A stretch of 64,000 bases of DNA from Macrostomum lignano (lineage: Eukaryota). The translations under genes and the position numbers were made by a program. A model generated the notes under the pieces. That model was given only the letters and a program-made list of their open reading frames with translations, did not search any database and was not told where the DNA came from. This document shows positions 1-64,000 of this stretch, in pieces (the first letter of the stretch is position 1; every line of letters begins with the position of its first letter). The stretch lies in assembly GCA_002269645.1 (NCBI GenBank), contig NIVC01003369.1, positions 1 through 64,000 of the forward strand, written 5' to 3'.

Positions 1-141
1 TCCGCTTCCAGACGCCTAAGTCGGCTGCGGCGGGCGCGCTGGTCGGTGGCGACTCTGCGTTGGCGGAGAAAGTACGCGCATTCATTGGGTTTTCTATTTA
101 AGTTTATGGCAAAACTATAACCTATTATATTTATAAAAGAC

Positions 142-760
142 TCAGCATCTCGAACTATATACAGCAGAACGGTCTTGACAACCTCTGCCAGCCGCAAATT
201 TAGTGGATCCCTGCCGAGTTGCGGCATCGAGTCGCAGTTCGAGGTACTCACCTGCAGCAGCAGCCGCGCCACGCCTGCCTGTAGGCATTGGCTGCGTCGG
301 TGCGAAGGTGGTCTTCATGACGTAGGCAGTCAGGTCCACCGTGGCGCTGACCGCTCCACGGAACTTGCAGCTCCAGGCGCCGGCCAACCGCGGCAGTCGC
401 GTGTCCACCGTCAGGCTGACAGTTTTGGCGTCCGGTGGGCGCACCGTCCTATCACAGGAGACGCCCGACACGAGAATGGGGTCAATCACTGGGCAGCTGC
501 CGTCGCTCTGCATGTTGCAGATCGGGCTGCACTCGCCGAAGCACTGCAGGCTGCTTGACAGCACAGGGCAGTAGAATTGCACTTTGTGATCGTCTGCACC
601 GGCGCCTGTAGCGATCACGTCGCAGCTCAGCGTGACCAGGTGCTCGACACCGACACCGGATGCGCACGTCAGTGCTTGATGAAGACGAGGCGGAGGAGGA
701 TATGGATCCTTGGCACCTGGCTGTGAACGGTTCGTGCGAGGACAGGCTACGACTAACAAG
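142..760 (-). CDS. Probable terminal coding exon of an unknown, possibly extracellular Ig-like protein (5' exons not resolved)
   Basis: GC-rich open frame ending at stop 142. Beta-strand-like pattern with several Cys (VTLSCDV ... AGAWSCKFRG) resembles the two Ig cysteine strands. The upstream boundary is uncertain. Confidence 0.45.
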
Positions 761-2099
761 CTGAGTTCATTGACCACATCAGAAATCACGCAAATGGGCG
801 TACAATAAGTAAAAAGTATGGCTTTATTTAGTAATTTACGTTGTTTAGTACCACTAGTAAAACGAACCAACTCTAGTGTTTCTGAACACAACATAAGCTA
901 TCACCTTCGAGCGTAGACAGAGAACATTTTGACCTTGAACAGTGCAAGATTGTCCATCCAGTCATTTCCATACATTTTAGCTCACCCAGAGCTTGTAATT
1001 TGATTTTAGCTTGGCTTATTACGAGTACAGATAAAATTTTCGCAACTTCAAGAATTGTCACAATGCTGGAATACAGAACAATTTGTGCCTGTGTTTCACT
1101 ATGAAAGCTATTCAGTTATTGCCATTAATAAAATAAGAAGGTCTGGCAGACATACTGAATGCAAATGCAAAAATGAACATTTGGAAAAAGATTTTGGCTT
1201 ACTTGTCTATTGGGCAAGGGCCCCTACTTGCTCCAGCTGCCCCAGCCCCAAAGCCCTAAAGTGGTGTTCTGCAGGCCTGACCGTCTCATCTCTGGCCAAG
1301 TTCTGCTGACTAAAAGAGGCTGCGCAACTCTCTGAGCAAATTCTTACTGCAAAGTCTAATTGAACAGCGTTGCGGAGTAGCAAGAGGTGTGCAAGAGGGG
1401 CTGCACAATGGCCAGGCTCATCTCGCATAGATGCACAATTTGCAAGCTGAGCCTGATGGTTGCGAGGCCGTTCGGTGCAGCCGCCCCCCGCCGCGGGAGA
1501 AAGAAAACTACAGCTCGCCTTTGCGAGTAAATTAAATGCCGCCCAGGTAAAATTCGGGCAGAGATTTGCCTGTGCCAGTGATGCCTATTCAGACTGAGAG
1601 AACCCGAGATGTAGCAAAACTTGCATGATTCATTTCTATATGCGAAGCTGCAATTAGAGTTTCTAAGGGTTCTTCTTTTGCGACAACCTCAGCAATTTCT
1701 GCTTGCTTTTTCTGCAAGCCAATAATTATACGGGGCAAAATCCATGCAGAGTTGCAAAGTGAATCAAAGTCCGCTTTCGGTGTACGTAGCATTAGCGTAG
1801 CTACTCCAAAATTTATTGAAAGATGTTGTTAATATTAAATGCGCTTGTGTTTCTTTGAAAAATGGATAGAAAAGATGGAAATTCTGGTCATGCTTGTTGG
1901 CCACAATGCCGCAATGCTTACATGGTGTTGAATTTGAAATAAAGTGAGCATTTTTGTTTAACTTTTGAAGTTGTTAACTTTTATCCTTTTGTTTTAATTT
2001 TGTTCAACTTTTTGTCTGTCGACGGTTTAATCGTTTTGAGCGAACATTGGAACCAGTAATATGCTCCTCATGTTGAGGCAACAGATCGAAGCTACAATC

Positions 2100-2960
2100 T
2101 ACCTGTATCTCCCAGTCCAATGAAATGACGCACCTGGTGCAATCTCCCAGTCCATTGAAATGGCGCACCTGGTGCAATCTCCCAGTCCAATAACATGGCG
2201 CACCTGGTCCAATCTCCCAGTCCAATGAAATGACGCACCTGGTGCAATCTCCCAGTCCAATGAAATGGCGCACCTGGTGCAATCTCCCAGTCCAATAACA
2301 TGGCGCACCTGGTCCAATCTCCCAGTCCAATGAAATGACGCACCTGGTGCAATCTCCCAGTCCAATGAAATGGCGCACCTGTAGGTGCAATCTCCCAGTC
2401 CAATGAAATGGCGCACCTGTAGGTGCTATCTCCCAGTCCAATGAAATGGCGCACCTGTAGGTGCTATCTCCCAGTCCAATGAAATGGCGCACCTGTAGGT
2501 GCTATCTCCCAGTCCAATGAAATGGCGCACCTGTTGCTATCTCCCAGTCCAATGAAATGGCGCACCTGTAGGTACAATCTCCCAGTCCAATGAAATAGCG
2601 CACCTGTTGCTATCTCCCAGTCCAATGAAATGGCGCACCTGGTGCTTACATGTGTGTCCCAGTCCAATGAAATGGCGTACCTGTTGCTATGTCCCAGTCC
2701 AATAACATGGCGCACCTGGTCCAATCTCCCAGTCCAATGAAATGGCGCACCTGGTGCAATCTCCCAGTACAATGAAATGGCGCACCTGGTGCTTACATGT
2801 GTGTCCCAGTCCAATGAAATGGCGCACCTGTTGCTATGTCCCAGTCCAATGCAATGGCGCACCTGGTGCAATCTCCCAGTCCAATGAAATGGCGCACCTG
2901 TTGCTATGTCCCAGTCAAATGAAATGATGCACCTGGTGCAATCTCCCAGTCCAATGAGGC
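2100..2960. repeat. ~35-bp minisatellite (CTCCCAGTCCAATGAAATGGCGCACCTGGTGCAAT), about two dozen copies
   Basis: Tandem units with variant subtypes are directly visible. Confidence 0.97.
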
Positions 2961-3951
2961 CCTTGAAACCAAATGGGCCACCTCAAATGAAATTGCCCAC
3001 TCCTGAAAACGACCAAATGAAGCATCCTGGCAACGCCCCCTGAAGCGAGTTGGATGCGCGCAGCTCTCTTATCAATGGCAACACTTACCTGGGCCCAGCA
3101 GACAGGCTAGCAGCAGAGACAGAGCCAGCAACCTGACCATACTTGCGGCGGTCGGCAAACAGATTGCGCAATCAACTTTGCGATTATTCGGCTTAGACCT
3201 TGGAAACTTGGAGACAAAGTTTAATACTGACCCTGAGCAGGCTCAGTGCGCTGGTCAACCCGGCGGAACACGCAGTGCTCAACTCGCAGCTCATTTGCTT
3301 GCTTCATATATCAGACAGCACAGAATGCCCGAGCTGTGCTTACTTTATTCTCTACTCGCATTGTTAGCGTACGTTGCGTCTCAGCTTTCTATTGGTCCAT
3401 AGCGTCTTCTATAGATAAGCGAAAGCTATACCACTCCGTTGGAGACGCTTGCATTGCTACTTTAAGTAAGTGAAACAAGAAAACTAAAATAATTAAATTA
3501 AAAGAACTGCTGGCAAAATGCTTTCAGCGCACATATTATTCCAAAATTATTCTGCTTACGTTTATGTAATTTTTTAATAAAACTTCATGACTGCCAAGCA
3601 AGATTTGTTTCTCAGAACATAACAACCGGCGTAAAACTTCACGCCAACACTAGTACATGATACTCGATTAAAATGTTGATCTGAAAAAGCAACTTTTAGG
3701 AATTCTGGCAACGTAGAATATACTAGCCTACTTGAAGTAGTAAGGTGACAGCCTGCAACAATTGCAACAGCTGCGGTGATCACAGAACATCGCTTTTTTA
3801 AATTTGTTTGAATCGACTGGTAAAATCTTGAGTAGCTATATTCAATGTTTCTCGTACATTCAAAAATAGGCAGAGCGTTGAGGTTTCTTGATGAATGAAT
3901 TTTTATGAACGAGTAAAAATAGCTCCCTTGAGATCAAGGCTCTCACGCAGC

Positions 3952-4855
3952 TCAGTTCTCAGCCGCGTCCGCAGCCTCAATATCAGCCCGAGCCTTCGGT
4001 AGCAACTTCTCCAAGCGCTTGGCTACCGCGGCAAACTCGAAGGTGTCCTCGAACGTCTCTTTGCCGGGATTGTACACGTTTCGAATGGGCAGACCGTCCA
4101 GTCTCTTCTTGAGCTTGTGACACCTGCCCAGGTAAGCATCGAAGTTGTCAACAAAGTATCGGGCAGCGGACAAGTGCAGGGCCGGCGGCAGCGAGCGCTG
4201 CTCCAGCTGCTGGCAGACGGCGATTCGCAGAGTCTCGTAGGCGATTTGGTCGTTGTAGTGTTGATTGCTTTGCTCGCATTCTCGCATCGGTGCCGGCTCG
4301 TGCTTCAATGGCTGGTCATCAAGTCGAAATTGCATGTCGTGGATTATGTTCTCCAGGCGGTAGCTTGAATCCCAAGTGCATTCTCCCCAGGTGTTCTGAA
4401 TAGGATTAAGGAATTTTTATTGGCTTGTATCAGAAAAAGCCGTATATTTTTGCAATAACTGTAGGTACATTGTAGGTACAACGCTACAATCATCCCAAAA
4501 AAATTAAGTCAAAGAGATAACTAAGCTCGACGAGAGACAGGAGCTCAAGCTCAACTTTTGCCCCTGTAAGACATGGCATCCACCGGTCTACGAAACGAAA
4601 GATATAAGCAGAGGCGCCCTAGGGCAAGCATATCAAAACACCAAATACGAGCGTTCCAGAGTAGCAAATCCTGCGTACGCCAAGGGAGTCTAGTTGGTTA
4701 GGGCGTCGGACTCACGACTTGAAGGTCGAGGGTTCGATTCTCGACCCCACTCGGAACAATGTGTGTCCTTGAGCGAGACGCTTAACTCTCTGCATTGCTT
4801 CAGTTCACCCAGCTGTAGAATGGGTTCCAGTTCCAGCATTAGCTGGGGTAATTGC

Positions 4856-4941
<86 letters not shown>

Positions 4942-5675
4942 CGACCCCCGCCAGTCCTTGGAATAGCTGCGGCTGAGCTGTCAGTTGCACAACTACCTAT
5001 TATTAGGCTACCTATTTAGAACAAATCCTATATACCAAAAATGATCAGTGGGCTTTCAAAGCTCACCAGAATGCTCATGCACACGCAGCCTCTCTCATAG
5101 AAGTTGGGATGGAACCGAACCCTGTCGCCGTGGCTGGCTGTGCGGAAGGCCACGTAGGGCGGTCGCTGCGGATAGTCTGGCGGCGCGCGGACTGAGAAGT
5201 GAAAGAACCCGCCAGCATAGGGAGTGCCGTCGCCGCCTCGAAGCAGCAGCTCCGCGCGCACTGCGCAGTCCTCGTCGGGAAACACTTCCGCCAGAGGCTG
5301 CGGCTGATGGCAAAGACGGCGAAGATCGTCGGTGAAGCGCTTCAGACACTGCCGTGATGGCGCAGGCTCGGAATCGCGGCTTGGGTGGTCTGGGTCCCAT
5401 TGCTCGGGCCTTTTGTAGGCATCCCAGTTGCCCATAGGCATAGGCATCAGCATAGGCATAGGCATAGGCATGGGAATGGGTATGGGCATGGGCTCCCCAG
5501 ACATGGGGAGGAATGGCATTGGAAAGGACTGTGGTGTGGATGTGGGGTCATGGAATGGTAACATTTTGTTGTTTTCAAAGGTTTGCAAAATTGTGTCAAG
5601 TAGTGAATAGTCAGCATGAACAGGATAATGTTTCATTATACAGTAAATTCCAAGACTCAAAAGTATTTCGAACAT
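3952..5675 (-). CDS. UBE2Z-like: UBE2Z/USE1-like ubiquitin-conjugating enzyme E2; exons complement(5067..5675, 3952..4395), ~350 aa, start codon uncertain
   Basis: GTPYAGGFFHF...PPDYPQRPP...RFHPNFYERGCVCMSIL|NTW joins in phase 0 (donor GTGAGC, acceptor TTCAG). The C-terminal HEP...YNDQIAYETLRIAVC matches the UBE2Z extension (NEP...YNECIRHETIRVAVC). Confidence 0.88.
4680..5005 (+). mobile_element. tRNA-derived SINE with CORE(MIR)-like central domain, copy 1, inside the UBE2Z intron
   Basis: Head has A-box-like TAGTTGGTTAGGGCG and B-box GGTTCGATTC. The core GTGTCCTTGAGCGAGACGCTTAACTC...CAGTTCACCCAGCTGTAGAATGGG resembles the MIR core. A second copy lies at 42058. Confidence 0.85.
4859..4940. 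repeat. (TG)41 microsatellite inside SINE copy 1
   Basis: Perfect dinucleotide run. Confidence 0.99.
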
Positions 5676-8036
5676 TTTATCAACTACACAATGTCAACCA
5701 CAGCTATAGCAAAAATTATATATAGGCTACAAAGATGGCAAAAAACCTAAGTATATCTTAAACAAATTATTGAAATATTTAATTGGTTGACTGACAAAAA
5801 CAAATGGTATGGGCTATTACTACAATTTTTTCTTATTAATGGTTACTAAAAAGCCAAAAGTAAACTGTAATATTAAAAATTACTATAGGTAACTTTAGTA
5901 TTTAGTATCCTAGTTACATAGGTAACTTTTAAGTCAAACAATTGAAAATATAAGCACCCTAAAGCTGAAAGGCCAAAGCAATATATTAAAGTAAGAAAAG
6001 ATATTTATAGTTACTAAGAATAAATAATAAGGTAAATCATGAAACAGATTATAAAACAATGTGCCCAATGTGTATATTAAGAAGTCTCAGTAATTAAAAA
6101 ATCAAAACTATACTTAAACTTGGAATCTTTAAGCGTTGCACAAGGTAAAATGTCATTCATTAAATATCTAAAAATTAAATAGTTAAAATTAAATTTAACG
6201 ACTTAATGAGCTGGTCATGGACCAGCTGCAGAAGCGAAGTGGTCAAAGCCAAAAGGATATAAAATTCTATGGTTGATATGCTTCTAAAGTTTCTAAAAGA
6301 ATGGTCAACTGGTAGTAAATACTAACCGTCGACTACTTTAAAAACTTTTTTGGGCAAAATAGTATCTGTATATCAATCATACAGCTCACAGCTTGCCTTG
6401 TTCTATTTCTCGCAAACTTGCAAACTGTACAAAAGCTCTAAAAGCTTTTCTTAGGTCAGTTATTTTTTTAGACTCCTGAAAGCGAAAATTTTCGTGTGTA
6501 AAATATATTATATTTTTAAAATATTATCCTTAATTAAAACTTGTTTATTAAAAATCTAAATGCAGTATTAAAAAAAAAACTTTAAAAGACAAAAAATATT
6601 GTTAATCTATGCTAACACCGAAAATTTTATTTATGCCTCGTGCCTTTGTCGATTAGTTTCTGCCTCATGCGATCTATAGACATAGTTGCTACGCCAACGC
6701 TATGTAACACAATAGATCAATGAATCAACACACCAAACATTCTTACTTTGTATTATCATCTGTGTGCATGCGTGCGACACTTCACAAAGCTAAGCCTAAA
6801 GAAAGGGCCGATTAAATCCAACAGTGTAACAAAATAGATCCTTAAACCAAAGGCCTAAACAACAGCAAGGCAAGATAATCAAGATTAGGCTTAAACTTAG
6901 TTTGCAGTGATCAGTGGGTCCCGTCTAGTCTAGTCTAGTAACTATACTATTATAATTATGTAATATTTTAATTACTTTAAATGAATGTATGTAATTTATA
7001 AGCCTTTTAATAGTGTTGAGACTCCATAGAAATTTTGAAAGATTTTTTCTATTCCAGTTAATAGGGGCCTAATGATAAACCTTATTTAATTTGCCTGGGG
7101 CTAGGCCTAGCCTCCTAAGGCTAAGCTAAGGCTAGGTATAAAGACACTTGCTTTTAATTAATCTTGTCAAATAATAGAAAAATTAATAAAACTTTGTAGG
7201 CCCTTATCTTGTATCTTAACTTGAAGTTAAATTTCAACATTTTTTTTATTATTTTAGTGATTTATTACATAATACATTTTACTAGGCTCTAGCCTCTAGG
7301 CCCTATTATTACTAATGTTAGTATTAGACTGTGTCTGTAGGCATTTGCATTAGGCCTAGGCCTATTATTGTGTTATAGGTAGGGCTACTTTTCTAATTCC
7401 TATTATTGAATATCCTATATTGTCTAAAAGATATAAAAAACAAATAAATCAATATATTACATTTGTCCTCTTTACCCTTTTAACTTTAAAAGTGTAAAAG
7501 AAAAATGAGGTTTATGATCATTTAAATGGCAAAAGGTAGCATTATTCCACAAGAGGGTCCTATCATGTTTTTGAACTTTAAGCACTTGTAATTTTTTAAC
7601 CATGTCATAATAGATAAAACAAAACTGCAAAAAGCAATCTATGTCAAACTTCTAGCTCTATATTATTCAAATAGCTAGGCCTACTTATGAATTCTAAAAC
7701 AACTGAATATATAGCAGAGCATAAAATTTGCTAGGCCTATCATTAGATCAGCAGAGCATAAAGTCTGCCATATACAAATATATTAAATATTTGAAAAGCA
7801 TGCTTTTTAAAACAAACAAAATAAAAGAAGTGTTGTGTAAAAAGTAAAAAAGCCTTATAAAAAATAAAAGAAGCATTATATAAAAAATAAATATCATGTA
7901 AAATATAAAAAAACCTTATGTCAAAAAGATTATCATTTCAAACCTAAAAAAGCATCATACAAACTAAAAAATGTAATGTTGGAAATAAAAAGCCTTATAT
8001 AAACTTGCTTTGACTCTTAGGCATGCTTGGGTACAA

Positions 8037-8178
8037 CTTAGGGATTCACCTGGCCATTTCTATTGGCAACACACATGTAAATTGCTATTGGACAGAATAG
8101 TAATCATGTGACTACTCTTAGCCAATAGCAATTTACATGTGTATGTTCCCAATAGAATCAACCGAGTGATTCTCAAGG
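8037..8178. repeat. ~140-bp imperfect fold-back (MITE-like or hairpin-RNA-like)
   Basis: Perfect 21-bp arms ACACATGTAAATTGCTATTGG / CCAATAGCAATTTACATGTGT, extended imperfectly outward and inward. Confidence 0.85.
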
Positions 8179-8280
8179 TTGCGCATATATGCTTTTAGGG
8201 GAAAGTTATTAAGATGTCAAGGCTCATGGCAAATAACAAATGTAAATAATTATGCAAATATTTTTGAGATATCAAGGCTT

Positions 8281-8330
8281 TAGGGTGAAGGTTAGGTTTA
8301 GGTTAGGTTTGGGTTATGGGTTAGGGTTAG
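8281..8330 (+). repeat. Degenerate interstitial TTAGGG-like repeats
   Basis: TAGGGTGAAGGTTAGGTTTAGGTTAGGTTTGGGTTATGGGTTAGGGTTAG. Confidence 0.6.
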
Positions 8331-9391
8331 AATGATTTCAAGGTTGATAAGAGATTTTTTAGATTTTAAGATATTTTAGAATTTAGATAAAAAAGAAAAT
8401 CAATATGCTTCTAAAAATATAAATATCTTAATAAAACTATAAAAGTCATACCAAAATAATAATTATGTTAGATGTTGACATTTATGAGATAAGAGTATAT
8501 ATTGATTTGCATTATTGTATCATAACTATATTAGTTAATGATAACTATTTAGCTAGTTAACTATTTTAGTTAATAAATTACTCAAGATACTCAATTAAGG
8601 AGATTCCTAACTTGTATAAATAATTTTTACATATATACTAAACTGTTATTCTAATTAAGATTACAATGCTAGTATATATTAATAGGTTAATTATAAATTC
8701 TAGTTAGATTGATTATATTCTCAAAAAATGTCATAGGACTAAAATATAGCAATAAAGGCTTAACTTGCATTTAGGTTATTCTAAGATTAATCTTTAGCTT
8801 ATATAGTAATTTAAAAATTTTAACATATTAAGCATTTTAACATACTAAGCATTTTAACATACTAAGCATTGAAATACTATTAACAATTAAGGTAACAAGA
8901 ATCTAAGGAATAATTAAGGTTTGTTATAGTTGGCTCATGGCTTAATTAGAAAATTGCCTAATGGCAAAAAGGAAAGTTGCTCAGATAAAATGTCACAAAA
9001 GAAGAAAGATCTAGGCCTAGCCTGATTTTTGTCACACGCCTAAATAATTTTAAAATTTTATAACTTTTTGCAGGCCTATAGTATTTCTATTCAATTTTAT
9101 ACTTTTCAATATACAAATTTGAAAGAGAATATAGGTAAAATTTTAACTTTAATTTAAATAATCCTGCTGTCATAGGTAGTAAATAGTCTTGAAACTTTAC
9201 TTTCAATGGCATCTCATTAGGGGATATATAGGAAGCAAAATTTATGGCTGGTAGATTTTCTGCAACTGTTTAAGTCCTTAAAAACGAGGCACAATCTTTA
9301 GCTTGTTTTCAATTTTTAATTTTTCAGCTGACTAAGCATCATTGCTTGGACCTTTTTTCTGAGTTCCAACAATTTTAACTGAGTTGGTAGC

Positions 9392-12300
9392 ATGGATCTA
9401 CCATACTGCGAATTGTGTAGTGAATATTTCTACACACCCATTGACTATAATGCCCACCTTGTGTCCAATGAACACTTGCAAAAGCTGCTTAGCTTTCCTG
9501 TTGGCAAGTCAGCTTCAAATCCTATGCCAGTAGGCTCTAATCAGGAAGATATAGGAGAACTTGAGCTAGTCCAGTCTGATTTTATTTATGTGTCACAGCA
9601 CACACCTCAGTTGGCACAGATCTACAAAGTCTATCAAAACCATATCAGACAAATGATACCATTTGGCATGAGCTACATACTGCTCCTTGATGCTGTTCCA
9701 CCAAGCATGTGGCAGGGCATGATCTCAGCATTGAACGAGTTCTCTGTGTCATTTCCACTGTTTGTTCAAAGTGGCTCGTCTGGTTCTCCGCCTGCTGACA
9801 AGCAGCTAATGGACTTTGTATTGGTTGTTGACATCGATCCGTCTACCACAGCCAAGCAGTTGGCTGCTTGCATTGGTGCTAGAGAGACCGATCTTGCACT
9901 GATACCTGGCGATTCTGGCTCCGACACCACTGGTTTTCTGCGCATCAGCCACTCCAAACGGCAGGTAGTGCTGGATAGAATTCGTTCGGCTCGCGTGCCA
10001 CCTCGTCAGCGTCAGATTGATGCGTTTGAACTGTGGGGACCTCGCGCTTCTTCCTATAGTGGGGCGCGTTCGCCCACTTCACCCCCGTTGCAGTCTTCAC
10101 TTGCCCAATCGCCGAAGCTTAACAAGGATGTGCCTGGACTGCTCGCATCTTTGTCGTCTAGGACAATGAAGTTAGCAGCATCGTCTACTGCTACTACATC
10201 CTCATCTGGCTTGCCACCTAAGTCTGACAGCTATCGCCCTAGCTCTCCCAGCCAAGGTGGCAGGATACCATCTACATCCCTAGGTAGCAGCGGTCGCGGC
10301 CGCAGCAGCAGCAGCAGGCATCGAGCAGACGAGAGCAGAAGCCATCGCGACAGGTCCAGGTCCAAACACGGTTCCGGATCGCGGCGCCGGTCTAGATCGC
10401 GTTCTCGAGAGCGCAGATGCAGCCGAAGCCGCAGTCGCCAACGAGGTCATAGTCGAAGTAGGAAAGACCCCCAGCGAGATCAGGATCGCAATCGCGACCG
10501 AGATACTCGCAGTGACCGCGGCCCCGACCGTAATTCTGAGCAGGGCAGCGGCTATAAGCGTCGTGGTAGGCGAAGTTCGTTCTCCATGCACGAAGCTGCT
10601 GAGGAGCAGGAGGATGACTACGATGAGACGCCGTCTTGCTATCTGGAGCGCACTTGGTCAATCAAATTTGGCGGTATGCCATACCTTCGAATCTCAGGAT
10701 TCGATCCAGAGGTAGATACAGTCGACTTGGTTGACGCCGTCTGCAGCCGAATTGACGGTATAGAAAGCATTTACGCATTTACCCACCCTAAGGGTTTGAG
10801 AAAGAGTGTTATTTGCAACTTAAGCGAACAGACACCTATGCCCTCGGTTAATCAAGTCAAGGACAAGATTGGTGACCTGTGCAGTAACGAGCATCTGTTT
10901 GCACAGGACTATACAGAAGAGGCATTTCATCAAATGAAGTTTAATCTTCCGCATACATTTTTCTTTGTTCCCGTAACTAAGACGCGAGCTTTTGAGCCCA
11001 TGTTTCTATTAATTTGGAATATACCAGGCAATGTGCATCCGAATCACATTCTGTACAACATGCGTAGGTCTATGCCCAGCGCACGCAGTTTTAACTGTCC
11101 ACGACTATTTCGGAAGTCATATAAGCAAGGCCGATTCAAGAGCAACGCAATTCAATTGAACTGTGGCTACGCCGTTGCTAGGTTCAACAGCTCCGAAGAC
11201 TGCACCGTAATGATGCAAAGACTCGAAGAAGCTGCCGAGGAGGAGTTGCAGGCTGTATTTTCAAGCGGTAAAGTAAAGTTCTCGTTCGTATGCATGCAAG
11301 AGACTTGCTTGATTCCGCCATTTTCCTTTCCCTGTCACAACTTTCTTCATTGGGACCTCGATTCCGACTGGGATAGCATGTGTCCACAAGACTCTTTGCC
11401 TGACAGGCCTTATGTACCGTTTGTGTGCAACTGCCACACCGACTCCATGCCGATAGCACCACACGCTTCGGCTCTAGATGTCGTCGCCAAACATATTGTT
11501 GAACAGCTCGCGGTCGATGGTCCTTCTGTTGTGTGCCAGAAGTTGACCGAACTGCTTAAGCTCGAGGACAGCTGTCCAAAGAAATTTGCATGCGTCGAAG
11601 ACCGGCCCGCTTCGGATCGCGTGCCCCCTATCGAGCTGGGCAGTGTTCAGCTCGGATCGGCCAGTAGTTATTGGTGTTTGCTTTACGGGCCCGACATATA
11701 CTACACTGCAAGAGGCTTTCCATTGAGTATGGACTCATTCGAAATCGAAGAGATCGTGAAGCGAACTTGCAAAGCTTACTGCATCTACGTGCACATTTAT
11801 CCTCAGCCGGTGCCTCAAGTGCTGACAAAACAAGCCGTGTTTCGCTGCTCACCCGCTGCGACGAGTTCGTCCATGTTCTCAGCTACGCGATCGCTTCAAA
11901 TAAAGCTTAACGAAGAGATGGAGCGTCTTAATATACAGCTGCCGGACAACATTTTTGTGAGCGAATGGAGCTATCGATCTTGGGACAAGTTCAAGCACTT
12001 GCGCCCGTTTATGTTACCATTCTGCCCCGTGCCGAACGGCTACAGGAAGCCGCACTTCATCCTAGTGTGGAACATCAACTCCGAGTTGGGCAAGCACGTC
12101 TTGGTGCGAAACTTCCTTAAGAAGTATCCGCAAGTGCGCAGCGTCTTTTCGCCGCATCTCCAACCAGCTCAGGTCTGCCGCAACTGCGAGTTCTGCGTGC
12201 TGCGCTTCGACAACCCCGATGATTGCGTGCGGACCTATGCATCGATGCGAATCATGACAGAGCAAGAGCTGCAGGCTCTGTGCCCCAGGTCAGACATTCG

Positions 12301-12610
12301 CTTTATCCTGTGCCGCATGGAGGAGACCTGCTACATCCGACCGTTTCTATTTCCGTGCCACAATTTCTTCTTCTGGTACGGCCGTAACGATGAAGGTCAG
12401 ACGAACAACGGCGACAGGCTGTTTGTTGAAAGTTGGTCCCGTCGGTTTGACTGCGTCTGCCACCCCTACTGCGAGGCCTTGACCCCTGGCGGACCGCAGC
12501 TGCTTCGCTTTGCGCGAATGGTGCACACGGCCGTTGAAAAATCTACGTGCGAAGCTGTCAAGAACTGCCTGCTGATGTATATCGAGGCCACGCAAGATGC
12601 GACCAAATGA
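9392..12610 (+). CDS. Intronless 1072-aa protein: N-terminal matrin/U1-type C2H2 zinc finger, RS-rich region, several degenerate RRM-like domains in an internal duplication
   Basis: 3.2-kb uninterrupted ORF. C-x2-C-x12-H-x5-H at aa 6-28; SRSRSRERRCSRSRSR tract; duplicated segment ETCLIPPFSFPCHNFLHW / ETCYIRPFLFPCHNFFFW. Acceptor TTTTTTCAG at 9320-9328 lies upstream of the ATG. Confidence 0.9.
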   Translation: MDLPYCELCSEYFYTPIDYNAHLVSNEHLQKLLSFPVGKSASNPMPVGSNQEDIGELELVQSDFIYVSQHTPQLAQIYKVYQNHIRQMIPFGMSYILLLDAVPPSMWQGMISALNEFSVSFPLFVQSGSSGSPPADKQLMDFVLVVDIDPSTTAKQLAACIGARETDLALIPGDSGSDTTGFLRISHSKRQVVLDRIRSARVPPRQRQIDAFELWGPRASSYSGARSPTSPPLQSSLAQSPKLNKDVPGLLASLSSRTMKLAASSTATTSSSGLPPKSDSYRPSSPSQGGRIPSTSLGSSGRGRSSSSRHRADESRSHRDRSRSKHGSGSRRRSRSRSRERRCSRSRSRQRGHSRSRKDPQRDQDRNRDRDTRSDRGPDRNSEQGSGYKRRGRRSSFSMHEAAEEQEDDYDETPSCYLERTWSIKFGGMPYLRISGFDPEVDTVDLVDAVCSRIDGIESIYAFTHPKGLRKSVICNLSEQTPMPSVNQVKDKIGDLCSNEHLFAQDYTEEAFHQMKFNLPHTFFFVPVTKTRAFEPMFLLIWNIPGNVHPNHILYNMRRSMPSARSFNCPRLFRKSYKQGRFKSNAIQLNCGYAVARFNSSEDCTVMMQRLEEAAEEELQAVFSSGKVKFSFVCMQETCLIPPFSFPCHNFLHWDLDSDWDSMCPQDSLPDRPYVPFVCNCHTDSMPIAPHASALDVVAKHIVEQLAVDGPSVVCQKLTELLKLEDSCPKKFACVEDRPASDRVPPIELGSVQLGSASSYWCLLYGPDIYYTARGFPLSMDSFEIEEIVKRTCKAYCIYVHIYPQPVPQVLTKQAVFRCSPAATSSSMFSATRSLQIKLNEEMERLNIQLPDNIFVSEWSYRSWDKFKHLRPFMLPFCPVPNGYRKPHFILVWNINSELGKHVLVRNFLKKYPQVRSVFSPHLQPAQVCRNCEFCVLRFDNPDDCVRTYASMRIMTEQELQALCPRSDIRFILCRMEETCYIRPFLFPCHNFFFWYGRNDEGQTNNGDRLFVESWSRRFDCVCHPYCEALTPGGPQLLRFARMVHTAVEKSTCEAVKNCLLMYIEATQDATK

Positions 12611-13864
12611 ATGCCTCTTGATTAATGATGCTTGCATGTACAATTCTTTAGTTAAGAATCGTGTTGTGTATTGCCGTACAAATTCTTGTTTCGCTGTTTT
12701 TACTTTTAATTCAAGTTCCCATATATTAATATTTGCAAGCTTTTCAGAATGAAATCACCGTAGCATTTGTCCCTACAACGCGATATTTAAATCATTGCTT
12801 ATAACTTTGAAGTTTAAAATTTCTATTAATTGGTAATTTAATCGTAAATCACTGGTTCAAAATATTCTCAAGCGCGCTTTCTCATTTCGCTGTCTTAATT
12901 AATTGTATCATTATCTTTTTCTTTACCTAATTGCGCTTACGAGTACTTTTGTTCATTGTTCTGTGGTTCATTCTTAGTTTTTTTCGGTTAGTGTAATATA
13001 AAATTATTGAGTTCTCACGTTGTTTTTGCGAAAGTTATGTTTATATATTGTTTAATCAAGACTGTCATTCGTGCAAAACTACGAGTCCTCGGCTCATTAG
13101 TTCAACTTTTTGATGCTTTTAAGAGTTGAATTTATGAAAAATTAATTAGCCGTCTGTTCGCTTGCGGATCCATAAATTACACTTGGTCTATTGCATGAGC
13201 ATATATTAAACAGTTTGCAATAGGCAGCGGAAGTGACCGGGTTCGAGTTGAAGTCAACTATCAGGTGTAGCAAGGTTAGAAAAGTCACTTGCTCTCGTTC
13301 TTTCTATATCGTACTTTCCTTTCAGTTGGAGAACAGTGCAAATACCGCAATAACCTATGCACTAAGTTCCCAGTTGTGTCTGAATTCTGTTACGAGAATG
13401 GCGAATCGTTCTTAAATTATTTGGTCCGTTGCTCAGCTAGGCGTTCTGTTTCATTTAATATAAATACATGCAATGCATCCACTTGCTTTGTCAACTATTT
13501 ATTTCAGTTAAGCACAGCGTTGAACTCACTGTCTTGCTGTCTTCTACCAGCTTTATTTGGTTTTAGGAGTACTCGTAGCTGAAATTTTCACTTTTCGCCA
13601 TTTTAAGCCTTTATATACTATTCAGAAATGCTAAACATTGTAGCAAGCATAGCTTGCGCATAGAAGCAATTTTTAGAAGTCTTAAAATCTGCTAAATATT
13701 CTACATTATACAATATATTGCTTGAATATTGAATCAAACTTAGCTTGTTAATTGAAAGTTCTGCTTTCAGTATTAGCTATAGCTTTAGGAAGGCATAAGA
13801 ATGAAAAACATTTGGCTTAAATGAAGAAATTTATTAATAGGCTCACTTGCACCTGCTCGGGCAG

Positions 13865-14464
13865 GAAAATTCGCAGACCTCAACGAGTAGCCGGCAGCAG
13901 CCGCAGTCTTCAGCGGCGGCTGAAGAGAGCCGCGAGCTCACCCACGAGGACATGGTGTACATGAAGAAGTGCCGGGACGAGTCCATGGTCTATGGCCAGT
14001 TGCCGCTCACCGGCCTTTTCTCAGGCTTTGTGTGGTACCGCCACCGGGCCGGCTACTACAATCACCTGCCATTCGCCGCTGTCCTTGGCCGCTACTTCTT
14101 CGCCCTGAGCACCGGCATCGTGCTCGGCCTGGTCGCCTACGTGCCGCTCTGCCTGTCCCGGGTGACCCGAGTAGACATGGTTGACAGTGTGCTGCAGGAC
14201 CGGATGCTCAAGCTGCGGTCCAACCAGCAGCTGGATGAGAATTCTCGACTTCGCGTGCCAGACATTGGGCCGAACGAGCCGTTTCGCGACCCCTATCTAA
14301 AGGCTTTGGGCTCCGAGGAAGGGTTCACAACCTACAAACAGAGGCGCGAGCTCTCCAGACAGCTGGCTCGGGAGAGGCCGAGTAACCAGCAGCAGGAGCA
14401 GCAAACTGCCCAGTTATTGCCTGCTTCTAATGAGCACTCAGAAGCTTCGCTGGCTTGGCAGTAG
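13865..14464 (+). CDS. OCIAD-like: OCIA-domain protein (OCIAD/Asrij-like); start not evident in genomic DNA
   Basis: ELTHEDMVYMKKCRDES...GIVLGLVAYVPLC resembles OCIA (LTEEE...CNDES...GKLSYVKTC), with two hydrophobic segments. Candidate acceptors at 13864 and 13876. Confidence 0.7.
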   Translation, partial: ENSQTSTSSRQQPQSSAAAEESRELTHEDMVYMKKCRDESMVYGQLPLTGLFSGFVWYRHRAGYYNHLPFAAVLGRYFFALSTGIVLGLVAYVPLCLSRVTRVDMVDSVLQDRMLKLRSNQQLDENSRLRVPDIGPNEPFRDPYLKALGSEEGFTTYKQRRELSRQLARERPSNQQQEQQTAQLLPASNEHSEASLAWQ

Positions 14465-14788
14465 CGCGATTGTGTTTTAACATTGTAGCTAAAAATTGCG
14501 CACAGGTAGTTACGGTAGCCGATTGACCTCTTGGCGATGCTTGAATGCTGGGGTGGCGTCATGTTGAACCGAAATATTGATTGGTCGAATGCCTAGACTC
14601 CACTATGATCAGTCAATGGTATCCGATCTAATATCAGATCTTTCTAAGCCACTAAATAGGATTAAATTTTATAGGGAGTGAGTATTATAAGAAAGTATTT
14701 TCAGGGATTGAGCACAGGAAGAAAAAAATCGAGCATATAAAAATCATGTCTTCAGAATAAAGTGGTTACACTTTGAGTCCGTCTGTAA

Positions 14789-15435
14789 GGTATCGCTTTT
14801 GACGCTCTAGATAAGACTTTAGACATTCAAAATAAGACTGCATAGGATCGCAAGCAAGGCCAGGCTAGCCACGGCCAGAGCAAGCCCAGTCTTGGCTGCA
14901 GGGATGGCTTGGCCATAGACTAAAAAATGGAATATCAAAATGAGAATAAGAAGAAGCTCAATATGAGACCGGGAGTGAACGTAATTTATTTGCTTTTTGG
15001 CAGTCACCATACAAACAGCTAAGGAGAAATTAGGCAATAAACAAGAAGCAGAATAGCATATCGAAATGTTTAGTCCATCAGCTAGGATGGTTGATCCATT
15101 GTTTACTGCTTCGATCAGACGCTGACGGTCTGCTGCAGGAATCGATGGTGCCATCACAGTGAAATCCAAGGGGTCAGATGCAACCCAAGGGGTGAAGAAG
15201 GAGAGCTGGCTGAGGTCAGAGGGTTAGAGCGATATCTGAAGGCTTTCACACTGAGTCTCATATTGAGCGTCTTCTTATTCTCATTTTGATATTCCATTTT
15301 TTAGTCTATGGCCAAGCCATTCCTGCAGCCGGGACTGGGCGTGCTCTGGCCGTGGCTGGCCTGGCCTTGCTTGCGATCCTATGCAGTCTTATTTTGAATG
15401 TCTGAAGTCTTATCTAGAGCGTCAAAAGCGATACC
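14789..15435. repeat. Inverted duplication: 181-bp arms (14789-14969, 15255-15435) with a 285-bp spacer
   Basis: The arms are reverse complements with only a handful of substitutions. Each carries TTTTTTAG followed by a 33-codon hydrophobic frame and a stop. Confidence 0.93.
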
Positions 15436-15654
15436 AGTACTTAACTAAGGCTTTTAACTATCGAATGTTTAAGCATAATTCTGGACCATGGGCCGTAGTC
15501 TAAGTTGCGAATAAATAAAGTACACAACGTATAAACCGATCGGTTCCAGTTTGGGTGGCTTTGTATAACTTAGCTTGGCTTTTGTAGTCTATGGCCCAAT
15601 AGACCAAGGCAAGGCCTCTCGCAGGCAGCGTATGGAGGATTCTCAGTTTGGATC

Positions 15655-15838
15655 ACATTATATTACCTAGATGGGCGAATACCCCGGGGTTTCGACCATA
15701 GACAGTAGCTTCTGCTGCTCTCAAGACATTAGCAACAGCTAGTGTCTGTGGCCCTAACCCCTGGGTTTTCGGGGCCTCGGAGACGGCCGCTAAATACATT
15801 AGCGAATGCTGGAGTGGCACATCTAGGTCATATTATGT
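15655..15838. other. Unidentified highly structured element (closing stem, long arm and two short hairpins); ncRNA or MITE
   Basis: ACCTAGATG/CATCTAGGT closing stem; CCCCGGGG/CCCCTGGG and CCATAGAC/GTCTGTGG stems with G-U pairs; GGCC/GGCC and GCTAA/TTAGC hairpins. Confidence 0.5.
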
Positions 15839-16303
15839 TAGAATCTGTGGTTTGGATAGCTTTATTGCTAAAAGCTAAAGCTAGATGGCTTTAGGTCTAT
15901 TAATTAAATATATATAGTTGGCATTCTAAAACCTGCTGTCTTGTTTGAAATTTTAGTAAAAAATATAGATTACGTGTAACTTTAGCAATTCATGTATGTG
16001 CCATATTGATTAGTTTTCCATCTTCGCACTCTGCATACAGCATCGCTCGTGTAGTTGTACAAATAGACAATTTATCAATGCATTTTGCTTCCATCTTCAT
16101 TTTCATGCACGCGTGATTTTATGCTGCTGAAATAAATGAAGCAATTGTTTCATAATTAGCAGTTTTCGAGATGTGTAACACCTGTTATTTGTTAATCTTT
16201 TAAGTTAGTAAAGTCATTTTTGAGATTATGTCCGAAGTTCAGCAGTTTATCTGGACGCACCTGACTTGAATCAAAACAACCGCTGCAGTCGGCTGTCCCG
16301 GAA

Positions 16304-17779
16304 ATGCAGCAGTCGGACGAGGACCTCCAGGCTGAGGTTTACCGCTCCCCCCTGGTGGCTCGCTACGCCAGCCCCGAGATGGCGGCCAACTTTGGCGACC
16401 GCAAAAAATTCACCACCTGGCGCCGCCTGTGGCTGTGGCTGGCCGAGTCGCAGCAGCAGCTGGGTCTGGCCATCACTGACCGGCAGCTGGCCGAGATGCG
16501 CTCCAGCCTGGACCTGCTCGACCTGCGATTGGCTGCCGAGGAGGAGCGGAAGCGGAAGCACGACGTCATGGCGCACGTGCACGCCTTTGCCGCCCAGTGT
16601 CCCGCGGCCGCCGCCGTCATCCACCTGGGCGCCACGTCCGCCTATGTTGGAGACAACACCGATCTAATTTGCCTGCGCGATGCGCTGGACATCCTGCTAC
16701 CCAGGTAGCTACCCAATAGCAACACTGGTAATTATGAGTCATGCTACTAAAAATAGCACACTGGTAGTCATGAGTCAGGCTACTAAAAATAGCACACTGG
16801 TAATCATGAGTCATGCTACTAAAGATAGCACAAGGTAATTATGAGTCATGCTACTAAAAATAGCACACTGGTAGTCATGAGTCAGGCTACTAAAAATAGC
16901 AGACGGGTAATCATGAGTCATGCTAATAAAAATAGCACAATGGTAATTATGAGTAATCAGTTACTAGCAATCAGTATAAGTCATTTTTTTATCCGAAATA
17001 AAGAACGCAATTGTATCGTCATATATTCAGCTCTTCAGCTCACTACTCTTCCTCCGCTGTTCTCAACCACTAAAGGTCAAACTAAGTATTCGTAGATACG
17101 CTTTAAGCTCTGCTCAACTATCAATGTGCAACCAGTTTACGCTCAACTGTCTATTGCCTCAAATGTTCCTACTGTACGTAGCATAAATCGCCGCTCCGCT
17201 GCCCCTGCCAGGCTCGCGGCCGCAATCGCCGCCCTGTCGCGATTCGCCGGCCAGCACCGCTCGCTGGCCTGCCTGGGCTTCACGCACCTGCAGCCCGCCC
17301 AGCTCACCACTGTGGGCAAGCGGGCCTGTCTGTGGCTGGCCGACCTCCTGGCCGACCTGCGCAACCTCAGCCGCTGCCGGGCCGACCTGCGCTTCCGCGG
17401 CGTCAAAGGCACCACCGGCACCCAGGCCAGCTTCCTGCAGCTGTTCGACGGCGACCACGATCGGGTGGAACGGCTGGACAAGCTGGTGACGGCCAAGGCC
17501 GGCTTCCCCGCCACCTACATCGTCACCGGGCAGACCTACAGCCGCAAGGTGGACTCTGAAGTCCTGCTGCAGCTGGCCGGCTTCGGCGCCACCGCGCACA
17601 AAATCGCCACCGACCTGCGCTTGCTGGCCTCCTGGAAGGAGATCGAGGAGCCGTTTGAGCGCGACCAGATCGGCTCCTCCGCCATGCCGTACAAGCGGAA
17701 CCCCATGCGGCTGGAGCGGGTCTGCGGCCTGGCCCGCCACGTCATGGCTCTGGCGCAGGTGTCTGTCTGTCTGTCTGCC

Positions 17780-17816
<37 letters not shown>

Positions 17817-17927
17817 GCCTGTCTGTCTGCCTGTCTGCCTGCCTGTCTGTCTGTCTGTCTGCCTGCCTGTCTGTCTGTCTGTCTGTCTGTCTGTCTGCCT
17901 GTCTGTCTGCCTGTCTGTCTGTCTGCC

Positions 17928-17964
<37 letters not shown>

Positions 17965-18888
17965 GCGTGTGTCTGTCTGTCTGTCTTGTGTCTGTCTGTC
18001 TGACTGTCTGTTTTATTATGTCTGCCTGACTGTCTGTCTGACTGTCTGTCTTATTGTCTGTCTGTATGTCTGTCTTAGTGTCTGTCTAACTGTCTGTCTT
18101 AGTGTCTGTCCGACTGTTAGCTGTCCCTCTGGTGTTTTTATTTTCTCTTCTCCTCCGAGACCCACTGCAATATTTCACAGCTCTGCCGCGCCCACCCGCC
18201 CGCTCAGGACGCCCTGAACACCCATTCGGTGCAGTGGATGGAGCGCACCCTGGACGACTCCAGCAACCGCCGCCTGAGCATCCCGGAGGCGTTCCTGGCC
18301 GCCGACATCGTTGCCAGCACCCTGGGCAGCGTATTCGACGGCCTGGTGGTCTACCCGATGGTCATCCAGCGCCATCTCAAGGAGGAGCTGCCCTTTATGG
18401 CCACCGAGAACATCCTGGCCGCCATGGTGAAGGCTGGCGGCAATCGCCAGGTGAGACAGGCCAGACTGATGTCTGAATTGAGCACTGAAATTGTCTGTCT
18501 GTCATGTCTGCCTGTCATCTGTCTGTCATGTCTGCCTATCATCTGCCGGTCACACTCCTTTCCTTGTTACTTGTCCCACACAGACTGTCAGCCACCCCCG
18601 CCAACTCCGCCTCTCCAGGAATGCCACGAGGTGATCCGTCAGCTGAGCCAGCAAGCCGCAGCCCAGGTGAAGGAGCGCGGCCTTGACAACGACCTGATCG
18701 AGCGGATCCAGGCCTCGGATTACTTCGCCCCGATTCGAGACCGGCTGCCTGAGCTGCTGGACCCCGCCACCTTCGTGGGCCGGGCGCCTCGGCAGGTGGA
18801 CCGCTTCCTAGCCGAGGAGGTGGCCCCGGCGCTGGCTCCGTTCACTGCCGCGCTGGAGAAACTGACTGCGGTGGAGCAGCGCGTGTGA
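16304..18888 (+). CDS. ADSL: Adenylosuccinate lyase; exons 16304..16704, 17212..17758, 18208..18450, 18619..18888 (486 aa)
   Basis: [48 protein letters not shown] and signature loop [10 protein letters not shown]. Exon lengths sum to 1461 nt in phase. Confidence 0.97.
16725..16960. repeat. 36-bp minisatellite in ADSL intron 1, TGAGTCA in most units
   Basis: Unit CTGGTAATTATGAGTCATGCTACTAAAAATAGCACA. Confidence 0.93.
17759..18120. repeat. (GTCT)n microsatellite filling ADSL intron 2, starting at the donor GT
   Basis: CAG|GTGTCTGTCTGTCT... Confidence 0.97.
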
Positions 18889-19570
18889 CAGCCTGGTGTG
18901 ACCCGGCTGGTGTGACAGGCTGGTGTGACCCGGCTGGTTTGACCTTTAGGATCGATTTTCAACTTACTACTGTCGTAGATGTAGAGACAGTTTTTATACT
19001 TAGGAGGGCATTGCGTGGGTTTCGTGACTATGCCTTGACCTTATGTGACCTTATGTACGCGTGTGACCTCTACCCTGTATGATCTTGTGTTTTCCTTGAC
19101 CCGGTGTGACCTTAATTGTGTTTTCCTTGACCCAGTGTGACCTTAATTGTGTATTTATTGACCCCTGTGTAACCTTGATTGTGTATTTATTAACCCCTGT
19201 GTGACCTTGATTGTGTATTCATTGACCCCTGTGTGACCTTGATTGTGTATTCATTGACCCCTGTGTGACCTTGATTGCGTATTTATTGACCCCTGTGTGA
19301 CCTTGATTGTGTATTCATTGACCCCTGTGTGACCTTGATTGCGTATTTATTGACCCTTGTGTGACCTTCATTGTGTATTATTGACCCCTGTGTGACCTTC
19401 ATTGTGTACTTATTGACCCCTGTGTGACCTTGATTGTGTATTTATTGTCCCCTGTGTGACCTTGATTGTGTATTTATTGTCCCCTGTGTGACCTTGATTG
19501 TGTATTTATTGTCCCCTGTGTGACCTTGATTGTGTATTTATTGACCCCTGTGTGACCTTGATTGTGTATT
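18883..19570. repeat. 13-14-bp repeats beginning at the ADSL stop codon, then a 32-bp array (GTGTGACCTTGATTGTGTATTTATTGACCCCT, 19085-19570)
   Basis: Directly visible; both arrays share GTGTGAC. Confidence 0.93.
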
Positions 19571-19969
19571 CCTGCGCAGCGTGGGATGTCGAAGTTTTCC
19601 CAGTTTACAAGTACATTCGAGATCCACAAATTCATACACAGATAAAGCGATATTTTTGTGCTCGAACTTTTATATCATGCCTAGTAGCCTATAACTAAAT
19701 ACCTTGATTAGTTGAACATAGAAGCCCCAGTTATGTCTAGTTTTATAATTAACTGTAGTTGAAACTATTAAATGTGTTTTACGCAGCCACACCTGGTGCT
19801 GCAAGGTCTGAGCAGCAATCTCTCTTTATGAATCGGCAACAATGCCAGAGGTGTCCTGTTTCTTTTGCGTCAAAAAATTTTATTGCTTATTGATGCTGCA
19901 CTCTATTCTATCACACCGGTTTAAAGGTTTAAATTTAAAATTTAGATTTAAAAGGCCTATCAAAATGCC

Positions 19970-20730
19970 CCTTACCAGACAAGTGAGAATCGCCTCTCAC
20001 CAGACACATGAGATTCCCCTCACCAGACACATGAGATTCCCCTTACCAGACACATGAGATTCCCCTTACCAGACACATGAGATTCCCCTCACCAGACACA
20101 TGAGATTCCCCTCCCTCACCAGACACATGAGATTCCCCTCACCATGGACACATGAGATTCCCCTCACCAGACACATGAGATTCCCCTCCCTCACCAGACA
20201 CATGAGATTCCCCTCACCATGGACACATGAGATTCCCCTCACCAGACACATGAGATTCCCCTTACCAGACACATGAGATTCCCCTTACGAGACACATTAG
20301 ATTCCCCTCACCAGACACATGAGATTCCTCTTACCAGACACATGAGATTCCCCTTACGAGACACATTAGATTCCCCTCACCAGACACATGAGATTCCTCT
20401 TACCAGACACATGAGATTCCCCTCACCATGGACACATGAGATTCCCCTCGCCAGACACGTGAGATTCGCCCCTCACCAGACACGCGAGATTCGCCCCTCA
20501 TCAGACACATGAGATTCCCCTCGCCAGACACGTGAGATTCGCCCCTCACCAGACACGTGAGATTCGCCCCTCACCAGACACGTGAGATTCGCCCCTCACC
20601 AGACACGTGAGATTCGCCCCTCACCAGACACGTGAGATTCGCCCCTCACCAGACACGTGAGATTCGCCCCTCGCCAGACACGTGAGATTCGCCCCTCACC
20701 AGACACGTGAGATTCGCCCCTCACCAGACT
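19970..20730. repeat. 23-25-bp minisatellite upstream of LCMT2 (ACCAGACACATGAGATTCCCCTC), distal units carry CACGTG
   Basis: Directly visible. Confidence 0.96.
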
Positions 20731-20839
20731 TTTCGTAGCAGCTAAAAGTTTGCCATAGACTTGCAGCTAACAGCCGCAGCTATCTGTTGCGCAGCTAAAA
20801 ATCCCGGACAGAACCGGCCACAGCAGTTCGGCCGGCGCG

Positions 20840-23800
20840 ATGTCCGAGAAGCAGGTGCAGGGCACCAATGACAGCAGCATAGTGAGCAAGGCCTCGGCTG
20901 TTGAGAGAGGCTACTTTGATGACCCCTTCGTGTCGCTGATGGTGCGCAAGAGGGCTCGCCGGGCTCCGCTGATTAACCGGTTCGTGCGGCTGGGGTTCGG
21001 GTCTCGCTTTTTGACCCTGGCTTGAATATTGAGGCCAGTTCAATAATTTGATCAGAGTCAAATTGGTAGGGTCCCCCACCAAAACAAATTTTACCACACT
21101 GAGGGGGGGGGTCCGTGCGGGGCCGCATTCACGTGGGACTTGTGTACGGAAAACTAGGAGTGGGAGGTTCGTTGTGCGATTCACCACCAACCCCAAAGCA
21201 GCAGGGTGTAGATAAGATTAGAAATTAGAAAGTCTCAGTTCTATTTTTATGATCTGTTGAGCTGTTCTTAATAAAAAACCACTGCAGCGGATACTACATT
21301 CGCATGAAGGCTATGGACCAGGCCCTTCAGAATTTCATCAGCGCCACGTCATCAGAAGGGCAGACTCGCTACGTAAGTCCTAGGAGTTTTTTGTAGAGTT
21401 CTTCTACTTCCAATCAGTAGCATGATGAACATTTTTTTCATTTTTCAGATTATATCGCTGGGCGCGGGTTTCGACACGGCCTACTTCAGGCTGAAGTCTA
21501 AGGGTCTCCTGGACGGAATCTACTATATCGAGGTATTCTGATGCAGATCATCATGCAAATTACTTTTTTGACTAAAATACGACTCACCTAAGAAAAGAAC
21601 AGCAAAATTAGCGTAATTCTGGGTAAACAGCAGGAGTAACTATGACTGTACTATTAAGGCTAAATGTCTCGTCATCTAATTAGTACTACGTCTGTTTCCC
21701 CTTTACATTTTTGCCACTTACCTTGGCTGGGCCCCTCGCCAGTCAGCCGGGTGTTGCGCATGTGTGATGCAGATTCGTTGATGATTGACTTGCTGACTCT
21801 CCAGAGCCTCTCTGTCACTCGAACCTTCCCGCTCCAGATTGACTACTACGATGTGGTGGCGAACAAGGCGCGGCTGATCCAGCAGTCCGAGTTGCTGACG
21901 ACCGTCATTGGTGACTACCAGCTTGAGTTGGGCTCCAATTTAGGCAAGTGGGGGCTGGCGGCCTCCGCTTCTGCTTATTGGGGGCTGCTTTTGGGATCCA
22001 CGTTGTGGGTTTTTTCTAAAGCAGTCTGAAGTTTTGACGATTTTTCCATAGCTATGAAGTCTGGGAGATTTTTCCATACCTATGGAGCCTGGGGCGATTT
22101 TTCCATAGCTATGGAGTCTGGGCGGTTTTCTATAGCTATGGAGTCTGGGCGGTTTTTCCATAGCTTTTGAGTCTGGGGCGATTTTTCCAGGGCTATGGAG
22201 TCTGGGCGATTTTCTATAGCTATGGAGTCTAGGGCGATTTTTCCAGGGCTATGGAGTCTGGGCGGTTTTTCCGGGGCTATGGAGTCTGGGCGATTTTTCC
22301 AGGGCTATGGAGTCTGGGCGATTTTCTATAGCTATAGAGTCTGGGCGATTTTCTATAGCTATGAAGTCTAGGGCGATTTTTCCAGGGCTATGGAGTCTGG
22401 GCGGTTTTTCCGGGGCTATGGAGTCTGGGCGATTTTTCCAGGGCTATGGAGTCTGGGCGATTTTCTATAGCTATAGAGTCTGGGGCGATTTTTCCAGGGC
22501 TATGGAGTCTGGGCGGTTTTTCCAGGGCTATGGAGTCTGGGCGATTTTTCCAGGGCCATGGAGTCTGGGCGATTTTTCCAGGGCTATGGAGTCTGGGGCG
22601 ATTTTCCAAAGCTATGAAGTGTGAGCGATCTTTTATAATGCTGTGAAGTCTTTTCAAATCTGTCTGTCTATTGGAGTTCGCGCGGTTTTCCACGGCCACT
22701 GCGCAAATTATAGTCAGTATCAATTAGCTGTTTCTTCAGCACAGCATAAAGTACAGATTGCACTCTCTAACCTATTGACCTCCGCCCCCTCCCTCTCCAG
22801 TGGTGCGCTCAGCAGACTACTGCCTAGTAGCATCGGACCTCACTCACGAGCCAGTGCTGGCCGCCTGTCTCCGCGAGCTGATCCCAGACTGGACTGCGCC
22901 AGCTCTGTTCTTCTCTGAGTGCGTGCTCACCTATGTGGCGCCCAAGCAGTGAGTCATCAGGCTGTTCAATTTGTCACCTGTGACACTTATAATGTAAGGT
23001 ATTCTCAGAACCCTCGAGTTTTGTCACACATTGATGCACAAGTTCAGGATAACTCCAAACACCATTCAAGTTCAAGGATAATCTCTAATCCATCCCAAGG
23101 ATAATCCTAATCCATTCCAAGGATAATCCCCAATCCATTCCAAGGATAATCCCCAATCCATTCCAAGGATAATCCCCAATCCATTCCAAGGATAATCCCC
23201 AATCCATCCCTAGGATAATCCCCAATCCATTCCAAGGATAATCCCCAATCCATTCCAAGGATAATCCCCAATCAATCCAAGGATAATCCCCAATCCATTC
23301 CAATGATAATCCCTAATCCATCCCTAGGATAATCCCCAATCCATTTCAAAGGTAATCCCTGGTCCAACTTAAGAAAACCCCTAATCTATTTAATGACTAT
23401 TTTAAATGACTCTGATTGCTTTAATACATAGCGACTCCAGCTCAAGTTCGCCATATCTTATCTCATGGCCAATCCGCATCGGCTTACCCGCAGCGCCGAT
23501 CGGCTGATAAACTGGATCAGTCAAGAGTTCCCCTGCAGCGTCTTCCTGCTGTATGAGCAAATCCGGCCTTATGACGGCTTCGGAGTCATCATGTGGGCTG
23601 AACTGCGCTGGCTGTATTTGCACTCACCCCACAGAATCGCCACTCACCTCACAGAATCGCCAGTCACCCCACAGAATCGCCAGTCACCCCACAGAATCGC
23701 CACTCACCTCACAGAATCGCCAGTCACCCCACAGAATCGCCAGTCACCCCACAGAATCGCCAGTCACCCCACAGAATCGCCAGTCACCCCACAGAATCGC

Positions 23801-26568
23801 CAGTCACCTCACAGAGTCGCCACTCACCTCACAGAATCGCCAGTGACCACACAGAATCGCCAGTCACCCGACAGAATCGCCAGTCACCCCACAGAATCGC
23901 CACTCACCCCGCAGAATCGCCAGTGACCCTGCAGAATGGCCCCTCACTCCACAGAATCGCCAGTCACCCCACAGATTCGCCACTAATCCTGCAGAATGGC
24001 CAGTCACCCTGCAGAATCGCCAGTCACCCCACAGAATCGCCAGTCACCCCACAGAATCGTCAGTCACCCCACGGAATCGCCACTCACCTCACAGAATCGC
24101 CACTCACCTCACAGAATCGCCAGTCACCCCACGGAATCGCCACTCACCCCACAGAATCGCCAGTCACCCCACAGAATCGCCACTCACCCCACAGAATCGC
24201 CACTCACCACACAGAATCACCCTCTACAACCCCAAAAACTCGCAATCCACAGGTGTCAGCACTTCAAAGGTCTGGGCTCGCGTCTAAAGTGCATCGAAAA
24301 ATACCCGTATTTGGCCGATCAAAGAGAACGATTTTCAGTAGTAAGTGTCTGTTTCAACAATGAACGCTATTTGATGACCAAAATTACCGCGATCCTCGCT
24401 GCGAACACCCCCAGGGTTGGCAGCGGGTCGAGGCCCTGGACATGAACGCCTTCTACCGGTCGCTTGACTTGGCCGAGCGCTGCCGAGTCGAACACCTGGA
24501 AGTATTCGATGAATTCGAGGAGTGGTGGGCCAAGTGCGAGCACTACTTCGTGCTGGCCGCGCACACCGCCGGCTTTCGCCACCGGCATCACCGGGCCCGG
24601 CTGCTCGCCCGGCGCCACGGCGACTGCGGCGAGGAGGAAGAGGCCGTGGCCGAGCCCCCGTGCTGGCGGGTGCAGCAGGGCCTGTCCCAGCAACCGCTTG
24701 GCAACCTGACCCGGGTGCCGGTCCGGCCGTTGCCGGGCGGATGCGCCGACCAGTTCCGCCTGCACTGGACCGGCCTCAGCCCGGTGGAGCTGCCCCAGCA
24801 TGCGCCGCTGCTGCTGCGGCTCGGCGGCTACGGCGTCGACCCGCTGGGGCCGCCCGGCCACCGGCGCCTATCCTGCCTGACCTTAATTGACCCCTACCGG
24901 CTGGCCAGCCAGCAGCCGCCGGTCTGTCAGCACGCGAAGCCCGAGGAGCCGTGCCCGTCCGAGTGGCTGGAGCACCTGCTGGGCCCCGTGGTCTACCAGG
25001 TGAGGCGGCTTGCCAACTAATAATATTTTTGAAGGCGGATTTCTACAATATAGTCTTCAGGTAATTCCCCATGTTTCCCATTGAAATTCCCGAATTCCCC
25101 TCCGCCCAGGTTGGCGCCCAGGAGCTGCTGCTGTTCGGCGGCAAGGCCAGTCCGCTGCGGCCCTCGGCCCGCCTGCTCCGCCTACGGCTGTCCGCCTCCC
25201 CGGACGGCGCTGGCTCGCCCCGCTTCACGATCGAGGAGGTTGCCCAGCGGCGCGCCGACGGTCCCGAGCTCGAGCCCCCGTGCGCGCGCTGGCGTCACGC
25301 CGGCTGCTCCGTGCCGCTGGGCGACGGCGGCCAGCGGCGTCGAGGCCTCGTCCTGTACGGGGGTCGAACCCCGGACCGACTGTGCCTGGCGGATGCCTAC
25401 CTGGCCGTCTGGCCGCCCCCGCAGCAGCTGGACGGCGAGGTCGGCGGCGTGGCTTGGGAGGCACTGCCGGCCAGCCCGGGGCCGCGCTGCTCGCACGCCG
25501 TCTGCGGCCACCCCAGCCGGCCGCTGGCCTTCCTCAGCTCTGGCCTCAGTCTTGAAGAGGCCGCCGATGATGGAGATGCCGGCCAGCGCAGCTCCGCCCT
25601 GCGGCCCATGTGGGACCTGTGGCAGCTGGACGTGCTGGCCAGGCAGTGGACTCGGCTGACCCTCTCTGGCCGCCTGGCCGGTCCGTCCGGTCTGCCCGTC
25701 ACCCGCTTCGGACACTCGATGCACTGCCTGGCCGCTGCCGAGCTCGGGAAAGGTGCGCCTGCTGCTTTAAGGAGTCTTGAGAATCCACTCTGATCCGTTT
25801 CAGGAGATGCCCATTTTCCTGAACCAATCCCTAATCCAGCCCTAGGATAATCCCCGATTGTTGCCAAAGATAATCGCCAATCTACTCAATGGATACTGCC
25901 CGATCTACTCAATGGATACTGCCCGATCTACTCAAAGGATAATCTTGATTGTTGCTAAAAATAATCCCTAATCTACTCAAAGGAAAGTCCCCGATCTACT
26001 CAAAAGATAATCCTCAATCTACTCAAAGGATTATCCCCAATCTACTCAAAGGATAATCCCCAATCTACTCGAAGAATTATCCCCAATCTACTCAAAGGAT
26101 AATCCCAGATTCACCCAAGCAGTCTAGCTTCACTCTGACCCGCCATCTCCCCCAGGCAACGACACCTCCGCGGCGCCAGCCAACTGGCTCATCTGCTTCG
26201 GCGGCGCCGTGGCCACCTCCGCGGACTCCGCCGGCCCCGCCAGCCGCTCGCTGACCGAGCCGGCCACCCTCTGCCTCATCAGAGTCGGCCTTGATGGCAC
26301 CGCCGCCCAGTTCGTCAACCTGGCCGCTGACTTCTCCCTCGATCCCGCCGCCGCCTCCGCCGCCCTCTCGAAGGCCTTCCTCGCCTTCAACTCCGCCACG
26401 GCGCTGCTGACGCCGGCCGGACGCCCGACTGGCCAGGAAGACCGGCCGGCTCTGCTGGCCATCCTGGGCGGCGGCGGCAGCTGCTTCAGCTTTGGCACCC
26501 ACCTGAACCCTGCGGCCGTGTGCTTGCACCTGGCTGACCTCTTCCTGCCTGTGGCCGGCCTGTTCTGA
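20840..26568 (+). CDS. LCMT2: tRNA wybutosine-synthesizing protein 4 / leucine carboxyl methyltransferase 2; exons 20840..20979, 21288..21372, 21449..21532, 21838..21943, 22801..22948, 23494..23592, 24253..24340, 24415..24999, 25110..25752, 26156..26568 (~796 aa)
   Basis: [61 protein letters not shown], kelch-like C-terminus and [14 protein letters not shown]. Exons sum to 2391 nt in phase. Confidence 0.93.
22040..22620. repeat. ~28-bp minisatellite in LCMT2 intron 4 (CTATGGAGTCTGGGCGATTTTTCCAGGG)
   Basis: Directly visible. Confidence 0.96.
23085..23350. repeat. 23-bp minisatellite in LCMT2 intron 5 (CCAATCCATTCCAAGGATAATCC)
   Basis: Directly visible; related to the array at 25835-26110. 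Confidence 0.94.
23622..24220. repeat. 20-bp minisatellite in LCMT2 intron 6 (CAGTCACCCCACAGAATCGC)
   Basis: Directly visible. Confidence 0.96.
25835..26110. repeat. 23-bp degenerate minisatellite in the last LCMT2 intron (CCAATCTACTCAAAGGATAATCC)
   Basis: Directly visible. Confidence 0.9.
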
Positions 26569-26644
26569 CACCGGCCTCGGCCTGAGCTCTGGGATTTTTT
26601 GCACCTTCTTCCCTGTTTTAGCTGCCATTCTCCTAGATCCACAG

Positions 26645-27282
26645 CTGTTGAGCCAGCCTCTCAGATCCTTAGTTGCTGGGCCAGCCTCCCGGATCCTCAG
26701 TTGCTGGGCCAGCCTCCCGGATCCTCAGTTGCTGGGCCAGCCTCCCGGATCCTCAGTTGCTGAGCCAGCCTCCCGGATCATCAGTTGCTAGGCCAGCCTC
26801 CCGGATCCTCAGTTGCTGGGCCAGCCTCCCAGATCCTCAGTTGCTGGGCCAGCCTCCCGGATCCTCAGTTGCTGGGCCAGCCTCCCAGATCCTCAGTTGC
26901 TGAGCCAGCCTCCCGGATCATCAGTTGCTAGGCCAGCCTCCCGGATCCTCAGTTGCTGGGCCAGCCTCCCAGATCCTCAGTTGCTGGGCCAGCCTCCCGG
27001 ATCCTCAGTTGCTGGGCCAGCCTCCCAGATCCTCAGTTGCTGGGCCAGCCTCCCGGATCCTCACTTGCTGGGCCAGCCTCCCGGATCCTCAGTTGCTGGG
27101 CCAGCCTCCCAGATCCTCAGTTGCTGGGCCAGCCTCCCAGATCCCCACTTGCTGGGCCAGCCTCCCGGATCCTCAGTTGCTGGGCCAGCCTCCCAGATCC
27201 TCAGTTGCTGGGCCAGCCTCCCAGATCCTCAGTTGCTGGGCCAGCCTCCCAGATCCTCAGTTGCTGGGGCAGCCTCTCAGAG
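26645..27282. repeat. 28-bp minisatellite 3' of LCMT2 (GTTGCTGGGCCAGCCTCCCAGATCCTCA)
   Basis: Directly visible; same family as 60770-61990. Confidence 0.97.
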
Positions 27283-27724
27283 CCTGAATTTTCCTCAATA
27301 TTTATGTTTTGTCTTTCCTATCAGCTCACTGCATTGGTGTTGGTTTGTATTTACTCTTTCAATTTAGTTGTTAACAGAAGAATTGATAAAGTTTATTACA
27401 ATTCTGACTTTATTTGATTTTATGTGGGGAAAGTCTGAGCATGGCTAGAGACCTGTTGCAGTTTTGCTCTTTGAACTGCGCCTGTTGAGTTTTCGTGTGG
27501 TTTCCAGTCAGTGGCAATGCAATGAAATGTGGCTTCTGCCTTCTATTTGATCAATCATGAAAAATATATCACACTCGTGTCAGGCCGTCTGCTTTCTGTT
27601 AGACTGGATTGTCTATTGTCTGTTTTGGATTCAAATATTCTATGATTTCATCTCATAGCTCTTTTTATATGTTGCATTAATGTGCTAGTTTCCCAACCGC
27701 CAGGTAATTTAAGAGCACTTATAG

Positions 27725-27990
27725 ATCCTCAGGTAGATCGGGCAGCTACCCTCCCAGGTTCTCAGGTAGATTAAGCAGCCACTACCCTTTCAGATCCTCG
27801 AGTAGATCGGGCAGCTACCCTGCCAGATCCCAGGTAGATTATGCGGCCACTACCCTCCCAGATACCAGGTAGATTATGCGGCCACTACCCTCCCAGATCC
27901 CAGGTAGATTAGGTTGCAACTCTCAGATCCTCAGTAGATCAGTCGGCAACTCCCAGATCTTCAGTTGGATTGGGCTGCCAATCTCCCAGA
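27725..27990. repeat. Degenerate ~34-bp tandem repeat (CCCAGATCCCAGGTAGATTATGCGGCCACTACC)
   Basis: A few recognisable diverged copies. Confidence 0.75.
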
Positions 27991-28888
27991 TTCTCAGGTA
28001 GACTCAATCGGTCATTGTACATGCAGATCCAACAAAGTGCATCTCCCACCAATTATTTGCGGTACTGATTCAGACGCTTGTCTATGGCCAATCAACCCAA
28101 AGTCGTTCATCGGTTTAGTTGGAATTCAATGAATTTGGAATCCTATTTTTGCGAATCCGAAATCAAGTTAATCTCATCAGCCAATTACTCGAACAATTGG
28201 AACAATTACAAAACAGTATGACCGCCGGGTATCATAGCAAATGTTACCGCAATCATTTTCAGGTAAGCCCAAGCTCTTAGTTACAGGTAGGGTTTGTTGG
28301 CGCAAAATATGGCAATTCTGCGCGTGACAGAACGCACCAGTGTGCCATACAGATCGCCTCACCCTGACTCTGGTTAATGTACCAGGGTTAGGGTTGGGGC
28401 ATGCCGGAGATTGCATTGGCTGTGTACAGCTTGTACATGTGCGAAGGCTGTGGGGACCTCGCCTTTGTAGCTCAGCTTCATCTGCCACTCGCTTCTTTGA
28501 GGGTCTTCACTTGGCTCTGAGGTCCCGTTACTAGCGTTATTTCGGCACAAGTTGTGCCGACTTTATCACATTGGGAGCCAATTTAGCATAGCTGCTGTAC
28601 TTAGCGATCTCCGTTCTCCCATCGGGACTCAATCTGCTTTTGAAGACTCCCCAGGAGGAGATCCGCGAGCTTTTCATTGTGATCTCTTTGGCCGGAGTTC
28701 TCCAATAAATTTATATTACATTTTCGATCGCGAAGGCAAAGCCACAAAGATTGGTAAACATTGGTAAGTCATTGCTGTGATGGTCTGGCGCAAACGATCG
28801 TTAGGTGCCATTGCGCCAGCTGCACATAAAGAACGCCAGACAGCACCTGCTCCGTTTTTATCGGAGATGGTGGTGAATTATAAACGAA

Positions 28889-29194
28889 ATGCTCAATGCG
28901 AATCTGCAGGTGACCTACTCGCCAGTCTGCCTGACCATCACCGTCAGCTCGGACTATCGCGAGCGCGGCAAGGAGCTGTTCTACCGCATCCTGGCCGACT
29001 TCGCCGACTTGCACCCGGTGTGGGTCCGCGTGCAGCTGGAGTCGGCCGCCGAGCCGCGCCTCTTCGAGGTGTCCATCCGCGGCTACGACGTCACTTTCGA
29101 GGCTAACGACAAGGGCATCATCGACCAGACGGCGCTGTACCGCAAGCTGCGCGAGATCTGCAAATCTTTTTGCCCAATCATCAGCCTGGTGTGA
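28889..29194 (+). CDS. Small Rdx-family (SelW/SelT/MIEN1-like) thioredoxin-fold protein with SxxC motif
   Basis: LQVTYSPVC corresponds to the VxYCxxU/C motif. FEVSIRG and GIIDQTALYRKL correspond to SelW FEVMVAG and GYVDTESKFLKL. High-GC3 coding style. Confidence 0.6.
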   Translation: MLNANLQVTYSPVCLTITVSSDYRERGKELFYRILADFADLHPVWVRVQLESAAEPRLFEVSIRGYDVTFEANDKGIIDQTALYRKLREICKSFCPIISLV

Positions 29195-29539
29195 GCCGGG
29201 CGTGCTGAACCTGCAGACTGGAAATTGATTGCCTTGTAGCTGCCTGTTTTTAATAAAGCTGCTTGTTGTTCTTCATCCTTCGCTAGAAGCTGTGCTTACT
29301 TCACTTGCTTTACTGACTTCTTGAACTCCCAGCTGTGCATAAAATACCTGGTTTGATTCCGTGCGCATCCACATTCATTTTTGGCTTATCGATGAATGCA
29401 CTGGCGACACGAAAAGTACACGTTCCTCGCCGACTCCCAGCTCGTTTCTAAGGAAATTAAATGCAGCGTCCTTGTGCTTCAGCTGTCCATGGGCACAGGG
29501 AGTACGAAATGCCTCACTTTTAAACAGCTCAACCCAACG

Positions 29540-30125
29540 GAGACGCCATTGCCGTGTGCGAGGCTTCCGGTACCTCGGGTCGCTTGCAACGAGTCCGGAC
29601 TCGATCGTCTCCGACAGGAGGAATCAGGCGTGGCGCGCGGCGCACCTGCTCAGGAACGTCTTCAACTCTACTGCTTGGGACGGCCTGAAAGTGCGCCTCT
29701 TCCGCGCGGCCGTTGAGCCGATCCTCCTGTACGGCATGGAAGCGGTGCCGATGACCAACACACGAGAGCGAGCCCTGAACGCGCTTTACAGGTCCTGTTG
29801 CGCTACGCTCTGGGTGTGCACTATCCCGAGCAGTTGCCGTCCAGAGACCTGATGGCCCGCGCCGGCGTTCCAGACCTGAGCGTTATCCTGCGCTGGCGCC
29901 GCCAGATGCTACTGGGCCACTGCCTACGGAGTCACGGCCGCGGCGACCAGGTCCCGTTGGCGCTGGTCCTCCTGCACCAGTCGACGGAGCGGAAGCGCCG
30001 TGGCCAAGGGCGAACTGTGACGCTGACTGACTGTTTTGTGGCTGACTTGCAGGCGCTGGGTCTCAGCCCCCCCCCCAGACCGCTGCTGCCTGCCCCTCCC
30101 GCCTGTTTCGCGAGTGCGTGTGCAT
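29540..30125 (+). mobile_element. 5'-truncated, frameshifted non-LTR retrotransposon (RTE-like) RT C-terminal fragment
   Basis: FRYLGS...LKVRLFRAAVEPILLYGMEA...RWRRQMLLGHCLR...RRGQGR, with a frame break near 29800. Confidence 0.85.
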
Positions 30126-30889
30126 AAAATCCCTCTAGTTTTTGCGTTTCTCTATCCACGAGCTATCTATGAGTGCGTGCCTGCGTACAGCATCCGCATG
30201 ATGGGCAGAATTGCGTCACCGCTGGTTGTCGCAGAAGGCGTTGCGCCCGCAACCCTTCTGGTAATATTAGATATTATAATTTATTGGGGAGAACCAGGGG
30301 TGTTGATGTATCATGTGGTCTGAACTAAAACTACAAACTCCCAATGTTATTTATTCAACTTCTAAACTGCCCGTCCTGGTCCTTGGACCAAGTGCAAGTT
30401 TTTACAGTGTGATTTCTTTTACTTAGTAGACACCCAACTAATATGGGCGAACATTGAAAGTCTAAAGAAGCACCACTAAAAAGGCAAATTTCTTATTTCC
30501 ACATTACATCAGCCTATCAAAGGGGGCTTATTTATAATGGGGACAATACTAGCTAATGTCACAGACATCAGCCTTCAAGATGGTCTAAGAGCAAAAAGTG
30601 TTGGAGCTTCTCGACTAAAAGACCGGCTTGAATGAGCAGTTCAGGGACAATTAAAAGTGTTTCAGAGTGTTCTAGTTGTCCCTGGAGCAGTTTCTGCAAC
30701 CGCCAGCGTGAAGACGTCCGTCTATGGTAAAATTCCGTCGCATTTTATAATTAACTCTTGGTAAACAAGCGCTCTATTTAGTTCTCAAGTTCCTCCCGGC
30801 AAATCTTAGCTCAGGAGGCAACTGGCTTAGAGGTCGGGAATTGAGGAAATCCACAAAGCAACGCCTCATCAACAACTCCACGTCCGAAG

Positions 30890-32773
30890 ATGCACGCCAT
30901 CGGAAAGCTGCAGAAGCCGAAAGTTTACCGCCTTCAGGTTGATGGCTTCGGAGCCTCGTCGGGTGAATACACCTACAGCTCCATCAGGCCGTACTTCCCC
31001 GCCAACCACCCCAACACCATGTGGATCATCAACAGGGTCCGGGCGGACGACCCAACGCCTCTGGTGAACATTCTAAAGGCCAGGAAACGCATGAACATTT
31101 TCTTCAAGTACATGTACTTTCAAATCCTGGACAGGCCGTCGCTTTACAATCCGAAAGCGCCGATGGACAAGCCGATGTTTAGCGAGAAGGCCTACCTGTT
31201 TCTCAACATCTTCGCTGTGGCGCTGTACTTCAAGTGCGAGTCCATCGCGCAGGTGCTGGCGCCGATCCGGGTCGGCAAGCTGGACAATCAGTTCAGTTAC
31301 GAGGCTCTGAGCGAAGTCTCCATCCCGCAGTACGCCAGCTACGTGCACGACCACTCATTCGGCGACCTGATGACCTTCAGCATCCCCGTGGTGATGATGC
31401 GCCGGGAGGCCTACTTTGCTATTCCATTGCTGTTTAAGTTCGGCTCCTGGGCGCCCCGCAACCAGTTCACAATATCTTACTACCGCAGACACTACAACTG
31501 CACTAAAAAGTTCAACGACTGGCTTGAGTACGCCTGGCAGCTGCTCACCGAGCGGCCCTACACCAAGATCTCCATGATGGTGTACATGCTCAACAAATCT
31601 GCGCATCAGAATTTCTACCTCGGGGACAAGGTGTTCTTCCAGCCCATTAACTGTCGCTATTACAACGCGCCCTGGGTGTCGCCGTCGCAGGACGAGCGGG
31701 CGATGATCGTGTTCAGGTCCTACCCGAGGCGCCTGCTCTGCAAGCTGTTTCTGTGCAAGGACCCGCTACGAATCCTGCCCCAGGTGGTGCCCTTCGTGCG
31801 CATGTTCCAATCTAATCGCTACTTTGTCGCTCAGACCACCCGAGCCATGAACCCGGAGTTCCGCGCCGTCATTCACAGCAGTCTGGAGGAGCGCTTTCTC
31901 AACATCTCGCCAATCTGCAACTCGAACGAGCTGAACTCTTCTGACTATGTGGAGCAGAACTCGCACAAGACTTCCATCTACGATTATGACAACATCATCG
32001 CCTTGCTCTTGTACTTTCTCGTGAAAGCCACCGATAGAAATGTCCAGTCCCTGCAGCACAGCATCGTCCAGCTTGTCATGGACATCCTCGTGGACACGAA
32101 CTTGGTTTACATATTCTCCAAGGAGCCGGCAGTCAACCTGTCGTACTACATGTCCATGCTCATCGACGGCCCGTTCATCCAGCCCATCGACCTGCAGGTC
32201 ATGCTGCGGTCAATACCGAACTACCTAGTTGGCGTCCACGACATGGACAAGTGCTTCCCGCCCTACCTGCACACATCGGGCAGCAGGTACGACAGGCAGC
32301 AGCAGTTTGCACAGAACCTGTTCAAGACTAAACTGCCCGGCCTGTGGGAGAGCGGCGCGGTCGAACAGGCCATCCAGCTGATGCTGAAATACCGCATCGA
32401 CATTGACGACACCGTGGGAGTGACCACGCTGGAGTACTGCGACTGGAAGAACGAGTACCTGACGGCCAGGCTGAAGCTCAGCCTGCAGACGATGAACCAA
32501 GAGCAGCAGACGATTCCGGCTGAGCGGGTCGACCAGCGAATGACCGCCGACGATGAGGGCGGCCACCACGGCGTCGCCCTGGGCTGGCGCGCCTACCCGC
32601 CGTTCTTCTTCCGCGACGCCAAGGAGTTCATGGTAAAGCGGCAGCGGGACGCCAGCGTCAAGAAGAAGAAGCTGCGCCGGAATTACATCGACCTGTGGAC
32701 TATGGACGAGCTGGAGGTGAAACGGCCCGGCCAGGCGAACCGCAGGCAGTCTGTTTACACTCATTCCAAGTAG
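30890..32773 (+). CDS. Intronless 627-aa protein of unknown function (helical, possibly degenerate ankyrin-like repeats)
   Basis: 1.9-kb ORF with strong C/G third-position bias like neighbouring genes; no motif confidently recognised. Confidence 0.8.
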   Translation: MHAIGKLQKPKVYRLQVDGFGASSGEYTYSSIRPYFPANHPNTMWIINRVRADDPTPLVNILKARKRMNIFFKYMYFQILDRPSLYNPKAPMDKPMFSEKAYLFLNIFAVALYFKCESIAQVLAPIRVGKLDNQFSYEALSEVSIPQYASYVHDHSFGDLMTFSIPVVMMRREAYFAIPLLFKFGSWAPRNQFTISYYRRHYNCTKKFNDWLEYAWQLLTERPYTKISMMVYMLNKSAHQNFYLGDKVFFQPINCRYYNAPWVSPSQDERAMIVFRSYPRRLLCKLFLCKDPLRILPQVVPFVRMFQSNRYFVAQTTRAMNPEFRAVIHSSLEERFLNISPICNSNELNSSDYVEQNSHKTSIYDYDNIIALLLYFLVKATDRNVQSLQHSIVQLVMDILVDTNLVYIFSKEPAVNLSYYMSMLIDGPFIQPIDLQVMLRSIPNYLVGVHDMDKCFPPYLHTSGSRYDRQQQFAQNLFKTKLPGLWESGAVEQAIQLMLKYRIDIDDTVGVTTLEYCDWKNEYLTARLKLSLQTMNQEQQTIPAERVDQRMTADDEGGHHGVALGWRAYPPFFFRDAKEFMVKRQRDASVKKKKLRRNYIDLWTMDELEVKRPGQANRRQSVYTHSK

Positions 32774-34121
32774 CTGCCACTTTGCTGCTCCAAGCAGCTC
32801 TTCTTCTAGGGAGATAGGAAGCGCAACTTTCTTGTTGAGGGAACTCGCTGTTCCCCCGCGTTTTTGGCAGAAAAAAAAGTTCTGCATTTGATTGATTGCT
32901 TCTGCTATACTTAGTTTTCTTATTAAGTTTTCCACAGAAACTCAAGTGATGTACATAATGCTAAAAAGGCTTCTAGTGCATCAGCTTTTGTACCTAGCGA
33001 ATTGCTTATTTAATAAATAAATGCTGAAGTGAGGCGGTGTTAAGGTGAGTTTTCAACGCTACTTTTTATCAGGTCAAGAAGTAACTGCTGCAAGAAAAGT
33101 TTTCTGCTTTTATGTTATTTCTCGACAATGGCATCTCCGCGCCAGAAGGAACTTTAATGATAAAATTAGCGTATATTGTACTGCATTGTGCATATTGAAA
33201 AGTTTGCGTTTAAATTGTGCTCAAACACGATAAAACAAATTATAAATCGCAGTTTCTGTCGGAGGTAGCAGAGTTAATGCTGGAAGGGAGAATTGACTTC
33301 ATGTTGTTAGAAGCAAATTTGATGGGATGTGCCCGATGCGCTCTATGTACAATGCACTGCCCTGGCTAAAGAGCTAATGAGGTAGCTAAAACGGTACAAA
33401 AACTAAAAATACTACTCAGAGTAAAGTAATTCGAGTTCTGGGAGCACTGCGAGTCAGTGAAGACCGCATGAATAATTCTGAATATGAAAATGTCTCAGAC
33501 TCAACTGGGGGGGGGACTGAAAACGAATTACAAAAGCAAAAAGAGCAGCAATTTGCACTTGCAAAACCAGTTAAAAGCTTTTTAATTCGAATGAGTTTGA
33601 TGAAGAAATGAAATTGATTGATCAGGTTAGGCTGCAGGTGTTAATAAAAATCATTCCAAAAATTAATAAACGCAGAAGCTGACACTTAGCTGGTCTTTGT
33701 TCTGAGAGAAACTGAGAGAAAGAGGTCTTTGTTCGATACGGTTAAAAAAAATTATTGATTTCAAACGAAACAGGTAGCAACTAAAATTATTGTTAAGTGA
33801 AAATAATTTAAGTAAGCTGATCTTATGCTAGTAAATCAGACACTATCGTTGCTATGGCTGTCAACTTTTTAACAAGGGTTCACAAATCACTACAGGACTA
33901 AGCTAAGAGTACTTACAGGTTTGCACAGCACATGCAGTGAGTGAATCGAGGCAATGCATAAGCTCATTGGAAATATGTAGAAGTACGCGATAAACTTTAC
34001 AAGTATAATAAATAAAATACAGTTTGTTTTTTCAGGTCCATGACAAATTGGATATTTAAGTGGAGTATTTCTATAGAGTATTTCTATAACAGATTCATAC
34101 TTATTGCCGCCTGCTCTAAGC

Positions 34122-34205
34122 ATGAGCCTGAGCCTGAGCCTGAGCTTCAGCCTGCTGAGCCTGAGCCTGAGCCTGATCCTGAGCCTGAGCCTGAGCCTGA
34201 GCTCC
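34122..34205. repeat. (TGAGCC)n hexamer array just 3' of the Bcl-2 stop
   Basis: Directly visible. Confidence 0.93.
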
Positions 34206-34329
34206 AAGCAAAGTACGAGAATAAGCCCTATAAATGTCCAAGTTAATCCTCCTCTTATACTAGAAACAGTGCAGTCTCTTGCGATCGGATTGCTGATGTA
34301 CAAATCTATCTAACCCCAGTGTCAGTTAA

Positions 34330-41427
<7,098 letters not shown>

Positions 41428-42057
41428 GCTGGCTGGCACAGACTCGCTGAGCTGCTTCGGAGACTCCGGCAGAGCAACTGCTGGCTGCGCGCGGCTCCTC
41501 CGTCCTTGGCCGGCTGGCGCGAGATTTTCTTCTCGCGGGCTCCGCGGCGCGGGGGCGGCGGGGATTTTCGCCCCCGGAGCCGGCCAGTGAAGAGCGGGGA
41601 AAACGGGGGTGGGGAAGAAAATCTCCAAGCAAAGGGGATAGAATTTATGGGAGATTTGGAGGCTTAGCAGGGGAGGGGCACAGTACATGTCGATCGTGTG
41701 GAGGGGGGAGCTGCCGGACCCCCGATCCCAGAATTTTCCCGTCCCCCTGTCTGAGCGGCTTTCGCAAGGGCGCGATGGGATCAGAGAGGGATTGAGGGGT
41801 TGGGAATGATGACAGGGTTGGAAATTTTTTCTGCCGAAAGTTCCTTTTTTCCTGGCTTAGGCCTCTCTATCATCGATTGAGGAGTGGCGATCTGTAGGCT
41901 CGGGTCTCATGAGTTTGGCAAGATTTGCGTCTGCATTCTGTTTCACTGGATCAACCAGCCGTTCATTGTGATGACAAATTATTAATGCAATATTTTGAAG
42001 CCAGATTTTCAATTATTTCGCTCACTCTGTGCATTCTTTCGAAAGAATGGAAATTAC

Positions 42058-42345
42058 CGTAGGACTCACGACTGAAAGGTCGGGGGTTCGATTCTCAACC
42101 CACTCGTAAAAATTTGTGTCTTTGAGCAAGATACTTAACTCTGCATTGCTTCAGTTCACCCAGCTGTAAAATGGGCGCCAGCATTAGCTGGGGTAATTGA
42201 GGCTGTGTGTGGCGACCCCCCAAGTCCTGGGACTGAACAGCCGTGCGCAGCCTTCAGATGCGCAGCAGCGCAATAGCTGCGGCTGAGCTGTCGGTTGCAT
42301 ATCTGTCTATTAGGGCAGGTGTAACTTATTATTATCATTATTATA
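42058..42345 (+). mobile_element. tRNA-derived CORE-like SINE, copy 2 (head 5'-truncated, fuller body, (TTA)-like tail)
   Basis: Collinear with 4680-5005, including GGTTCGATTC, the core and AATAGCTGCGGCTGAGCTGTC. Confidence 0.85.
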
Positions 42346-44104
42346 GCAATTTTACTCCATATATTCAACAATTCCCAAGTACCAAAACGTGGCGCTGGAG
42401 TCCCCAACGACTCTAGTGGATTTATTATTCATCTTCAGCCCGACAGACTCTCGGCAACTTCGAGATCGGCTTCTTGAAGAATAGTTCTCAGAGCTCTGCT
42501 GTATTGTTATTGCCACCAATTCAAGGCATTTTGAGTTTCTTGCAATTCGCCAAAACTGTCGTTATTAAAAATGTGCTGCATGCCCTACTAATAGCAGGCG
42601 GTCTGCGAAAATTCTGCGTAAAAAGAGCGACTCGCGAATAAACTGAACAGCCGTATGAGCTGATTTTGTCTGATTATGGAGCGCAGAGAAACTGAAGAGC
42701 GAATCTCTAAGGAAATCAGTAATGGAGTTGTGAATCAATCGGCACGTATTGATGTTAGAGCGATTCACATCAGTGACGTCGGTGACGTGACGCAGGTCGC
42801 TGACGTCGAGTGCGCGCTTTTCCTCGCCGGTAGGGCGCCTGCAGGGTCAGCAGCAGCTCCTGCACCGGTGTTACACTTTAGACTATCCGGGTTTTTTTGT
42901 CTGGCCCGGATATCCGAACGCACTTACGATATCTGCCCGGATACTGCCAAGCAAAAAACCTGCTTTGTTTTGTCCTTCCCGGATATCTTGAGCTGCTTTG
43001 CATTGTCCGGGCACTTTGAGATGTCTCTCCCGGACATCCTACGGCACTGACTCTGCTATCCGGCCCGGAGACCACAAGAAGGGGAAGTTGTCTTGGGACA
43101 TCCGACTGTAGGTTGAAAGAGAGGGGTCAGCCTGCGGAGACAGAGGTTTGCCTTAGGACATCCGGCTACTGATATCCGGGGCTAGAAATAGCAAAATTTC
43201 GACATCACTTTTCGCAAATTAGAAAATAACTTTTTGCTACTTTTTCAATGGCAAACATCTGCGTCATGCTTATTTAACGGTGTATGTTTCAATAACAATT
43301 TCGCGCTTCACACACTCCAAAAAGAACTAAAATCAAAGCTCATATTGTCAACCGAAAAGCTGTCTGTTACTCCATTCACCAATCTAATTCGATAAATCAA
43401 AAACTGGCGATCCGCTGATTGAAGCGTGATGAGCCACAGCCTTCTTCCGATGCTTTGATTGAGATGCTTTCCGTTTTCATGTTTTGAGAAACCAGCCAGC
43501 TGATAAGTATTATTGCATTTGATGATGCGGTAGACGTCTTCTGCAGATTATCTCTCTCTTTTGTACTGGAATGTTCCGGCAGCTCAGCATGCTCGTCGCT
43601 AAAAACGATTACGTAGGACTTGGACAAGAAATATTTTCCAACTATCTGAAAATAATGTGTATTATAATTTGCGCCAACATTAATTTCGGGCTATTAGCTC
43701 GTACACTGATATTCATGGCATGTACGCTTGTGCGGGTACATTTAACGACAGTCTATTATCGATTTATTCTTAGACTGCATCTTATCCGCCCCTCCCAAGC
43801 ACTCTGAGTCAGTCCCATTCTCGCTTAATGTTGTCATTCTGCCCCACGCATTCACATGCGCCTTATCCTGTAAATACGAGCTAATTTGACTAACTTGCCA
43901 CCCCAATCTTTATTCACCCCGGACAATTCAAGACCTAGGATATTTCAAAGCCCGATTTTGTTGTGCCTTGGATTATCCAGGGTAGGTTATCGCAAAGCGA
44001 CAATAATTTTGCTTTGCGATGTCCCCCGGACAAATTAAGACCCCGGTGAACAGAAAGCCTAACACCGGCTGCAACCGGCGCAACAGGTCGCTTGGTCGGG
44101 GCAG

Positions 44105-44330
44105 GCCGGCGGGACGATAGGCGGTCAGGGCCTCAGGCTAACCCGCGGCGACGCCGCAGATCCTCGCGGACGCCGGGAACCAGACCGCCGAGGTACACGA
44201 ACTGCTGACCTCACAGAAGCTCCGTCGCCTGTTCGTCAGCGCCTCGGCACCAAATGGCAGCCTCGATGTCGTCCGGCATGCAGAGAACGACGGTCATCTG
44301 CATGTTGATCCATCAGGCCGACACTAGCTG
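44105..44330 (-). pseudogene. Degraded non-LTR retrotransposon RT fragment
   Basis: Minus-strand translation: ASVGL/INMQMTVVLCMPDDIEAAIW...*GQQFVYLGGLVPGVREDLRRRRGLA*, with stops and a frameshift. Confidence 0.7.
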
Positions 44331-45234
44331 AAACAGAAAGCAGCTTAGCGCCTAGTTGGAATGAATCTGTCAGTACAGATGAAGTACTTTCTTTTTCGCG
44401 TAAATAGTCCTCTGACAAGAGTGCCTTTTGTACTTTTTTACCTAATCGCAGCTCAAGTCGTAGCCAATAAAATTCCCACAATGACGTACTGACATGCACT
44501 TGCCCACGCGGCGGAGAGAAGTTCTACGCGCTTCTGAACTTCGAGTCAGGCTCGAGCTCTCAGCATTCGGTGTGAACAACCGTCCCTGCTCACAGACCAG
44601 TCTAAAATGCATGCACGATCTCGTTAAAAACTGCTGCAGAACTCATACCCGTCTCTTCCCCTTATTTCAGAGCTCTCCAGGGCCCCAGCCCGCGTTTTAA
44701 ATCGACTGTCTGCGTCCGCTCACTTCTCAAACTTGTTCAAATAATTGCTCTTTGCCAACGCCAAGACCGAACCAATGGGAAGCGGGAAAAGCGGCGGGGA
44801 GGGTGCAGTGAGGGAGAGGTGCAGCTCGCTGGCCATGCGCTGTGAGCACGTGAACTTGTTGTTGAATACAGCGGTCGATTGAGCACTTACATTTCTTTCC
44901 CATATCTGCCCTTATCTAGTGGGCTTGTGCGCTGTTTTGCGAAACGTTTGGCGTACAAAAACTCATCTTTATAAATTAATGACTTCCTGTGCGAGTTTTT
45001 ACTCATAATAAATCAACTGCTGCGTTGGTAGAATGTGACTCAAGTGAGCGATGGATGCTGCATCACACTGATAGTGAGTTAAATGCTGCTTCATTCGGAT
45101 GAAGGTGAGAGAGTATGAGTCATGCATTTATTGCAAATCACTTGTCACAGCAAAACTTTTGCAAAATTCGTGTCCCTAGGACCCAAACTGGGCGGGCCTC
45201 TGACACAAATGGGCGCTCTTACTGGGCTTTTCGA

Positions 45235-45735
45235 CACCCAGTCTGACACCCCTGACACACAATCTGGCACCTCTGACACACAATCTGGCATCCCTGACAC
45301 ACAATCTGGCATCCCTGACACCCAATCTGGCATCTCTGACACACAATCTGGCATCCCTGACACACAATCTGGCACCTCTGACACAATCTGACACCTCTGA
45401 CACACAATCTGGCATCCCTGACACCCAATCTGGCATCCCTGACACCCAATCTGGCATCCCTGACACCCAATCTGGCATCCCTGACACCCAATCTGGCATC
45501 CCTGACACCCAATCTGGCATCCCTGACACCCAATCTGGCATCCCTGACACCCAATCTGGCATCCCTGACACACAATATAGCACCCCTGACACACAATCTA
45601 GCACCCCTGACACACAATATAGCACCCCTGACACACAATCTGGCATCCCTGACACCCAATCTGGCATCCCTGACACCCAATCTGGCATCCCTGACACACA
45701 AGCTGGCATCCCTGACACACAATCTGGCACCCCGG
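45235..45735. repeat. 21-bp minisatellite upstream of innexin (CTGACACCCAATCTGGCATCC)
   Basis: Directly visible; same family as 52740-53620. Confidence 0.96.
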
Positions 45736-45931
45736 ACCTCATTTGTGCTTGCACCAAATGCTTCAGTGAGGCCTTCAATGAGGCGCTATTTGCCCCCTGG
45801 CGCACTGGCCATCCCGATTCGAATACTCGATCGTACGCATGCACTAAAATGAGTTGCTGAATGCAATGATTTGTCAAACACCGACCCAACCGCATCCTAA
45901 AAATATTGCAGAATTGCTTTAACCAGCCGCA

Positions 45932-48900
45932 ATGATTCTTCAAGACTTCTTCACCTACATGCGGCAGGCGGAGGTGCTCAGCCACGTTGGCTTGGACGAC
46001 TTTGCCGACAAGCTGAGCTTCATCTACTCTGGTGAGTCGGCTTTGACCCCTGAGCACACGCAGTTTCACACAGGACTCAAGTACAGATGGATATTCGCAG
46101 GAAGGTTGCGTGCACCCTAGCGCTACGCCTTTGGCGACACCGTGGCACAAGCAGCAGCGAGGCAATCCTGGACATTTATTGCATTTAGAGCGCGGGATAT
46201 TGCATTCACACACACGCTCACACGGGTTGTACAGCAGCCCTGACTCTCCCATCGTCAGGAATGTACACACTTAGTAGTTCTCAAGGTCGTAAATCGCTCG
46301 ACAAGACACATTTACCGCTGACTCAGCCACAAGCATAGAACTCGAACTCGCATTGCAGTCTGGTTCCTGCTGGTCTGCAGCAGCCTCGCCACTGCCAAGA
46401 ACTACTTCGCCAGCCCGATAGTCTGCTACCTGCCCTCCATCGTGGGCTCGCACGAAGGCCAAAGCAGCTACGTGAACAGCATCTGCTACTCGGAGGGCAC
46501 CTACAATGTGCCCCCCGCCGAGTTCCTCATCGACTCCTCCGACCCGGACTGGGACCAACCGTACCGCAGCCGCAAGATTTTCTACTACCAGTGGCTTCCG
46601 CTGGTGCTCGGCCTGCAGGGCGCGCTGCTGTACAGCCCGCGCATCGTCTGGCAGGTCGCCGTGGCCCGCTGCGGCGCCGGCGTCAACCTGCTGCAGCTGG
46701 TGCGCTCGGCTCGCGAGGCCGCCGCCGAGCCGCTGGCAACGAAAGTGCCGGACGGCCGGCGAGAGAAACTTCTGAGCAGCTGCGTGAGTCAGGCGGACCT
46801 CTGGCTGGACTGCTGGGCGGCCTGCAGGTCCCGCCTGGCCGCTGCCTACCTGGCCGTCAAGTGCCTCTACGCTGGCAACGCCGTCTGCCAGCTGCTGCTG
46901 ATGGCCAGCCTGTTGCAGCTCGGCTCCTTCAACTCCAAGACCGGCCTGGCGGCCCTGCCGGTGCAGGCGGCGAGTTTCGGCGCCTCCTTGCTGGCTGATC
47001 TGGCAGCGGGTGAGAGGAGAGGGGGGAGAGGAGCTTCTCTGGGGTCTCTGAGCAAGGCTTTTCTTTGGCTTTGCTCCCCTTGTTTCAGCGCGTTATTATC
47101 AATTTCTCAGAATAGTCGCTAGCAAAGCACTGGAACGATGGACCCATCCCCGTCTGTATGTATCTAGTGAGAGAGAGAGAGAGAGAGAGAGAGAGTAGTA
47201 GTAAGTGCTGCAATTTTGCTTAAACTTCACTAGTTTGTAATGTTCAGTTGTGCTTTTTCAAAATGAATATCAATAGACTTGTAAAACCGCCACAGATACT
47301 GGCTTTAAGTGATACTTGGATGTCTATACGGCAGAGAAGCAAAGTCACGGGTAGCCAGAGGCGAGGGGGCAAGGGGGCACCCGCACAATAGGCTGACAAA
47401 GAACTACGGCACCTGATTAGGCGCACCCTTCAAAATTGTTGTGACGCCCCCAACAATGGCGCTTCTAAGACAACCTTGGGATAAGCAACAGCTGACCACT
47501 GAGCTATAACACACTAATAGTCCGGCTTCTCCCCCCACCGCAGGCAGGGACTGGCGAGCCACCGGGCTGTTCCCCAGGAGCGGCTGTTGCGCCGTGCTCA
47601 CCCGGCAGTCCTCCGGTGCCCAGCATCAGTTCGCCCAGTGCGCCCTGCCGGTGAACATGCTTCACGAGAAGCTGTTCATATTCCTGTGGTTTTGGTTCAC
47701 CTTCCTGCTGGCGATGTCGCTCATCAGCCTGGCAGTCTGGGTGGCTTGGCTCCTGCCAGTCTGTCCGGTGAAGCGAAGCGTGAAGCGGATGATCTTCCTG
47801 AGCGGCGCTCCGTGCGCCAATCCGGCAGAGAGGCGAGTCATCAGGTAGGAGGCGAGTTTGCATGGGATGCAGATTTTGTGAGGTTTGATTCTGAAGGAAA
47901 GCAACGCTGTTCTCTCCTGAGTGGGTCTTCTTGAGTGCAAAGTGGGTCTTCGTGAGTGCCAAGTGGATCTTCTTGAGTGCAGAGTGGGTCTTCTTGAGTG
48001 CCAAGTGGGTCTTCTTGAGTGCAAAGTGGGTCTTCTTGAGTGCAGAGTGGGTCTTCTTGAGTGCCAAGTGGGTCTTCTTGAGTGCAAAGTGGGTCTTCTT
48101 GAGTGCAAAGTGGGTCTTCCTAAGTGCAAAGTGGGTCTTCTTGAATGCAAAGTGGATCTTCTTGAGTGCAAAGTGGGTCTTCTTGAGTGCAAAGTGGGTC
48201 TTCTTGAGTGCAAAGTGGGTCTTCTTGAGTGCAAAGTGGGTCTTCTTGAGTGCAAAGTGGATCTTCTTGAGTGCAAAGTGGGTCTTCTTGAGTGCAAAGT
48301 GGGTCTTCTTGAGTGCAAAGTGGATCTTCTTGAGTGCAAAGTGGGTCTTCTTGAGTGCAGAGTGGGTCTTCTTGAGTGCAAAGTGGGTCTTCTTGAGTGC
48401 AAAGTGGGTCTCCCTGAGTGCAAAGTGGTTCTTCTTGAGTGCAACGTGGGTCTTCCTGGGTTTCAAAGTACATCTTGGCTTTTCAAGGTGCAACGCGGTC
48501 CAACCAGTGTGAAAAGTTGTTGTGGGATTTTCAGTGTCTAAACTGAGCCTTGTTACAATGTAAAAATAGTCTTTTATGATGGCAAAAGGCCTCTGACGGC
48601 TCCATAATTGTGTGCTCTGTCTGATAAAGATGCGCCTTCCGAATGCTAGGATGCAATAGACACGGAAAGCTGATCTAGGAGCTTGAGCACTTACCTTTCA
48701 CGAACGTCAAACCTGGCAATTCGCAAAGTATAATGATACTTTATACGAGTACTTCAAGTATGCACACCACCCGATCATTGGAAGTCAGGGCAGATGGACG
48801 CTTTGCGCGAAACCGTGTCTGCCTACGGATCCGTGAGAGCGAGTGACGTGTGAATGGGCAGTCTTAACTGGCTCTGGATCCACTGCTGCCAGCAGTTGCA

Positions 48901-49912
48901 CAAATAACCCCTCACCGCTTAACATCGCAGGTCATTCGCCCAAGACTACCTTCGGCATGACGGCGCATTACTCATCAGCATGCTGTCAATCAACTGCGGC
49001 AACTCCGTCGCTAGCGACATCTGCTGCGGCCTCTACCGGAAATTCCGGTCGCGACACGAGCCCGAAGGCTCGGTGACCGGCGCCATCACGAGCAGCGCCG
49101 CCTCCTCGGCGCGGTCCCTGAGCCAGGAGGAATCCGCCCAGCCCGCACCCGTTCACAAGAGGCCCCGAAAGATTGGCTTCAAGTTCAAACGAGTGAAGTG
49201 GGCGAAATTGCCCGACAGACCGGGAGACGACCTCGAGGATGACGAGGAGAGTCAGCGAGACGATAGGCGCAGGCTATTCAAGGACGTCAGCGCTGATCAT
49301 TTCTGCGACTGTGAGGCCCAGCTGGACTGCGATGCCTCCGCCGATGCACCTGCGGCAAGAACGCTGGCTGCCGCGGTCGCAATTGTAAACGAGGCCCAGG
49401 ACAGCAGAGACCGGGCCGACTCGGCGGCCGAGGCTGCCAACGCTGCCGACGATGACGGATTTGCTGGCGAGGCCAGGAGTGGAAGCTCCGGCTACTGCCA
49501 CATCGGCGAGGACGACGGCGACGGTCCAGCTGACGAAGACGATGAGGACGATGATGACGGAGGCGGCGAAGGTGGCGATGATGACGACGAGGGCGACGAC
49601 GAGGAGGAAGACGTCAGCGAGAGTGACGGCGGCGGCGAGGAGAGCCTCGTCGATGAAGCCGATCAGGAGGAGAGCGAGGATGTCGAGAAAGAAGCTGAAG
49701 AGGGCAGCGAGAGCGAAGAGGCTGCTGAAGGCAGCGACGGGGTCGACAGCGCCGATGGCAGCGAGGATGTCGGCGAGACGGGCAGCAGCGCCAACGGCTC
49801 CGACAGCGACGGAGACAGTCGAGAAGAACGGGAGGCAGACGGCGGTGGAGGGGACAACCCTGCGGGTGTTGCAGAAGCGGCCAGCGATATGGAGAGCCTG
49901 GCGTCGGTGTGA
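45932..49912 (+). CDS. inx: Innexin with long acidic C-terminal tail; exons 45932..46031, 46359..47009, 47544..47844, 48931..49912 (~677 aa)
   Basis: DDFADKLSFIYS, SPIVCYLP, YVNSICY, YYQWLPLVLGLQGALLYSPR, LFPR, QCALPVNMLHEKLFIFLWFW and DYLRHDG. Exons sum to 2034 nt in phase. Confidence 0.95.
47920..48450. repeat. 21-bp minisatellite in innexin intron 3 (GAGTGCAAAGTGGGTCTTCTT)
   Basis: Directly visible. Confidence 0.97.
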
Positions 49913-49963
49913 TGACAAAGTCTGCCGTCTGTCACCCACTTTGAAAACTCATTTTGAATGATG

Positions 49964-50233
49964 GCGCCCAATCTGATTTAGTAGCGCCCAATCTGATACA
50001 GTGGCGCCCAATCGGATACAGTGGCGCCCAATCGGATACAGTGGCGCCCCATCTGATACAGTGGCGCCCAATCTGATTCAGTAGCGCCCAATCTGATACA
50101 GTGGCGCCCAATCTGATTCAGTAGCGCCCCATCTGATACAGTGGCGCCCAATCTGATTCAGTAGCGCCCAATCTGATACAGTGGCGCCCAATCTGATTCA
50201 GTGGTGCCCAATCTGATCCAGTGGCGCCCAATC
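49964..50233. repeat. 20-bp minisatellite 3' of innexin (GTGGCGCCCAATCTGATACA)
   Basis: Directly visible. Confidence 0.95.
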
Positions 50234-50924
50234 TAAGGTAAAAGTACTATTGCTTACAGAAGCATGCCAAAGGACACTCGTGAGGTCGTCTGGGTGAAGT
50301 GCTCAAGCATCTGGCATGAGCACCATGCGTGTTTTCTCCCAGATTCAACATTAACGGAATTTAATTGTGCACATTTTACAATATTTTATAGTTTAATGCT
50401 CTAAACTGAGTTCTTTTTCACCCAAACTTCAGATTTTGCCAAATTATTTTTGAATATTGATACTTTTACGTCGCCAAACAAAAACTTTATTATTAAATAT
50501 GCTTGCAACTCTAATACGCACTACTTTCAGTAATACGTTTGCATCTTTTTGTACTGCAAAGCTGTAAATAGATTTCGATTTTAAAGAAATAAGTTGCTTT
50601 TAAATGCCTTGCGATTCAAACTTCAACTTCTAATGCTTCTAACTTCAAAGTGACTTGAAATCTTTATTCAGAGTTCAATGCAATAGTCGCCATAACTCAA
50701 CAGTGCTGTGCAAAAGTGCATTATGCAAGTTAAACTTAACAAACATTGAAACTTAGAGAATTTGGGATTACATTGGATTAACTGCTCAAGCAGAAATTTG
50801 CAAGAAAAGCAGGCCTCAAGAGACTGGAGAGACTTAAGACTTGCTCAGCAAGCCTTACATATGAGCTTATAAATGCTACTTGGAATAAACAATTAGGCCT
50901 TTTACTATGTCAAAACCAGTTCTT

Positions 50925-51135
50925 CAGCATCCCAACTGCAGCTACATCAGTTCCCAGCATCCCAACTGCAGCTACATCAGTTCCCAGCATCCCAATTGCA
51001 GCTACATCAGTTCCCAGCATCCCAACTGTAGCAACATCAGTTCCCAGCATCCCAACTGCAGCTACATCAGTTCCCAGCATCCCAACTGTAGCAACATCAG
51101 TTCCCAGGATCCCAACTGTAGCAGCATCAGTTCCC
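50925..51135. repeat. 30-bp minisatellite overlapping the Fuzzy stop codon (CATCCCAACTGCAGCTACATCAGTTCCCAG)
   Basis: About 7 copies. Confidence 0.94.
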
Positions 51136-54100
51136 CAGCTTCCCAGTGAGCTCCGTCAGCACAGCTGACAGGCTGGCAGGCTGGAAGCCTGGCCTAGCAA
51201 CCAGGTACAGCTGGCAGGAGTCGCCACGCACGGCATAGCAGGCGCAGTCCTGCAGACTCCAGCCGAGCTGCATCTTGCGACGCGCCAGCAGTGGGGCGGC
51301 CACAGCATCCGCCGCCTGATCCTCGGAGAACTGCGGCGCGCTGTGGGCGATCAACCGCAACAGATGAGGCGCGGAGGCTGGGCGGATGGCGGACACGATG
51401 CAGCTGTTGGCGGCAGCGTCTCGGTAGCAGAGGCAGTCGATGTTGGGGTCCAGGTTCAGCTTGTCGGGCAGGCTGCGCTGAACACTGCCGAGTGCCTGCG
51501 GGAGTCAGTCAGTTGGTCATCTCAGTTGGCGCATGCACAGCCTGTTATGATCTTTGATTGGCTAAAGCTTCCCAGGCATAATATTCCCAGACAGTAACAT
51601 TCACATGAAACAATACCCCCTGGCTCACAACACAATGACACAACACCCACCTGACAAAGTACCACAGACGTACAGTAACACTCACCTGACCAAAAACCTG
51701 ACAACACCAACCAGACACAACACCTACCTGACACAAAACACCTGAAACAAATCCCACATGACACAAATCCCACATGACACAACACCCACCTGACACAAAA
51801 CCCACCTGACACAAATCCCACATGACACAAATCCCACCTGACACAAAACCCACCTGACACAAAACCCACCTGACACAACACCCATCTGACACAAAACCCA
51901 CCTGACACAACACCCATCTGACACAAATCCCACTTGACACAAAACCCACCTGACACAAAACCCATCTGACACAAAACCCACCTGACACAAAACCCACCTG
52001 ACACAACACCCATCTGACACAAAACTAACTTGACACAATACCCACCTGACACAACACCCACCTGACACAACACCACCTGACACAACACCCACCTGACACA
52101 ACACCCACCTGACACAACACCCACCTGACACAACACTCCGCTGACGGGAGTCCAGGCGGCCTCGGCGTGCCGCAGGATGTCAGTCAGCGTCGGCTGGCCG
52201 CCGCAGACGCACAGAGCACAGACGCCGGGCAGCAGGGTGACGCGCGGCCAGCCGGAACACCAGAGTCTTGCTCAGGCTGCCGATGTACACAGGCACGTCG
52301 GCGCTGCCGCCATCAGCCGCCGCCAGCGCCAGGTGGCCCAGCAGGATCTGCTCGGTGGCTGACAGGAGGCGCCACTGCTGGGAGGCGGCGGCCCGGCGCC
52401 CGGCAACCAGCAGGCAGCCGTACTGGCAGGTGAACTTGGCCAAGTAGGCGGCCAGCGCCCGGTCCAGGGCGGCCTCCTCCGAGGCCTGGCCGCAGCGCAA
52501 GATGCTGGGGCGCAGAGAAGCTCGGCTGGGCCGCAGGCGGCGGCCAGCTGCGGCAGCAGGGTGCGCAGCGGCTGCAGGCGCTTTGCGGCGCTAGCCTGTA
52601 TTATTCAAATTATTTGACTGTTTTGGAATGTTTAAAATTTTTGGGATGGGATAGGATGCAAAGGTCGAAAATTCCTTTCAGCTACCATCAGGCTCGCCCC
52701 GCTGACACCCTGTTTGACGCATCAGAAATTGCCTTTGGAGCCTCTGACACCCAGCCTGGCGCCTCTAACAGCCAATCTGGCGCCTCTGACACCCAATCTG
52801 GCGCCTCTGACACCCAATCTGGCGCCTGACACCCAGCCTGGCGCCTCTGACACCCAATCTGGCGCCTCTGACACCCAATCTGGCGCCTGACACCCAGCCT
52901 GGCGCCTCTGACACCCAATTAATCTGGCGCATCTGAAACCCAGTCTGGCGCCCTTGACACCAATTAATCTGGCGCATCTGACACCCAGTCTGGCGCCTTG
53001 ACACCCAATCTGGCGCCTCTGACACCAATCTGGCGCTCTGACACCCAGCCTGGCACTCTGATACCCAATCTGGCGCCTCTGACACCCAGCCTGGCACCTC
53101 TGATACCCAATCTGGCATCCCTAACAACACAATCTGGCGCCTGACACTCAGCTTGGCGCCTCTGACACCCAATCTGGCGCCTGACACCCAGCCTGGCTCC
53201 TCTGACACCCAATCTGGCGCCCTCGACACCCGATCTGGCGCCTCTGAAACCTGATCTGGCGCCCCTGACACCCAATCTGGCGCCTGACACCCAGCCTGGC
53301 GCCTCTGACACCCAATTAATCTGGCGCATCTAACACTCAATCTGGCACCTCTGACACCCAATCTGGCGCCCTCGACACCCAATCTGGCGCCCTCGACACC
53401 CGATCTGGCGCCTCTGAAACCTGATCTGGCGCCCCTGACACCCAATCTGGCGCCTGACACCCAGCCTGGCGCCTCTGACACCCAATTAATCTGGCGCATC
53501 TAACACTAAATCTGGCACCTCTGACACCCAGTCTGGCGCCTCTGACATTCAGTCTAGCGCCCTGACACCCGATCTGGCGCCTCTGACGCCAAATCTGGCG
53601 CCCCTGACACCCAGTCTGGCTTAGACAGTCAGTTAGTTAGCAGGGGGCTTTAGGCGCTACCGCAAATCAAGTGACAGTCACAGTCGACTTGCAGAAAGCA
53701 CACAGGTAAGCTAATTAGCTAAGCTAATTGAATTTAACATTTACTGATAAAGCCGGCCCACGCACCTGGGGTCCTCCTCTGAATGGAACATTCGCACCGC
53801 GCCGGCCAACAGAGCGGCCAGGCTGTCCAATTCCTGCAGGTGCTGCCGGCAGCCGCAGGCGACCAGGACGCAGCTGAGGCCGGGGTGGACCTCGAACCAG
53901 CGCGCCGAATCTGCGCCAGAGCTGGCGGCGCCAGTCGAGGTGGCCCGACGGAGGCGGCAGCGGCGCCTGTCGGCGAACACCTCGCTGGTGACGAGAGTTG
54001 CCAGGGTTGCCTGCGTGCGGAAATGACGCATATATGCTTACTTTTCCTGTTATCTTACTTACTTACTGACTTTAAGTAGTCCGCAGAGAATATTGTAACA

Positions 54101-54437
54101 ATGTTTTGTGTTGTGCCAGGATCAGTTTTTTCGACAGAGAAAGAAGATGCAGATGCAAGCAAGAGGACGCTAAGATAGACTAAGTCGAAAGGCAAATAAG
54201 AAAAACTTATAAGTGGAAATATCAAAGTTTGTCTATCGATCTCTCTATCGATTAAGGTTTTTCATGCACCGAGTTTTGCAATCCAGGCCCCACCTGCAGC
54301 AGCTCGGCGCGATCAGCTGACTGTTGCAGTGTCAATGGCTCCAGACTGTGGCTGCAGCGGCACCCAACAGTTCCATTGTCCCAGGTGAACACTGGGCCAG
54401 CAGCCTCCTGAGACCAGATGCAGATTATTAGTCTGCC
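51127..54437 (-). CDS. FUZ: Fuzzy planar cell polarity / CPLANE longin protein; exons complement(54294..54437, 53766..54010, 52146..52590, 51127..51495); apparent -1 and +1 indels in exon 3; no genomic start found
   Basis: GCLLVAGRRAAASQQWRLLSATEQILL...ADVPVYI...FRL..VTLLPGVCALCVCG matches recalled FUZ SLVVSGRVVAATEGWWRL...RDYPVYL...HRLLTLTLLPSLELCLLCG. Exons sum to 1203 nt. Confidence 0.8.
51625..52137. repeat. ~17-bp minisatellite in the last Fuzzy intron (CACCTGACACAAAACCC)
   Basis: Directly visible. Confidence 0.95.
52740..53620. repeat. ~20-21-bp minisatellite in a Fuzzy intron (CTGACACCCAATCTGGCGCCT)
   Basis: Directly visible, with higher-order blocks. Confidence 0.96.
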
Positions 54438-57184
54438 CTGTTGCAGAGCCTGGAATTTGAGGAATTTGCAAGGTTACAAAGATTGAAGCTGTGAGTACTC
54501 CAAATACACAAGATAATCTTTTGGCATATATAATATCAAATCAAAATGGTATGCACCAAACATGGTGGAAATCTGTAATAAGGCAACATGACCACACAAA
54601 AAATAACTGTAAAGTATAAATTCGAACCAGAACCATAAAATATAGACTAGCCTAAAATTAACAAACAAAAGTAAGCTTTGAGTTTTCAGTTCCTTCTATA
54701 AATAGACCATTTGAAAATCTATAATTCTATTAAATCTATAATTATAAAACATAAACTATAATAAGTAAATAGTGCAGTACACATCTTTTTATGCAGCTAG
54801 AATGAAATACACTCAATGTACCTTATTAACTGCACGAAAGTTGTTAAATTTATTACTTTTAAGTTTTAGACAAGCCTTACATGCTAGGAGTTGTGCAAAT
54901 ATAGTAGGGAAGCTAACCCTGCTAAACGTTTTTAGCAAAAAAATTAGCGGCTTAAAGTAAAATAATATCTAACTGGATAGCTTTTAACGTTGTAACAAAA
55001 CTATATAATATGGAAATATGCTAAGCCAAGGCCAAGCAAGCAAGCAATTAAAAGCAAATAATAATATAGAGTCAAACTTGAGATTTTTGATCACACGATA
55101 GCTCAAAATTGAAGTAATAAGGTCAGTAGTTACTTCAAAGATTTAGTTTACACACAGACAGCCAGTGCAATTACTTATAGTTCTTGCAAGCCGCACGGCA
55201 CCGCCTAGCGCTTAAAAGTCTACATGACCGGATTCCGATAATTCTTAATTACAGAATATGTTAAAAAGAAGCATCTAAAATAAGAAAAAAACTTTAGAAG
55301 AAAAAAATTAAGAATTATTCAAATCGCAAAAAAGTACTGAAGTGTTAGTTGCAGCATAAAACAATAAAAATTTCCTCAAAGCACATAAAAAGTCGTTACA
55401 TTGTTATGTTAAGTAACAAAACTTTAAATTATAACATTCTTGGAAATGACAAATATTTATAAATAAAAAATTTTTATTATTACACTTAGTGATACGAAGA
55501 GTTGCCTAAATCTATATAACATTACATGAAAAACTTCACTGACAAATAGTATACATTTCTTATAATCTAATAGAAAATTACAAAAATGAAGACAAGAACC
55601 TTTTTTATGTTATTGAATCGACCCAGGTGGTTGATGTGTTTGTGGTCCGTAGATCACATTCTATACTAACTAACAACGTTTTTACTTTTATTTTTTGCGC
55701 GACCTTTTTAAAGCTCTTGAAGGGTAATGATTGGGTTCACCAGTTCACCCTCCAAAAAATATAACAAAAAGCTGCTCTCCTAAAGGGCTAGAGGGCACGC
55801 ACAAGTTTAAAATTATAGGCGCTAGTATAACGTTTCGTGCTCTATAAAAAATAAACATTTTTTCAGTTTTTCAGTCTGAATTTTTTAGAACTTTTTGCTA
55901 TGTAGTTTGTTGCATTTATTGGTAGAAGTTGTAAACTGCTAGGTTTTTTAGACCTATTCTATTGCTATATTTCTTGATTTGATTCACAAATTTTGAACTC
56001 ACATTTAATTTAAGTACTTCTGAAAGCAGATTAAATAAAGACAAAGTACTGTACTATACTATAATTTATAAACCAATAAAATTGAATACTATAATATTTT
56101 ATTCTAAAACAAAAAGATATAGATAGTAGACTAAAATGCCTATGAAGAATATATGATTATTTTATTTTAATAATATAAATAGCCTAGCATTTTTATTGAG
56201 TCTATTTAGCATAGTTTTGAATTTTAGCTTTGGTGATGACTCATTTACTTTTATGTTATGAATATAAAAAAATCTGGCATATTATTAGTGGTTAGATAAT
56301 AGCAATAATACTGTAGAAGTGCTATAATTAGTATAATATTATAATAGTATATCAATTATGACTAATAAATAGAAAATTCCAATTGATAGCTAATATCAAT
56401 TAGTAAAATGCACCTAAAATTTCAATTTGTGGGAGGTTTGTATCTATTAGGCATGTCTATATGGGTTTTTTAAAGCTTTAATCTTGTTGCATATATAAAA
56501 GTATTGAGTCATGAGTCTGATACTCTAAACACTAGACTATGATGTGTTCCTTATTACTAAGACCTTTCTCAGTAATCAAAGAACAATCACTTCTAGCTAC
56601 TGCTAGGCAACCCAGTAATCAACTGAAGGTAGTTATTACCTTGAATCCGGATTAGTTCTTCTTGAGATGAGTAGATCTCGACTGCAAGTAGTCTCTATAG
56701 ATCAGGCACCTTACTTCTTTGTAGTTCTGGTCCTTTGCACTTTTACTTCCGCTGGAGTGTCTCCGGCCAGTATCTGTTGTTCGGACCAATCAGAAGCTTC
56801 AAATTAACAATGGGATCCCTGCGCCAAACTGCGGTTTCAAATAAGCCTTCTCCTTCTAGCAGTGCCTCAATGTACTCTAGGTATAGCTCTGGTAATCACT
56901 GATAGTCTTCTAAGATCTATCAGGGTAGTCCTTCTGGAGACTATAACCAATGAAGTCTCAATAGACTCAAGAGTCTCAACAGACTCAATCTCAACAACAA
57001 TAATGAGTCGACTCAGACAATGGGCGCAAATGAGTAAGGCTTACCACAAGAACTCGACCAAGTCTCGATTAACTTAGTCTTCAGGAAGTCCTCCTAAGGC
57101 TTCCTCTTTGGAGCATCTCCTTCAGGAGGTTCGGTTGTTGGCTCTGGGTCTGTTTTGGACCACTTGTATTTATAGGCAATTTTG

Positions 57185-57365
57185 CAAACCATAAATAGCA
57201 ACATGACTCGGGTGTTGCCCTATAAAGGGTAACATGACTCATTTTTGTGCTATAATTAGTAACGATAGATAATAGATTCTGGGTTATAAATTATCATGAT
57301 TCATTCCTTACTATAAGTAGTATCATGACTCATTCATTTGCTATAAATAGTAACATGATTCAGGG
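57185..57365. repeat. Degenerate tandem repeat (CTATAAATAGTAACATGACTCA) between divergent Fuzzy and kish
   Basis: About 5 diverged copies; resembles the reverse complement of the ADSL intron-1 repeat. Confidence 0.7.
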
Positions 57366-57740
57366 TTTCAATACACATGTGTGCACTAGTCTACTTACAG
57401 TAGCATTCTATGATTAAACTTTTACATTAACAATTTTTATGCCTTTTTGTGGGCGGTAGAACACTACAACTACAACCCCTTAGGTTGCCAATAGAGTTCC
57501 AATAAATAATCTCTATTAGATATTTTGTTGACTAGCAGGCAAAACAGGCTAAACTGCCTGATAAGCCTAAGTTAGTACTAATTATTTATGGTTAGTAGCA
57601 CTAATTAGGTGACGAGGCATTGACGAAGTGTTACTCCTGCCGTTTACCAACTTTATCGCAATTTAGTGGGATAAAACACATTACCCGGGCTTAGTTATTC
57701 TGCAATCGCCAATGTGATTGCAAATCGCCTTCCAGCAGAC

Positions 57741-57965
57741 ATGACAAACGCCTACAGCTTTGATGGCGCCCTGGTGATGTCGCTGCTGTTTGTTTGCACC
57801 TGCGCCTACCTGCGCCGGGTACCCCGCCTGCGGCAGTGGTGCTTCTCAGAGAAGTCGGGCCTGTGGGGCGTCCTGTACAAGGGGGCGGTGATCGGAGTCC
57901 GGCTGCACATTGTCGTGGCCATCGCCTGCACTGTGATGGCATTCTACGTGCTGTTTGTGCGATGA
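57741..57965 (+). CDS. TMEM167B: Protein kish-B (74 aa)
   Basis: [23 protein letters not shown]...[17 protein letters not shown]...MAFYVLFVR is nearly collinear with recalled TMEM167B. Confidence 0.95.
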
Positions 57966-58234
57966 GCTCACCTCTGAACTCGCCTTCCCAGTTGCCATCG
58001 AATCCCCGAATCTTTATTCAATTCTGCTTCAATCCGTGCCCTCTCTGCTGGTGGTTTTGGTGATTGCACTTGAGAGTCTCTGTGTATTTCAATTATAGAA
58101 TAGAAACTGATCTAGTGATCTTAACTCCTGTCCTGCTTAAAGACCCATTGTATTGAGAAGTTACTGACTGCTTGTGTCTCTCTTCTTTTCATGAAATTCT
58201 CCCAATTTTTACTGCTCCACTTTATTCACCCACT

Positions 58235-58950
58235 CTCCTTAACCTACTCTCATTCACCCGCCATCTCATTCACCCACTCTCATTCGCCCACTCTCTCATT
58301 CGCCCACTCTCTCATTCGCCCACTCTCTCATTCGCCCACTCTCATTCACCCTTTCTCTCCTTAAACTACTCTCATTCACACGCCATATCATTCACCCACT
58401 CTCTCATTCACCCACTCTCATTCACCCACTCTCATTCACCCACTCTCTCATTCGCCCACTCTCTCTCTAACCTACTCTCCTTAACCTACTCTCTCTCTAA
58501 CCTACTCTCCTTAACCTACTCTCATTCACCCACTCTCATTCACCCACTCTCATTCACCCACTCTCATTCACCCACTCTCATTCACCCACTCTCATTCACC
58601 CACTCTCTCATTCGCCCACTCTCTCTCTCTAACCTACTCTCTCCTTAACCTACCCTCCTTAACCTACTCTCATTCACCCACTCTCTCATTCGCCCACTCT
58701 CTCTCTCTCTCTAACCTACTCTCTTCTTAACCTACTCTCTCCTTAACATAGTCTCTCCTTAACCTACTCTCATTCACACACCATCTCATTCACCCACTCT
58801 CATTCACCCACTCTCATTCGCCCACTCTCTCATTCGCCCACTCTCCTATTCACCCAATCTCTCATTACACTCTCTCATTCTACTCTCTCATTCACCCACT
58901 CTCTCATTAATACTCTCATTCACACCATACCATTCACTCACACTCATTAA
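58235..58950. repeat. C/T-rich minisatellite (CACCCACTCTCATT and variants)
   Basis: Directly visible. Confidence 0.93.
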
Positions 58951-59619
58951 ACCGATCTCTCATTCATTCTCTTCCAATACTTGCTAAATTGACAGAAGTC
59001 TCTCAAGAGTCCATCCTCATTACTATTTGAAATGTTCATTGACAAGCTCCAAGATTCGGCAGTTGACCCCGCCAGCCGAATGCTGCATCACCCCCCCCCC
59101 ACAGTGCCAAATAAACTCCCCCAACATCTCTGACTGTCATACCTGCTGGATATGATACTTGAGATGTTTCAAAGTTTACAAATAGTATGCACAGCCTATC
59201 TCAGTAACAGTCCCATTGCAGTGCTGCCCTGTGCCACCTTGTTGAGCAGAATCATTTATTACCTGTAAATATTGGCAAACGAACAACTGGATCGAGGCGT
59301 CACAAATGCTTAAAGCTTTACGCGTTTTCTGTTACTATTAGTAGTTAAATTGGTTTCCTCGTTAACTTTTTTATTCGGAAAACTGCTATCTATATTTAGT
59401 TGCCTCGGTGTTTTGACTGCAGTTCTTTTGGATTAGTGGCGACTTTACTGCACTTGCTTGCGTACTCAGAAAGCTGAAAGAATTGCTATCAGCATATCAC
59501 AATAGGAAGAGTTCTCATGGAAATATAACTGATCTGTATAGTTGATTGCTTGCTCAGACAAATTCATAGCCTCCGTTATTTTCTGCAATTTGAGTTTTTA
59601 ATAGCCCTGTCAGAGCTCT

Positions 59620-59805
59620 CTGTGTATGTCTCTGTTTGTGTGTCTGTCTGCCTGTCTGTCTGTCTGTCTGTCTGTCTGACTGTCTGCTTGTCTGTCTGCC
59701 TGTCTTGCCTGTCTGTCTGTCTACCTGCCTGCCTGTCTGTCTGTCTGTCTGTCAGTGTCTGTCTTTCTTTCTGTCTGTCTGTCTGTCTGCCTGCCTGCCT
59801 GTCTT

Positions 59806-59852
<47 letters not shown>
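59620..59852. repeat. (GTCT)n microsatellite
   Basis: Directly visible. Confidence 0.96.
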
Positions 59853-60032
59853 TAGTGCCTGCCCTAATTTGCTATCTGTTGATGTTTCAGTCTCTGTCAG
59901 CGCTAAATCTTCCAAACTTTATTGTTGAGCTGCAGTATAAAAACTAATCCAGCTAGTAATGAGTGGCAGTTATTATACAGTTAAACATTTTTATCGCTGC
60001 CGGTGACGGCAGATCAAAGCCAGCTGCCAGCC

Positions 60033-62333
60033 ATGCCGCCACCCAGCGAGCTCCGCCTGTCCCTCTCAATCGCCTCGCACGCGGTCGCCCTGCTGTGCGT
60101 GGCGGCGCCTTCGATCGCGCTGCACTCGGGCGTCGGCCGTTCCGCCGCGAATTCTTCTGCACAGACGAGTCCATCGCCTACCCCTACAGAAAGGACACTG
60201 TGCCATTTGCACCGGCTGTCGGCGGCGGAATCGCTGTTGCCGTGGCAACCATCCTGGTGGTGGAGGCGCTGCGGCTGCTGTGCGACCAGCCGGCCGCGCG
60301 GGGGCAGCTGACGGATTGCCTGCAGCGGTGCCTGTCGGAGCGGTCGGCCGGCTTCGTGTCGGCGCTGCTGCGGGCCCTGTACGCCGGCGTGTTCGGCCTG
60401 CTGTGCACCGAGCTGGTCACCGTGGCCGGCAAGCTGGGCTTCGGCCGGCAGCGGCCGCATTTCCTGGCCGTCTGCCAGCTGCTCAACGCCAGCGCCTGCC
60501 GTCCTGGCCTGCTGCTCAGCCCGCTGGAGGCCTGCAGAGCGGCCACTGTGGCGCCCAAGGCGCTGGACGAGGCCAGCATGTCCTTCCCCAGCGGCCACTC
60601 CTCCTTCAGCATGTTCGTGGCCGTCTTCCTGGCGCTGTACCTGCAGGCTCGGCTGGGCTTCCGGCATCCAATGCATCCTGTGAAGAATGTCTGCCAGCTG
60701 GCCCTGCTGGCGCTGGCCGGGTGAGTGCTGCCGCGCAGTTCGGATCTTCTGCTGCTGGGTCATCTTCCCTCAGTTGCTAGGCAAACCTCCCAGATCCCTC
60801 AGTTGCTAGGCAAGCCTCCCAGATCCCTCAGTTTCTAGGCAAGCCTCCCATATCCCTCAGTTGCTAGGCAAGCCTCCCAGATCCTCAGTTGCTGGGCCAG
60901 CCTCCCAGATCCCCAGTTGCTGGGCCAGCTTCCTAGATCCCCAGTTGCTGGGCCAGCCTCCTAGATCCCCAGTTGCTGGGCCAGCCTCCCAGAGTGTCAG
61001 TTGCTGGGCCAGCCTCCCAGATCCTCAGTTGCTAAGCCAACCTCCCAGATCCTCAGTTGCTGGGGCAACCTCCCAGATCCTAAGTTGCTGGGCCAGCCTC
61101 CCAGATCCCTAGTTGCTGGGGCAACCTCCCAGATCCTCAGTTGCTGAGCCAGCCTCCCAGAGTGTCAGTTGCTAGGCAAGCCTCCCAGATCCTCAGTTGC
61201 TGGGCCAGCCTCCCAGATCCCCAGTTGCTGGGCCAGCCTCCCAAATCCTCAGTTGCTGGGCCAGCCTCCCAGATCCCTAGTTGCTGGGGCAACCTCCCAG
61301 ATCCTCAGTTGCTGAGCCAGCCTCCCAGAGTGTCAGTTGCTAGGCAAGCCTCCCAGATCCTCAGTTGCTGAGCCAGCCTCCTAGATCCTCAGTTGCTGAG
61401 CCAACCTCCCAGATCCTCAGTTGCTGGGGCAACCTCCCAGATCCTCAGTTGCTGAGCCAGCCTCCCAGATCCTCAGTTGCTGGGCCAGCCTCCCAGATCC
61501 CTAGTTGCTGGGGCAACCTCCCAGATCCTCAGTTGCTGAGCCAGCCTTCCCGAGTGTCAGTTGCTGGGCAAGCCTCCCAGATCCCCAGTTGCTGGGCCAG
61601 CCTCCCAGATCCTCAGTTGCTGGGCCAGCCTCCCAGATCCTCAGTTGCTGAGCCAGCCTTCCCGAGTGTCAGTTGCTGGGCCAGCCTCCCAGATCCCCAG
61701 TTGCTAGGCAAGCCTCCCAGATCCCCAGTTTCTGGGCCAGCCTCCCAGATCCTCAGTTGCTGGGCCAGCCTCCTAGATCCTCAGTTGCTGAGCCAACCTC
61801 CCAGATCCTTAGTTGCTGGGGCAACCTCCCAGATCCTCAGTTGCTGAGCCAGCCTCCCAGATCCTCAGTTGCTGGGCCAGCCTCCCAGATCCCTAGTTGC
61901 TGGGGCAACCTCCCAGATCCTCAGTTGCTGAGCCAGCCTTCCCGAGTGTCAGTTGCTGGGCCAGCCTCCCAGATCCCCTGTTGCTGGGCAATCCCGAGAT
62001 CTCAAAGATTAGTCGCCAGCACCCCAGGTGGCAGCACTGAGCAGTTGGCCTGATTCCCCCGTCTCACCCGCTCGCAGCTTCGTGTGCGGCAGTCGCGTGT
62101 CTGACTATCACCACCACTGGAGCGACGTGCTGGCCGGCGCCTCCATCGGCGCCCTGTTCGGCTTCCTGATGTCGCTGAACTTCGCCGTCGGCCTGTCAAT
62201 TTATCGGCCGCTGCGGCTGGTCGACTGCGACGGAGTCGGCGGCGGCGCCAGCTACGAGCTGGTGGGCTCGGCCGACATTTCAAAGGCGGGCGACGACCCC
62301 TCCGCCGCCGCTGACGCTGACGCCCTGCCCTGA
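60033..62333 (+). CDS. PLPP-like: PAP2-family phospholipid phosphatase (PLPP/wunen-like); exons 60033..60720, 62078..62333; apparent 1-nt deletion near 60137
   Basis: PFRREFFCTDESIAYPY; C1 KLGFGRQRP; C2 SFPSGHSS; C3 SRVSDYHHHWSDVLAG. Exons total 944 nt, one short of a multiple of 3. Confidence 0.9.
60770..61990. repeat. 28-bp minisatellite filling the PLPP intron (same family as 26645-27282)
   Basis: Directly visible. Confidence 0.97.
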
Positions 62334-63014
62334 AGTCCCTTTTTTACGATTTTGCGATAAGTTTTGGTACGACATGTTCATTAGCTGCTACTTACTAGTT
62401 TTATTTCGTAGTATTGGCTGTGTAATTTTTATCCGCAAAGTTTTAAATCGCGATTTCTTAACATATTTTCACGGATGCGTTTTTACTAAACCTTTTACCC
62501 TCTTGTTCTAACAAAGGCTAAACAACATTTCAGCCCTGTTTGTTATCTGGTTTGACCTTCATTTGTGCCTTAATTCCATGAAATCAATCTCTCTTTGAGG
62601 ACTGTTCTCTAACCCCAATATTTTAGACAGGTGTCCAGCTGTTCGAACAATTATTAAAGCTCAAGTATACACCGTTTTAATCATATTTTTCTGATAAATT
62701 AGCTCTAAACAATGTGCTGTTGCTTTGTTTAGTCCTTCATTTCTTGCTAGGAACTTTGTGCCCTAAATTGCAGGTAGGTTGAGACTTGTCAAATAGCGTT
62801 AACCTCAGTGCTTGGCTCGGCTTGTGTTGTTTATAGTGCTTTGCGGACTCCATTATGGCTGCTAAGGCTGGATTACTGCGCTAATGGACCCTTCGTGCTA
62901 GAATTAGCTGGTGTTAATAGCGTGAGCCGCCATCCAGTGATTGGCATGGACAGCTTTGTCCTGCCTTGCCTTTGAGATTTAATGAATGCCCATGAGTATC
63001 CAGCTGCCATAGAA

Positions 63015-63610
63015 TCTCTCCCTGAGAGTCCTACTCCGGAATCTCCCCCTATGAGAGTCCTACTCCAGAATCTCTCTCTATGAAAGTCCTACTCCAGAAT
63101 CTCCCTATGAGAGTCCTACTCCAGAATCTCTCCCTATGAGAGTCCTACTCCAGAATCTCTCCCTATGAGAGTCCTAATCCGGAATCTCCCTATGAGAGTC
63201 CTAATCCGGAATCTCCCTATGAGAGTCCTACTCCGGAATCTTCCTATGAGAGTCCTACTCCGGAATCTTCCTATGAGAGTCCTACTCCGGAATCTCCCCC
63301 TATGAGAGTCCTACTCCGGAATCTTCCTATGAGAGTCCTACTCCGGAATCTTCCTATGAGAGTCCTACTCCGGAATCTCCCCCTATGAGAGTCCTACTCC
63401 GGAATCTCCCCCTATGAGAGTCCTACTCCGGAATCTTCCTATTAGAGTCCTAATCCGGAATCTCCCTATGAGAGTCCTACTCCGGAATCTCCCCCTATTA
63501 GAGTCCTAATCCGGAATCTCCCTATGAGAGTCCTACTCCAGAATCTCTCCCTATGAGAGTCCTACTCCAGAATCTCTCCCTACGAGAGTCCAGCTGCTCC
63601 AGAATCTCTC
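63015..63610. repeat. 27-29-bp minisatellite (GAGAGTCCTACTCCGGAATCTCCCCTAT)
   Basis: Directly visible. Confidence 0.96.
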
Positions 63611-63917
63611 CCTGACAGTCTAGCCGCTATTTAGAAATCCCAGAGAGTCTGTCTTTCCGGGCTGTTTTGGAGTCTCCTATCCTCCACAACGTCGGGATCC
63701 AATGTATTTGATAATTGCATTTCTGGGACCAGCAGGGCAGTCCTCTGTCAAACTTATCTATTTATGATTGGTCCAATGAAGCTCTGGATTGCGATATCCA
63801 ATAGAGCTCAGGCCATCGCAACAGTTTATACTCAGGCTACGCTTTGAGTTTATGGAGTGCGGGAGGTTGAAACTAGCGGTGCGAGCTGTGGCCGCGGTTA
63901 GAATTTTATTTATAGCA

Positions 63918-64000
63918 GTAGAGACAGACAGACAGACAGACACTAAGACACTAAGACACTAAGACAGACAGACAGACAGACAGACAGGCGGGCAGACAGA
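63918..64000. repeat. (GACA)n microsatellite running off the window end
   Basis: Directly visible. Confidence 0.9.

What the first reader, a model, noticed from the sequence alone, without database searches (positions are those of the whole stretch)
9392..12610. Intronless 1072-aa ZnF-RS protein with a duplicated RRM-RRM-Cys/His module
Seen: matrin-type C2H2 finger; two further RRM-like stretches (YILLLDAVPP, FVLVVDIDPSTTAKQL...GFLRI); an RS tract; then two ~240-aa repeats. Each repeat has an RRM-like pair (PYLRISGF / FLLIWNI...CGYAVARF; IYYTARGF / FILVWNI...CEFCVLRF) ending in ETCxIxPFxFPCHNF...CxCH. Known: matrin fingers, RS tracts and RRMs are typical of splicing and RNP factors. Inference: the PCHNF...CxCH unit may be an undescribed metal-binding domain appended to quasi-RRMs. 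I recognise no family with this architecture. It lacks introns and arrays unlike its neighbours, suggesting a retrogene or a lineage-specific RNA-processing or germline factor.
Basis: partly seen in the sequence, partly recalled or inferred. Interest (0 to 1): 0.72.

Follow-up and report, generated by a model that had tools for sequence, protein, structure and literature searches.

The report
Flatworm-only SR-like multi-RRM protein
This is a real, selectively constrained gene of the flatworm Macrostomum lignano that encodes an RNA-binding-type protein (zinc finger, arginine/serine tract, up to six RRM-like folds) found so far only in this species, with a conserved cysteine/histidine tail after two of the RRMs that matches no described domain but is not yet shown to bind metal.

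Summary
Window 9392..12610 (+) is one uninterrupted 1072-codon ORF with all the motifs quoted. Its C-terminal half is a true internal duplication (BLASTP E=4e-23). The source is Macrostomum lignano, where three 98.8-99.3% identical copies lie in the same gene neighbourhood, all intact, with pN/pS about 0.13 (0.03-0.12 in the repeats). An exhaustive HMMER search of 1.84 billion representatives found only four relatives, all M. lignano paralogues. No domain reaches the Pfam cut-off. AlphaFold2 models give beta-alpha-beta-beta-alpha-beta pairs. For the repeat unit, Foldseek returns almost only tandem-RRM proteins (Pub1, HuR, Sxl, PABP, NONO/SFPQ; E about 1e-5). The N-terminal pair is weaker (IMP3 RRM12, E=1.4e-3). 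The N-terminal finger fits the U1/matrin/JAZ class but scores below threshold. The RS core is 56% RS/SR. The tail C-x8-9-[C/A]-H-x24-34-C-x-C-H is conserved in all seven module copies and matches nothing in Pfam or PDB, but it is modelled with low confidence, so zinc binding remains a hypothesis. There are no retrogene or transposon hallmarks. Best reading: a lineage-restricted SR-like RNA-processing protein, a new variant of a known kind. Moderate interest.

The parts
9392..12610 (+). Complete single-exon CDS, 1072 aa plus stop (M. lignano; other copies are PAA88622.1 and PAA56975.1)
   Evidence: pN/pS 0.12-0.15 among the three copies
9404..9475 (+). U1-like/matrin/JAZ-type C2H2 zinc finger, aa 5-28 (C6, C9, H22, H28; C-x2-C-x12-H-x5-H)
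   Evidence: Pfam zf-C2H2_jaz 19.3 bits (cut-off 22.6) and zf-met 16.9 (cut-off 21.2). Best PDB hits are ZFa, Bud20 and Prp9, in register, E 0.018-0.8. AF2 did not fold it (pLDDT 23-37).
9563..9772 (+). N-domain ferredoxin-like/RRM-like unit a, aa 58-127 (contains YILLLDAVPP)
   Evidence: AF2 strands/helices E58-67 H74-80 E85-91 E94-99 H104-115 E120-127, pLDDT about 80. Foldseek IMP3 RRM12 E=1.4e-3, with ACT-like folds also listed.
9800..10042 (+). N-domain ferredoxin-like/RRM-like unit b, aa 137-217 (FVLVVDIDP...GFLRI...FELW)
   Evidence: AF2 E137-148 H154-161 E168-171 E179-184 H187-199 E210-217. Conserved in the two N-domain copies of P0004.
10052..10666 (+). Low-complexity linker, presumably disordered, aa 221-425 (S 23%, R 18%)
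   Evidence: Composition. It holds most of the amino-acid differences between copies and has the highest pN/pS, 0.22-0.43.
10259..10591 (+). RS/RD tract, aa 290-400; core aa 308-357 is 56% RS/SR dipeptides
   Evidence: The only PDB similarity is to the RD repeats of NELF-E, a low-complexity match.
10667..11641 (+). Repeat unit R1, aa 426-750
10682..10912 (+). R1 RRM-like domain a, aa 431-507 (PYLRISGF...; no RNP consensus)
   Evidence: AF2 E10-16 H22-32 E36-43 E50-56 H65-75 E82-86 in unit numbering, pLDDT about 65-79. Foldseek tandem-RRM hits cover both domains.
11003..11296 (+). R1 RRM-like domain b, aa 538-635 (RNP2-like FLLIWNIP, RNP1-like CGYAVARF)
   Evidence: AF2 pLDDT 78-92. The profile aligns in register with SRSF2, SRp46 and Prp24 RRMs, E 0.15-1. 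Foldseek E about 1e-5.
11300..11461 (+). R1 Cys/His tail, aa 637-690: ETC639-x8-C648-H649-x29-C679-x-C681-H682
   Evidence: Invariant C, H, C, C, H in all module copies. No Pfam or PDB match. AF2 shows a beta-hairpin straight after beta4, then a low-confidence loop.
11465..11569 (+). R1 C-terminal helix pair, aa 692-726
   Evidence: AF2 H271-288 and H290-305 in unit numbering, pLDDT about 53
11687..12607 (+). Repeat unit R2, aa 766-1072
11696..11965 (+). R2 RRM-like domain a, aa 769-858 (IYYTARGF...), placed by alignment to R1
   Evidence: Not modelled separately.
12053..12316 (+). R2 RRM-like domain b, aa 888-975 (HFILVWNI...NCEFCVLRF)
12323..12487 (+). R2 Cys/His tail, aa 978-1032: ETC980-x8-C989-H990-x30-C1021-x-C1023-H1024
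12488..12595 (+). R2 C-terminal helical region, aa 1033-1068, shared with the R2-type paralogues (P0006 and the middle module of P0004)
   Evidence: Alignments. Helices are inferred by homology to R1.

Best explanation
The ORF is a functional, lineage-restricted gene of Macrostomum lignano. It encodes an SR-like RNA-binding protein with this order of parts: a U1/matrin/JAZ-type C2H2 finger; two degenerate RRM-like domains; an RS/RD low-complexity tract of about 200 aa; then two tandem copies of a module of about 315 aa made of RRM-like domain a, RRM-like domain b, a Cys/His tail and a helix pair.

Most likely mechanism (inferred): the RS tract takes the protein to nuclear speckles and the splicing machinery, as in SR and SR-related proteins. 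The finger and the two 'b' RRMs contact RNA. The 'b' RRMs keep an RNP1-like G-(Y/F)-x-(V/L)-x-R-F and an RNP2-like L-L-I-W-N-L. The 'a' RRMs and the N-terminal pair lack RNP aromatics and probably serve as packing or protein-contact modules. The tail continues the sheet of RRM b as a beta-hairpin. Its invariant Cys and His residues probably hold one zinc ion that clamps the distal CxCH segment and the following helices back onto the RRM.

Shown here: the gene is real and under purifying selection; the duplication; the RRM-type folds in the repeat unit; conservation of the tail; absence of relatives outside M. lignano in the collections searched. Inferred: RNA binding, nuclear pre-mRNA processing role, zinc binding.
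For: Real and constrained: three intact 1072-codon copies in conserved synteny (UBC, this gene, OCIA-like, ADSL, LCM). pN/pS is 0.12-0.15 overall and 0.03-0.12 in the repeats, with 14 synonymous against 3 non-synonymous variable codons in aa 426-1072. The Mlig_3_7 gene models are built from RNA-seq transcript assemblies (PMC5730564).

Fold: AF2 of R1 has pTM 0.62 and RRM b at pLDDT 78-92. Most of the Foldseek PDB top 50 are tandem-RRM proteins (Pub1 E=1.4e-5; HuR, Sxl, PABP, hnRNP A1/A2B1, raver1, NONO/SFPQ/PSPC1), with a few other ferredoxin-like folds. The viral library returns giant-virus RRM proteins. The module profile aligns in register with SRSF2, SRp46 and Prp24 RRMs at RNP2 and RNP1. 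N-domain: two beta-alpha-beta-beta-alpha-beta units at pLDDT about 80, with IMP3 RRM12 as top hit.

Finger: correct spacing and U1/JAZ-class best hits. RS core: 56% RS/SR over 50 aa.

Tail: C, H, C, C, H invariant in seven module copies that are only 25-39% identical. 6 of 13 Cys/His columns are invariant against 9 of 102 others, Fisher p=0.0018.
Against: No RRM model reaches the Pfam gathering score (best RRM_1 E=0.076 for one paralogue), and the PDB profile hits are not significant (E>=0.15). Only one of the three canonical RNP aromatic positions is kept in RRM b and none in RRM a, so RNA binding may be non-canonical or absent. For the N-domain, ACT and other ferredoxin-like folds score nearly as well as RRMs, and no hit reaches E<=1e-3. 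The Cys of PCHN is Ala in P0007. The alignments are shallow (6 and 3 sequences). No expression, localisation or binding data were found.
Confidence: 0.55

Rival explanations
1. The RRM-like domains are mainly protein-protein modules. The two tandem units fold back on each other into an intramolecular pseudo-dimer, as DBHS proteins (NONO/SFPQ/PSPC1) dimerise through RRM2, NOPS and a coiled coil. The protein would then be a nuclear-body scaffold and not a sequence-specific RNA binder.
For: DBHS chains are among the best Foldseek hits and are the only ones aligned over more than 300 columns, covering both RRMs plus the extension and helices. RNP aromatics are largely lost. Each unit ends in a helix pair. 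An RS/low-complexity tract is present.
Against: TM-scores to DBHS chains are low (0.15-0.22), so the relative domain arrangement is not reproduced. There is no Pfam NOPS hit. No model of R1 and R2 together could be made. DBHS proteins bind nucleic acid as well, so this rival is not exclusive of the best explanation.
Confidence: 0.2
2. It is a cytoplasmic mRNA translation or stability regulator of the CPEB kind (two RRMs followed by a zinc-binding Cys/His domain), acting in germline or stem cells.
For: Each unit has the same order of parts as the CPEB C-terminal region: RRM, RRM, Cys/His segment (the CPEB architecture is from my own knowledge). Flatworm germline biology relies on RRM proteins (elav-like and boule-like genes in M. 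lignano, titles listed).
Against: No sequence similarity to CPEB in Pfam or PDB searches. No CPEB entry is in the Foldseek top 50. The tail has 5-6 conserved ligands spaced C-x8-9-[C/A]-H-x24-34-C-x-C-H, unlike the eight-ligand ZZ domain. A strong RS tract argues for nuclear speckle targeting.
Confidence: 0.1
3. It is a retrogene or a transposon-derived (domesticated) ORF, which would explain the lack of introns.
For: The 3.2-kb CDS has no intron, while the species averages 4.9 introns per gene (PMC5730564). One paralogue model (P0004) starts with a stretch that looks like Gag, a CCHC knuckle and a DSG protease (UniProt name 'CCHC-type domain-containing').
Against: No A or T run of 8 or more within 8000-14000 and no flanking direct or inverted repeats. 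All three copies sit in the same neighbourhood of intron-containing genes, as expected of homeologous or redundant segments of this neopolyploid assembly and not of dispersed insertions. No RT, integrase or transposase domain. Viral fold hits are RRM proteins only. The Gag-like part of P0004 abuts the family's own N-terminal finger and is best read as a fused gene model.
Confidence: 0.05
4. It is a chance or decaying ORF with no function.
For: No homologue outside one species and no Pfam domain above threshold.
Against: 1072 stop-free codons are retained in three diverged copies, with pN/pS about 0.13 and flank divergence of 2-4%. Four divergent paralogues conserve the same motifs. Well-packed folds are predicted.
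Confidence: 0.02

Closest known systems
SR and SR-related splicing proteins (e.g. SRSF2; definition of Manley and Krainer 2010, own knowledge)
   Same: RRM-type domains upstream of an RS tract of at least 50 aa with more than 40% RS/SR (56% in aa 308-357). The module profile's best PDB sequence hits are the SRSF2 and SRp46 RRMs, in register.
   Different: The N-terminal RRM-like pair has no RNP consensus. The RS tract is internal, followed by 650 aa of further domains. There is an added zinc finger. There is no significant sequence similarity to any SR protein.
Matrin-3 / RBM20 / ZNF638 group (RRMs combined with matrin-type fingers, with an RS region in RBM20 and ZNF638; own knowledge)
   Same: The same parts list: a U1/matrin-type C2H2 finger, RRM folds and an RS tract.
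   Different: Different order and number of parts, no detectable sequence homology, and none of them carries the Cys/His tail.
DBHS proteins NONO/SFPQ/PSPC1 (RRM1-RRM2-NOPS-coiled coil; PDB 3sde, 7pu5, 6wmz)
   Same: Each repeat unit is RRM, RRM, sheet-extending segment, helices. These are the longest Foldseek alignments (301-334 columns, E about 2-9e-5).
   Different: Low TM-scores (0.15-0.22), no NOPS sequence match, no long coiled coil. The unit is duplicated within one chain, whereas DBHS proteins pair between chains.
CPEB C-terminal region (RRM1-RRM2-ZZ zinc domain; own knowledge)
   Same: Two RRMs followed directly by a conserved Cys/His segment.
   Different: Different ligand number and spacing, no sequence or top-50 structural match, and CPEBs have no RS tract.
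JAZ/ZFa/ZFR and U1C/SF3a (Prp9, Prp11) U1-like zinc fingers
   Same: C-x2-C-x12-H-x5-H spacing, with an aromatic before the first Cys and a conserved Phe after the second. The best Pfam and PDB hits fall in this class.
   Different: A single finger that scores below both Pfam cut-offs. dsRNA binding is untested.

Membership tests
RRM (Pfam PF00076 / RRM fold) | beta1-alpha1-beta2-beta3-alpha2-beta4 fold | tested here: met
   AF2 of R1 gives this topology twice (unit residues 10-86 and 117-214), and Foldseek top hits are RRM proteins at E about 1e-5, prob about 1.0. The N-domain also shows it twice, but with E>=1.4e-3 and ACT-like folds mixed in.
RRM (Pfam PF00076 / RRM fold) | RNP1 ([KR]-G-[FY]-[GA]-[FY]-[ILV]-x-[FY]) and RNP2 ([ILV]-[FY]-[ILV]-x-N-L) consensus | tested here: inconclusive
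   The 'b' domains have C-G-[YF]-[AC]-V-x-R-F and L-L-I-W-N-L. G, aromatic 3, R7, F8 and N-L are kept, but aromatic 5 and the RNP2 aromatic are lost. The 'a' domains and the N-domain have no recognisable RNP motifs.
RRM (Pfam PF00076 / RRM fold) | Score at or above the Pfam gathering threshold | tested here: not met
   No RRM_1 hit for the window protein. The best among paralogue units is E=0.076.
Mei2-type RRM (Pfam PF04059 RRM_2) | Match to the RRM_2 model | tested here: not met
   No hit at E<=10 for any of six module copies. UniProt's name 'RRM_2 domain-containing' for P0005 probably reflects another database's label.
U1-like/matrin/JAZ C2H2 zinc finger (PF12171, PF12874) | C-x2-C-x12-H-x5-6-H spacing with flanking aromatics | tested here: met
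   Y5-C6-x2-C9-x3-F13-x8-H22-x5-H28. In register with ZFa, Bud20 and Prp9 fingers.
U1-like/matrin/JAZ C2H2 zinc finger (PF12171, PF12874) | Score at or above the Pfam gathering threshold | tested here: not met
   19.3 bits against 22.6 (zf-C2H2_jaz) and 16.9 against 21.2 (zf-met).
Classical SR proteins | RS domain of at least 50 aa with more than 40% RS/SR content | tested here: met
   aa 308-357 is 56% RS/SR.
Classical SR proteins | One or two canonical N-terminal RRMs with the RS domain at the C-terminus; function in splicing | tested here: not met
   The N-terminal RRM-like pair is degenerate and the RS tract is internal. Splicing function is not testable here. Best filed as SR-like or SR-related.
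DBHS (NONO/SFPQ/PSPC1) | NOPS domain and coiled coil after RRM2; obligate dimer | tested here: not met
   No NOPS Pfam hit. Structural alignment is long but TM is 0.15-0.22. Dimerisation is not testable here.
CPEB | ZZ-type domain with eight zinc ligands after RRM2; CPEB RRM sequence signature | tested here: not met
   The tail has 5-6 conserved Cys/His with different spacing. No sequence or top-50 fold match.
Zinc-binding domain (generic) | At least four invariant Cys/His ligands, brought together in the fold and binding metal | tested here: inconclusive
   C, H, C, C, H are invariant, plus C183 of RRM b (Fisher p=0.0018). Metal binding needs experiment.
Processed retrogene | Poly(A) remnant, target-site duplication, intron-containing parent elsewhere | tested here: not met
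   No A or T run of 8 or more in 8000-14000 and no flanking repeats. Conserved synteny of all three copies. The parent gene could not be searched genome-wide.
Transposable-element protein | RT, integrase, transposase or capsid domains; terminal repeats; dispersed copies | tested here: not met
   No such Pfam domain, no terminal repeats, viral fold library gives only RRM proteins, and copies are syntenic.

The most novel reading that the evidence does not exclude
The segment E-[TIV]-C-x-[ILV]-P-x1-2-F-x-[FV]-P-[CA]-H-N...[FY]-x-C-x-C-H, together with the invariant Cys at the start of helix alpha2 of the preceding RRM, is a previously undescribed zinc-stabilised extension of the RRM fold. It would define a Macrostomum (or macrostomorph) specific family of SR-like proteins. 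In this protein the two RRM-RRM-Zn-helix units would pack as an intramolecular DBHS-like pseudo-dimer that acts in flatworm-specific RNA processing such as spliced-leader trans-splicing or germline/neoblast mRNA control.
Probability: 0.3. Interest if true: 0.55.

Novelty: new variant of a known kind. Interest (0 to 1): 0.4.

Why it matters
RRM proteins with RS tracts are central to splicing control, but nearly all studied ones belong to pan-eukaryotic families. This is a multi-paralogue RRM/RS family under purifying selection that is invisible to Pfam and so far confined to one flatworm lineage. It carries a conserved Cys/His appendage that no domain library describes. If the appendage binds zinc and shapes the RNA-binding surface, it adds a new way of elaborating the RRM. 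If the protein acts in neoblasts or germline, it offers a lineage-specific handle on RNA processing in a regeneration model with transgenesis and RNAi. If not, it is simply one more orphan RNA-binding-type protein, now with a proper domain annotation.

Tried and rejected
1. Full-length word-indexed homologue search returned only the protein itself, with the 8000-candidate list probably saturated by RS-rich proteins. Repeating it with the RS-free C-terminal 652 aa also returned only itself.

2. The same tool with the module alignment A1 returned nothing, not even the query's own protein. I treat this as a limit of the word index, not as evidence.

3. Pfam scans of the whole protein, of paralogues and of each module copy at E<=10 gave no family above threshold. 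The NAF and AMA-1 hits at E about 0.1 are noise.

4. PDB sequence searches: the whole protein hit only the NELF-E RD-repeat low complexity. The tail-only profile hit only spondin-1 and XRCC3 at E 0.3-1.3, which is noise.

5. Profile-profile comparison of the N-domain with the repeat unit gave E=0.048 and probability 1%. The idea that the N-domain is a third, tail-less copy of the RRM pair stays unproven.

6. The Mei2 RRM_2 lead from a UniProt name was not supported.

7. Retrogene and TE hallmarks are absent.

8. A metagenome scan with PF[SLQ]FPCHN gave 94 pattern matches, none a relative.

9. Literature and supplement look-ups for the accessions and the gene IDs Mlig019659 and Mlig032687 found nothing. 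One supplement is stored truncated, so expression remains open.

10. Rfam and tRNA scans of the window found nothing.


Full report
**1. The observation**

Window 9392..12610 (+) is a single ATG-to-TGA reading frame of 1072 codons. A stop lies four codons upstream of the ATG, so the frame cannot extend 5' without splicing.

The coding body is about 51% G+C and sits between flanks of 29-42% G+C. No tandem array lies inside it, although the window carries more than 25 minisatellite and microsatellite arrays.

The claimed internal repeat is real. aa 500-702 aligns with aa 852-1044 at 27% identity, BLASTP E=4e-23, and tblastn extends the match to about 281-307 residues.

The RS tract has 24 RS/SR and 9 RD/DR dipeptides in aa 290-400. 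Its best 50-aa window (aa 308-357) is 56% RS/SR.

**2. Source, copies and selection**

The protein is identical in length and 98.8-99.3% identical in sequence to two GenBank proteins of Macrostomum lignano, PAA88622.1 and PAA56975.1. Both are named 'hypothetical protein'.

Both other copies lie in the same neighbourhood as in the window: UBC on the minus strand, then this gene, an OCIA-like gene, adenylosuccinate lyase and an LCM-domain gene. The published assembly is known to be redundant because the sequenced line is a neopolyploid with extra large chromosomes (PMC5730564). The three copies are therefore homeologous or allelic segments, not dispersed insertions.

Among them pS is 0.02-0.04 and pN 0.003-0.005. 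pN/pS is 0.12-0.15 overall, 0.22-0.43 in the low-complexity linker and 0.03-0.12 in the repeat region, where 14 synonymous and 3 non-synonymous variable codons are seen. Flanking DNA differs by 2-4%. The counts are small but consistent: this is a protein-coding gene under purifying selection, strongest on the repeats.

The Mlig_3_7 gene models were derived from RNA-seq transcript assemblies, which is indirect evidence of transcription. I could not find direct expression values.

**3. Relatives**

An exhaustive phmmer search with the RS-free aa 421-1072 against 1.84 billion representative proteins found four relatives besides the protein itself. They are P0004 (E=3e-46), P0005 (3e-37), P0006 (3e-23) and P0007 (3e-4). 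All are UniProt entries of M. lignano.

The word-indexed searches and an environmental-contig scan added nothing. Within the collections available, the family is confined to this species. Because M. lignano is the only macrostomorph with an annotated proteome, this may be a sampling limit.

The paralogues carry the same module. By bit score, P0005, the C-terminal module of P0004 and P0007 resemble R1 more than R2. P0006 and the middle module of P0004 resemble R2 more. The R1/R2 split therefore seems older than the split between paralogues (inference).

P0004 also repeats the N-terminal region twice: aa 463-671 matches aa 8-220 at E=1.5e-12, and there is a second weaker copy. P0004 begins with a stretch that looks like Gag, a CCHC knuckle and a DSG protease. 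I read it as a fused gene model of a retroelement fragment and two adjacent paralogues.

**4. Domains**

Pfam gives only sub-threshold hits for the N-terminal finger: zf-C2H2_jaz at 19.3 bits against a cut-off of 22.6, and zf-met at 16.9 against 21.2. The spacing C-x2-C-x12-H-x5-H and the best PDB hits (ZFa, Bud20, Prp9; E 0.018-0.8, in register) place it in the U1-like/matrin/JAZ class. No RRM model reaches threshold in the protein or in any module copy.

A profile of six module copies (A1) finds as its best PDB sequences the RRMs of SRSF2, SRp46 and Prp24. The hits are not significant (E 0.15-1), but LLIWNL aligns with RNP2 and CGYAVLRF with RNP1.

AlphaFold2 on this alignment gave a model of R1 with mean pLDDT 64.7 and pTM 0.62. 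It contains two beta-alpha-beta-beta-alpha-beta domains, at unit residues 10-86 (pLDDT about 65-79) and 117-214 (pLDDT 78-92). Foldseek against the PDB returned 54 matches at E<=1e-3. The top 50 are dominated by tandem-RRM proteins: Pub1, HuR/HuD, Sxl, PABP, hnRNP A1/A2B1, CUGBP, raver1 and the DBHS proteins. A few other ferredoxin-like folds also appear. The viral library gave giant-virus RRM proteins. TM-scores are low (0.15-0.37) because the relative position of the two domains differs, so the support is for the fold of each domain and their tandem order, not for a particular arrangement.

A model of aa 1-225 (three-sequence alignment, pTM 0.66) folds aa 57-220 at pLDDT about 80 into two more beta-alpha-beta-beta-alpha-beta units. 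The finger is left unfolded. Its best matches are IMP3 RRM12 (E=1.4e-3, prob 0.99), a spliceosomal chain, raver1 and DBHS. ACT-type and other ferredoxin-like proteins score similarly. A profile-profile test for homology between the N-domain and the repeat unit was not significant.

**5. The Cys/His tail**

In all seven module copies, which are only 25-39% identical overall, the segment after beta4 of RRM b reads E-[TIV]-C-x-[ILV]-P-x1-2-F-x-[FV]-P-[CA]-H-N-[LF]-x2-W, then 24-34 variable residues, then [FY]-x-C-x-C-H-[PT]-x5-6-P.

The invariant Cys/His residues, in R1 numbering, are C639, H649, C679, C681 and H682, plus C604 at the start of helix alpha2 of RRM b. C648 of 'PCHN' is Ala in P0007, so it is unlikely to be an essential ligand. 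Cys/His columns are enriched among invariant columns: 6 of 13 against 9 of 102, Fisher p=0.0018.

AF2 places T638-I641 and F644-P647 as a beta-hairpin directly continuing beta4, followed by a short helix at C648-F651, a low-confidence loop, the CxCH segment and two helices. pLDDT here is 40-65.

Neither Pfam nor a tail-only profile against PDB sequences finds any relative. The tail is thus a conserved, undescribed sequence element with the hallmarks of a small zinc site (C-H-C-C/H). Zinc binding is not demonstrated, and I could not inspect coordinates to check ligand geometry.

**6. How it most likely works**

Shown: the gene is real, constrained and lineage-restricted; the C-terminal half is an old tandem duplication of an RRM-RRM-tail-helix unit; the folds are RRM-type.

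Inferred from what is established for these domain classes:
- The RS tract directs the protein to the nuclear splicing machinery.
- The U1/JAZ-type finger and the two 'b' RRMs contact RNA. The 'b' RRMs keep Gly2, aromatic 3, Arg7 and Phe8 of RNP1 and the N-L of RNP2, and they have a conserved Trp on beta1.
- The RNP-less 'a' domains and the N-terminal pair act as packing or protein-contact domains.
- The tail extends the sheet of RRM b and is clamped by a metal ion, modifying or partly covering the RNA-binding face.

I put this at about 0.55. The main rival (about 0.2) is that the units are chiefly protein-protein modules forming a DBHS-like intramolecular pseudo-dimer. The two are not mutually exclusive. 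A CPEB-like cytoplasmic role (about 0.1), a retrogene or TE origin (about 0.05) and a non-functional ORF (about 0.02) are less likely, for the reasons given under the rivals.

**7. Comparison with the known, and novelty**

The parts list (matrin-class finger, RRM folds, RS tract) is that of SR-related proteins and of the Matrin-3/RBM20/ZNF638 group. The unit order RRM-RRM-extension-helices recalls DBHS proteins, and RRM-RRM-Cys/His recalls CPEB. Membership in each of these families fails at least one tested defining feature (see the membership table).

The fold class and probable general function are known. The family, the six-fold RRM-like architecture with an internal RS tract, and the Cys/His tail are not described. 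I rate it a new variant of a known kind, of moderate interest (0.4). The interest rests mainly on the tail and on the lineage restriction, and neither can be settled with the data at hand.

Noticed in passing
window 30890-32773 (+): A second long uninterrupted ORF (627 aa, complex composition) with no Pfam hit at E<=10 and no PDB sequence match. Possibly another orphan single-exon gene.
   Followed up: partly
window 35948-39491: (TCTA)124, then 2.6 copies of a 272-bp unit, then (CTAT)584, a microsatellite of about 2.3 kb. This explains the three overlapping 'ORFs' of about 800 aa at 37099-39595 and the extreme GC/AT skew.
   Followed up: yes
window 26630-27285 and 60768-61989: Two arrays 34 kb apart are built from the same 28-nt unit (CTCCCAGATCCTCAGTTGCTGGGCCAGC, rotated). 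At least 20 other 16-49-nt minisatellites fill 2-63 kb, in line with the 15% tandem-repeat content reported for this genome.
   Followed up: partly
window 45176-46270 (-): The Pfam hit 'LbR_Ice_bind' (E=4e-13) for this ORF lies on a 21-nt tandem array (45233-45737). It is a translation artefact of the repeat, not an antifreeze-type gene.
   Followed up: yes
window 14789-14979 and 15245-15435: Inverted repeat with 191-nt arms, 94% complementary, 265 nt apart, between the OCIA-like gene and adenylosuccinate lyase. Possibly a foldback or MITE-like element.
   Followed up: no
window 9320-9327: A polypyrimidine tract ending in AG (tttttcag) 65 nt upstream of the ATG. It is a candidate 3' splice or spliced-leader trans-splice acceptor, so 'intronless' is established for the CDS only (38.8% of M. 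lignano genes are trans-spliced).
   Followed up: no
window 10280-10591 (-): A 103-aa antisense ORF lies entirely opposite the RS/RD-coding tract. It is Ala/Thr/Ser-rich and is a compositional by-product.
   Followed up: yes
P0004 (UniProt A0A1I8I8L7), aa 1-455 and beyond: This 2098-aa paralogue model starts with a Gag/CCHC/DSG-protease-like stretch. It then carries the family's finger and N-domain, a long acidic linker and an R2-type module, followed by a second N-domain and an R1-type module. It is probably a fusion of a retroelement fragment with two adjacent paralogues. Its C-terminal RRM b differs from P0005 in a way that looks like a frameshifted stretch.
   Followed up: partly
P0005 and P0006 (UniProt names): The automatic names 'RRM_2 domain-containing' and 'FZ domain-containing' are not reproduced by Pfam here. 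The Frizzled label for P0006 is probably a spurious match to the Cys pattern of the tail.
   Followed up: partly
tool behaviour: The word-indexed search with alignment A1 did not return even the window's own protein, and the single-sequence search missed the four paralogues that exhaustive HMMER found. Negative results from that tool are weak for this family.
   Followed up: no
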